Of a stretch of DNA of 64,000 bases, positions 1-64,000 are shown one piece after another (positions within the stretch are counted from its first letter, which is position 1; every line of letters begins with the position of its first letter). A program made the position numbers and the translations under genes. The stretch is from Isurus oxyrinchus. Its lineage: Eukaryota. Below the pieces are notes generated by a model, which was given only the letters and a program-made list of their open reading frames with translations, was not told the origin of the DNA and searched no databases. Location: positions 171,864,001 to 171,928,000 of the forward strand of contig JANJGN010000004.1 of NCBI GenBank assembly GCA_026770705.1. The letters are read 5' to 3'.

Positions 1-328
1 GAATAAATCAGACACCAACTTCCAGCATCAGCTCATGCATAGCTAAACGTTGAAATCAGGAAGTTGCTGTCTAATGTGCACAGCTCTTCCGAAGCATCAG
101 TACCTTGCCAAAAGACTCAGTACTGAAACACATAAAAGGTCTGAAGCTGTGGAACTCAACCACTCTATACCCACTAAACATGCTGGAAAAAGTTAAAGCT
201 TGTTCATATTAATAGGAACCAAGACACAATATTGGGTCTCCCAGATCATGCTTGCTGCGTGTGGCACCCAGTTCAGTGCCTGAAACCAGGTCTAAATGAA
301 TTTCCATCTCCATGCGTTCAATATTGAC

Positions 329-490
329 TTAGGAGCAGGAGTAGATCATTTGGCCCTTTGAACCTGTTCTGCCATTTAATTAGATCATGGCTCATCTGGT
401 TGTGGTCTCAATTCCACTTTTTTGTCTGCCTCCCCGATAACCTTGGCTCCCTTGAATATCAAAAATCTGACTAATTCAGTCTTGTTTGCC
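329..490 (-). mobile_element. CR1-type LINE 3' UTR fragment
   Basis: TTAGGAGCAGGAGTAGATCATTTGGCCC...GATCATGGCT matches the reverse 3' UTR seen at 13924, 28519, 30920 and 45085. Confidence 0.7.
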
Positions 491-724
491 TTTTGTGCAG
501 ATGCTAAGGATAAATATTCAAGTTTGGGGGGGAAATCAGCAATGCAAAGCTGTGATCCTAATCCTGCAGACTGGTATGTACACATTCCTCAACTGAGAGA
601 GAATATAATTATATTCTCCTACAACAAATTATATCATTTGGGAATGTGGATTCATAATTATCTACACTAGTATGACTTCCATGGGGACAATGACAAAGAA
701 ACTATTAAATTGTATGTATGTTAA

Positions 725-1480
725 GGTCTATAGTGTAACAAATAAGTTTGGTGAGCTGCAGGCATATGCTGTGACATGGTTGCAGTGACAGAGACAGCGA
801 TATGACTCAAACAGGTTCTCAATATTCCGGTGTTAAGAAACAAGAGAGAAGGAAAAGAGGAAGAAGTATGGCAGTATTGATGAAGGATGATGTTAATACA
901 GTTCTGAATAGAAAAGATATGCTCGATGGCGCTAGGCAGAATCTGTTTGGCTTGAGTGAAGTAACAGAAGAGATCTATAACATCACTGGGTGTTTTTTAT
1001 AGCACTTCAAACAGTTCAAAGGCGATAGATGAGCAAATTTGTTTGCAAATTTCAAAGTTCTGTATCAAGGATAGTATAATAATATTACAAGATTTTAATT
1101 ATGCTAATATCAATGAGGAAAACATAGTGCTAAAAGTAGAGGAGAGGAATTTCTAATGTGCACAGGAAAATGTTCCTGCTCAAGGTGTCATCAATTCAAC
1201 AAGGCAGAAAAAATCAGTGCTGGATATGGTTCTAGGAGATGAAGTAGTACAAGTAGTGAGTGTTACAATAGAAGATTATCCAGCTAACAGTGACCACAAC
1301 ATAATTTGGTTTGGAGTAATTATGGAAAGAGACTAAAAATTTTCAAAGGTAAAAAATGCTCAAATGAGGAAGAGATAGTTTCAATTATTTAAAGAATGTA
1401 GCACAGGTAAATTGGAAAAGGCGATTGCAAGATAAGGCAGTAATGAGCAGTGGCAAGCACTGAGTGAAGAAATAGAAACA
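725..1480 (+). mobile_element. Old, decayed CR1 ORF2 APE endonuclease region
   Basis: Broken-frame motifs NKFGELQA, DMVAVTET, KRGRSMAVLMK and SDHNIIWF are typical of CR1 APE. Confidence 0.6.
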
Positions 1481-1638
1481 GAAGATACTGGAAATATGTT
1501 GCAGGTTTGACAATATCTGTGGAGAGAAACAGAGTTAATGGTTCAAGTCTATGACCTTTAATCAGAACAACTGCTCTTTCAAAGAGCCAGCAAAAGCACA
1601 ATGAATGGGTTGAATGGCCTCCTTCTGTGTTATAGGTC

Positions 1639-2152
1639 ATAGAGTAATTTACAGCACAGGAGGAGGTAATCTGGCCCACTGAGTCCATGCTGGCTGTTTG
1701 TGGAGTAATCCAGTCAGTCCCACGCCCCCACACTATGTTCACAGCCCTGCAAGTTTATTTCCCTCAAGTGCTGATAAATTTCCTCTTGAAATCATTAACT
1801 GTTTCTGCTTCCGCCACTCTCGTGGGCAGTGAGTTCTAGGTCATCACCATTCACTGTGTAAATAAAGTTCTTTCTCACATTCCCCCTGCATCTCTTACAC
1901 AAAACCTTAAATCTGTCTCCCCTATTCTTGCATATCAGCTAATGAGAACAGTTTTCCCTATCTACCTTATCCAAACTTGTCATAATCTTGTACACCTCAA
2001 TCAAAACTCCACTCCATCTCCTTTGCTTCAAGGTGAATAATAACCTAGCTTTCTAGCTAAAATCCCCCGTCTCTGGAACCATTCTAGTAAATCTCCTCTG
2101 CACCCTCTCAAGGACAATCACATCCTTCTTAAAGTATGTTGACCAGAACTAG
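1639..2152 (-). mobile_element. CR1 LINE 3' fragment
   Basis: Reverse-strand ORF2 C-terminus and 3' UTR similar to 26800-27343. Confidence 0.75.
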
Positions 2153-2594
2153 GCAGCAGTTTCTATGATTTTATGACATCATCATACACCAATGTACCCC
2201 AATCATGAAAACTACATAAAATAAAAACATTAGCGTCATTAGAATAGGATGAAGGACTAATCATTAATGATAGGAGGTGGAAATGAATAGACTTCAAAGT
2301 GACCTGATTGAAGTTTTCCATAATCAATAGATGGCATAATCAACCCATGGCAAAGGGTTCAAATATCACTGTGTAAAAGGCAGAATGTTATGATTGAGCA
2401 AAGACAGGTTGAACTTTCTTTTAACCCAAAGACTTTTGGAGTAGGTTAGCATGGAAGGCATATAAATGAGTTCAGGAGATAGCTGAATATATTTCCATAC
2501 AGAACAGGGATATGGTCATACATGAGGGGAATACAAATTTAAAAAGGGAAACAGGCTTGTTTAGACCAAATAAAATCTGCTGATTTTTAGACAC

Positions 2595-4765
2595 AGCAGG
2601 CTATGGAGCCTGACAACCCCTCAACATTAGTACTGAAGACTTGTGCACCCAAACTATTCATGCTCCTCACCAAGCTGTTTCAGTAGACCTGCAACACTGG
2701 CATCTAATGACAACTTGGATAATTGTCCTGTCCACAAAGAGCAAGACAAATCCAATCCAGCCAATCTACTCTAGATCATCAGAAAAGTGATGGTAGATGT
2801 CGTCGACAGTGCAATCAATTGGCTGTTCAGTGATGCGCAGTCTGGGTTCTGCCAGAATCACTCAGCTCCTGACCTCATTGCAGTCTTGGTCCAAACATGG
2901 ATAAAACAGTATAACTCAAGAGGTGAGATGAGAGTGACTGCCCTTGACGTCAAGGCAGGATTTGACTGAGTGTGGCATCAAGGATCCCAGGCAAAACTGG
3001 AATCAATGGGAATCAGGGGGAAAACTCCACTAGTTGGAGTCATACTTAGCACAAAGGGAGATGGTTGTGGTTGTTGGAGGGCAATTATCTCAGCTCCAGG
3101 ACATCTCTGCAGGAATTCCTCTGGGGTAGTGTTCTAGACCTAACCACCTTCACAGAATGCTACAGTGCAGAAGGAGGCCATTTGGCCCATCGTGCCTGCA
3201 CGAGCTCTCCGAATAAGCATTATGGCTTAGTGCCATTCTCCTGTCTTTTCCCTGTACCCCTGCACATTGTCTTTATTCACGTAATCATATAATGCCCTCT
3301 TGAATGTCTCAATTGAACCTGCTTCCACCAGGCAGTGCATTCCAGACTCAAACCACTCAATGTATGAAAAGGTTTTCTCTCATATCACATTTACTTCTTT
3401 TGCAAATCACTTCAAATCTGTGCCCTCTCATTCTCGATCCTTTTACAAGAAGGAACAGTTTCTCCCTATCTACTCTGTCCAGCCCTCTCATGATTTTGAA
3501 CACCTCTATCAAAAGTCCACTTAGCCTTCTCCTCTCCAAGGAGAACAGTCCCAAGCTATCCAATCTATCTTCATAACTGAGTTCCTCATCCCTGGAACCA
3601 TTCTTGTAATCCTCTTCTGCACTATGTCCAAAGCATTTACATCCTTCCTATACACAATGCTCTAGCTGAGGTCTAACTGGTGTCTAATATAAACTCAGCA
3701 TGACCTCCCAGCTCTTGTACTCTATGCCCCTATTAATAAAGGCCAGGATACTGTATGCTATTTTAACTGCTCTCTCCACTGGTCTTGCCATCTTCAATGA
3801 TCTATGCATATAGACACCGCATGTCTCTCTTTAGCTGCTTAATCAATGACTGTCCCTCCATCATAAGGTCAGAAGTCACAATGCTTGCTGAAGATTGTGT
3901 AGTGTTCAATACCATTTGTGATTCTTGAGAGACTGAAGCAGTCAATGTCCATATGCAGCAAGACCTGGACAACATTGAGGCTTGGTCTGATAAGTGGCAA
4001 GTAGCGTTCATGCCACACAAATACTAGGCAATGACGATCTCCAACAAGAGAATCTAACCATTTTTCCCTGACACTCATTGACATTCCCATCGCTGAATCC
4101 CTCACCTTCAACATTCTGAGGGGTACCATTGATCAGAAACTGAAATGGACCAGCTATCTAAAGAGTCTAGGAATCCTGTGGTGAGTAATTCACCTCCTGA
4201 GTACCCAAAGCTTGTCCAACCATTTACAAGGCATCATTCAATAGTGGGATAGAATACTCTCCACTTGCCTGGTTGAGTGCAGCTCCAAAAGCACTACAGA
4301 AGCTCAAGACCATCCAAGACAAAGCAGCCACTTGATCCACACTCCATCCACCACCTTAAACATTCACTTCCTCCATCATCGATGTAGAGTGGCAGCCGTG
4401 TGAGCACATCCAAGATGCCATTGCAGCAACTCACCAAGGCTCCTTCAACAGCACCTTGCAAACCCACAACCTCTATCACTTAGGAGGACAAGAGCAGCAA
4501 ATGCATGGAAACACCACCACCTGCAAGCTCCCCTACAAGCCACATATCAATCGTGACTCGGGGCTATATCGCTGTTCCTTCACAGTCGCTGTGTCAAAAT
4601 CCTGGAACACCCTTCCTAACAGCACTGTGGGTGTACCTACACCACATGGAACTGCAGTGGTTCAAGAAGACAATTTGTCACCATCTTTTCAAGGGCAATT
4701 AGGAATGGGTAACAAATGCTGCCTTTGCCAGCAACCCTCATATCCCATGTAAAATTAAGAAAAAA
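2595..4765 (+). mobile_element. LINE family B (CR1-group APE/RT LINE), RT to 3' end, interrupted by a CR1
   Basis: Motifs HSAPDLIAVLV and VTALDVKAGFD; degenerate FADD region near 3880; 3' tail AAGGGCAATTAGG...CATATCCCATG followed by an A-rich end. Confidence 0.85.
3151..3830 (-). mobile_element. CR1 3' fragment nested in the family B LINE
   Basis: ORF 3357..3563 (LGLFSLERRRL...LIEVFKIMRGLDRVD) is the CR1 ORF2 C-terminus. The host LINE resumes in register at about 3831. Confidence 0.85.
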
Positions 4766-4773
4766 TACGAATG

Positions 4774-5483
4774 AGGCTGAATCTTCAGCTCGGCGAGTGG
4801 GGGCGGGGCCTACTCGCCGTGGCATAAAATGACACGTGGTGACTTCAGGCGGGCGTCCCAACATCACTGCACGTCATTCAGACTTTCAGGTCGGCGGGCG
4901 TGCACCTGAGTCGGCTGTACGCCCACCGAACAGTCAAAGGCCCATTAAGGCCATTTAGCTCTCAATTAAAGTAATTAACAGAGCTGGCCATCCAGCCTTA
5001 AGGTTGGCGGGAAGACGAAGAGCCCAGGCGGCACTCACATTTTTCATGGAACCTCATCCACGGGTGGGATGAGGATTCATGAATGATTTTAAATTTTGAC
5101 AAGAATCTTTACTGAAATTAATGCACATGTCCCAGCTCATGTGACAGTTTCACATGAGGGGACGTGTCATAAAAATTTTCTCGCCACTTTATTAAACTTT
5201 TTGGACTTAAAACTAAAACTTAAAACACATGCGCGAAAGAGCACACTCCCGACTCAGGCAACTGCTCCCACCCACCGCCCCCCCCACACCCTCCCCCCCC
5301 CGCCCCCGCCCCCCCCCCCCCCCAGCCCGCACAGGGAGCGCACAGCGCCTCCGGGTGCACATCACTCTGGGCGAGCCTTAACTGGCCCGCCCACTTAAAA
5401 TGGTGGCGTTGACCCGATCGGGGGCGGCCTTGGGGTCGGTGCCGCTCCTGGACAGCCTGCTGGACAAGCCGAAAATTCATGAA
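4774..5483. mobile_element. PIF/Harbinger-like MITE
   Basis: Degenerate TIRs AGGCTGAATCTT / AAAATTCATGAA with ATG on both flanks. Body is similar to 24431-25014 and 39847-40572. Confidence 0.7.
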
Positions 5484-5981
5484 ATGGATCAACTTGGGAT
5501 CATTTTAAATTCAAAATTCAGTTTTGTGTCCTTCCCTCCTAATGGAAACTGATGTCAGAAATATGCATATAACCAACATCCTGCTTAAGACAGTGTATAA
5601 ATACCTTAAAGAAAATTGCATCACTGCACATGGCATCATTTATCTGAAAATAATTACATTCATTGCTGTCTCTGTGTCTGGGAGGATTTACATTGTTTTC
5701 AGAAGCTAAGCTCCTCTTATATTTCCCACCTTGATATGTGACTACAGTTCTCACAGACCTTTCATGCCACATTGTCACGTCGTCCCTTATTGTTAATCCA
5801 CATTGTTTCAGCGAGAAAATTAGGTTGTAAATTCACTGACACTGCACAGCCAGTTGGGCAGCTGTGCTGGCTGCAGTCCGGGGTCACAAACAGGGTTACG
5901 TATCCAAGACCCACACTGCCTTTCAGCACAGCATTAGTTTGTGTCAATAAATAGTTGCGTTGTGCTACCTGTACCCAGTGA

Positions 5982-6313
5982 GGCAGTGGCACAGCGGTAT
6001 TGTCACTAGATAATGCTCTGGGGTTCGAATCCCGCCACGGCAGATGGTGAAATTTGAATCCAATAAAAATTCTGTAATTAAAAGTCTGATGACGACCATG
6101 AAACTATTGTTGATTGTCATTAATAATCCATCCGGTCCACTAGTGTCCTTTAGGGAAGGAAATCTGCTGTCCTTACCCAGTCTGGCCTACATGTGACTCC
6201 AGATCCACAGCAATGTGCTTGACTCTTAAATGCCCTCTGGACAAGGGCGCTTAGGGTAGGGTAATAAATGCTGGTCTAGCCAGTGACAGCCACATCCCAT
6301 GAACGAATAAAAA
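5982..6313 (+). mobile_element. tRNA-derived SINE with family B LINE tail
   Basis: A box TGGCACAGCGG, B box GGTTCGAATCC, conserved body, and tail CACATCCCATGAACGAATAAAA shared with LINE family B. Confidence 0.85.
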
Positions 6314-6782
6314 ATATATAAAGCTGGTATGAAGTATTCTTCATTGTTGTCACTGAAAAAGGAATTTTTGACAAACTAAAACACTGCACTACACCTGTCC
6401 TGTTCCTGATACTACACACAGCACAAGGTTTTCTCCAGTAAATAAATTGCTGCACCAGAAATAGCAGACAGGCTCTGCTTATTCTATGTATAGTGTTTGG
6501 CATAATCTTTGTATTTTCACTGCAACGGTTTTTACAAATATCATATATCATGTTCCTGATCACGTTCCAAACCATTACGATGTAGTCCTAATTGGAAAAC
6601 AGAAACTCAACCTGAAAAACTGACGCATCAAATGCTCTTTGAAATGCCATGTTTGTTTTGAGATCTGTATTGAATCATTGGTGAAAACAAAATCTATCTG
6701 ATTCTGCTCAGCAGCATTCCTCCAGTCCTGGTCTAATTAAGTGTTTCTGCTTACATTTAAAAACACACAATACACATAACGA

Positions 6783-7700
6783 TAAAAGCCAAATACTGCG
6801 GATGCTGGAAATCTGAAATGAAACCAGAAACTGCTGGAAAAACTCAGCGGGTCTGGCAACATCTGTGAAGAGAGAAAAAGAGTTAATGGGAAGAACTTTG
6901 CCCTTGGCGGGGGGTCGGGCGGAGGCAATCGGGAAGCCAATCGCCACCTGCGATCCGGTCCGGAAGGCAATTTCGTGCTGGTGGGCCAATTAAGGCCCTG
7001 TGCCGGCAGGGAGAGGAGTGTGAGCCAAGCAAGGGCGCTACATAATCCTCCTGAGGCAGAGAGCTGCCTCAGGGAGATGAACTGATTTTAAAACAAATTA
7101 AAGATTTTATAAATGTTATGAAACATGTACCCTCTGTCACATGAGCAGGGACATGTTACTAATGAAAGAATAAAGTTTTTATTTGCTTTTGGAAACTTCA
7201 TCCCCCACGTGGAGGTTGGATAGGCAGCAAAAAATTTCTTTCAATTAACTTTTTAATGGCCTTAATAGGCCTTTTTTAATTGTCGGTGGGTGCGCTGCCA
7301 ACTTCGGTGTGCACCCGCCAACCGAAATATCGCGGTTATCCTGCCGGTGGATGAGGTTTCATGTTTTTTCAGGAGCCCGCTGTGGGTCCTGGCCTGCCTG
7401 CCAGCCTTAAGGTTGGACGGCAGGTCTTTAATTATCTTAATTACCCTGTGAATGGCCTCAATTGGCCACTGACAGGTCGGTGGGTGGACAGGTGATTTCG
7501 CTGTCCCCCCGCCTTCCTAAAGATTTAAATGGACCGGGATGACATCGGGGGGGTCCTCCCGTTGTCATCCCATGTCATTTTCCTGTTGGCGAGTGGAGCC
7601 CACCCTCAAATCACTGATGAGAAAATTCAGGCCTCTGTTTCTTGCTTCATCAATGCTGTCAGTCCATCTGAATATTTCCAGCATTTTCTTTTTTTTTGAA
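6783..7700. mobile_element. Penelope-like palindromic mini-element split by a MITE
   Basis: Left arm 6783-6887 (ATACTGCGGATGCTGGAAATCTG...) and inverted right arm 7634-7700. Confidence 0.65.
6888..7633. mobile_element. PIF/Harbinger-like MITE
   Basis: Ends GGGAAGAACTTT / AAAATTCAGGCC; body shared with the other GC-rich MITEs; no TSD evident. Confidence 0.7.
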
Positions 7701-8350
7701 TCACACAATGTAAAGTCTTCCCTATTTGATATTACTGATCCTGTTGCTTCTCATCCTGTTATTGAAGCAGTTCTCAACCAAGGATAAAAAAACATTCTGG
7801 GTAAAATTTGACTTGATATTTCTAATTTCCATGTCTTTAGGCGATCAGATTAGATGAAATGTGGTTTTTTTTTTACATATTCTTGATTTTGAATTTCTCC
7901 ATTTTGTAGTAATAACTGGAATCAATTAAAATTTGATCAGATTGATCCAGATCAAATCAAGCTCAGCGTCAGAATTCAGAGCCATTGCCATCTCCCAGAT
8001 ATTAGAATATTACAGAGTAATATTACAATATTAGAGAGTCAGCTCTGGCTCAGTTGGTAGCACACTTGCCTCTGAGCCTCTAGGTTCAGGGCACAAAAAT
8101 CATTTACTGAAACTAGCTTTCAATTCCAGATGTATTAATTGAAACTAAATTCCACCAGTTGCCATTGTGCGATTTAAACCCACGTTCCCAGTAGATTATT
8201 AGTTTCGTGACATTATCACTGCATCACCACCTCCCTGTTGTAAAATACATTGATGGAAGAGGGTGTTGATTTCCAGCAAAAGACATAAATTAGGTTGCAA
8301 AGAGCAGGGGAATGGGTGCATTGAGAGATAAAAGAAAGATTGGAAAGAGT

Positions 8351-8550
8351 AAAGTAAAATCAAAATACTGCAGATGCTGGAAATCTGAAATAAAAACAGA
8401 AAATTCTGGAAAAGCTCAACAGTTCTGGCAGCATCGTTAACGTTCTGGCAAAGTTAACGTTTTGAGTCTGCATGACTCTTCAGAGCTGAGTCATATGGAC
8501 TCGAAACATTAACTCTGTTTCTCTCTCCACAGATGCTGTCAGACCTGCTG
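8351..8550. mobile_element. Penelope-like palindromic mini-element with TSD
   Basis: Inverted arms; direct repeat AGATTGGAAAGA at 8337-8348 and 8551-8562. Confidence 0.75.
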
Positions 8551-8589
8551 AGATTGGAAAGAATCTTGTATGTAATTGAGACCATGAGA

Positions 8590-9500
8590 GTTCCCAGGGT
8601 TGACATGTGGATGTGGGTATGCTTAAGAGAGATTATATGGAGGGAAAGACAAATGCACTGAAGCAGTTAAACATCAAGTCTTTGTGGACCATGGGTGATT
8701 CATGGGCAAAGGGTCTGGAGGTTATGGTCAGTGATTCATTGATAATTTATAACTTCAAGAGCAAAGAGATTGCCGAAGTAAATAGTGTATTGGAATGATT
8801 TGCTGGGGCAATTAAATATAAAGCAAAAAGTACAATTCTTGAACAAGGCCTTGGTCAGGCTCTAGAACATCTTCAATTGGTCAGGAACATTGAGGCCCAA
8901 ATAAAAGGTATAGGGGAAGGGCATCAGATCGATAACCTAGTTTAAGAGCCCTTAGTTATCAGAATAAGTTGAGAGAGCAAAAATATTTTAATTTGGAAAC
9001 ACGTAGACTTCAAAGAGATATGATGGAAGCCTTTAAATTATTAAAAGGATTAGGCTTTGCATGTTTGTTTGGGCTCTTTGAGCTAGGCAGATTACCAAGG
9101 ATCAGCAGACATAAGCATACAGGAGCACAGAATCAGTTAGATGCTATGTGGCATTTCATTCCGCAAAATCGACAACCTTTGAAAACAGTTTTTGACAAAT
9201 GCAGTGAGTGTGGATCTCCTTAAGCTTTCAAAAAGGGACATGTTCCTGTGAGTGTCAAATGTATCTAACATAGAAGATTGATGAGCCGTTGGTATCACCA
9301 GTTACTGTGGGGTCCAGTAGTTCGCTGAATCACCTTGAGAGGCTGGAGAGGAATTTTCCATAGTTTAATTTCCTAAATTGGCCATAGGGTTTTTTCTTCT
9401 CTCCCAAGTGATTATGTTATTGAGGTAGCAGATGAGGGAAAACAAAGATGTTGGGATATGTCGGAAATAAAATGCTGAGAAGAACAGGCTTGATGAACCT
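8590..9500 (+). mobile_element. Old CR1 3' fragment
   Basis: ORF 8969 (FNLETRRLQRDMMEAFKLLKGL) is a degenerate CR1 C-terminus. Confidence 0.6.
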
Positions 9501-9580
9501 GTAGATCTAGGTGACTTTTTGTAAGTTTATGAAATGTAAGAAGCAATACATGATTGTTAATTCAGTAATCAAAGTATGAC

Positions 9581-10165
9581 TGTTAGCTGTGCCTAAACAT
9601 GTCAAAACTTGAAGAAAACCATTTTTTCTTGTACTGAACTTTAAGTAAAGAATAATGGCAGAAGTGAGCCGAGCTGGCTATCTCAGCTGAAGGTGTGAAC
9701 TCTGATCCCTTGCAAATGACAAAGGACAGGAAATACCCTTTTAGAGGGTCATAAGGAATATACAAGCTTGTTCTGTGTTTATGGTTGAACGATAAAGTAA
9801 TTGTAAGACAATCAAGTGGACTAAACACAAGTACATAATATGGCACAAGGCCAGAGCCAAAAAGGGTATAAAGGAAGAGGTTGTTAGACCCCACAGCACA
9901 CATCCCAAGAGAGGGTAAGGAGATCACTATCAACTGGACTCATGAAGAGACAATGCAGCAGTCAATCAGAACCCCAGGGACCGGTGTTCAACTGAACCGA
10001 CTGTACACCAGTGCCTTTGTTAAGTATCACGTTTTGTACTTCTGGTGAAATATCTTGATGAATCTGTTGGGCTTGTTTCAACTCACTTCATACCCAGAAT
10101 GGTCTGTGGTTAGTCAAAAAAGGGTCTTTAAACCGGATTTAGCCAGACACATACAAACCAACTGT
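9581..10165 (+). mobile_element. Possible solo LTR
   Basis: Starts TGTTAG and has a TATA-like GGTATAAAG at about 9866. No convincing TSD or terminal CA. Confidence 0.3.
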
Positions 10166-10785
10166 GTTACATGTTTTTGTGAAAGCTAATATTTTAACAG
10201 CGGTACTAACAAGTTAAAAGATAGTACATTTTGATCTTGGATCAATGTATAATATATTAGATTGCTGCTTAACTTGTGAAGTAAAAGAAAACCATTCAGA
10301 TTATTTCCTGAACGATGATCTCTTGCACTACAATACTATCTTGTATCTCAGCAACCCTTGGGAGGAAAGTCAACATCACTGAGGATTCATAAGCAGAAAG
10401 AGAATATTAGATTGCCCAACACTAAAAGCTCTCCAAGGGAAAACTAGAGTGTTGATATGGGAGTGTGAAGCACCTGGCAGGAGAATCCTGTAATACTGAT
10501 TGGCAAATAAGAAGGGATCACGAGGGGAAGCCTGCTTTATAAATTAAGGACCCTAAAGCATATAACAGTGGAAACCTGCTATGTTGATCTGGGAGCCTAA
10601 AATGCATGCTTGGGAAATTCTACTGCATTAGACTAGGATATCTGCTTTGAGAAAAGCTTGAAGTGTTTCTCAATGGTAGCCTAAAGAGTTGAATTTAGAA
10701 CCAGAGAATTCATAAGTAGATGTTTGTAAGATTATTCTGGGTGGCTGGAATATTTGTTCATATTGCCTGTAGGATCAAATGAGTA

Positions 10786-11280
10786 CAATAGTGTATCATT
10801 AATTTACTAGACTAGAGATCCAGATATTGGCACGAATACTCCAGAGAAAGGGAGTATGAAGATAAAAGCAAAATACTGTGGATGCTGGAAATCTGAAATA
10901 AAAACAGAAAATACTGGAAATCTCAGCAGGTCTGACAGCATCTGTGGAGAGAGAAACAGAGTTCACATTTCGAGTTTGTATGATTCATCTTCAGAGCTCT
11001 CTCCACAGATGCTGTCAGGCCTGCTGAGCTTTTCCAGCATTTTCTGTTTTTATAACAGGAGTACAAATGTTGTTTTGAGGATTTGAATTCAGTTTGTTTT
11101 TAGAGATCCAGAAATAAATGGCTATTGGCCATGAAGCTGTCAGATTATTGTCAAAACCCAACTGGTTCAATAATGTTCTTCAGGAAAGTAAACCTGTCGT
11201 CCACACCAGTCGAGCCTATGTGCGAGTCCCACACTGATGCTTAATTGCCTAGCAAGTCACTCAGTTGTATTAAAACCACT
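10786..11280 (+). mobile_element. tRNA head plus SINE body, ending in the long-form continuation; interrupted by a palindrome
   Basis: ACTAGACTAG..ATCCAGA head; body CTGGTTCA..AATGT..TT.AGG.AAG; ends CACTCAGTTGTATTAAAACC. Confidence 0.65.
10862..11051. mobile_element. Penelope-like palindromic mini-element
   Basis: Inverted arms; degenerate flanking repeat GGGAGTATGAA / AGGAGTACAAA; minus-strand CTGAAGA...GAAA motif. Confidence 0.75.
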
Positions 11281-11718
11281 TCAAGGAATTATGGACTGTA
11301 GTGGCTGAAGAAGTTCTATCTGCCAGTGGTTTCACAGCTTGATAATGAACAGAAAAAATATGGACTTTCACTGCAGAATAGCAATAAGCAAGCCACTCCT
11401 GGCTTTGATTTTTTAATTCAAATTGATCCGGAATTGTGTCCAACTACAGATCAAAAGTATATCTGAAGCCAATAGAATAAAACTTCTCTTGGCTCTAAGC
11501 CTCTGACCAGTTCAAATTGGTGCACTGTTTTAATCATATCCTCCTTCTTGCTGCAGCTCCAGGTATTTTCACCCTCTTTCTATGCTCCATGCTGTTCCTC
11601 ATTGGACATCCCTTGACATTACTGCCCTTATTCTCAACAAATGGGAATTTATGGCACATGCCAACATGATTCTGACTGAATCATCAGGTTTGGGTACACA
11701 CTTAGGGACACATTTTCT

Positions 11719-12146
11719 TCAAAAGGTTGGTGGGCAGGCCAGGAGCCCTGGTGGGAATTAGAAAAAGCATGAAACCCCATCCACGGGCTGGATGAGGTTT
11801 CATGTAGGTTTTTAAAATTTTTAATAAAGATTTTGGAAAAATTATGGACATGTCCCAACTCATGTGACAGTGTCACATGAGGGGACATGTTAGGGAAATT
11901 TTATTTTTCTATTTTTAGCTTTTTGACATTTAGAGCGAATCTCCCTGAGGCTTCACTTAGCCTCAGGGAGATGAGAGTGCTCTTTCATGCGCATGCGCGA
12001 AAGAGCGCACTCTCGATTTTGGGATTTCCCCCCCCACTCCGCCCACATAAAATGGCGCCATGCCCCTGATCGGGGGTGCCGATCGGAAGCACACCTGTGC
12101 GCGCCCGCCCTTCAACTTCGCCCCTGGTGGGGGTTAAATCCTGCCC
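11719..12146. mobile_element. Harbinger-like MITE (partial)
   Basis: Family body; right end TAAATCCTGCCC followed by TTA. Confidence 0.65.
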
Positions 12147-12308
12147 TTAGTGCCGCACTGGAAGGAAAAATACAGTATCAAGGTTCTGTGTGATATTGAG
12201 TTAACAAGTTACCATCTGCAGTGGATCAGGTTATTTTAATCAGATTGAAGTTGTGGCGCTAAAGTTGATCTTCACAGTACATGGTTAGAGGGGGTGAAAA
12301 AAAAATAG

Positions 12309-12775
12309 GGCCTTGGTTTTTCCTATGGCGGGCAGGCTGGGTGGGAGCGGGCGTGGAGCTGATCGCTGCCCGCAATCGGCTCCGTGCCACCATTTTACAT
12401 GGGCGTGCCAATTAAAGCCCGCCCAGCATTATGCACGGCTGGCTGAGCGCTACCTTTGCGGGCGGGGGGAGGAGGGAGAGTCGGGGCCTGTGCTCTTACG
12501 CCCATGTGCACCAAAGAAAACAGCAATCTCCCTGAGGCATGGAGCTGCCGCAGGGAGACTGAATGTATAATAAAATAACGACAGAAATGATTTAAACATT
12601 TATTTAAACTTGTCCCCTCATGAGACTGTGTCACACGAGTGGAGACATGTTTGTAAATTTATAACTATTTATTTATTTACTTACTTACTTATTTAGTAAA
12701 AGCTTCAGGAAACCTCACCCCGCCTGCGGATGAGGTTTCCTGAAAAACACGAAGGCCACTTGGGTTTTTAGCCCA
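12309..12775. mobile_element. Harbinger-like MITE (partial, opposite orientation to its neighbour)
   Basis: Begins GGCCTTGGTTTT; reverse-complement similarity to 11719-12146. Confidence 0.65.
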
Positions 12776-13521
12776 AGTTATTTTATTCGGGTTAAAACTT
12801 CTGTCAGGGCACAGAAAGCAGTACGAAGGCATAAAACAACTGTTATCTAATATCCAAACAGCCTAATTTTAAGGAAAACACAGTAATATTCACGAACAGG
12901 GAGATTGTGAAGCTAAAAGAAGATATATAAGTTTTAGATGATGCTACTTTCCCCATTAGTATTTATCGATTAAGATAATAAAATATACATATTTATATGG
13001 GGCACTGCAATTTACAGAAACAATGAAAACTAACAAGAAAAATGCTAACTTATGTTTGTAAAAACATTTATTACGTTGCTGAAATTTTCTCTCACATTGT
13101 ATGAATTGTTATAAAGCATAGGTCATGTTTTGCATGTGACTGATTTTGAAAGGATACTTATAGTTGTTTTGATCAATGTAATACAAACACAAGCAGTTAC
13201 TTAAGGATGAGTAAGCTGTTTGTATATTGCTCACAGCACTCACCCATTTAATGGGCCTGTGGTGCTCACTTAGCTAAAAAAATATATGTTGACTTATGCT
13301 GTTCAATATGAGGGCCTTTCTGCCAATGGCAGCAGTTCTTAAAATAGTGAGGGCTTTTCCCCTCCCAGTAGCTCAATGGATACATATATACACACACCAC
13401 CTTTCTGCGCCAGTTGGAAAATAAATAGACTCTTCATTACCCCATTTGATGATTCTTCACAATCAGTCAACAAACTGTCTGGCTGGGTGCTGATTCATTT
13501 ACCCTGAAAATCTATGGGATT

Positions 13522-13898
13522 TAAGGTTAACGACCATTCAGGGTTGCCCTGGAATCTCCAAAAATTAACAACTAATCTTCAGGACATCACATGCAAGCAA
13601 CTAGAGAATTTATAGTAGCAAGAAAAATGTGTTTTTTTTTTAATTATAAAATTTTGAACACTTATTTATTTGTTGTAAAAATATCGGACGTGGGGAAAAA
13701 GGCTGCTGACTGATTGGAAAGAAGCATCATATGGGGTAATAAAGAGTCTATTTATTTTCCAATTGGTGCAGAAAGGTGGTGTGTATATATATGAGGATGG
13801 ACAAGTCATGTGACCAATGGCTGGAGTGTGGGTATAGAGTGGAGCAGGTCATGTGATGAAACCTCCAGGAATATGTCCACCCAGAGTTTGCGACCCTA
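13522..13898. mobile_element. hAT-type MITE
   Basis: Degenerate TAGGGTTGCC-like TIRs (TAAGGTTAAC / TGCGACCCTA) and 8 bp TSD ATGGGATT / ATGGGAGT. Confidence 0.7.
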
Positions 13899-13923
13899 AT
13901 GGGAGTTTCTCTCACATTCATAA

Positions 13924-14115
13924 AAACATGGGACACAGGACTTAGGAGCACGAGTAGGCCATTCAGCCCTTCGATTCTGCTCTACCATTCAATAAGATCA
14001 TGGCTGATTGAGTTACGTCTCAACTTCATTTTTGTGTCTGCCTCCACCCCAATAACCTTTGACTCCCTTGTCTATCAAAAAACTCTGTCTAACACTGTCT
14101 TGAATAAATTTAATA
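13924..14115 (-). mobile_element. CR1 3' UTR fragment
   Basis: TTAGGAGCACGAGTAGGCCATTCAGCCC...AAGATCATGGCTGAT. Confidence 0.7.
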
Positions 14116-15651
14116 CCCTCCTGCAAAAGCCATGTAAACAAATAGCTTCCAGACATTTAAAACCAGTTGGATGCTTGTGGAATTTCAGGGCTACACAGAC
14201 CAGAAGATCATTGGTTTCTACTCAGTTCATTGATCGTATGTGATGCAGGAAGCTGCAACGCTACAATTTGCCTTAGTGCCTGTAGGCTATGGAGAGAAAA
14301 AAAAGCCAATCTTCCCTCTCCAGATCTAGTAATCAACCCCTCCCCACTGCACCCCACCCCCACCAAACCCCCATCACCTACTTGAATCAGACTTGCTTGC
14401 AATAGCCTCCATGTGGAATAACTTATCTACACTCACTGTGGAGATTCACATGTGAACAATAGTCACTGCTACAGGTGACATACTAGGGCCTCAGACAGGT
14501 AGATCTGGGCTGCCATGGAAGGAGAAAAGAAATGGAGAAATTTGGAAGGGGAATTTAAAAGAGAAAGTGCAGCTGTGGATAGATAAAAATGAACAACAAT
14601 AACATCCCTTAAGGCACAGAATAGCACAGGAACACGGGCTCAAATAAATGTAAAGCATAAATGTGAACAAAAACTTAAGAAAGGGTGGGTCATACCCAAG
14701 CAGTCTGCTCACTCTTACTTTATTACAGCTGACTCCAGATAAATGCCTAACTAATCCAGATATAAAATTCTGATGGGCCAGACAAGTTCCCATTCACTCA
14801 ACTAAATATAGAGTTCCTGGTTCAATGCTGTGCTTATAATTAAATATTCTCCAATTATCTCAATATTCAGTTAATTCAATATAGTTAATTTATTGCTTAA
14901 TTTTATGAGAAAACAGGAGCACGCTGTCAAATTCTTTCCCTCTACAAAATATATATATGGTCTAAGTTGAATGAATGATTAAACGGGATTGACGAGGCAC
15001 AAAGTTTTCCAGTGAGGAAAACAATGGTGTAATCTAAATTATAAGCACAAAACTTGAGAACTATACAGCAAAGCAAACAACATCTGAAGGAAAAAAGGAT
15101 GTTTCATCAGTGCTTTGTCTATATTTGAATAATCAACCTGTCTTTTTGCTTGCTTGTAATTCCAGTAGTGATTTACAAATTAATTAGAAATATTTGTCCC
15201 TGCACTGTCTGAAATACAGGATAATCTTTGGTCATGCAGCCTGACTTTGAGCTGGCCCTATCTCTTTCCTCTTCACAAGCCAATTTAGTTGGACACGGTC
15301 ACAGGCGCAAACAAGATGTAACATGAACAAAAGTTGCAGCAGATATTTCACACAGTGCGCAGCGCTTGTCAGAAATATGTTGCTGACAATTCAGCTGCAG
15401 CATTTTGGATACATCATTATAATAAGACAGGCTTCAATTTCCTAACCAGGGTTTAAAGTATTTTTATGCAGCTACATCCTTCACCAATATGCTGATCTTC
15501 GATACAGCCCACAAGGCAACATCTTATTCTCCATTTATATCGAGAAATTACTTCCACTGGGAACAGTTCCTAACAGTCCCACAGTGCTGGAGTTTCTCCA
15601 TTTATGCTGTGAGGTACAGGACAGCAGAACCTGAAAAACTGCATGTGCAAG

Positions 15652-18600
15652 ATATATGGTGGATTAGTGGTATTGTCACTTGACTAGTAATCCAGAGACC
15701 CAGGGCAATGAAGTGGGGTACCTGGGTTTAATCCCGCCACGCAAGATGGTGGAATTAAAAGTCTAATAATAACTGTGAAATGATTGTCGTAAAAACCCAC
15801 ATGGGTTCACTAATGCCTCTTCAGGGAACAAAAACTGCTGTCCTTACCTGGTCTGGTCTACATGTGACTCCAGACCCACAGCAATGTGATTAATTCTGAA
15901 ATGGAAGCCATTCAGTTGCATCAAATTGCAACAAAAAATTGGATGAGGAATGAAACTGGATGGACCACCCAGCATTGACCTCGGCACTGGAAACGACAGT
16001 GGCAACGACAATGGCAACCTCAGCTCTGAAGACCCTGCTAAGTCCGCCTTACTAACATCTGGGGGCTTGTCTCAAAATTGGGAGAGCTGTCTCACAGACT
16101 ACTCAAGCAACAGCCTGACATAGTCTTACTCACAGAATCTTGCCTTACAGATAATGTCCCCGACTCCACCATCACCATCCCTGGGTATGTCCTGTCCCAC
16201 TGGCATGACAGATCCAGCAGAGGTGGCAACACAGTGGTATACATTCAGGAGGGAGTTGCCCTGGGAGTCTCCTGCTGATTACCACATACCACCCACCCAC
16301 AACCACCAGCCCCCCACCGCCGCCAACCCCAAAGCCAATGAATCAGTAATCCTCGATGTTTAACAGCATTTGGAAGAAGCACTGGTGCAGAATGTACTCT
16401 GGGTGGGGACTTCAATGTCCATCACAAAGAGTGGCTCAGTAGCACTGCTACAAACTGAGCTGGCCAAGTCCTAAAGGACATAGCTGCTAGACTGAGTCTA
16501 CAGCAGGTGGTGAGGGAACCAACAAGAGGGAAACACACACTTGACCTCATCCTCACTAACCTGCCTGCCCCAGATGCATCTGTCCATGATAGTATTGGTA
16601 GGAGTGACCAGCACACAGTCATTGTGGAGACAAAGTCTCAGCTTCACATTGAGAATACCCTCCACTATGTTTTGTTACACTACCATTGTGCTAAATTTGA
16701 TAGATTTTGAACAGATTCAGCACCTCAAGACTGGGAAACCATGAAGTGCTGCAGCAGAATTGTACTCAACTGCAAACTGTAAACCTCATGGCCCAGCATA
16801 TCCCCCACTCTACCATTACCATCAAGCCAGGGGATCAACCCTGGTTCAATGAAGAGTGCAGGAGGGTTTGCCATGAGCAGCACCAGGCATATCTAAAAGT
16901 GAGGTCTTAACCTGGTGAAGCTACAACACAGGACTACCTGCGTGCCAAACAGCACAAGCAACAAGTGATAGACAGACCTAAGTGATCCCAGAACCAACGG
17001 ATCAGATCTAAGCTTTGCAGTCCTGCCATATCCAGTCGTGAATGGTGGTGGACAATTAAACAACTCACTCGAGGAGGAGGCTCGACAACTATCCCCATCC
17101 TCAATGATGGAGGAGTCCAGTATATCAGTGCAAAAGATAAACCTGAAGCATTTGCTGTAATCTTCAGCCAGAAGTGTCGAGTGGATGATCTTGGCCTTCT
17201 TCGGTGGTCTCCAGCTTCACAGCCAGTCTTCAGCCAATTCGATTCACTCCATGTGATACCAAGAAACAGTTGAAGGCGCTGGATACTGCGAAGGCTATGG
17301 GACCTGACAATATTCCAGAAGACTTGTGCTCCAGAACTTGCCGTGCCTCTAGCCAAGCTACAACACTGGTATTTACCCAGCAATGTGAAAATTTGCCCAG
17401 GTATGTCCTATACACAAAAAGCAGGGCAAATCCAACACAGCAAATTACCACCCCAACAGTCTAATCTCGAACATTAGTAAAATAATGGAAGGGGTCATCA
17501 ACAGTGCTATCAAGCGACACTCACAATGGCTAATTAATACATTTTAAAACAAGCTTACATAATTTTGAATATAACTCAGCCTTAACAATAACTACTTGAT
17601 TAATTACTAATTCTTCAATTATAACTTAACTGAGGTATACTACTTAGTCAATCAACTTTCTGGCTGCTTATAATTACACAGTTATTGATTAATTCATGTG
17701 AATAATTATAAATACAGAACACAAAAAGCAGGAAAAATTCAACCCGGCCAATTACTGCCCCATCATTGCATTCTCGGTCATCAGCAAAGTAATGGAAATG
17801 TCAGCAACAGTGCTATCAAGTGGCACTTACTCAACAATGACCTGCTCACTGATGCTCAGCTTGGGTTTCAACAGGATCACTCAGCTCCTGACCTCATTAC
17901 AGCCTTGGTTCAAATATGGACAGAGGAGCTGAACTCCAGAGGTGAGGTGAGATTGCTTACCCTTGACATCAAGGCAGAATTCGACCGAGTGTGGCATCAA
18001 AGAGCCCTAGCAAAACAGGAGTCAATGCGAATCAGAGGGAAAATTTTCCGCTGGTTGGAGTCATACCTAACAAAAAGGAAGGTGGTTATGGTTGTTGGAG
18101 ATCAATCATCTCAGTTCCAGGACATAATTGCAGGAGTTCCTCAGGGTAGTGTCCTAGGCTCAACCATCTTCAGCTTTCATCAATGACCTTCCTTCCATCA
18201 TAAGGGGATGTTTGCTGATGACTGCACAATGTTCAGCACCATTCACGACTCCTCAGATAATTGAAGCAGACCATGTCTAAGTGCAGCAAGACCTAGACAA
18301 TATCCAGGCTTGGGCTGACAAGTGGCAAGTAACAATTGTGCCACACAAGTGCCAGGCAATGACCATCTCCAACAAGAGAGAATCTAACCATCGCTCCTTG
18401 AAGTTCAATGGCTTTACCATCACTGAATTCCCTACTATCAACATCCTGGAGGTTACCACTGACCACAAACTGAACTGGACTAGCCACATAAATACTGTGG
18501 CTACAAGAGCAGGTCAGAGACTAGGATTTCTGTGGTGAGTAACTCACCTCCTGACTCCCCAAATCCTGTCCACCATCTACAAGGCACAAGTCAGGAGTGT

Positions 18601-18980
18601 GATGGAATACTCTCCACTTGCCTGCATGCATGCAGCTCCAACAACACTCAAGAAGCTTGACACCATCCAGGACAAATCAGCCTGATTGATTGGCACCCCA
18701 TCCACAAACATTCACTCACTCCACCACCAATGCACAGTGGCAGTAGTGTGCACCATCTACAAGATACATTGCAGGAACTCACCGAAGCTCCTTAGACAGA
18801 GCCTTCCAAACCCATGACCACTACCATGTAGAAGGACAAGGGCAGCAGATACATGGGAACACTACCATCTGGAAGTTCTGTCCTCAGTATCTCACCATCC
18901 TGACATGGAAATGTATCATTGTTCCTTCAATGTTGCTGGGTCAAAACCTGAAACTCCCTCCCTAATAGTGCAGTGGGTGT
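15652..18980 (+). mobile_element. Near full-length family B LINE with tRNA-derived 5' head and decayed APE-RT ORF
   Basis: A box at about 15660, degenerate B box at about 15725 and SINE body, then APE motifs (NIWGL..KLGEL, PDIVLLTES, RGG..VYI, PTRGKHTLDLILTN, SDQ) and RT motifs (LDIKAEFDRVWH, GVPQGSVLG, FADD at about 18211). Many stops and frameshifts; the terminal tail is missing. Confidence 0.85.
17519..17826 (+). repeat. Inverted copy of 30254-30562 (templated insertion)
   Basis: About 200 bp AT-rich unique DNA plus about 108 bp LINE, near-identical to the reverse complement of 30254-30562. Confidence 0.92.
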
Positions 18981-18982
18981 AG

Positions 18983-19103
18983 CCGTTCTTGTAGCCACAG
19001 TATCAATATGGCTGGTCCAGTTCAGTTTCTGATCAATGGTAACCCCCAGGTTGTTGATAGTGGGGATTCAGTGATGGTAATGCCATTGAACGTCAAGGGG
19101 CGA
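18983..19103 (-). mobile_element. Inverted family B LINE fragment
   Basis: Reverse-complement similarity to about 18390-18510. Confidence 0.8.
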
Positions 19104-19124
19104 TATTTTGATCAGATATTATAC

Positions 19125-19415
19125 CAGGGCCTGTCTGCTTTTCAGGTGGCTGTAAAAGACCCTATGGTGCTAGTTTGAAGAAGAGGAGGGCAGTTATTGC
19201 CTGTGTCCTGGCCAATATTTACCCCTCCAAGAATATCACAAAAACAGATGAACTGGTCATTGTCACAGTGCTGCATGTAGGACCTTGCTGTATGAAAATT
19301 GGCCATGTTTCCTACAGTACAAAAGTAGCTACATTTCAAAAGTTCTTTATTGACTGTAAAGAGCTTTGGGACACCTAATGTTGTGAAATGTACTATATCA
19401 ATGCAACTGTTTTTT
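19125..19415 (+). mobile_element. DeuSINE (SacSINE1/AmnSINE1-like) Deu domain and tail
   Basis: CAGGTGG.TGTAAAAGA.CC.ATGG...GAAGAAGAG...TGTCCTGGCCAATATTTA.CCCTC is the Deu-domain motif, recognised from memory. Confidence 0.75.
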
Positions 19416-19647
19416 TCCTTTCAATATAATTCAATGGCCTCAGAAAGTTACATTCAGCACTATGATATTCCACCCCATAAAAAGACATTCCAACTCAGTT
19501 GTATTGAGTCTGTTGTGCTGACGCTGTACGGTTTCTGACTTTAATACAGCATTTAGTTCTGGTTGCTAAGGCACAAGAAAAATATCCATGCCCGAAGACA
19601 GTGTAGGGAAAGGCCCTATGCTGAGCCAGAGTCAGAGGAATAAGTTA

Positions 19648-20005
19648 AAGAAAGAACTTGCAATCAGGCCTCCCATGATCTCTTGACCTTCCAAATCCCT
19701 TCATAGTCAAGAAAATATTTTTCAAGTGCCATCACTATTGTAATGTATGAAAAAGTAGCAGCCAAGGTCCAACCAATAGCAATGAGATAATCTGTTTTAG
19801 GGGGTTTATATTAAAGAATAAATGTCAGTCATGACACTGAGAGACCTCTCTGAATCTTCTTTAGACATTACCATGGGATCTTTTACATTCACCACAGAGG
19901 GCAGACATGGCAGCACTTCCTCAGTACCGCATTGCAGTGTCAGTCTGGGTTATGTGCTCAAGTCTATTTTGAATAAAAGGTAAGAATACCACCATTGAGC
20001 GAAGG
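19648..20005 (-). mobile_element. DeuSINE-like SINE
   Basis: CCATGGGATCTTTTACAT.CAC and GCAGCACT.CCTCAGTAC.GCA.TG on the reverse strand. Confidence 0.7.
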
Positions 20006-20344
20006 CTGGTATAACAATACTGATTTTAACTTAAATTAGGCCAGGGTAGGGGTGGGGGAGTGTGGTCAATGGAAGTACAGTGGAGCCATATCTTATTAAT
20101 GCAAGATGAAATTTAGTCCATGTCAATGCCTCAGCAGCAGAGGGCAATTGATTATGAAGCAGCAAGGACTGGAGTTTGATGGAAACAGTGTAAAGAAAGT
20201 ATAACTTTAAAGAAGGCAAAGGTGCATCAAAAGCAGTAGGACAAATACTGGGGTGAGTGGCATGGGGGAGAAGACAAAGAATTCGCTATGCAGGGAGCAC
20301 AAATAGAAAGCAAGGAAACAGTAATTAGATGAATGCTCAGCTAA

Positions 20345-20600
20345 CCAGTTTCACTGATGTTTATTGAGGGATAAATATTGCTCAGGAGACAATGAAAAGT
20401 AGCAGAGATTTTTTAATACCTAAGAGAGCAGACGTAACTTTGGTTTATCTATTAACATCTTATCTGAGAGACAGGATCTCTGACAATGCAGCACAGTTAG
20501 CACACATTACAGTGACAGTCATCTTTCACACTCAAACCTTAGTGTAAGACTTGTACCCAGGGGCCTACTAACTCAAAGGTAAGAGTGCTATCATTTTACT
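20345..20600 (-). mobile_element. Degenerate DeuSINE-like SINE
   Basis: TTGAGGGATAAATATTG and TCTGACAATGCAGCAC. Confidence 0.6.
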
Positions 20601-21712
20601 CCAGCTGCTTTCACTCTGTATCTTGGAAAGTTAATTTTGGATGCCACAAATGTGTATTTGTCCTTGCTAAGTGGTGTTTTGCAAGTCAAGTGAGGGCAAT
20701 CGTTGATCGTGGAAATCAAAACACAAGAAGATCAGCCATGATCTTATTGAATCGTGGAGCAGGCTCGAGGGGCTAAATATGACAGCTTGGCGGGCAGTAA
20801 TTTATCAGGAAATCAGTGGATTTAGCTTAATTTTCTCAGTAAGCATGAGCTTTAATTTACAACTAGGTTACATCATCTTCAATCAAGCTACCTCAATGTA
20901 TGAACATGTCACTGTTTATATCAAATAGATACTTTTTTTTAAAAGCTCAAATATTTCAATCAGAATCAAAATTCAGGTCACTGCAAATTAAAACTCAAAA
21001 AGGGGGAGTTTTCAGTTGATTGAAATGTCTTTTGGTTTTGCTTCCCTCTCATAATCAGGATCAGAACCAAGCTTATCACCCTGAGAGACTAGGTAACCCA
21101 ACCTGAACCTGGCAGGTTTGCAGCTCTCCACAGTACTGGCTCGCTGGCCAGCTTTTCTCATTGATCAGACTTGAATTGGTAGTGCTGCCACTGGGGATTA
21201 AGGGTTCTTCCCACCTGCAGACAATTGTGCAAGTCAATGTCTTAATAGGTAGGATGACCTTAGATTAACAAATTTGTCACTGCTCTGTGCTGGTAAACAA
21301 CTCAAGTTTCACCAAGAGAGCACCAACAGTGGGATCCCCCAAGGTGCTTAAACTCTCCACGAGGAGCATTCAACCACACAAAGAGCCACACAAACCTTCG
21401 GAAAATTCTGTACACATTGATTCTGTCATTTTCCCAGGCCTTCTGAGACTATTTTTGTAAAGTGATGGTGGATGAGCTGGAGAAACCTCTCAGAAATTTG
21501 TTGGTTAAATGGAACTTAAGTGAGAAAGTGTATTCTCTGCCTCAGGAAATTAGACTTCTCAGAAGTATGGATGGGTGTGCTTAAAATATGGGAGCAGAGG
21601 TTTTGCATTTTTCGGACAGTTGACTGACCAGAACAAAAATGAGTGAAGCCATTTGATTAAACTTGGTATGCATGGATATGATACAAACAATTTTTAAAAA
21701 TTCACCAAATAG

Positions 21713-22380
21713 TAATATTGCTGAAAAGAAAGACATGTTGCTGAAGCTTTCTGTCTTGCACTCATCAGAACAATTGCGAAAATGTCAAATTTCAACTATC
21801 ACAACTTATACTATAGGATAAAAAGGTGCTGATTGGATGGCAAGTTTAATCTGATTATCCGAGGCATTGTCATGGAGAAAGCAACAGGGAACTGTAGGCT
21901 CGCCAAGCTCCTGGGTAATTCAAAAAAAGCATAAGGCTTGCATGTATTCCTTTTGTTTTCAGAGAATGGGTCCCTGTGTATAAATGTATGTGTAATAATG
22001 TATGTCACATGAACAATCCTGACTGTGCTAGACTAAAAAGCAATTTAAGATATTCAGCTGAGCTCGTAACATGGTTCAACTATGCTTGCTAGAAGCAACA
22101 TATATTCATACACAGGGAGGCATTTTCTGCAAATAAAAGGAACGCTTGCAAGTTTTGTGACTTTTTTTGAATTACCTGGGAGCTTGAGAAACCTATAACT
22201 CCTTGTTGCTTTCTCCATGGCAATGCCTCAGTCAATCAGAGTCAGCTTGCCAACCAATCAGCACTCTTTTCTCCTGTAGGATAAATTGCTGTGATCGTTT
22301 GAAATGTGGCATTCTGACATTTGTCCTGGTGAGTGCAAGATGAAAATCTGTGGCAGCATGTCTCTTTTTTTCAGCAATAT
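21713..22380. mobile_element. Penelope-like family 2 inverted terminal-repeat pair
   Basis: Arms at about 21713-21990 and 22100-22380 are inverted (AATATTGCTGAAAA ... TTTTCAGCAATATT). They match the sequence downstream of the GIY-YIG remnant at 41950-42675. Confidence 0.8.
21738..21775 (-). ncRNA. Minimal type I hammerhead ribozyme-like motif
   Basis: Minus strand reads TTGTT-CTGATGA-GTGCAAGAC-A-GAAA-GCTTC-AGCAA, with a canonical CUGANGA/GAAA/UH core. Confidence 0.55.
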
Positions 22381-22619
22381 TCAAATGGTAAAACATTACA
22401 ATCGTAAGGACACTGCGTTTCAAAAATACCTAATTGACTATGAAATGTGTTGGGACATCCTGATGCCATGAAAGATGCTCTGTAAACTTAAGTTTTTATT
22501 TCTTCTTTTTAGTAAAAATTAAGCAGTGTTGTGTATTTTACTGGCTTCATGCATGTTTCTAAAAGTAACACTCTGAGGAATGGAGGAACCACTCAGAGTT
22601 GTTTATAATAGCTTTGTCA

Positions 22620-23050
22620 AAGGGACTCAGCATTACCAGTCTTATATCGGATTGTGAAAGGTATGCAGTTGAGATACCCTTCCTCTAGGACATGAGTGTA
22701 TAATCTAGTGAACGCATTCATGCCGTGCTGAGAGAGTACTGTATTGTCTGAAGTGTCATAGTTCAGATAAGACATCAAATTAACGCTCTGCCTGGGTCAG
22801 GTCAATATAAATTACTCTGTTGAAGAAGGCTGCCCAGGGTCCCGGCCAACATTTATCCCTTTACCAATTTCGCCAAAAACTGATTAACATGCCATTTGTC
22901 ACACTGCTGTTCATGGGACCTTGATGAGGACAGATTGGCTGATAGGCTTGACTACATATTAATAGTGACTGCATTTCAAAGTAATTCATTATCTAATGAT
23001 GTGTTATGAGACATCCTGAGGGGATGGAAGATGCCACACAAATACAAATT
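22620..23050 (+). mobile_element. DeuSINE-like SINE
   Basis: GTGCTGAGAGAGTACTGTATTGTC and GTCCCGGCCAACATTTATCCCT, followed by the tail. Confidence 0.7.
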
Positions 23051-23865
23051 ATTCGTATTAATAATACCGTCGTTGATGTTACTTTATTAAGTCTATGAGT
23101 GCACTGAGGTCAAGAATGACTGATGAAGTGGTTGATGTGCTGAGATTAAACCCTAGAGTTTGCCTTGCTGTTTGTGTACAGCTCACGTAATCTTTCTGTA
23201 ATATCTACAAGTGACAGTTGCCTTGAATGACTTGTACACAAGGATCCACGCAGGAACAAGAAAGTACTTGCTGAAACTACAGTTTATCAACAACGAATGC
23301 CACAGATAAGAAGAAACAGCAACTGGTCTTCAGAATGGAATAAATCACAAAGCTATGTTCAGGTTATGAAATGTTTGCAGCATGTGTTTAACTGCCACTG
23401 AATCTCATCATTTGCAAGCAGCTGGATGTCATTTACTACGTTTACATTATAAAAATGTTGTGTCTTTTTATTTTTTCCAGTTTTATGCTCTGGTATTTAT
23501 TAATTTTTCCACTGAAACCAATTGTTCTTTTTTAAATACATAGTTCAGTGTGGGGATGACTGAATAGAGTGGTGAGTTAGTACATAAGGGCTCATCTTGT
23601 GAGCATGAGGTATCCTCAAGCTAGGCATCCTCCACAGCATGGATCCAGAAAATAACTGTTATCATTGCTTCAACCCTGGATATAAATTTAAAATCAGCCC
23701 AAAGTTATGTGATTGACATGCGATTTATATCAGAAGTAGGAATCTCAAGTAAAAGGATCTTGAGCTGTTTCAACCCACGTGATACTGGGGATTGGGCCCA
23801 CAGTGCAAAACTCTCCATTATTTGGTATCATTCATTCAGGACATCTGAGTAGGCAGGATGGAATG

Positions 23866-24250
23866 GGAGAGATGCCGGATTGTGATAATGTCACTGGATT
23901 AATAATCCAGAGGCACAGGTGAATACTCTGGGGACAGGGGTTCAAATCCCACCATGGCAGCTTGTGGATCGAATTTAAATTAATATAGAAAGCTAGTATT
24001 TGTAATGGTGAATATGACAACTATCATTGATTGTTGTAAAGACCCAATTGGTTTACTAAGGCCCTTTAGGGAAGGAAATCTTCCATCCTTCTCTGGTCTG
24101 GCCTACATGTGACTCCAAACCCACGGAAATGTGGTTGACTCTTAACTGCCCTCTGAAATGGCCTAACAAGACACTCAGTTCAAGGGCAATTAGGGATGGG
24201 CAACAAATGCTGGCCTTGCCAGTGACTCCCATAAGCCATGATAAACAAAA
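23866..24250 (+). mobile_element. tRNA-derived SINE with family B tail
   Basis: B box GGTTCAAATCC; body; junction CACTCAGTT|CAAGGGCAATTAGGG at 24180/24181. Confidence 0.85.
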
Positions 24251-24430
24251 TCTAAGGAAATAAAAATGCACATACACACACATTGGTAGAGTTATGGCAA
24301 CATTGTGAGGTTGACACGAAGGCACATTGTTCAGGTAGAGTAGCGAAAACTGTCTTCTGTATGTAAGCCAGATTCTCCACAATTAAAAGCCATCACCTGC
24401 AGATTAATATGAAAATTTAAAGAACACATT

Positions 24431-24958
24431 GGACTGCAACTTCCGGTCGGGGAATGGGGGGTGGGGCTCACTCACTGAATCATAAAATGATGCAGGGTGA
24501 CATCGGGCAGGCGTCCCAACCTCATCCCGCATCATTTGCATTTTTGGGTCAGTGGCCTATTAAGGCCATTAAAAAGTAATTGAAATCATTAATGGACCAG
24601 TCCGTCCAACCTTAAGGTTGGCGGGCAGGCAGGGAGCCCTAGCGGGCTTCAGAAAATACATGAAACCTCATTCAGAACGTTTTAAAATAAAAGTTACGGA
24701 CATGTCCCAACTCATGTGACAGAGTCACATGAGGAGACACGGCAGCAAAATTTTTTTCTTACCTTTATTTAATGTTTCAAACCTTGCCTCAGGGAGATCT
24801 CACTCCCGGCTCAGGGAAACCCTCCCTGCCCGCACAGGGAGCACTTTGCGCTTCCTGGCGGATGTCACGCCTTAATTGGTCCGCCCACGTAAAAATGGCG
24901 GTGCGTTCCCGATCAGAGCGCCGAATGGGAACCTGCCTACCCGCGCCCGCTCCCGCAC

Positions 24959-24989
<31 letters not shown>

Positions 24990-25014
24990 ACCCGATGGGG
25001 GGAAAATGTTGCCC
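24431..25014. mobile_element. Harbinger-like MITE
   Basis: ATT on both flanks; family body; poly-C run at 24961-24989. Confidence 0.7.
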
Positions 25015-25740
25015 ATTATCCTCATTCCCTTGATGGCTCAATGGGTTCTGAATTAGGCTTAACTTAAATGGTTGTCGAGCAATGAAAATAGCTTCAGTAG
25101 CCATAGATTATGGATGGAGGAAAATAAACTATTCGCACTCTGGATGATTATTCATAAGGAATTTAGCAGAAACATATTCCTAGAATCATTTGATGATGCA
25201 GCACAGAAGGAGACCATTTGGCTCTTCATACCTGTGCTAGCTCTTTCAAAGAATTATTCAAACAATCCCTACCCCTGCTCTTTTCCTATAGTCCAGTAAG
25301 TCTCTACCCTTCAAGTATTAATCCAATTAACTTTTGAATGTGTTATGAACAGGAGGGGGGTTTAATTTAGAACAGCCCTAATTTCTCCACTCACAATCCA
25401 TCCGTAAACAGAAAGGTATTTTTGATTTTTGATTTTCCCCTTTATAAGTGGTGGTGTATTTTCCCAATACTTCAGTTTTGGAGTGATACAATCCTCTATT
25501 AATAACCCCATGGCAAAATTGAGATAGGGTAAAATCAGAGAGTTAGTTTATTTTACACACACCCAAAAATGTAGGAAGTAGGTTTGTGATGTCCCTCACT
25601 TCTGTGTTTATGCAATAAAAGAGGGATAAGTGAAAGAAAGGGGTTCAGGGCAAAGACCACAAGCAAAAAAAAAAATATGGTTCCATATGAGTCCAGAGTC
25701 CAGGATCAAAACGTCCAATGATGTATTCCTTCAGAAGTTT

Positions 25741-27343
25741 AGCATAGAAAGGGAGGAGGTTCTAAGTGGTCCGGCAGGCTTAAAAGTATATAAATCTCCT
25801 GGCCCGGATGAAATGTATCCCAGGCTGTTGAGTAAGGCAAAGGAGGAGATAGCAGGGGCACTGGCAATAATTTTCAATACCTATCTGGCCACAGGAGAGG
25901 TGCCAGAGGACTGGAGGACAGCCAATGTGGTACCATTATTCAAGAAGGGAGGAAGGGATAAACCAGGGAACTACAGGCCAGTCAGTCTAACCTCAGTGGT
26001 GGGGAAACTATTGGAAGCAATTCTGAGGGACACTTGGAGAGGCAGGGACTAATCAAGGACAGTCAGCATGGTTTTGTTAAGGGGAGGTCATGTCTGACCA
26101 ATTTGATTGAATTCTTCGAAGAGGTGACCAGGTGTGTAGATGAGGGCAATGCATTTGACGTAGTCTACTTGGACTTCAGCAAGGCTCTTGATAAGGTCCT
26201 GCATGGGAGACTGATAACGAAGGTAAGAGCCCATGGGATCCAAGGCAATTTGGCAAATTGGATCCAGAATTGGCTGAGTGGCAGGAAGCAGATGGTGATG
26301 ATCGAGGGGTGCTTTTGTAACTGGATGCCTGTGTCCAGTGGGGTTCCACATGGATCGGTGTTGGGTCCCTTACTGTTTGTGGTATATATAAGCAATTTAG
26401 ACCTGAATGTAGGAGGGTTGATCAGTAAGTTCGCGGATGATACGAAAATTGACGGGGTGGTAAAAAGTGAGGAGGAGAGCCTTAGATTACAGGAGGATAT
26501 GGATGGGCTGGTCAAATGGGCTGATCAGTGGCAAATGGAATTTAATCCGGATAAGTGTGAGATGATGCACTTGGGCAGGACAAACAAGGCACGGGAATAT
26601 TCGATGAATGGTAGGACCCTGGAAAGTGCCAAAGATCAGAGGGACCTTGATGTGCATGTCCTGTGGTCTCTTAAGGTAGCGGGACAGGTAGATAAGGTGA
26701 TTAAGAAGGCATATGGGATACTTGCCTTTATTAGCCGAGGCATAGAATATAAGAGCAAGGAGGTTATGCTGGAACAGTATAAAATGCTGGTTAGGCCATA
26801 GCTAGAGTATTGCGTGCAGTCCTGGAAACCGCATTGGAGAGTGCAGAGGAGAGTGCAGAGGAGATTTACCAGGATGTCGCCTGGGCTGGAGAGTTTTAGT
26901 TATGAGGAGAGATTGGATAGACGGGGGTTATTTTCCCTGGAGCAGAGAGTTTGAGGGGGGACATGATTGAGGTGTATAAAATTATGTGGGGCATAGATAG
27001 GGTAGATAGGAAGGAACTTTTCCCTGTGGTGGAGGGATCAATAATCAGGGAGAATAGATTTAAGGTAAGGGGAAGGAGATTTAGAGAGGGTGTGAGGAAG
27101 AATTTTTTTCACTCAGAGGGTGGTGGGAATCTGGAACTCACTGCCTGAAAGGATGGTAGAGGCAGAAACCCTCACAACATTTAAGAAGCATTTGGATGTG
27201 CACTTGCGATGCCATGACATACATGGCTATGGGCCTAGTGCTGGAAAATGGGATTAGAATACTTAAATACTTGTTTGACCAGTGCAGACTCGATGGGCCA
27301 AAGGGCCTTTTTCTGTGCTGTAGACCTCTATGACTCTATGACT
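25741..27343 (+). mobile_element. Young 5'-truncated CR1 LINE (ORF2 RT pseudogene)
   Basis: KSPGPDEMYPR, PEDWRTANVVPLFKKG, NYRPVSLTS, QHGF, YLDFSKA, GVPHGSVLGP, KFADDTK; ends in CTATGACT octamer repeats. Confidence 0.95.
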
Positions 27344-28454
27344 AAGACTACAAGTTGGCAGGCTGAAACCGTTGTAGTGTGACCCACTTTTCCAGAAGCG
27401 ATGACTTCCACAATGGCAGAAGGAAAGTAGAGATGAATTAGTCTTATAGTCAGATGTTCCAGTAGAACATAGTGTAGACGAGGGACAGACAATTTGAACC
27501 TGGGCAGAGCTCTTTGTTGCTATCTGTTAGGTGGTAAATGGTGGACAGAGGCAGGCTGCTATCCTGAAGTTCTGCTTGTCTTTTGAGGCTAAACAGTGAC
27601 TGAATATAGAACCCAAAAGCTGTACAATTAATGCAATTCAAACAGCTCAAGTCTCAGTCATGACAAGGTGGTTTCAGGTTGAGCTATTCAGCTAATGATG
27701 CCTCGCCTTGTTAAAACCACTTGTGTTTTGAGCAGGCAACTGTAGAGCCATTAGCACAACGTTGGAAATGAGGAGCCCCAATAGCTCTGCGTTTGTCCAG
27801 CACTGCTGGTGCCCTTTGTGTTGGCTTGGTTGTAATATTTATACAGTGCATGAGTGTTACATTCCAGGACTTTGATGAGTTAGCCTTTGTCCATTTTTAA
27901 ACTGCTCAGAGCTTCCAGAACTATCATCACGTGGTCAGCTGTGGCCATTTTATCAGTCCAGTCATTTGCTGCCACTGCATTCCAGATCACAATAACTTTG
28001 TAAGTCATTTTAAGGCCAGTTTTAAGTTAATTCAACAGACTTTCAGTGAATTATGTCAACATAGCTAGAAACAACAATCTCAAGTTCAGCACATGACCCA
28101 GGGACATCTTGGAATTGATTTTTTGTATTTCTGTGGGTCAGCAAAAACAGTATGTACCCCTGATATTTAAAGTTTTTAGTTGAAGAAACAATGTAGAGAT
28201 ATGTATACCTATACCCGTGATAACATTTTAAATGTGTACCAGAAGAAACAGATTAATTGAAAGCAATGTACCCTGACGGCAAGCTGAAGGATGAACTCCA
28301 ACATTCACATTTTCAAGTTTATAGTATTATTTCATCCTTTTAAGTCATACATAATAGTTAATTAAAACCTATATATAACGTTATATTCGCTATAGTAAGC
28401 TAACAAGGTCAAGTCACCATTTTGTACTAAGATTGGGCCAAAGAAGCCATTTCT

Positions 28455-30364
28455 TTTATTTGTTCATGGGATGTGGACATTGTTGGCATCTATTTCCCAT
28501 CCCTAATTGCCCTTGAAAACATACAAACATATGAACTAGGAGCAGAGGTAGGCTTATCGGCTCCTCCATCCGACTCCGCCATACATTAAAATCATGGCTG
28601 ATCTGTTTGTGTTTCGAGTTCTACATCCCCACTAACTCCGATAACCTTTGATTCCCTTGCCTAACAAGAATCTATCTAATTCTGCCTTAAAAATATTCAG
28701 TGACCTCACTTCCACTGCCTTCTGAGGCAGGGAGTTCCAAAGTCGCACAACCGTCAGAGAGAAAAAAATCTCCTTATCTCTGTTCTTTTAGGGTGGCCTC
28801 TAATTTTAAAACCGTGCCCCCTAGTTATGTACTCACCCACAAGAGGAAACATCCTTTCCACTTCTACCTTGTCAAGACCACACAGGATCTTACATACTTC
28901 AATCAAGTCGCGCCTCAGTCTCCTAAACTTTGGTGGACACATCCCCAATCTGCCCAATTTACCTTCATAAGACAACCTGCTCATTCCAGGTATCAATCTA
29001 GTAAACCTCCTCTGTAGCGCCTCCTATGCATTTACATCCTTCCTTAATTAAGGAGACCAAAACTACACACAGTGTGCACAGAGGTGATAGTGCACTTCTT
29101 CTTGAACCGCTGCAGTCCATGTGCTGCAGGGACACTGACAGTGCTGTTAGGGAGGGAATTCTCAGATTTTGACCCAGCAACAGTGAAGGAATGGCGATAT
29201 AGTTCCAAGTCAGGATGTTGTGTGACTTGGAGGGGAACTTGCAGGTGGCAGTGTTCCCATGCATCTGATGCCCTTGTCCTAGGTGGTAGAGGTCACAGGT
29301 TTGGCAGGTGCTGTTGAAGGAGTCTTGGTGAGTTGCTCAGTGCATCTTGTAGATGGAACACACTGCTGCCAATATGCATCGGTGGTGGAGATAGTGAATG
29401 TTTAAGATGGTGGGTGAGGTACCAATCAAGCAGGCTACTTTGTCCTGGATGGTGTCAAGTTTCTTGACTGTTGTTGGAGCTGCACTCGTCCAGGCAAGCG
29501 GAGAGTATTCCATCACACTCCTGACCTGTGCCATGTAGGTGGTGGACAGGCTTTGGGGAATCAGGAGGTAGGTTACTCACCACAGAATTCCCTGTTCTTG
29601 TAGCCACAGTATTTATATGGCTAATCCAGTTCAGTTTCTGGTCAATAGGATACCGATAATGGGGGATTCAGTGATGGTAATGCCATTGAATGTCAAGGGC
29701 AGGTGGTTAGATTCTCTCTTGCTGCAGATGGTCATTGCATGGCATTCTTGTGGCATGAATGTTACTTGCCACTTATCAGCCCGGTTGGAATATTGTCCAG
29801 GTCTTTCTGCATTTAAGCACAGACTACTTCATTATCTGAGGAGTCACAAATGGTGCAATCATCAGCAAACATCCCCATTTCTGACCTTATGATGGTGGGG
29901 GAGGTCATTAATGGAACAGCTGAAGATGGCTGGGCCCTGAGGAACTCCTGCAGTGATGTCCTGGAACTGAGATGACTGATCTCCAACAACTACAACCATC
30001 TTCCTTTGTGCTAGGTATGAATCCAATTAGTGGAGGGTTTTCCCTGATTTCCACTGATTCCAGTTTTGCTAGGGCTCCTCGATGCCACACTCAAGTCAAA
30101 TGTGGCCTTGATGTCAAGGGCAGTCACTCTCATCTCACCTCTTGAGTTCAGCTCTTTTGTCCAGGATAGAACAAAGGCTGTAATGAGGTCAGGAGCTGAG
30201 TGGCCCTGCTGGAACCCAAACTGAGTGTCAGTGAGCAGGATATTGCTGAGTAAGTGCCACTTGATAGCACTGTTGCTGACATTTCCATTACTTTGCTGAT
30301 GATCGAGAATGCAATGATGGGGCAGTAATTGGCCGGGTTGAATTTGTCCTGCTTTTTGTGTTCT
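28455..30364 (-). mobile_element. 5'-truncated family B LINE, interrupted near its 3' end by a CR1
   Basis: ORFs 30011..30382 (HSAPDLITA, VTALDIKATFD) and 29337..29534 (QVRSVMEYSPLAW); tail at 28455-28518. Confidence 0.9.
28519..29080 (-). mobile_element. CR1 3' fragment (nested)
   Basis: ORF 28754..28996 (LSYEGKLGRLG..RRLRRDLIEVCKIL) plus 3' UTR. Confidence 0.85.
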
Positions 30365-30599
30365 GTATTTATAATCATTCACTTGAATTAATCAATGATT
30401 GTGTAATTATAAGAAGCCAGAAAGTTGATTGACTAAGTAGTATACCTCAATTTATGTTATAATTGAAGAATTAGTAATTAATCAAGTAGTTATTGTTAAG
30501 GCTGAGTTATATTCAAAATTATGTAAGTTTGTTTTAAAATGTATTAATCAGCCATTGTGAGTTCTGCTTGTTTCTGAGTTTTATATCAGCTGTAAACTT

Positions 30600-31395
30600 T
30601 GAAATTATTCCCTTTCTACCAAAGTCCAGGTCTTTAATAAATATATGTAAAAAGAAGTGGTCCTAGCACCAAGTGTTCAGGAATACCAGAGTATAATTCC
30701 TTCCAGAAATAAACCAATTGTACTCCACTATTTTCTGTCCTTTGGCCAATTTTTGCATATAAGCTGCCCTTTAATTCCATGGGCTATAATTTTACTAAAA
30801 CATCCATAATGTGGTACCTTTGAAAGTCCATGTACAAAAAATCAACTATGCTACCCCTATCAACCCACTCTGTCACTTCATCACAGAACTCAATCAATGT
30901 CTCTATGTTTCCCCATCATAGGAACATAAGAACATAGGAGCAGGAGTAGGCCATTCGGCCCTTTGAGCTTGCTCCACTATTCAGTAAGATCATGGCTGAT
31001 CTGGTTGTGGTCTGCTCTCCTGTCTGCCTGCCCCATAACCCGTGACTCAAAAATCTGTCTAACCGTGAATGACAGGCTGATTTAGCTTGCAGTCACAATG
31101 TTTATCCCTCTCCCCCTTTCTCAGCAGTGTAACATTTGCATTTATTTACCCAAATGAATTCATTAGGGAATCTAGGAGTAACTTTTCTACTCGAGTGTTG
31201 AGGATGAGGATTTTGCTACCACGTGAAGTAGCTGAAGCGAATAACATAGGGACATTAAAGCCAATGCTGGAGAAGTACATAGGGAAGAAATGAGTACAAA
31301 GTTATATTGATAGGGTGAGATGAAGTAGGGTGGGAGGTGGCTTGTTTGGAGTATAAACACTCAAACAGACTAGTTGGGAGGAATGGCCTGTTTTT
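30600..31395. mobile_element. Cluster of short CR1 fragments on both strands
   Basis: Reverse RT remnant at 30600-30900, reverse 3' UTR at 30920-31070, forward 3' end at 31160-31395. Confidence 0.6.
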
Positions 31396-32580
31396 ATGCT
31401 GGATTTTCATCATCGAGGCAGGTAGTGGGAATCAGAAAATCCCTGGCTTGGCCCACCTATTTCAAGAGAAAGTGCCCACCATGATGGGGTTTTCATTCAT
31501 CATTGGTGGGGGTGGGGGGGGGGGTTGCAGTTTTGGGGGTGGGGGTGGGGGTGGGGGTGGGTAGGCAAGGTGAGGGCTGCAGTCAGGCCAGCTGATTTGC
31601 AAAAAAGTTCAGAGGCTGCTTAAAAGGTGCTGTAGGACTTTGTCATAGTTATAATAAAACACAGAAAGGCCCTACAGCCCTCACCTCTCACACCCCTACC
31701 CACTCTCCATGCTACCTCATACTCCCCACTCATCCACCATGTCACCTTAAGTCCCCCATGCAAAGGTACACCCCCAACCCATCCCCTACGGCCACCTCAT
31801 GCCCAGCTATGGCAGTTCCATGCTCATTTACTCACTATATACTGTAGAGAATCAATGAGCTCAGTCATTCACAGATAACTTTCCACTTTCTTTATGGATA
31901 ATAAGGATTAGCTGAGAGCCCAGAAATCCATTAGAGTACCAAAATGATTGCTTTATTGACAGCTCTGGATCCCTGATCTATGCTTTCAACTGCACAATGT
32001 TTATTTACACAAAGTATAGAGGTTTCAAGTGCTTGCAGTTTCTGCTTTCAATACTTTGAAGGGTCTGGATGATTGACCCTTTTATTGGCTTGCAGTTAAA
32101 GGGATATTTTTAAGAAAGCATAAAGTTATCAATCAATGACTTTTTAAAAAAAAACTTTTTAAAAACATATTCAATTGTCACTCTAGGGTTCATTGGTTCT
32201 ATACAGTGTATAGTGGGTGAATGGGCCATAGAGGGTGGATGGGGGGCATATCATGACATGGAGGGTCTGAGGGGGTGTATGTCTTGGATGGGGGGCATGA
32301 GGAGGACCTTTTGAATTTAACTTTCAAAAAGGTTCCCTTATGCAGATTATGGTTCATGGCACCTCTGAGGTGCTGTGAACCATGACTCATTGAAAAGCTG
32401 CGGAAGTCTAGGACATGCCAATTCCTGCAATGGAGCCAGCTGGGTTGGGAGTGCATGGTGTGGGCTCGCAACCTGAACAAATCCACACCTTTAAAAGGTA
32501 CCATTAAAAATTGGAAACGTCAGGAATGGGGTCGGGAATCCCAGATTTGGGAATCTCCCCAACTCCACGAAGGTCTAGCC
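31396..32580. mobile_element. Harbinger-like non-autonomous element with internal inverted repeats
   Basis: Ends GCTGGATTTTC / GAAGGTCTAGCC; internal arms at about 31780-31860 and 32185-32260 are inverted; resembles 48112-49455. Confidence 0.5.
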
Positions 32581-35500
32581 TGTAATATCTGGTGAACAAT
32601 CTGTTGAACAAGGACAGGGACAGGATCACACAAGAGAGATGACTATTTAGATGAAACTCCAAAATGGCTACTTGTGGAAGGGTAACCCTGAGACAAATCA
32701 CGTCCTTCAAGAGAGAAGTGAAAAAAAGGAAGAAAAGAAAACATGATCCTTAAACTGCTATATATAAAACAATCCATTTCTGTCAGCAAGCTCCATGGAG
32801 AAAATCCAAACAAGGTGTTCCAGGCATTTCACAGTCCATAACAATGAAACTCAAATGCTTTGTGGTTGATTAGATTACTGCCTGCAATTCAGTGACAGAT
32901 ATCTCGAGTTATTCCTCAGGCAGCAATTTGTGCAAATTATCTCCCATGATATGGACCTTCATTTTATGGGAGGACAGGTCAGGCAATCAGGTACAGAGGT
33001 CAGTATGATCAACTCATGGCTCCCCTTCATAGCCCATTTATTCACATTAATAACTAACAATTTGAAGGGCTGAGAATCAGCCTTCCTGTTATTTGTCCTC
33101 TGATAAAAAAAGTTCAACATGACATAGCACTTAAAATAACTTAACTTTGATGGTATTGGATTGAAAGAACAGGCAGTTATTAGGAGAACAAGAAACGTTG
33201 GTGTTCACTGTATGTAATATATTATAAAATAATTCTTTTCCAGTCAGAAAAACACGGTAACATGTAAACATTATTATTTGAAAACATGGTATTTAAATAA
33301 GAAAGAATGTGAAATGACATTTCTGTGTAGCAACTATCAAAATCAACTTTATAGAATATAGTCTTGAAATCATAATGTGGAATAAATGTATGAAAGCTGA
33401 ACAGAGATGTCTAGAATGTCTTCATTCTGTTTTTTTGCCAAGATGTAAATCCATTTAAAATAAATACATTCAGCTAAAATAATGTGCAAAGCAAATTCAG
33501 ATGTGCACTGTAAGCATTCATATATGCTACTATCCCAGGATGTCTTTTCAAGGCCCAATGATAAACCTTTGCATACATACAGTGCCATACTTTTTTATGT
33601 ACAGACAAATAAGCTGCTGAATATCATTAGAATGGCTGTTATTAACTGACAATTTGGTTTATGGAAAAAAGCAAACCGGCCATAAATGAGAGAATTTCTT
33701 TTGCTGAGGGAAGTGCTTTCGTAATGTAGAAGAGCTTCAAATGTTGTCTATAAATAATTTCTACCAGCTACGTTTACTAATTATTGCCCTTATTTCCCTT
33801 AGGGTGGCTCAGTCACTGTGGCTCATTTACAGTCTTGGGGAAGATTTGAAAGCTTTACTGCAAGGCCTGCGTAGAAGCTCAAGGGCTTGCATTTGAACAC
33901 CTTGTTTAAATTTTCTTTTCTTTTGGCACCCCACTGTTATTTTGCCAGACTTTGTTCAAACTCCATACCTCCAAGGTATAATAGGCCATACTGTAGCTTA
34001 ACATCATTCATTGAAAAGCTTGGGGGGGTGGTGGGGGGGGAAAGGAAAAAAAAAAGGCAATGGCATAGTTAGTGATTAATACCTGATGGAATGACAGCTC
34101 TGAGTGAAACTAAAGGCTCACACCATTTTTCATGCAGCTTTTCTTCATTGTAGTTAGCTGACACACTGTCAACCTTTCACTACATAGAAAAAGAATTTAA
34201 AAATAGCTGGTATAGTTCAACAAGCAAATATAAATGTGAGTGAGTCAGAATCATACATGACCTGACTCCACTGTATGAGGAGCAATTCAAGCAAGTAGCA
34301 CCAAGGTTACAGATGACCTGCAATGAAGCTCCCTTCAGCCTCTGGCTGTTGAGACTGCCTTTTGATTTGAGTCATTGCTCACAGATAAAAGACTCCAAAT
34401 GGCATATGCTTTTATTGAAGTAGCCTGCTTTTCTAAGCTAAGGACTCTGGAGGGAGAGCCATAAAACAGAGGGATAACATGCACCACATCCTTGGGGAAA
34501 TCTTGTTTTATCTATGATAATGAAGCTGAAAGGAATCTAAATATACTGGTACTGTGGACTTGCTTAAGATACTACAAAGAATGGATAACTTACTTACTAA
34601 TGCTGGAGTATGACACTGTAAATATTGGTATTACAATATTTTCCAGTCACTAGTTTTATAACTATGCACCATTCAACTCTTTAAAGAATGAGTAATGTTT
34701 TACTGATAACTTTTCTCCTTTTTAAAATTACTTCCCTACCTCTAAGCCAGATCCTATCCCCTAACAAGAAGGAGGGCAATCACTTATAGGAATCTCCCGA
34801 TACCATTTTTGATCCAGTGATTAGTATTTCCACTGTGGTGCACATGTCGTCCTAATTTCCCATTGAGCATTCTCGAGTTGTGCTTCTGATACTTCACTCC
34901 AAGTGGAAAGGTGGATTTGGTATCCATGAATCTATACCCCTACCTGAGTTAGTGCATAAATGCAAAGTTTGAAGGGTGAAAAATGGAAGATATTACAGGT
35001 GAACAGCACTTTAGAAAGCAACAGGACAAACACGGCCGTTCTATTTATTTTGCTGCACATTGTGCACATTGATTCATGTCAGGATTCATAGGTATCAGTT
35101 GCCTACTTGCACCTAAATTCCTCAGGGTGTTACAACTGTGAGGTTTTATAAGGTTGTTATGTTTTGGAACTGTGTCTTTAATTGAGGGTAAAATAGAGGA
35201 TCATGTGACCTGTTCTGAATACTGCTGATGACAAGCCTGGACAGCTCGGTATTAAAGATTAAAAGGGGGGTAGGGGGCTGGTTGTTTTACTGGGAGGAAG
35301 GTACAAAGTGTTCATGCCTGTAAACAATAATCAGAGTGACTGTGCTGATGTTGGATAGATTGTTGGTACGTCTCCGAGTCCCAGTGAGGTGTTAGGAATG
35401 TCAAGTCTTGTAAACAGTTATGCTTTAAACTGTCTATTTAAATTCCAAGATAGAATGGAGTTGTTTGGGGTGGGGGGTGGTCTCAGGGATAGCTAATTAG

Positions 35501-36314
35501 CATTTCTACCTGAATACAAGGCCTATATGATTCACATTTCCATGGAGATGGGCTTTGAGAGGGCAATAGTCTATTGGAAGCTTTTGTGGAATTGGGCTAC
35601 AGGTTTTCCTAAAAATATCACTGAACCTCACTGACTGTGCCAATCTGTGAGAATGTGAGTGAGTGTGAGAGAGAGAGAGAGAACAGAGAAATAGAGTCAG
35701 CAAGACTTTATTGTTTACCATGCAAAATGTGGGTGGGAGTGTGCGCTCAGATTAACGTAGCCAAGGTCATGAGGATTTGCCTAGGTTTGGCTAGAGGGAG
35801 GAATCTCCAGGGTAACCCCCACCATGAAAGTCAGTTCAGGGATAAGAAGTTATCCAATGAGAAAAGGTAAAAAAAAAGGAGCTAAGAATCACTTTGGACT
35901 CTTTTCAAGAATGATATTGGAAAATGCCTAGGATATTGGTGGAGATTTCACACCCTCTCACGACTGCAAATGAAGCATGTTCACCAAATGCTTCCACTAG
36001 CCATCATGGTCCCTGCTGTGATGACAATGTCATCTTCTAAAGAATCATGAAGTACAGCTGCTCCATAGTACTCAGCTTTTTAGTGTTCTTTTCTCAGCCA
36101 ATGTATCATTAATAATTATTTTTGTGTATGACAGTTCAGAATTAGTTACATTAATTGTAGCATCACACTTTTAATAAACCATAGGAATAAAATGCATTTT
36201 CACTTCATTTGGATATAGCTTCCTTTGCTGTTTGATAATTCATATTGCACTGTGGTAATGGAACATGTACAATATCCCCCAGTCAGGGTGACAAAGTAAA
36301 AAACTTTAAGTCAT

Positions 36315-36450
36315 GAACAGCATAGCAGTATACTGCAGATCCTGCAAACTCAGAACAAAAATAAAGAAGACCCTCAGCAGATCAGGCAGCAAACATGGAA
36401 AAGACAAACATGTGAACATTTCAAGTGGGTGAACTTCGTCAGAGCTGGAG
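36315..36450 (-). mobile_element. Old Penelope-like arm with hammerhead-like core
   Basis: Minus strand reads CTGACGA-AGTTCACCCACTT-GAAA-TGTTC. Confidence 0.5.
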
Positions 36451-36887
36451 GGTATTCCAGAGGAACAGAATTCAAAAAAGGAATCGGGCAAGGAGAAGGG
36501 GGAAGACACTCACATGTTTAGAGGGAAAGAGGTAGAATTGACCCGTAAAATGCCCCCTTTTCCCAGTCCTTTTAAAAATACTCCTGCTGTGTGATAGCTT
36601 TCAGTTCTGGTAAAGATCTCATGCACTCAAATCTTGAATTATATTTTTAACAGTATTCTTGGAAACCTCTTACATTTTGCTTTGGCCCTGCCAATTTTTC
36701 CTTCTCCACTTCTGAAGGCACTAACTCATGCACAAATAGGGACCCAAATGTGCCAACTGCATACTAATGCCTAATTCTGCAATGTCACAGAAGCATAGTA
36801 TGAAAAAGTGAAAATTAATACCCAGTTCACAATGAGGTGCATCACAGTAGAGCCTGGTGTCCTTTTCAGGTGTCCACTCTCACTCAT

Positions 36888-37400
36888 GAGAATATAGGAA
36901 TAGAAGTAGGTCAATGAGCCTCTCCAGCATGTTCCACCATTCAATGAGATCATGGTTGACCTGTGACCTAACTCCACATACCCAGCTTTCCCTTCATATT
37001 CTTTATTACTTTTGGCTAACAGAAGTCTATCAATCTCAGTTTTAAAATTAACAATTGACCTGGCATTATTTGCGGTTTGCAGAAGAGTTCCAAACCTCTC
37101 CCACCCTTTGCGTGAATTGGTGTTTCCTAATTTCACTCCTGAAAGGTTTGGCTTTAATTTTTTAACTATGCCCCCTTATCCTAGACTCTCCAACTAGCAG
37201 AGTTAATTTCTCCTAATCTAGGCTATTTGTTCCCCTTAATATTTTGAAAAGTATGATCAAAGCACCTCTTAAACTTCTGAATTCCAGGCGACACAAACTC
37301 AGTGTGTTTAATCTCTCCTTGTGGTTTAACCCTTGAAGTCCATTACTCTAGTAATCTAGTACTATTTTAGCACTTAGTCCAAGATCAAAATATCCTTTAC
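36888..37400 (-). mobile_element. CR1 3' fragment
   Basis: Reverse CR1 C-terminus (SIVNFKTEIDRLL) plus 3' UTR. Confidence 0.75.
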
Positions 37401-37941
37401 TTTTCAGACAGAGGGCCAGATTTTCAATTGTTGAAGAGGTCGGGAATGGATGCGGATGCGATTTAAAAATCGTGATGCAGGAGGGTTTCGCACTGTCCTA
37501 ACACCTCAGGATGCACTTCAATTTTCAAAGTGATGGCAAGGTGGCAGGGAAGTGGAACCAGCTTGCCTCCAATTAGCGACCCATTAAGCACCTTGATGAG
37601 TTTTTTAATGGGCCCAGAAGTTTGCAATTGCAATTTTCAAAAGTGAATTCTGTGAACACGAACAGTCTGCTGCACATTAGTGTACGGCCGTCAGGGTCAA
37701 AGCAGGGCGAAGGTAAAGTTTTATTTCATGACTTGTGTTATGGATAGGGTCAGGAGAGAACTGAAATCCTTGTATCCTCTTCCCTTACTCGGTGTTTTTT
37801 TGGAAAGGAAGGTGTGAATATTTCTCAACCCCTGAGCATGTGCTCAATTTTTAAACAATCAGCAGCAAGCTTGCGTGGGTTTAAATAAAGATGATTATTT
37901 ATTCATCCTGCAAGTCTTAATACTACGTGACTCGCACATGG

Positions 37942-37948
<7 letters not shown>

Positions 37949-37997
<49 letters not shown>

Positions 37998-37998
37998 A
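37949..37998. repeat. (CA)n microsatellite
   Basis: Seen directly. Confidence 0.97.
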
Positions 37999-38368
37999 CT
38001 CGAGAAAGAAACAAGAAACATTTCAAGAGAATAGTGCACTTTTAGAAGTTGTAAACAAAAGAATAGTTCATAGTTCACATGTTTGGCTTTTGTAGGAAAA
38101 CAGTCACTGAGGGCCCATTGGAGATATTGATTTCACTCTGAAAGGTTAATTTATGTGGGTTCAGCAGATGAAGTCACGTATCAGAACTATTGCAGGATTC
38201 CCTCAAAGAGATGGATACTCAGCAGGTCACAAACTGAGTCACTTGCAGCTTTCTTACCAGGAGGTCAAGTATCTGTTCTAGTGGTCTTTGAAAAAGGAAC
38301 AGGCTGGGAAGACTTTTAGGATGTAACAGTCTCCAGGTTTTTAAAAAAGCATGCATATTACATGGATA

Positions 38369-38457
38369 TTCCACAGATGTTGTCAGACCTGCTGAGTTTT
38401 TCCAGCATTTTCTATTTTGGTTTCAGATTTCCAGCAACTGCAGTAGTTTGCTTTTAT
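38369..38457 (+). mobile_element. Penelope-like single arm
   Basis: TCCACAGATGTTGTCAGACCTGCTGAGTTTTTCCAGCATTTTC. Confidence 0.7.
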
Positions 38458-39419
38458 GGATATTACTGCCTTTGGCTGCTGCTGTTCTCTGAAGATCTGT
38501 TCTTGGGTAGACTGTCTAGTTTCTCTCTGGTTCTTGCAAATAATAGATTTGTTATCTGAAGGCAGTTTTGGTCACATGATAAGCTGCCATTGTCCACCCA
38601 GAATTGTTTGGAAGTCTGAAGCCATTCACAATGAGAGATAGATAGATGACTTGTGGTCAAATGGTTCATGCAGCTCTCTTTTGTTAAATTTCAAATTTCT
38701 AGACATGAAATCTGGAAGGCTATTAACTTTGAGTCTTGGGTAAACCATAAACAATAGCAGGCATAAATCCCACAGATGGGTTCCGTCTACCTGTGTCCAT
38801 CCAGCTGGTGGGGGGGGGGCGGGGGGGGAGGTGGTGGGGTGAGCCCACCCAAGGTTGTTCAGCTGGGAACTTTCCGGAGGCTTGAGATATTTCTGAGTCA
38901 ATGCAGAAATTGGAAAAGTCACCTGACCCTTGGCAGCCATCTTAGCCACCTTGTTAGTGTCCATTTTAAAATAATAGACAGTTCTAGAGAATTATATAAT
39001 GAATGCAGTCCATGTTTAAAGGTATAAATAAAGCATGCCTTCACTGGGCATGACAATTAGAAATTACCGGGTCTTGAGGGACCTTGTGTTGGATCAAGTG
39101 CATTACCTCTGATTTTGCTGTATGAACACTTCCTTAAGCTTTTTTACTTTTGGCCCTCTGATGTTCTGCCTGCTCCCTTCAGAAAGACAGTGGCAGGTCC
39201 CATCATGGCTGTGGTCCGCCTTTTGCACTCACACTCTGCAGGCAGCTCCCTCCTTTTGGAGACATTCAGTGCCACTAACTGGGCGCCTAGCTCACCTCCT
39301 GCTCAATTTTCAAAATTGCATTTCAAAATACCATCTTGTGAGAGACACAGTTGAGTCACAGAGTTGAGACTGTGAATTTATCAGGATGTCGGGTACCTCA
39401 CCTTGCTTTGAAAATCCAG

Positions 39420-39615
39420 CTCAGCGTCACTGGATAATGATAAAGACTCTGGTTGAGATTTCTTTCCCGTTCTAAGGCTAGGGGTGTCAAAGCCAATTGG
39501 ATCATCCATTCTGTCGACGTGACAGAAGTCATTCAACTCAATATACACCAAGATTAAAACCTGGAACCTTCCAGGTGTCCATTGCTCAATTCCATATTTG
39601 TCAACTGAACCTGAT
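39420..39615 (-). mobile_element. Possible ancient tRNA-derived SINE
   Basis: Degenerate tRNA-like head on the reverse strand; loosely similar stretches at about 14130-14330 and 44180-44290. Confidence 0.3.
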
Positions 39616-39846
39616 GGATTGATAGTATTAAGGGTTTTAAACTCAGGGGAAAGAGTCAATACAAGGTAACAAAGGAAGGGAAGGCAAAAAATAGCGTTAC
39701 TTCTTGCAGCCAATTTTACACAACAAAACCTGACACTAAATGTGTTCTTATGAGAACAGAGTTAAGAAGGATAAAAGTTCATTTAGTTGATTGAAGCTTA
39801 TCCTTTTAGTACGCTAACTCTTTCAGCTGCATTGCAAACATTCATA

Positions 39847-40572
39847 GGCCAGAATTTTACATCCCGCAGGTGGGCGCATTCCTGACCCATCCGGCTGCGA
39901 GATAGCGCAAGATGACTTCGGGGTGAGCATCCCGACGTCGTCGCGCAATTTCTCGCTCGACAGAAGCACGCGGCAGTCGGAAGCGCGGTCGCCGTCAATT
40001 CAACGGGCCATTAAGCCCACGAAACAGGCAATTGAAAACGATTTTTTTTGTGGCCTGTCCACTTTTACGGTTGGCGGATGGGCCAATTGTCCAGGCAGCC
40101 TTTAACACTTTTGCTCCAACCTTGATCCAGGGCGGGATGAAATCTCCGTGGGGAAATAAAATAAAAAGAGATATCTGGGGACTGCTTTGTTTTTTATGAG
40201 GTATGCTGCATGGACATATGTTGCAGCATTTTTGTTGTTTTGTTTATACAGTGGAGGTTTGCAGCTCACTGAGGCAGCTGCTTGCCATCGGGGAGCTCAC
40301 TGGAAGCGCTCACCAGCACCTGCTCGAACACTGGCACCCGCCTCTTCCCGCCCTCCCCCCACCTCACCCCCCCCCCCACCCCCCCACCCCCCACCCCACC
40401 ACCGGCAGTGCTGAGACTTTCTCAGCGTGCGTTTCACGCCGGCTGGCCGGCCGTTAATTGGCCAGCCGGCATGAAATCGTGGTTGGGGGCCGATCGTGGT
40501 CGGGGGCCTGTTTCCCATTCACTCCAGGGCCCCCACCGATCGCGCACGCCAGATGAGCGAAAAATTCAGGCC
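39847..40572. mobile_element. Harbinger-like MITE, complete
   Basis: TIRs GGCCAGAATTTT / AAAATTCAGGCC; TSD ATA; CpG-rich, so probably young. Confidence 0.85.
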
Positions 40573-41226
40573 ATAGCTGTTTTTGCCCACATTATCCAGC
40601 TTTCCAAATTTTTCCGAACATTTTATCAGTCTCTGAATAAAATACTGTTTCTCCATGTGGGTTTTAAATTAAATTTTTTACAAGGATTATAACAGCACCA
40701 AATTAAAACACAGTAAAACCACAGTTCACTGTTCCCAAAACTAGATCAATGGTAGCTTTATTCATATTCTTCAATTTGTGTAAAAATAGGATTTACAATC
40801 TGGGTTATAAGGGAAAATTTATTATATAGCTAACCACATCCACAAATTTTAATTACATGCAATTAGCATGACTTATCCTTAGGTTATGTGTAGTGACAAC
40901 ATTGCAACATTCCAGGTTTTCTACAGTATCACTTTGTGAATCAGTGTAAAGGAGTACAGAGCCGAGTTATTAACTAAAGCTCACTGGCAGTCATTTGTAA
41001 TTCTCAATCAATTTAAAGTTATTAATATAAGAGGAATAGGACATGGGACATCTGGTTGTCCAATCAAAGGAATAAGATAATATAAGCTATTAAGAAAAAG
41101 CTAGAGCTGCTAATAACCCCTAAAATATAATAAATCATGCAATCAATTTCCTTTGGGAAAATACATTACCAAGTTATGGAGTGGATTTTTAAACTGTTAC
41201 AGTACTTTCCACTAATAGGATGCTTT

Positions 41227-41615
41227 TTTAAAATTCATTCATGGGATGTGGGTATTGCTGGCTGGGTCAATAATTATTGCCCATCCCAAACTGCCCTTGA
41301 GAAGATGGTGGTGAGCTGCCTTCTTGAAGATACCACAACTTTGGAGCAGTGATAATGGGGTATTTCAATTATCTTAATGTAGATCTTAATGATCTAGTCC
41401 ATGTGGTGTAGGTACACTGACAGTGCTGTTAGAGAGAGAGTTCCAGGATTTTGACCTAGCGACAGTGAAGGAACAACAATAGATTTCAAAGTCAGGATGG
41501 TGAGTGGCTTGGAGGGGAACTTCCAGGTGGTGGTGCTCCCATGTGTCTGCTGCCCTTGTACATCTAGATGGTGGTGGTCATGTGTTTGGAAGGTGCTGTC
41601 TTAGGAGACTTGTTG
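41227..41615 (-). mobile_element. Family B LINE 3' end
   Basis: TTCATTCATGGGATGTGGG tail plus reverse C-terminal region. Confidence 0.8.
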
Positions 41616-42675
41616 AATTCCTGCCATCAATCCAAGAAGACATTCTGCCTACCACACAACTGAGCAATGGCATGTATGAAATACAATGCCAGTGTGATGC
41701 CAAGTACATAGGTTGTATGTCCCAGCAACTGATCAAATCAAACAGCATGTTCCTTCAGTTCTTTGTAGCAGGCAGAATACAGACTGTGCTCAACCAGCCC
41801 ACGCTTGCAAAACCCAAAACAAAATATCTACTGTTAGTTGGGATTCCACGTTTGTGCAGCACTTGTTGAACAATCCTAAATGCACTAAAAGCTACACCAA
41901 AAACCAGTTTAAGATGATCACTCGAGCTTGTAACGTGGCCCATTTTTGCAACATACATTCATACACAAGAATCAATTCTCTATAACGAAAGGAATAGGTT
42001 CAAACCTTGCGCCATTTTTGAATTACCCAGAAACTTAAGGACCCTATAATTCCCGTTGCTTTCTCCATGGCAACACCTTGGCTAATCAGAGTCCACTTGC
42101 CAACCAATCAGCACCCCTTCCTCCTTTAGTATAATTTTTTTTTATTCGTTCATGGGATGTGGGCATCGCTGGCTGGGTCAGCATTTATTGCCCATCTCTA
42201 ATTGCTGTTGAGAACTGAGTGGCTTGCTTGGCCATTCTGGAGGGCATTTTTAAGAGTCAACCAAATTGCTGTGGGTCTGGAGTCACATGGAGGCTAGGCC
42301 AGGTAAGGATGGCAGATTTCCTTCCCTTAAGAACATTAGTAAACCAGATAGGTTTTTCCAAAGTGGTTTCATGGTCATCATTAGACCTTTAATCCCAGAT
42401 TTTCTATTGAATTCAAATTCACCATCTGCTGTGGTGGGGTTCGAACCCAGAGCCTTACCCTGGGTATCTGGAGTAACAGTCCAGTGATAATACCAATACG
42501 CTACTGCACTTGTCCTTCTAGACGGTAGTGGTCGTGGGTTTGGAAGGTGCTGTCTAAGGAGGCTTGCTGAGGCTTGGTAAACTGTTGTGATCGTTTGAAA
42601 TTTGGCATTCTTGTGTTTGTCCTATGAGTGCAAGACAAAAAGCTTTTGCAACATGTCTTTCTTTTCAGTAATATA
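41616..42675 (+). mobile_element. Penelope-like element 3' part: GIY-YIG endonuclease remnant and terminal repeat (interrupted at 42136-42576)
   Basis: LPTTQLSNGMYEIQCQCDAKYIGC.SQ.L..IKQHVPS...QHLLNNPKC...QFKMI fits a PLE GIY-YIG domain; degenerate hammerhead at 42617-42652. Confidence 0.85.
42136..42503 (-). mobile_element. tRNA-derived SINE with family B tail
   Basis: Reverse B box (plus strand GGGGTTCGAACCC), body and tail. Confidence 0.85.
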
Positions 42676-44389
42676 CAAATTTGCAATTTGTTCCTTTTGA
42701 GGACAGTGCTCTTTTAACCACAGAAGGGAAAGAAACAAGTGTCTGCAGGTCACATGGTCATGACAAGAGTGGCAAGATGTTAATAAAGTGGAGATAAAAA
42801 TCAATAAACAAGTTGTGGTGGTAGCCATCAATAGAATATGAACAGACATAAAAAGGATACTCCAGAGAAGACTGAGGAAAATTGTTTTTCTAAGGCTTCT
42901 CTTCGGAACTATAATGCATTAAGAAAAAAGTGAATTGGAAACTTAACTTTGTACATCAGTTTTTTTCCAAGAATAACAGCACATTCATTGTCCACGGCTG
43001 TGAGTCTGTCTGTGCCTGATTTCATCAGCTCAACATTTGCCTCCGTTACAAGAGTAACTACGCTTCACGAGTACTTAACTGGCTGAGCAATACAGATGCA
43101 AATTCTTCCTTTTCCTTCTATGGTGTTATGAAATGGTGCATTGTACAGTTAGAATTACGGTGCATTGTAAAACATCAAGTGACAATGACAGTCATTATCA
43201 TAGCAGACTTCTCTCACCAGTCAGTGACCCTTTTCAAGTTCGTAAGGCCAAAATTAGGTGGCAATTCTGACAGTGTCCTACAGCAAATTTAGTCCAAAAT
43301 TGAAAAATGGTGGAAAGAAACAGCCATTTTCTGGCATTTCCATCATGCCTTATAACAGATGCAAGTTCCATAGGTCTCTTCTTGGCAAATATTATGGGGA
43401 TGTGGAGCCAGGGGCATGTATTCCCTACACCACAACTTCCCATGCCAGTGGCTCACTTAGAATACAGCATCTCTGTGCAAGCTTGTATATCTGGTGAAGT
43501 GATCCATCCAACTGGATGGGAGTGGGCTACTCTAGTGGAGTCCAGGTCAGAGAGTGTCCTGGGCCCCTGGAGAAAACTTAATTTATGAAAATAAAACTAT
43601 TACCAATCATTCCCCATACACAAGAGACTGAGGAGAACATTTGTAGGGTTGAGGGATATTGGACAATGCAGAACAGTCTGGGAAACTCTGCACCCCAATG
43701 TCAGGCAAATACAAGTTCTGGCTACAAGAGGCAGCTGGGTGTGGGAGATGCTACAATGATGATGTTTGCATCACTTGCTCCATGTAAATGAAGTGCCTTC
43801 CCACTGACCCTGCTGTGGTCAGCAGTGGAGGGCACTGATGGATGCAATCCTGGTATAAATGCCATGCTGACATCCAGAGGAATTTTGAAACCTTTGTCAT
43901 ACTGCATATTTAATAGAATGAAACATTGCCAAGGTAAATTTTATTCTGCCTCCTTATAGCCAGCTGTTCACCTGTTCTCCTTCTCTGAAGTCAATGAATT
44001 CTGACAGTGTTCTGTTTCTATGGATGCCACCGACCCTCTGGTCCTTTTGATCCATAAACAAATTAATCAACTTTGGGGGGCATCACTGTCGTCATCCTGG
44101 CCTTGTACGGCATCTGGTATATTCTCTTCAAAGTGGCCTTCCCCTTCTCAGGGGCTCCGAGACCAAATATACTGATCTTAACATCAGCTTGACTGAAATA
44201 AGCTGACCAAGCACAAACTGGAAATTGACCCTTACACCATTACGGTTTATGTGGCTCCATTACGCCTTGCCTGAATCAGCTGAACCATCCTAAGGTCTAA
44301 GAGACAAGTTTCTATTTCATGTTCCGCCCCCCCCCTCCCCCCACAACACCCTGTATCTTATAATTCATAAGTTACACAAATATGAATTA

Positions 44390-45085
44390 TGAACGTTAAC
44401 AAGATCCTACCTTCAAGTATTTATAATGACAAATAACACAAGGAAAAGGTTCTGGATTTTGACATTTAGTTATGGGAAGAAAGGTTAGCTGACATCCGCT
44501 TAATAGAAACAAGGTTAAAGCTCAAGGATAAACAGGCAGTCCACATATAAGGGTGTAAAATATTTAGATGAGAAAAGAAAAGCAAACTTCACAGGATGTG
44601 ATATATGAGAGGTAAGCAAAGCAGTGGAGTTGAAACTAAATTCATGGAGAAAATCACAATCAGTAATGAGTAACAATAAATAAAGCACAGCATATGATGA
44701 TTCATAAATTACATGGCCCAGATGTAAGACATGTGAGAGTTGTTAAAAAAACATGTAAGACAAGCTGGGGTTAAACTCTTTTAAAGCTCAGTTGAACACA
44801 AGTGTAGTGCCAGGAGAAAGATAGTGTGGTCCCAATATTCAAAACAATTGTTCATGATCTGTGGTTGTGCAGAGTGATCAGCTTTGACATAGAACAGCAA
44901 AATACTGGTGTCTACTCAAAAGGAAGAAGTTAAAGTGCACCAAACAGAGTAAAGGGGCCATAAAAGTAGCGAAGGGACAATTAAAGGAGCAAGAGTTCAT
45001 AGTGGACTGGTACCATATGAGAGTTTGGAGAGGAACATGGCTATAAAAACGGCGAGAGTTCAGAGAGCAGCTGAATACTGATGAC
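44390..45085 (+). mobile_element. Very old CR1 APE-region remnant
   Basis: Patchy similarity to 1190-1480. Confidence 0.35.
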
Positions 45086-46605
45086 CACAAGACATATGAG
45101 CAGAAGTCGGCCATTCAGCCCATCAAGTCTACTCTGCCATTCAATGAAATCTGATCACTCTCAGCTCCACTTTCCTGCCTTTTCCCCATAACCCTTGATT
45201 CACTTACTAATTAAAAATCTGTCCATCTCAGCCTAGAATATACTTAACAACTCAACCTCTACAGCCCTCTGTGATAAAGAATTCCACAGATTCACTACCC
45301 TCTGAGAGAAGAAATTCTTCCTCATCTCTGTCTTAAATGGGTGACCCCTTACTCTGAGGTTATGCCCTCTGGTCCTAGATTCTTCCCAGGAAATAACCTC
45401 ACAGCATCTACCCTGTCAAGCCCCCTAAGAATCTTATATGCTTCAATGAGGCCGCCTCTTATTCTTCTAAACTCCAATGAGTACAGGCCCAACCTACTCA
45501 ACCACTCCTCATAAGAAAATCCCTCCAAACCCGGGATCAACTTAATGAACCTTCTTTGGACTGCCTCCAATACCAATATATCTTTCCTTAGACAAGGGAA
45601 CCAAAACTGTTCATAGTATTCTAGATGTGGTCTAACTAGTGCCTTGTATAGTTTTAGAAAGACTTCCCTATTTTTAAACTCTATCCCTTTGAAATAAAGG
45701 CCAACATTCCATTTCGCTTCCCTATTATCCGCTGAAATTGTATGTTAGCTTTTTGGGATTCATGCATGAAAACTCCTAAATCCCTCTGTGCTGTCTTTCT
45801 CCATGTAAATAATATTCAGCTCCTCTATTCATAAGATCACAAGAATGTAAGAAATAGGAGCAGCATTAGGCCATTCGGCCCCTCGAGCCTGCCCTGCCAT
45901 TCACTAAGATCATAGCTGATCTGCTGCAGGTCTCAACTCCTCTTTCATGCCTGCTCCTCATAGCCCTCAACTCCCCAGTATTTTAAAAATCTATCTACCT
46001 CCTCTTAAAATACTTTCAGTATTTCTTCCTTCCAAAATGCACGACCTCACATTTTTTCACATTATATTCCATCTGACAATTTTTTACCCATTCACTTAAC
46101 CTGTCTATCCCTCTGTAGACTTTTTGTCTCATCCTCACCACTTGCCTTCCCACCTATTTTTGTGTCATCTGCAAACTTGGTGATAGTGCATTCGCTTCCC
46201 TCATCTAAGTCATTAATATATTTTGTAAATAATTGTGGCCCCAGCATCTGGAGCCCTGTGACGCTTTATTAGTTACAGGTTGCCATCATCAAAATGCCCC
46301 CCTTATTCCAACCTTCTGTCTTCTACTTGTTAGCCAATCCTCTATCCATGCTGATATGTTACCCCCAACACCCTGGGCTCTTATCTTATTAAGTAGCCTT
46401 ATGTGCGGTATCTGATCTAACACCTTTTGGAAATCCAAATATATTACATTTACTGGTTCCCCTTTACCTAATCTTGCTTGTTACCTCCTCAAAGAATTCT
46501 ATTAAATTTGTCAGGCATGATTTCCCCTTCAGAAAGCCACGCTGATTCTACTTGATTATATTAAGCATTTTTAAATGCTCTGCTATTACATCCTTTGCAA
46601 TAGAC
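45085..46605 (-). mobile_element. CR1 RT to 3' end, with a nested CR1 3' UTR at 45832-46020
   Basis: Reverse KFADDTK at about 46160-46180; ORF 45349..45576 ([19 protein letters not shown]). Confidence 0.85.
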
Positions 46606-46709
46606 TCAAACATTAGATGAGAGTGTTGCTTCATCTGGGGAATGCAACCAGAGCCAGGTCCATGGCACCATGGATAGCTCAGCTGTACAGGGAGGTACAA
46701 GGAAGACTA

Positions 46710-47365
46710 ACAGTTGTTCCAGTACAGCTACAACACTGACATCTACCTGGCTATGTGGAAAATTACCCAGGTATGTACCGTACATAAAAAGTAGGACAAA
46801 TCCAACACTGCCAGTTACCTCCCCATCAGTCTCCTCTTGATCATCAGTAACATAATGGAAAGGGTCATCAACAGTGCTATCAAGGGGCACTTGCTTAGCA
46901 ATAAGCTGCTCACCAACACCTAGTTTGGGTTCCACCAGGGTCCCTCAGCTCCTGACCTCATTATATCCTTAGTTCAAAAATGGACAGAAGAGCTGAACTC
47001 CTGAGGTGAGGTGACAGTGACTGCTCTTAATATCGAGGCCACATTTGACCAAGTGTGGCATCAAGGAGCCCTAGCAAAACTGGAATCAATGGGAATCGGG
47101 CAAAAACTCTCCACTGGTTGGAGTGATACCTAGCACAAAGGAAGATGGTTGTGTTTTTTGAAGGCCAATCATCTCAGCTCCAGGACATCACTTCAGGAGT
47201 TCGTCAGGGTAGTGTGCTCAGCCCAACCATCTTTGCCTTTCATCAACAACCTTCCCTCCACCATAAGGTCAGTAGTGGAGATGTTCGCTGATGATTGCAC
47301 AATGTTCAGCACCATTAACGACTCCTCGGATACTGAAGCAGTCCATGTCCAAATGCAACAAAACA
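46710..47365 (+). mobile_element. Family B LINE RT fragment
   Basis: FINNLPSTIRS..EMFADDCTMF. Confidence 0.85.
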
Positions 47366-47882
47366 TGATCTGATTTTAACCTCACATACCTGCCTACCTT
47401 ATAACCTTTCACCCCCTTGCTTATCAAGGATCTATCTACTTCTGCCTAAAAGATATTCAAGAACTCTGCATCAACCACCTTTTGAAGAAGAGCATTCCAA
47501 AGTGTCACAACCCTCTAAGTGAAATTTCTTTTCCTCATCTCTGTCCTAAATGTGTGACCCCTAATTTTGAAAAAGTGACCGAGTTCTAGATTCTCACACA
47601 AGATGAAACATCCTTTTCACACTCACCCTGTCAAATCCCCTCAGGAACTTACATGTTTCAATCAAATTGCATCTTGCTGTTCTAAACCCCAGCAGATACG
47701 AGTCTAGCCTGTGCAGTCTTTCCTCAGCAGACAACCCGGCCATTCATGGTATCAATCTAGTAAACCTTCTCTGACCTACTTCTAATACATTTACATATTT
47801 CCTTAAATATGGAGGCCAATACTGTACACAATAATTCTGATGCGGTATCACCAATGCCCTGTATAACTGAAGCATAACCTCC
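47365..47882 (-). mobile_element. CR1 3' fragment
   Basis: KEVMLQLYRALVIPH..YCVQYWPP..VGQRRFTRLIP. Confidence 0.8.
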
Positions 47883-47885
47883 TTA

Positions 47886-48075
47886 GGCTGGGATTTTCCA
47901 TGCCCGCCAGTGTCGGGCGTGTTCAATGGCGTGTGTGGACAATATGGTGAGAGGGCCAAACATTGGTTTCACAACTTTGTGAAACCAGTTTGCGATCACC
48001 TGCTCCGCCTGCCAGCGCGGGCCATGCTCCTCACCATCAGATGTTGGGAACCTCATCGTAACATATCAGCATATC
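47886..48075. mobile_element. Terminal fragment of the Myb-bearing Harbinger family
   Basis: TTA followed by GGCTGGGATTTTCCATGCCC; matches 57048-57225. Confidence 0.75.
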
Positions 48076-48111
48076 TCTCTATTTCCTTTTACCTAGGAGG
48101 TTAAAAGCTAA

Positions 48112-49455
48112 GGCCTGAATTTTTGATCCTGGATCGGGAGCACAGGGTTAGGACAATTCACGGCTCTGAAAACCTGACCAGGGAAAAAGTGTCCCAGAAG
48201 TTCAGATTCTCCATTAGGAGGGAGCAGGTGGAAATGGGAGTCATGGCAAGCAACCCTGGAAAATGTTCAGAGTCTGCTGGGTGCAAGAGACCGCCAGCCC
48301 TCACCCCTCACACCCTCCCCATGCCCCATCCACGCACCCTGCCCAACCCCCCCCCCCCCCACCCCCCCCCCACACCCACCTCCCCATGGCCCCCATATTC
48401 TCCATGCCAACCTATACTGCTCTACACATCTATTGCCATGTATAGCTCCTGTGTCAACTTACATCCCTCTACCCATCCACCATGGCTTTATGCCAACTTA
48501 GTTCCAACTCATTCTAATCCATGCCCCCACCCACCACCCCTTGCCCTTATACCTACAATGCCAACTCACACAGTATCCACCATGGGACGACCTCAGGAGC
48601 TATGTTGAGATTAAATAAAATGCTTAAGAGTCTACTGATTAATTAAAAAACTTTGGTTGATTAAAAACCCATTCATTACATTTAACTTCCTTTCATCCCT
48701 TATAAAAACAAGCATTGTATTCATAGTTCCACTTCAAAGTGTTTATAACTACTTGGCGCTGTCAATCAAACTGTGAACCGGCAGGCATCCCACTGTGGTA
48801 ACGAAAGGTTATGAAATCAGTAATGGAGCACTAATCCTAAAATGATAACCCACAGGCTTATGTCAGCTGATGGTGTGAAATAGCAAGAACTATTTTTTTT
48901 AATAGTACTAGAAGTTTTTTTTTCAAATATTTCAAGGACAGGAGATTTAAAAAAGCCTTGAAAGCTTGACATTTCTCTTGACAGCTCTCATCAGAGCTCT
49001 CTTGACAGTTCTCTGGACAGTTCCAATGAGTTTAAGCACTTCTAAATCACAATCATGTCTACCTTTAACAATGCTTAAAGGGAATTTCACCTCTACCAAA
49101 GGGCACCCTACCTCTCCTAAAGGTGTCTCTTGACCATATCCAAAAAGGTACTCCACCTCTTCAAAAGGGTACTCAACCTGTCCAAATAACTCTGCTAATG
49201 TTAGACTTTCTCTTAACAGGTCTAAAGTGCATGGCACGTTTCACACATTCCATTAGCCACAATCAGATCAACATGAAGGCAACTTCACATATCCTCTATG
49301 AAACACAAATGTGTAAAGTTCAACCCACCCCCGTTTCACCCCACCCCCTGTGAAAATGGTGGGGCCAGTTCTGGAGGCAGATCTTCTGGATCCAGGCCTC
49401 CGCAACGATTTTCGTGAAGACAGAGAGTCTCTCTGTCTGCACAAAAAATCAGGCT
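48112..49455. mobile_element. PIF/Harbinger non-autonomous element
   Basis: TIRs GGCCTGAATTTT / AAAAATCAGGCT with the canonical TAA TSD. Confidence 0.8.
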
Positions 49456-49842
49456 TAAGTGTTTAAATCTGCACTTTGGTTATTAGAGGGCTCGGCAGAG
49501 CAGATATTGGGTGCCTCTGCTATTCAATGGTTCTCTTCTGTACAGATGGATTTTGGAGAACTAATGCCATCAGAAAAATTCCTATATTCATGGAGCTCGA
49601 GAGCTGTGTGGATTTCCAATTTCGATTTAGAGTGGCAGGAGGAAAAAAAACGGCAAATATTATGAGTGTTCATGGAGACTATCAGTCTCCATGTAGGTGT
49701 TGTTTTCCTGCGAACATAGTTCTAATGCCATGAGACAAATTGATTGAAGAACAATTGTAGGAAATAACTGACTTTATTATTTATGTGGAAACATTACAAT
49801 TAATTATTTGGTCTTGTAAATCTCTGGACTTTGTTGTACTAT

Positions 49843-49980
49843 CTGTTCTGTTGAAGGGTCATGAGGACTCGAAACGTCAACTTTGTTCTTCTCTGCTGAT
49901 GCTGCCAGACCTACTGAGCTTTTCCAGGTATTTCTGTTTTTGTTTTGGATTTCAAGCAACCGCAGTTTTTTGTTTTTATT
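49843..49980 (+). mobile_element. Penelope-like arm with minimal hammerhead motif
   Basis: GTT-CTGTTGA-A-GGGTC-ATGAG-GACTC-GAAA-CGTC-AAC; stems I and II pair. Confidence 0.7.
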
Positions 49981-50822
49981 TTTTTGTTTTTATCTATATT
50001 AAATCTTTTAGGTAGATTAATTGTTAGTGGTGGCATATTGCACCTAGGTAGGTTATAGAAAAAGTGAAGTTTTCAAATTACAAGGGAAGGTCTGCCTCAC
50101 AGTAATTGTTGTTAGACTTTTCAGATAGACGATGCTATTTTTGGTTGTTTTTGCAAACTGTTAGTTTGATGTTTCAGTGGAATCAGCACTGGTTCATTAT
50201 CAGAGGCCATTCTAACTGCGCCCTGATTCCAATACATGCAAATCCACAAACACTTATCTGCGGGATTTAACACAATTTTTCACACTTTGCTTTGCTTCTG
50301 CCACTGTTAGTATCATGGGCTTTTGGTGCAGCTGAGCACTTGACCTCATTATTCAGTCTGGCATCACTTGAATCAAACTGACCAGATTGATTTGGGCACA
50401 GAGACCTAAATCCCAAACCATTCCTAATTTTTTCAATTTTTAATTTTTAAATATTGCATGAAGTATTTGAATGAGAGTTTAATTAAAAGTTAATTTGTGG
50501 AAAACGGTTCTTGAGATGAACAGAAGTCATATCTGAGGCAACAAATTATTTAAAAAGCAATTGTTTAACTTAGTCCATTTCCTGATTCTTTCCTGTTATC
50601 GTTGATGTGACAGCTTGTTACAGATGTCATGAACATGCTCAAGTGCCACCTATTACATATTTGAGGCAAAATAAAATAGAAAAAAATGATCTGCAGATGA
50701 CAAGTAGCTGGAAATAAAGTCAAATGCTCATCAGGATTAATAGATCTACAAAAAACCTCAACAGGAAACCCTTAAAAATAAAAGAAAATAATGGATTGTT
50801 TGTTTAATGTTAAGAATAATGA

Positions 50823-51130
50823 TCTCTCTCTCTCTCTTCATGTACCATGCCTTAAGAGGGCATTGGCGACCATGCAGCTCCATGTTAACTTTGCTCGAGA
50901 GGTGTGGATTGTCTTTGTTGGTGGTGCATTCATCCTGTTTGTGAGGCTGTTTAAAAAAATCATTCTTTGTCAACCTCTCTTTCAGTATCAATCATTCCCA
51001 TCAGCATCAAATCATGATTTCTTATTATTTGCCCAAGAAATTCCAACTGTGTCTTCTGATCTTGGTCAAAAGTGTTCTTTTGGTCTCCAATTTTACTAGC
51101 ATCTCTTCGTTGGTAGTGTGGCTTGTTCAA
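50823..51130 (-). mobile_element. RTE-clade LINE 3' end
   Basis: KTQLEFLGQIIR, RGxQRMIFLNSL, WSCMVANALLRHGT* followed by a (GA)n tail. Confidence 0.7.
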
Positions 51131-51609
51131 GACAATAACAATATCTATATAAATGATACATATGCCCTTATTGGCAATAAGAAATACATATTCAAGCACA
51201 ATTATCAAAAAAGGGAGTGTACTGGGATGAAATTCCCAGCTGGATTGTGCGCTGGAATTGTGGTCCTGATGGCAGTGGGACTACGGGTGTGATTTTACCA
51301 GAGGTGGTCAATTAAGAGGCTGCTGCCAGGGCTGCCAAAGGGTCATAATCAACCCGAGATATTAAATGAGTACTTCAGCATTTTGTGTTGACTAATTCAG
51401 TTTTTTTACTTTATTATCACTGCTCTCAGTTACCAAGTTCTGTTTTTTTATCCCAGCCAAAATTATCTAAGCCTTGATCTTTACCCCCTGCAGGCAGGAG
51501 CCAGAGTGGGCAGCACTCTATCTGTAGTATGAGGCCTAGGATATTTTATTGCTTAAGCCCCATCTGCACACTTTCTGTCAGCCTCCCGCCTGAGTCTGGC
51601 AAGAAGCTC

Positions 51610-51826
51610 TGTTGATGGTATGTTAATTTTATTGTTAATATACATAGGTAAAGGGCATTGTTTAATTAAGTACCTAGGCCATTTATAATGAGAGACTGCT
51701 GGGACACAGGGTAGCAGATAGGAAGCAGACATATGTAATGCTGCATTCTGTAAATAAATCTATTATGAAAAAAAGTATTAGTGTCTAGTTTCATACTTCA
51801 GCAACCTGTTTGGGATCAATTTAACA
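51610..51826 (+). mobile_element. Short solo LTR
   Basis: TGTTGA...TTAACA termini, TATA-like TTTATAA, AATAAA, flanks AGCTC / AGCTT. Confidence 0.55.
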
Positions 51827-51999
51827 AGCTTGAGCTGACCATGAGTGGATTATGAGTGGCAGGAAACTGTCACCGTAGACTCAAAAGAAGAGTTCCTGGC
51901 AATAAGTAATGTACACAGGCAGCAGTCAGGAGGCAGGGAAGTCCCCCCAGAGGGGGCACATGGTGGGCTCTCAAGGTATCTAATGGCTAAACTATGGCA

Positions 52000-52760
52000 G
52001 AAAGAATATGGGGAAGAATATAGTCAACCACTTCAGATCCATGATTAGAAAGTTTTCCTTCTGGTGAGGGACTAGGAGCTGTGGAGGAGCAAAGGGACTT
52101 GGATGTCATTGTGCAGAAATCATTAACTGCTAATGACAGATAAAGTGAAGTAATTAAAGAGGCTAATAGGGTGTTGGCTTTTTTTATCAAGAGAGCGGGT
52201 GTATATTAGTGTGGAAACTATGCTTTGATTGTACATGGCATTGGTCAGATTGGAATACTTCCATTTTTGGGCACCAACCTCATGTAGGGTATATGGACTT
52301 TAGAAGAGATACAGTGCAGAATTATCAGAATTATACCAGGGATTAAAGTGGTAACTTATAGCACATGTTGCATAAACTTGATTTGCATTCTTTTGAGTTT
52401 TGAAGTTTGTGGGATGATTTAATTGAAATATTTTGAAAGAGAAAGGAATTCGATAGGATAGATTCAGAGAAACTATTTCCTGTGATGGGGCATAATTTTA
52501 AAATTAGCTATAGATCATTTAAGAGTGAAATCAGGAAGTACTCCTTCACACAAAAAGAAAGTACATGTCTGGAACATTCTTCAAAAGGTGGAGTCAATCT
52601 GCATCAATCGGAGTTTTCACAAATGAGAAGCGTAGGACACTAAGGGGTATGGAGCAAATGTGATTTAATGGAGTTGAGGTACAGATCAGCCTTGATCCAA
52701 ATGAATTGCTAAATAGGCTTGAGGGGCTGAAAGGCCTCTTTCAGTTGCTATCTTCCTATT
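52000..52760 (+). mobile_element. Old CR1 3' fragment
   Basis: Degenerate EQRDLDVIV..SL and VIKEANRVLAF motifs plus the 3' UTR. Confidence 0.7.
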
Positions 52761-53060
52761 CTGTTTTCTGGAGTTCGGAGAAGAGCTCCTGATCCTGCTG
52801 GCATACAATCAAATCAAAAAGTTATTGAAGTGACCTGCTACCTGATTAGCCTGGTGCCCAGGCCTCCTTTAATAATTGCAATTGGGCCACAATGCTGTCA
52901 CCAGAGCTGTATCTGAATAGTTAAAGCAGCACCCTGCTGCCTCCTTCTGGTGCGCCCCTGTAAAAAAACTGCAGGTTAAAATAGTAACCTGGTGACAGGG
53001 AATAAGTCCTTGTACTGATTTTAACTGCCTTGTGCACAGGAAGGGTTACAAAAAAAGATA

Positions 53061-53293
53061 AAAACAAAAAACTGCGGATGCTGGAAATCCAAATCAAAAA
53101 CAGAATTACCTGGAAAAACTCAGCAGGTCTGGCAGCATCAGCGGAGAAGAAAAGAGTTGACGTTTCAAGTCCTCATGACCCTTCAACAGAATCAGTTCTG
53201 TTGAAGGGTCATGAGGACTTGAAATGTCACTCTTTTCTTCTCCGCCGATGCTGCCAGACTTGCTGAGTTTTTCCAGGTAATTCTGTTTATGTT
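53061..53293. mobile_element. Young Penelope-like palindromic mini-element with 15 bp TSD
   Basis: Near-perfect inverted arms centred at about 53192; TTACAAAAAAAGATA at 53046-53060 and 53294-53308. Confidence 0.88.
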
Positions 53294-53599
53294 TTACAAA
53301 AAAAGATACCTATTGCGCTTGATCAGTTGAGAATATTGCTTTACTTTCACAGCAACAGATTTTCACCATTGCTCATCGTTGCATTATTCTGAGTTGAGGA
53401 AAATTTGGGTGAATAAGATGAAAAGTGGCACATAGAAATTTGTAAATAGGAAGTGTGACAGACACTGAAACATGGCTGAGTGCCAGATATACCATTTTAT
53501 TACATGCACTGCTGATACATAGATGTTAAAGATGTTAAAACGAGCAGTTTCTGAAACTATGTGATCATTACTATTTGTTTTGCAGAAATCCCTTAAATG

Positions 53600-53760
53600 G
53601 ATCAAAGATGGAGAATGCTGGAGCCTCTGTGGAAAGAGAAAGAGAATTATCATTTTGGGTCAATGACCCTTTTTCACTCTCCACAGATGTTCCCTGACCT
53701 GCTGAGCATATCCAGCATTTTCTGCTTTGATTTCAGATTTCCAGCATCTGTGTTATTTTA
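53600..53760. mobile_element. Older Penelope-like palindrome
   Basis: Degenerate inverted arms of the same family. Confidence 0.6.
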
Positions 53761-53866
53761 CATTTGCATCTAAATGGACCTTAGGTTTAATTTCAATGCA
53801 TCTTTATTCTTGGATTTTTATCACTTACAAAAAAAAAATTGTAAAATGTGATGGGGCTGAGGTATT

Positions 53867-54603
53867 GGGGTGGATTTAATGCAGCATGGGAAATTTAATT
53901 CACAATGGGAAACGTGGCGGTCAGGCCTATTTAATCATGGAAGAGGCCCCATGTCAGTCTCCCAGCAGTGGAAAAACCTCCCTCCAATTTCGAGGGGCTG
54001 ATGCAGGATTCCTGGCCACCGGTGGTGGGATTTCAATTAGGTGCATTAATGAGCCAATTGACATCCACTATCCCTGAGCTCAACACAATCTATTGGTGGC
54101 TCAGGAGTTAAATGGGGATCACATGGCTTTCCTGTACCCTTGGAAGGCCGGCTAGTGGTTTCCTGTGATGGGAGGTGGTTGTTGGGGGGGATTGGTCCTT
54201 GGAATCTGTACCTAATCGAGCACCCAGCATTGGTTAGGGGGGTGGCTGCTGAAAGCCACTCTCTGACCTTACCTTTTACCCCCTGCCCCTATCCTGTGAC
54301 CACCCCCCCCCCCCACCCCCACACAGCTCGCAGTCCCCATCCCACCATCACTCACCTTTGTCTGGCATCACATGACAATCCTGGGCCTCTGATGGGTGCA
54401 TTGCTACCAGCTGCCACAACTGGTTTCATTGAGGTTGGCTGCCAGCTCTTGGCAGGTGAGACCTCCACAACAGGGGGCCTGAATCATGGGGAAGGCCCAC
54501 CAGTGGCCACTTAAGTGCCTCCTCTACGAAACTGACAACGGTTCCCTGCTGGTTCTCTGACCAGTGAAGAGATCCTCCCCATCAGCCCAACAGAATCCCA
54601 GCC
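53867..54603. mobile_element. Harbinger-like MITE
   Basis: Ends GGGGTGGATTTA / AGAATCCCAGCC; ATT on both flanks. Confidence 0.6.
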
Positions 54604-56304
54604 ATTGTGCAAGTTTACACTACATTCAATGTTGAAATAACCTCATTTGACAGGCCTCACAGAATACTGTAATTATTAAAGGTTAATGATACAGTCTCAA
54701 AGTAAATTGGTCATACATTTCAAACTCCTCCTTAGCAACTGTTTTAAATTCAGGAAATTAGAGTTGCAATTTCACGCAGTTACATTTTCTTTTTTATGGC
54801 TTTGAATAATACATATCTTTAAAATGTTCATAGTCCAGTGGCTCTAGCTATACCATCAACTGAATTATGATCCAAACAGTGCAGCTCAAATTTTAGCTTC
54901 AATTGCCATTATCATGTTCCAGTATATTATAAACTTTCAGTCAATGTTTTATATTTTTCAATCCACAAAAGGCTACAAATAGATGGTCACCTGAGGATCA
55001 CCTGATGTCTCTTGAAGGTTGAAACACTCCCCTGTCTCAAGAGGGAACAATAGGGATTTTCCAGGCTGATGTTGACTCAATGCCTTTTCCCGAAACTAAT
55101 TCAAAAGGGTCATTTCAAATTGTTTGGATCATTCAGCTACAAAGACCCTTGGTGTCTCAAACTCTCAAGGTGTGAAAGTCATCAAACAGAATGTAAAATT
55201 GACCTGGATACCCACCTTATTTGGAAAAGGACTTTGGACTTGCAACAGGTCACATGGTAGGATAGCCATGTTTGTTAATTGCTTTTAAAACAGCAAGAAG
55301 CTGTTCTGGGAGAGAAATCCATTAGACAACCACCGAACCAGCTGCATGTCAACTAAACAGCCAAGGTAATAAACAACCATGAAAGTGGGAGAAGGTCTCT
55401 CTCTGACCTGTTCCAATTTGAAGATCACGTGAGAACCAACTTCCTGGAAAGCTGACTACAAGACTCTTTGCAGGTTGCTGAAAATCCTCTGCTTTACAAG
55501 ACCTTCACTTCAGCCAAAGCATCAACTCATCTAAGAAACTACAGGCCGGCTGCAAAAGAGAGACTAAGACAATCAGGAATTATAATTTCATTGCTTTTTT
55601 TCCCTCAACTGCATCTAAATCTGTGTGTGAGTGATAGTATAGGTGAGTCAAGTGAGTGAAACATCATGTCCTAAACCTCCGTGCAACTGTGTGATAACAA
55701 ATAACCTTCCTTATTTTTAAATTCACAAAAAGCTTCCTATTAATTCGGTGAAAGCCCATCTGGCAAAGGAAGAATATGGAGTCAGTCTGTCTCAATGTAG
55801 GTTTATTCACAAAACTGAGTATAACATATGTGCAGCCCACTTTTCCCTTCCACAAAGTTCCCCCCTCCACAGGTGGAAATTCGTTCTTATATATGTGCCC
55901 TAACCTTTTTCCAAGTAAGAGCAGTATCGACTGCTCTTATTACAACTAGAGCATGCATTCTATTTTCACATAATTTGCAACAATAACACTTGCGGCTGGA
56001 ATGATTTAGATTGGGACAATGACTCCGAAGATAAGAAAACACACGATCCTCACACACAAAACACAATGACCATGGGCAGTAAGAAAAGACCTACCATCTG
56101 TCCGTGACACCATCTTTAGAGGAATATTTCAATTTGCTATCCAAACCACCAGTTCAATACTAGAAGAATAAAAGATTGGCTAGATTAATCCCAATGCTCT
56201 AGCAAGATAAAATAAGAGGTAATGAGGTGAGCAATGGGCATAATAGAGGGTTATCATTCTGTGAGCATTAATTTGATGTCCTGAGGTTGTGAAAGAGCTA
56301 CAGA

Positions 56305-56650
56305 ATGCACTGCAAAACTGGCCAAGACTTCTTCAGCAGCAACTGCCAAAACCACAACCTCTACCACTTGGAAGAACAAAGGCAACAGGTGCTTGGGAAC
56401 ACCACCATCTGAAAATTCCCTTCCAAGTCACACATTATCCTGACATGGAAATATATCACCGTTCCTACATTGTCACTTGGTCAAAATCCTGAACTCCTTT
56501 CCTAACAGCACTGTGGGAGTATCTATACAACACAGGGACTGCAGCAGTACAAAAGATGGCTCACCACCACCTTCTCAAGGGCAATTAGGGGTGGGCAATA
56601 AATGCTGGCCTTTCCACTGATGCTCACATCTCATGAAGAAGTAAAAACAA
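56305..56650 (+). mobile_element. Family B LINE 3' end
   Basis: Matches 4415-4765; contains CACCTTCTCAAGGGCAATTAGGG. Confidence 0.8.
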
Positions 56651-57047
56651 AGCAAATTTTGTTTTTCTTTTAATTCTGTCGATAATTATGTACCAGTTTG
56701 GCATATTTAGCAATTGACCCTTAAGATTGGAACTTTCCTCAGATTTATATAAGTAATCAACCAACGACAGTTATCCCAGGTTATGGTTTCCCACTTTCAG
56801 CTTGAGATAATCAGGAAAACTTACTTCTTGAGGAATAGAAACTACCCATAATAACATAAGAAATAGCAGCAGGGCCCATATGGCCCATCAAAACTGTTCC
56901 GCCGTTCAATAAGATAAGAGTACATCCTCAACTCCACTTTACCACCCAATTCCCATATTCTTTGATTTCCTTAACCCCCTTATGCCTATAAATGAAACAG
57001 TTTATTGCATACTGGCAGTAACAAGGTACTTAGGGTTCAAACTCAAA

Positions 57048-58251
57048 GGCTGGGATTTTCCATGCCCACCAGTATCAGGTGTGTACAGTAGTGTGAGTGG
57101 ACAATATGGCGAGAAGACCAAAAAAAAACAGTTTGCAATCATCTCCTCCGCCCACCGATGGTGGGCCATGGTCTTTGCCATCAGACATTCGGATCCTCAT
57201 TGTAAAACATCAGCACATCATTATAAGGCTAGCCCGCCAGGCTTATACCCCCTCCCCACTGGATTGTCTACCCACATCGGTGGGAAAACACACCGACGTG
57301 TTTCACAGCATATATAAGGCGCGTACTTCGCTCAGGACTTCAATGCTTGTTTGCCTACCTTGCTTCAATCAGCACTCGCAGTCATCAGCGGCAGGCTTCA
57401 CAGACAGCACCACATCACATTTGGGGTAGGGGAGTCACAGTTTGGTCTCTGTCTACCAGATCAGCCATCTGTGGATGGCCTTTCAAAGGCTGCAGGGCTC
57501 GGTCTTTCTTGGAGAAGGGGGAGAAGTGGCCTCAGGCAAGGGAAGGGGCTGCAGTACGAGAGCTGTACTGGGGAAGGAGGGTAACTCAGGGTGTGTGTAG
57601 GGCCAAATGTTGATCTGTGCAAGTGGCCTCAAGATGGTGAGGGCTGGGCTAGCAGTCTCCAGAGGAGATGAGGCCAGATGGGCATGTGAGTGTGCGATGT
57701 GTGTGAAAATGGGTGATGTCTCTTAAGCTGGCAGTGAGTGAGATGCCAGTGAATGGGTGATGGGCTTGAGTGTGTGAGTTTAGAGTGATGAGATGGTTGC
57801 CATAACCTAGCTGCAAGGATGAGATCATTCATCCTCTATCTGCATTGGATGGCCAACCTCTCCTTTGCAACATTGGTACTGATCATCACTGACATCGCCT
57901 ACCAAGTCGTAGTGGCAATATTGCTTCCTCTCCTGTGGCCAGAGCGGGGGTACAAGACATCACAGCAGGCCTCCACGGTGTCCAAAAAGGCACTCGAGGG
58001 CTGTAGTCTTCTTGCCTTTTGGGGCCATGACTTCTTTGCTGCAGTCCTGAGCTGGAAGCACTGAGCGCGGCTGGACTTTAAGTGTGGTGTCTGGCACAAT
58101 GAAGCAGCGAGGTGATGGCGTAGCGGGCGAATGAGAGCCTGCCCACCATGGAAACGGCGTGATTCCCGGGAATGCATAAATAATGCGGCGGGTTTGGGGA
58201 ACCTGCCATTGCAGCCGGCGCATAACACCGCACTTGGTGCAAATCTGGGAC
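57048..58251 (-). mobile_element. Harbinger deletion derivative carrying a Myb/SANT-like remnant
   Basis: TIR-like ends with AAA on both flanks; coding remnant at 57807-58028. Confidence 0.75.
57807..58028 (-). pseudogene. Myb/SANT-like (trihelix) DNA-binding protein of a Harbinger element, disrupted
   Basis: MAPKGKKT..LE.L/LDTVEACCDVLYP...W*AMSVMISTN....RLAIQCR*RMNDLILAA resembles the W..VA..VS...R...QC.KR.NDL motif of NAIF1-like domains. Confidence 0.75.
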
Positions 58252-58439
58252 AAAAGTGATTTTAATTATTATTAGTAAACTAATTAATAAATGGCAAAAG
58301 AATATACTTCAATTCCCCAGTGAAATTCAAGTAATGGGCACTGAAACATCCGCATGGAGATAAGGCAAAGAGTTAACCAAACATCCCAAGAAGACACGAA
58401 TCTGAGCAATACAAACATAAGGGAAATAACCTGAAATGG

Positions 58440-58930
58440 GTAGTTCTTTTAAAGGTGCCATTTATATGGGTCTAAAAAGCAAGTTCAAAGGTTGGGTTTG
58501 TTGTGGTAGCTTTGACAAACGAACCACAGGAGGCTCACAGAGCTACCACAACAGGTTCAAGCACGAAAGCCAAATGTGGAAAAGGCTGAAAAAAATCTGG
58601 GCTTCTCATTTAGTATTGTGAAGCTGAGGGAGAACTCAACAAAGAGATCATCAAATAAAAAATCTTCTCATACATTTCATCCAGAGTATTTATCCAACAT
58701 TAATGACTAAATTTCGACCATTGCCAAGTTGTCACACAAGAACCTGTCATGGTGTGTGAAGAAAGTTGACAGGGTGAAGGTGGTGGATCCCAAAACTGGA
58801 CAAGAGGAAAGAGTGAAAACATCCAGCGTTGCAGTGAACTTCTAGGAACCACAACAGAACCAGGAAAACCACCCGGAATTTTAGTGTCTTTGATAAAGTA
58901 ACCACAGAAAAGTTGAGGACATAGGAGAAA
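58440..58930 (+). mobile_element. Possible very old RTE LINE remnant
   Basis: MWKRLKKIWASH and SWCVKKVDRVKV resemble RTE post-RT motifs (..L.KIW.S, ESWT.KK.D). Confidence 0.4.
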
Positions 58931-59687
58931 ACGCAAAACATATGAACAGATTCACATGATTCACATGAACAGATACATCAATTACAGAGATCAAGAGTTT
59001 GCTGCAAGATCGCACAAGCTAAGCAAATTCAAGACAGTGAATTCATCAAGGTTTCTGACAGCTGAAACCTTTATACAGTCACGTGATGGTATTACATTTT
59101 TAGGGCACAATGTGCAAGCTGCCTGGGCAGTTAGACAAGCAGGTTGGCTGTATAGTCAATCTGTTAATTATCCTGGGCTGCAACCAGCTGCCCTATTCCT
59201 TGCAGCTGAAGGATGGCAGTCTGTCTGAGGTCTTTGGGGCCCTGTGATGAGTGGTACAGCAGGACCATAAGCTTCAATGAAAACAGGGACAATGATAGCA
59301 ACTGAGACTTCTATAGCACCCTTTATATGTGGAGAAATGTCTCAAAGAGATTAACACTTGATGAAGAAATCAGAGGAGTCAGTGTATCTCATGTCCTGTT
59401 TCGGTCAAAAATTAATATTGTGGAGCATGCTTTTCACAGAATTATACATCTGGTGGCTGTTCAAGTATTTCATCAATCTGATAATGAGATTAACTATTGC
59501 TTATTTTTTAAAAATAAGCAGTACAGTGCAAGCCTTTTTCTCGTACATAAAGGCAATTCTCATTACTTCTTCTGCCATTACTAAATCTGTTCCTTAAAAT
59601 TTCCATTTCAGTTGTACAACGATATGGAGTGCACTGCACTTTTTAGAACATAGGAGCTGGGGAAAATAATTCTGTTCCACAATTCAA

Positions 59688-60025
59688 TTTTTTTTTTACA
59701 TTTGTTCATGGGATGCAGGTGAGGCCAGCATTTATTGCCCTCATTCAGAGGGCATTTAAGAGTCAACCACATTGCTGTGGGTCTAGAGTCACTGTGGGCC
59801 TGGAGACACATGTAGACCAGACCAGGTAAGGGCAGCAGATCCCCTTCCCTGAAGGACATTAGTGAACCAGATGAGTTTTTATGACAATTGGCAATGGTTT
59901 TGTATCAGACTTATAATTCCAGATTTTTTTTGGATTCAAATTTCACGATCTGCTGTGGTGGGATTCGAACCTGAGCATTACTCTACTATACTAGTCCAGT
60001 GACAATACCACTATGCCACCACCTC
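59688..60025 (-). mobile_element. tRNA-derived SINE with family B tail
   Basis: Reverse A box (plus strand CCACTATGCCA), B box (GGATTCGAACC), body and tail. Confidence 0.85.
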
Positions 60026-60086
60026 CATTTTTAATTCAATAATGGCTGATCCACACTTAAATTCCATTTATCTGCCTTTTTTCCAC

Positions 60087-60800
60087 ATAGAACCATAGAG
60101 ACATAGAAAAGTTACAGCACAGAAAGAGGCCAATCAGCTCATTGGGTCTGTGACAGCCGAAAAAGAAAAACATTAAAATCTAGCTGCCCATTCTAATCCC
60201 ACCTTCCAGTAGCTGGTCTGTAGTCTTGCAGGTTACAGCACTTTAGGTGCAGATCCAGGTATTTTTAAAAAATTGGTTGAGGTTCTTCACCACCAAAACA
60301 GGCAGCAAATTTCAAACACCCACCACCCTCTGGGTGAAGAAGCAGAAGCTTTTCCTCAAGTCCCCTTTAATCCTCTTACCAATCACTTTAAATCTGTGCC
60401 CCCTGTCTACCCTTTCTAGGCCCCTAATAATCTTGTACCGTTCAATCAGGTCACCCCTCAGTCCTCCTCAGTTCCAAGGAAAACAACCCAGCCTCTCCAA
60501 TTTTCCCTCATAGCTGCAATTTTCAGGCCCTGGCAACATTCTTGTAAATCTCTTCTGTACTCACTCCAGAGCAACTATGTCCTTCCTGTGATGTGGTGGC
60601 CAGAAATATACACAAAATTTCAGTTGCAGCCTAACCAGTGTTTTATACAGTTCCATCATTACATCTCTGCTTTTGTATTCTATACCTCGTCTAATAAAGG
60701 AAAGCCTTCCATATGCTTTCTTTACCACCTTATCCACCTGTCCTGCCACTTCAGGGACCTGTGGACATGTACTCCAAGGTCTCTCACTTCCTCTACCCCT
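60087..60800 (-). mobile_element. CR1 3' fragment
   Basis: QVDKVVKKAYG..FIRRGIEYKSRDVMMELYKTLVR. Confidence 0.85.
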
Positions 60801-61371
60801 CCACCTCCTGATACTCTTACCTACCAAAAATCTATCAATCTCAGTCTTTCAAATTCCAGTTCTCCTGGATCCCACGCCCTTTTGGAAGAGTTTTCCTCAA
60901 AACTGAATCTCCTTCATATTTTTGTGATGTCATTAAATGTTGATGAAAAAATTCAAACTAAAATGTTAAACGGTCTTCTTTCAGAAGATGATGGCTTGTA
61001 TACTTAAAAGTAATTTCTAAATTTATTAAATAAGCTGTATTGTCCTGTTCCAATTAACCTATTTAAATTGAGAAAAAACAAATATAATTTGCCTGAAGCC
61101 GGATTCCAGGTGTGGCCATTTCTCCCAATGTGAAGATCAGGAAAATGTGGAAGTAATCTTTTAAAAATGAAAATCTTTTGCATTGCCGTTGGATTTCTGA
61201 GGCTCCCCCAGGGAGGCAGAGTCAGCTCTGCGCCTACAGCAAGCTCTTCACGGAGATGGAAGTGAATTGGGAGGGGTGCTGCAGGCCTTTTGAACTTGCA
61301 GCCAACATTCAGAATGCCCCAGTGAGGGGTGCCCTATGAAACATGCCGTGAATGGCCAGCCTTTTTATATA

Positions 61372-61760
61372 TACTTTCATAGGATGTGGGCAGGGCCATG
61401 TCCCCATCCTTAATTGCCCATGAACTGAATGGCTTGCTGGGCCATTTCAGAGGGCAGTCGACCAGATTGCTGTAAGACTGGAGTCACATGTAGACCAGAC
61501 AGGGTAAGGATGGCAGATTTCCTTCCCTATAGGGCATTAATGAACTAGATGTGCTTTTACAACAGCTGATGATAGTTTTCATGGGCACCATTACCGAGAC
61601 TAACTTAAAGTTCCAGATTTATGAATTGAATTTAAATTCCACCAGCTGCCGTGGTGGGAATTGGATCTATGTCCCCAGAGCATTAGGCTGGGGATATAAT
61701 TACTAGGGCTATTGCTGGGCTGGATTACTTGCCCAGTGATATTTCGACTAAGCCACTATC
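61372..61760 (-). mobile_element. tRNA-derived SINE with family B tail
   Basis: Same body and tail as 42136-42503. Confidence 0.8.
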
Positions 61761-62570
61761 TCCCCTCCCCTTTCCACCACCTTTTTGCATATGCACTGAC
61801 CAGAGGGTTGGCATGACTTTCTGGAATACCTGGAGATGGGAGGATAAGTCCTTGTTTCTCCTAGGCACCCTACGACCACTCCCCTCCACTTACCTCCTCT
61901 CCGTATGCTTCCAGGTAGTCACAGCCTTCAGCTGATTGACCTCTCAATTTTAGGCAGACAATCTCCCGAACTGCACGTTCATTCCCTGGCCCTCCTGCCA
62001 GTGTTATGCCCTGTAATGATGGTGATGAACTGGGAGCCCACACCAGAGAGTATCAACACTAAGCTGCCTGGACTTTGGGTGTGCAAATCCTCAGCCTTCC
62101 TTTTTCCACTGGGAATGTGCCCCATTTACATAATCACTCTTCATAATCCAAACCAATCCCCCTCCGTGCCATCAATCATTCTGGTTGTTCTCTTCTGTAT
62201 TATCTTAACAACTGCATTATCCTTTTTGTACTGTGGAGACCACAATTGGACACAGTTATTATATAACTTTTCTTATCACCTCCTTTCTGACAATTACCAT
62301 GCCTTTATAGCCAAAGCCTTGCATCATTTAAGCACCACTTCCTGATTCATCTCAACTTCCTGAAGATATCCAGAGAGAGAAGCCTTTAAGCTTATTTATT
62401 CATTGTTTTTATGTGTTCTCTTGTGATTCCATCCACGCATTACACTCTGAATGCCACCATTGCCAGAGAACACATTTTATTGATAGATGGTCGATTGTGC
62501 ATTTTTCTTAAAAAATTCCTTTCAACAATAATCTTGGGAGGAGAATTGCAAATAATGTAATGCAATCGTA

Positions 62571-62698
62571 GGCTGGGAATTTCCTTAGACTGTCACCACT
62601 CCATTGCTGTGATCTCATCGGAAGTGTAGGAAGGCACGTCGCAGTCCCGGTGAAGTTATGGTATCAGAGTGGGGACAGGTCCCAGTAAATTCCCAGGC
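62571..62698. mobile_element. 128 bp Harbinger-like MITE
   Basis: TIRs GGCTGGGAATTT / AAATTCCCAGGC (11 of 12 match); flanks GTA / ATA. Confidence 0.7.
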
Positions 62699-63494
62699 AT
62701 AGTTTTAAATATTTCACACGTTGCTCACACTAGCTAAGATAGATTGTGAATTGCTTTATAGTTAATGCTAATGAATTCCTGCAGTGCTATGGTATTCCAC
62801 ATTTTAAAAAAATCCAAATCTGACATACTATGAGTGTAACAGAGGGCACACTGTACTGAACAGTGTCCTTGGCTTCCAGATGGTCCATTCATCTGTGAAG
62901 AGCAGAAAACTATAAATCAGGAGTGCATGGTGCCATCTTCATAGCCACATCAGTAAATCAGAAATTATGTTTATTCACAACAACTTGATTTTACCAAATA
63001 AGGAATAATAGATGCATAACTATGTGTCTTGTATCATATTAATTGTTCCCTAGATTACAATTTAGATGGAAAAACATTCATTTGGGGGAAAAAAGTGCTC
63101 AGCAGGGGAATCTCTGACCTCAGCTTCTTCTACATCCTGCAAGCTCCACCGGTTGAATAATTCTACTAGCTTTCCTTCTCACTCTCTAGTTGCTCCTGCT
63201 CCTAGAATCTTCTTCCATTTACACTCCTGGCTTGGTGTTTGTATTGCAATTTTGCTCAGTATTCTTTGACACAACTTTTAACACACTTTGCACCAGGTTT
63301 TACACTACTCGAGATCATAGTTGAACATGAAGCAGTCTGCTCACAAATCACCCTCCAAATGATTGAGGGGTTCATTTCAGTGTCAATTATTCAGATATCC
63401 CGGCTATAATTTTATTCACCAGCAGAGCCGCCTCCCAGGCTCCTTCGAATTTTTCTGACATGTCTGGCATTGATTTTCTAGTCCCATCACTTAC

Positions 63495-63572
63495 CAGTGT
63501 TAAGTTGCTTTCTACCTGGTGTGCTCGCATACCTAAGTTTGGATACTTTACTGTGGCTGTGACTTAATGGAC
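63495..63572 (-). CDS. Candidate internal coding exon (78 bp, phase 1/1) of an unidentified host gene
   Basis: Acceptor TTTATTTCAG|G and donor CTG|GTAAGT. Only one frame is open (PLSHSHSKVSKLRYASTPGRKQLNT), and it lies in repeat-free DNA. Confidence 0.4.
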
Positions 63573-64000
63573 CTGAAATAAATGGACTCTGCAATAAATG
63601 CACACAATTGTCACTACAGATCCATCTGAAGTGTCATCTATGTTGTAGCATGCACATGGGCCGCTTGGTGTTTCCAAACATTTTTAAACAAGTTTTTGTG
63701 TCTCTTCTGAGACAGTAGTGATTAGGGGTATCCATACTGACATGCAAATTCATTGAGATTGAGGTTTCCTGTGGGAATTAATTTTCCAATAAATAATTAA
63801 TTAATACACAATTAGTATGTTCAAGTTACATGGTGATACTTTATTTGGGAGGTTTAATTAAAAGTAAGATCCTTTTTAAAGCATCCATGACCTTATTATT
63901 GAGCTCTGCAGTCAGTAGCAGTATTCTGTAAGCAGGGCTATTTTCCAAAAAACACTGTGAGAAGTAAAAGGTGCGATTCTGACATTGTCAAGTCACGGTT

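Follow-up and report, generated by a model that had tools for sequence, protein, structure and literature searches.

The element at position 15652 of the window – the whole stretch of 64,000 nucleotides of Isurus oxyrinchus DNA analysed here – is a dead, 3'-truncated copy of Zenon, a LINE of the CR1 group, in its elasmobranch form. It begins with a tRNA-like head and a body shared with the SINEs of the same window, and these are followed, after a linker, by an APE endonuclease and a reverse transcriptase (RT), with no ORF1. We regard it as practically certain that this order – head, body, linker, APE-RT and a short A-tailed 3' end – is the structure of the family across sharks and rays. Taken as a whole, the evidence inclines us to the view that the intact element was an autonomous Zenon LINE of ~3.3 kb, lacking ORF1 and with a tRNA-derived SINE head and body for its 5' end, and that the window copy is a dead one. 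The sequence of the family and its absence of ORF1 were already known; the tRNA head of elasmobranch Zenon has not been remarked on before in the literature searched.

Head, junction and coding part of the 15652 copy

The features of the copy and of its 3' edge are listed below; A and B boxes were scored against consensus patterns.

15652..15744, + strand: tRNA-like head (relaxed ARAGORN call at 15653-15744 and box scores; anticodon arm read as Thr-AGT)
15660-15670, + strand: A box (1 mismatch to the consensus pattern)
15725-15735, + strand: B box, damaged (2 mismatches to the consensus pattern)
15745..15917, + strand: body common to SINE and LINE, up to the point where the two part (alignments)
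15918..16041, + strand: LINE-only linker, with an A-rich part, an ATG at 15950 and, in the APE frame, a stretch rich in Arg/Lys
16042..16775, + strand: ORF2, APE endonuclease domain, interrupted by stops and frameshifts (weak Pfam PF03372; tblastn to P0085 and P0075)
16776..17510, + strand: ORF2 between APE and the RT start, broken (tblastn to P0085; translation)
17511..17840, + strand: patch derived from the inverted copy at 30570-30240 (patch identity 93-98%, downstream 78-90%)
17841..18981, + strand: RT core and C-terminal part of ORF2 (Pfam RVT_1; alignment with five other window copies)
18987..19112, - strand: inverted Zenon fragment where the tail should be (87% to 18382-18508)

The original prediction saw in this element the head and body of the surrounding SINEs, followed past 15917 by a path that leaves the SINE for an APE domain and then an RT, with no room for an ORF1, and the present analysis agrees on each point. 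Positions 15652-15917 align with the five dispersed SINEs of the 64-kb window (330-385 nt) at 71-79% identity, and the A and B boxes can be made out. Beyond the junction at 15917 the endonuclease begins after 124-133 nt, a tblastn match with a full-length relative beginning at 16042 and the first APE motif lying at 16051. Pfam gives a weak match to Exo_endo_phos (PF03372; E 0.003, below the cut-off) and one to RVT_1 at E 1e-12, and no ATG-started ORF upstream of APE is longer than 57 codons. The copy is riddled with stops and frameshifts, and its 3' end, with the shared tail, is lost at ~18981.

The 5' end of the element has the tRNA-like fold and the A and B boxes by which a tRNA-derived SINE head is recognised, with Rfam support that is weak or absent. 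Under relaxed settings (90% of threshold, no introns), ARAGORN made four calls in the 64 kb, all four at heads of the Zenon/SINE family – that is, at four of the six heads in the window – and read the LINE head as tRNA-Thr(AGT) at 15653-15744; as a chance control, 14 of 300 shuffled heads were called at a laxer setting. Default ARAGORN and Rfam found no tRNA in the whole window, and Rfam on the heads left that at 59688 non-significant (13 bits, E 3.4) and gave no tRNA match for the LINE head. The latter has an extra segment at the position of the variable arm, and RNAalifold on four heads kept the anticodon stem, with no covariation or compensatory change.

The patch (~330 nt) comprises ~200 nt of AT-rich non-Zenon DNA and ~120 nt of Zenon, duplicating 113 nt of ORF2, and we read it as templated repair from the 30570 locus. 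The junction of head and LINE is unaffected by it, because the 5' part alone ties together the head, APE and the start of RT. As to TSDs, the 15652 copy is without its 3' end, and the flanks of the SINEs give at best an 8-nt candidate in one of the five.

One structure across sharks and rays

The published elasmobranch Zenons (CarCar_, HypSab_, RhiTyp_, ScyCan_ and SquAca_Zenon; PMC13343379, which, like most of the papers cited below, is drawn on for the excerpts available) have the same head, body, junction, linker, single APE-RT ORF and A tail, at ~3.3 kb. Judged by its sequence, the 15652 copy is a member of this family – a single ORF for APE and RT, no ORF1 and a consensus match being seen in it, and poly(A) in other copies of the window – and is unlike the consensuses in being decayed and truncated. 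The comparison covered the first 400 nt of each consensus, by eye and with one exact 27-nt body motif taken from the window. All seven elasmobranch consensuses (2.9-3.3 kb, from the five species of Carcharodon, Hypanus, Rhincodon, Scyliorhinus and Squalus; Supplementary Table 2 of PMC13343379) open with the tRNA-like A/B-box head, followed by body, junction and linker, and none of the three Zenon consensuses from hagfish (two) and coelacanth (one) does so in its first 400 nt. The motif occurs in the seven elasmobranch rows and, within the first 400 characters of each cell, in no other row. By eye, the boxes can be recognised in shark and ray consensuses alike, and the head and linker of the window copy are co-linear with them.

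Predicted proteins point the same way. The APE start, searched against 1.84 billion representatives, gave 312 matches, of which the best 150 were listed, and 153 proteins were taken in total. At least 22 of these are close relatives, nine of which reach the APE start: four carry a translation of SINE body or junction, a further four start within the linker, and the last is spliced to an exon of the host. An ORF1 is seen in none of the nine. P0003, P0007 and P0152 (the last by eye) read across the junction of body and linker, P0002 has body sequence upstream, and the linker is shared by the published consensuses and by P0003, P0005, P0011, P0062 and P0152. No long protein with the shark-type APE was found; the searches for one gave a single match each, gene-model fusions of 311 and 269 aa.

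The junction is therefore not peculiar to one locus, as it recurs in seven consensuses, and in four predicted proteins from other loci SINE-body sequence runs into that endonuclease. The consensuses, of 2.9-3.3 kb, have this head and lack an ORF1, rather than having some other 5' UTR with an ORF1. The proposal of a SINE-headed protein-coding retrotransposon is borne out by the same structure in all seven. The absence of ORF1 is likewise real, but as a novelty it had to be given up, since all Zenons are without ORF1 and have poly(A) (PMC13343379, in the part available).

As for known families, Zenon is catalogued as sequence, and its head goes unremarked there: the available text of PMC13343379 contains no match for ‘tRNA’ and no mention of Pol III or of a partner SINE, and that of its preprint none for tRNA, promoter or polymerase. 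The same paper reports that elasmobranch Zenons were absent from repeat databases, and a whale shark preprint, in the part available, names CR1-Zenon-like LINEs and nothing more. No description of a tRNA-headed Zenon was found in the literature searched, which took in few subscription papers; Repbase, Dfam or further supplements may hold one, and the SINE may already carry a database name. Three short family motifs had no match in paper texts, and GTDB scans for stray eukaryotic contigs found none. Going by the descriptions in the excerpts available, the cartilaginous-fish SINEs HE1, SacSINE1 and CmiSINE have other partners (PMC5499810, PMC3747384, PMC4824008).

The start of ORF2 calls for separate comment. 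An ATG follows a length-variable A-rich stretch in six of the seven consensuses (by eye) and, at 15950, in the window copy. It is out of frame with APE at 15950 and in the Hypanus consensus, and the shorter linker of SquAca_Zenon-2 seems, by eye, to bring it into frame. In the APE frame itself lies an extension rich in Arg and Lys, which resembles the one in the full-length relative P0085. Two ATGs in frame with APE, at 15901 and 15943, were discarded as starts, the consensuses being without them in that frame (by eye). We propose that ORF2 may start through a -1 shift or at a non-AUG codon.

Transcription of the full-length element

In the mechanism that we propose, an ancestral Zenon would have gained the tRNA-SINE head and body through a template switch in reverse transcription. 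The A and B boxes would serve as an internal promoter, most likely for Pol III, and a single RNA would extend over ORF2, poor in T runs, as far as the A tail. ORF2p would come from a non-standard start, either by a -1 shift out of the short ORF at the linker ATG or from a non-AUG codon. It would bind the 3' stem-loop and the A tail, and copies would be inserted by target-primed reverse transcription. Internal deletion, probably repeated, would have joined the end of the body to the last four codons of ORF2, leaving a SINE of 330-385 nt with both promoter and RT-binding end.

Whether the full-length RNA would indeed be made by Pol III is, to our mind, evenly poised. Pol III RNA has to avoid T4+ runs (PMC9599045, excerpt), and such runs on the sense strand were counted against CR1, base-content, codon-aware and Markov nulls. 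Copies of the family have 7 in 9,140 nt (21.9 expected from base content) versus 28 in 5,337 nt of CR1 fragments, with p 2e-7 for copies that are not independent of one another and p 0.018 in a non-redundant comparison. The deficit concerns T runs only, and all five runs that could be checked are private to one copy. A 1,414-nt majority sequence of the 3' part has no T4 run (P 0.03, 0.13 and 0.54 under Markov orders 0, 1 and 2), and none is visible by eye in the 7 x 400 nt of elasmobranch consensuses. The main copy has 3, versus 3.7-4.0 expected from its codons (P 0.42-0.47), and its Phe codons show no avoidance of TTT (9 TTT, 14 TTC; p 0.58); it shares its low Phe content with the two full-length relatives closest to it (5' ends unseen). 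The scarcity of T runs is strong against CR1 and is lost under codon-aware nulls; the data are compatible with Pol III transcription and do not demonstrate it.

In the L1 system, Pol III transcripts retrotranspose without ORF1p (PMC2666806, excerpt), a result that makes the pairing of Pol III with an ORF1-less element plausible and says nothing on elasmobranch Zenon itself. The loss of ORF1 is uninformative here, because all Zenons lack it, tRNA head or not. Pol III RNAs carry no cap, which tells against the proposed mechanism. So does the length of SINEs, described as limited by Pol III processivity (PMC10886601, excerpt).

The best-surviving alternative, which we rate as possible albeit somewhat unlikely, keeps the structure and has ORF2p translated from a Pol II RNA: the head would be a captured 5' UTR acting as, or under, a Pol II promoter, or the RNA would come from host read-through, with Pol III making only the SINE or the template RNA. 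LINEs are described as Pol II units (PMC10886601; bioRxiv 2022.11.04.512097, both in part), among which 5' UTR swapping is common (the same preprint), and this reading also fits the T runs of the main copy, which are about as many as its codons predict. It has more difficulty with the consensuses, whose opening bases are those of the tRNA-like head, just where Pol III would have to start, and with the retention of the boxes in sharks and a ray. The AATAAA motifs in the tail speak for Pol II, yet AAUAAA-dependent polyadenylation is known on Pol III SINE RNA too (PMC9599045, excerpt).

Origin of the short SINE and its meaning

The other members of the family in the window are five SINEs, an old fragment and five headless Zenon copies (head types by eye):

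23866..24245, + strand: SINE, Squalus-type head (junction 24180/24181)
61380..61762, - strand: SINE, Squalus-type head (junction class as at 23866)
42145..42508, - strand: SINE, Carcharodon/Scyliorhinus-type head (junction keeps 2 nt more of the tail)
5980..6308, + strand: SINE, Carcharodon/Scyliorhinus-type head (junction ~25 nt earlier in the body)
59700..60026, - strand: SINE, Carcharodon/Scyliorhinus-type head (early junction, more 3' loss; tRNA-Thr call)
11080..11300, + strand: headless body fragment, old (8-18 nt linker-like, then tail-like; weak evidence)
2624..4765, + strand: 5'-truncated Zenon, tail intact (interrupted at 3153-3827)
56298..56651, + strand: 3' end of a 5'-truncated Zenon, tail and A run present
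41216..41627, - strand: 5'-truncated Zenon 3' end with tail
29097..30570, - strand: 5'-truncated Zenon (to 30361) plus AT-rich flank, likely the patch donor
46726..47367, + strand: internal Zenon RT fragment

A runs terminate the copies at 4765, 56651 and 41216 and the SINEs; the main copy, being truncated, has none. As predicted, the 23866 SINE joins the end of the body to the last ~70 nt of the LINE, the sequence also found at 4690, 56576 and 41300. The SINE consists of the LINE's first ~270-310 nt and last ~70 nt and of nothing else, so that, as in a SIDE (short internally deleted element), the LINE's two ends account for the whole of it. The LINE holds the body exactly to the SINE's boundary between body and tail, with 1-2 bases common at the join, and the SINE tail starts four codons before the ORF2 stop, which lies within it.

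These features suggest that the SINE probably arose from the LINE by internal deletion. Of what had been claimed, the make-up of the SINE from the LINE's two ends holds, and the direction is favoured, albeit unproven. The five SINEs fall into two or three junction classes and two head types, each like a different published LINE head (by eye): two are Squalus-like, and three, together with the LINE head, are Carcharodon/Scyliorhinus-like. Classes and types would fit repeated deletion, as in the lepidopteran Persaeus; the differing junctions could also be secondary deletions within the SINE, or the result of head exchange. As other Zenons are without the head, we infer that its acquisition by the LINE, from a SINE or a tRNA, must have come first; 5' switching is documented in plant RTE LINEs (bioRxiv 2022.11.04.512097, in part).

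The reverse direction, in which a SINE with a Zenon tail pre-existed and the LINE captured its head and body later, appears unlikely to us, although the head must derive from some SINE or tRNA, many independent bivalve SINEs use Zenon tails (PMC11481361, excerpt) and template switching between SINE and LINE RNAs has been proposed (PMC4824008, excerpt). Such a switch must have landed exactly on the boundary of body and tail, and the head types of the SINEs track those of the LINEs. A weak point on the same side is that the 11261 fragment may retain LINE-only linker bases before its tail. That fragment had been taken as an independent copy of the long path, a claim that had to be dropped: only 8-18 nt are linker-like, 6 of the first 10 bases match the linker, the 40-nt local score is at chance level (p 0.71) and a tail-like stretch follows (p 0.017). 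It is possibly another deletion junction, which leaves one full junction of head and LINE in the window.

Derivation by deletion has its closest parallel in lepidopteran Zenon and Persaeus (PMC6740152, excerpt), where short elements combine the 5' end of an ORF1-less Zenon with the end of its ORF, the 3' UTR and poly(A), and where deletion derivatives arose at least four times. Persaeus, however, is described there as having no tRNA, 5S or 7S homology and no Pol III promoter, whereas the shark 5' end is a tRNA head. The bipartite SINEs Bov-tA, AfroSINE and CoeSINE4 (PMC5786205) resemble the present SINE in joining 5' and 3' parts of a LINE to a tRNA head; in these, the head was added to a deleted LINE whose autonomous form lacks it, and the only contributors found were RTE and Vingi. 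A possible precedent for the LINE is RTE-1_DAn with its relatives (PMC5786205), LINEs reported to carry tRNA-like sequence matching many tRNA SINEs. They differ in belonging to the RTE clade, and the sentence on them gives neither the position nor the role of the tRNA-like part; within the literature searched, the name was found in that paper only.

Cassandra, Helenus and Ajax (PMC10886601, excerpt) share with Zenon a small-RNA-derived Pol III promoter in a retrotransposon that is not a SINE, but are LTR elements without coding content, non-autonomous and 0.3-1.3 kb long. MetaSINEs have a head closest to tRNA-Thr, as here (PMC4824008, excerpt), and some use Zenon tails in bivalves (PMC11481361, excerpt); the likeness is one of head and tail use, the available section of PMC4824008 having no shark member.

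It is improbable that the element is a giant non-autonomous SINE, with ORF2 as a passenger, mobilised by another LINE. The lack of a clear in-frame start codon would suit it, as would the rarity of intact ORF2 in Table S3 of PMC13343379 (0/2313, 1/1419 and 3/612, from denominators of 2313, 1419, 612, 396, 294 and 59 that we take as near-full-length copies, the header being without a definition), except that the families listed on the same page also seldom have an intact one. The supplement, in the part available, gives no other Zenon consensuses for those genomes, the elasmobranch ones are >84% identical across the five species, and the APE and RT motifs of the 15652 copy are still alignable with full-length relatives. 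Chance adjacency of a SINE and a 5'-truncated LINE, suggested by the single full junction in the window, or an artefact of the automated extension used for the published consensuses (PMC13343379, excerpt), is already refuted by the same junction in seven consensuses of five species, in the raw window copy and in P0003, P0007 and P0152.

To return to the tRNA-headed LINE, its structure bears on a textbook division, which assigns LINEs to Pol II and defines SINEs as short units of Pol III with a tail borrowed from a LINE; a tRNA-headed coding LINE breaks it. Annotated copies of the affected family cover 0.7-6.8% of the genome in seven sharks and rays (0.018% in Callorhinchus; Table S4, PMC13343379, excerpt), a figure that probably includes the SINE, and repeat annotation there lumps SINE copies together with the 5' ends of LINEs. 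The structure also offers a one-step route to a SINE, by deletion and with no capture of a head. Tentatively, and going by sequence, elasmobranch Zenon might be an autonomous Pol III LINE, whose uncapped 3.3-kb RNA would be translated from a non-standard start and reverse-transcribed, and which would have been kept since the split of sharks and rays, reaching up to ~7% of some genomes and repeatedly shedding SINEs. If that reading is true, Zenon would be an ‘autonomous SINE’. The family offers a natural setting in which to ask whether translation and mobilisation of a long Pol III RNA are possible in the absence of ORF1.

Head structure and the linker ATG

Within the tRNA-like head of the main Zenon copy, an additional segment of ~25 nt (15690-15720) lies with the B box on one side and the anticodon arm on the other, and alignment of the window copies shows that the extent to which it is deleted differs among several SINE copies. 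In the visible 5' part of SquAca_Zenon-2, a published Squalus Zenon consensus (PMC13343379, supplement), a shorter linker between SINE body and APE domain seems, judged by eye, to bring the linker's ATG into frame with APE, which may reflect either a real subfamily or a consensus artefact.

Neighbouring repeats

Repeat features of the window
18987-19112, inverted Zenon fragment directly beside the main copy's truncated 3' end
3153-3827, insertion with a CR1-like piece, interrupting the Zenon copy at 2624-4765
25690-27206, canonical CR1-like RT fragment whose long frame is almost open
6771-6884, 8351-8555, 10859-11053, 38370-38463, 49841-49985, 53047-53295 and 53622-53750, short palindromic, MITE-like repeat family

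The CR1-like sequences of the window – the RT fragment and eight smaller pieces elsewhere – served as the control set. The SINE at 42145-42508 is directly preceded, on the same strand, by a short Zenon ORF2 fragment (site 42501-42570). The sequence at 19120-19400 may resemble a Deu-domain SINE of the SacSINE1 type. An Rfam search of the window returned sub-threshold microRNA matches at 53097-53289, in one of the MITE-like repeats.

A shared patch and host gene models

Two inverted Zenon copies 13 kb apart, ~82% identical elsewhere, align at 93-98% identity over a patch of ~330 nt (17511-17840 versus 30570-30240) that takes in ~200 nt of non-Zenon flank; we read this patch as the trace of a gene conversion or templated repair event.

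In the gene models of four predicted proteins (P0001, P0010, P0015 and P0022), the Zenon APE start is spliced into host proteins. These fusions are probably annotation errors, though they may represent exonisation.
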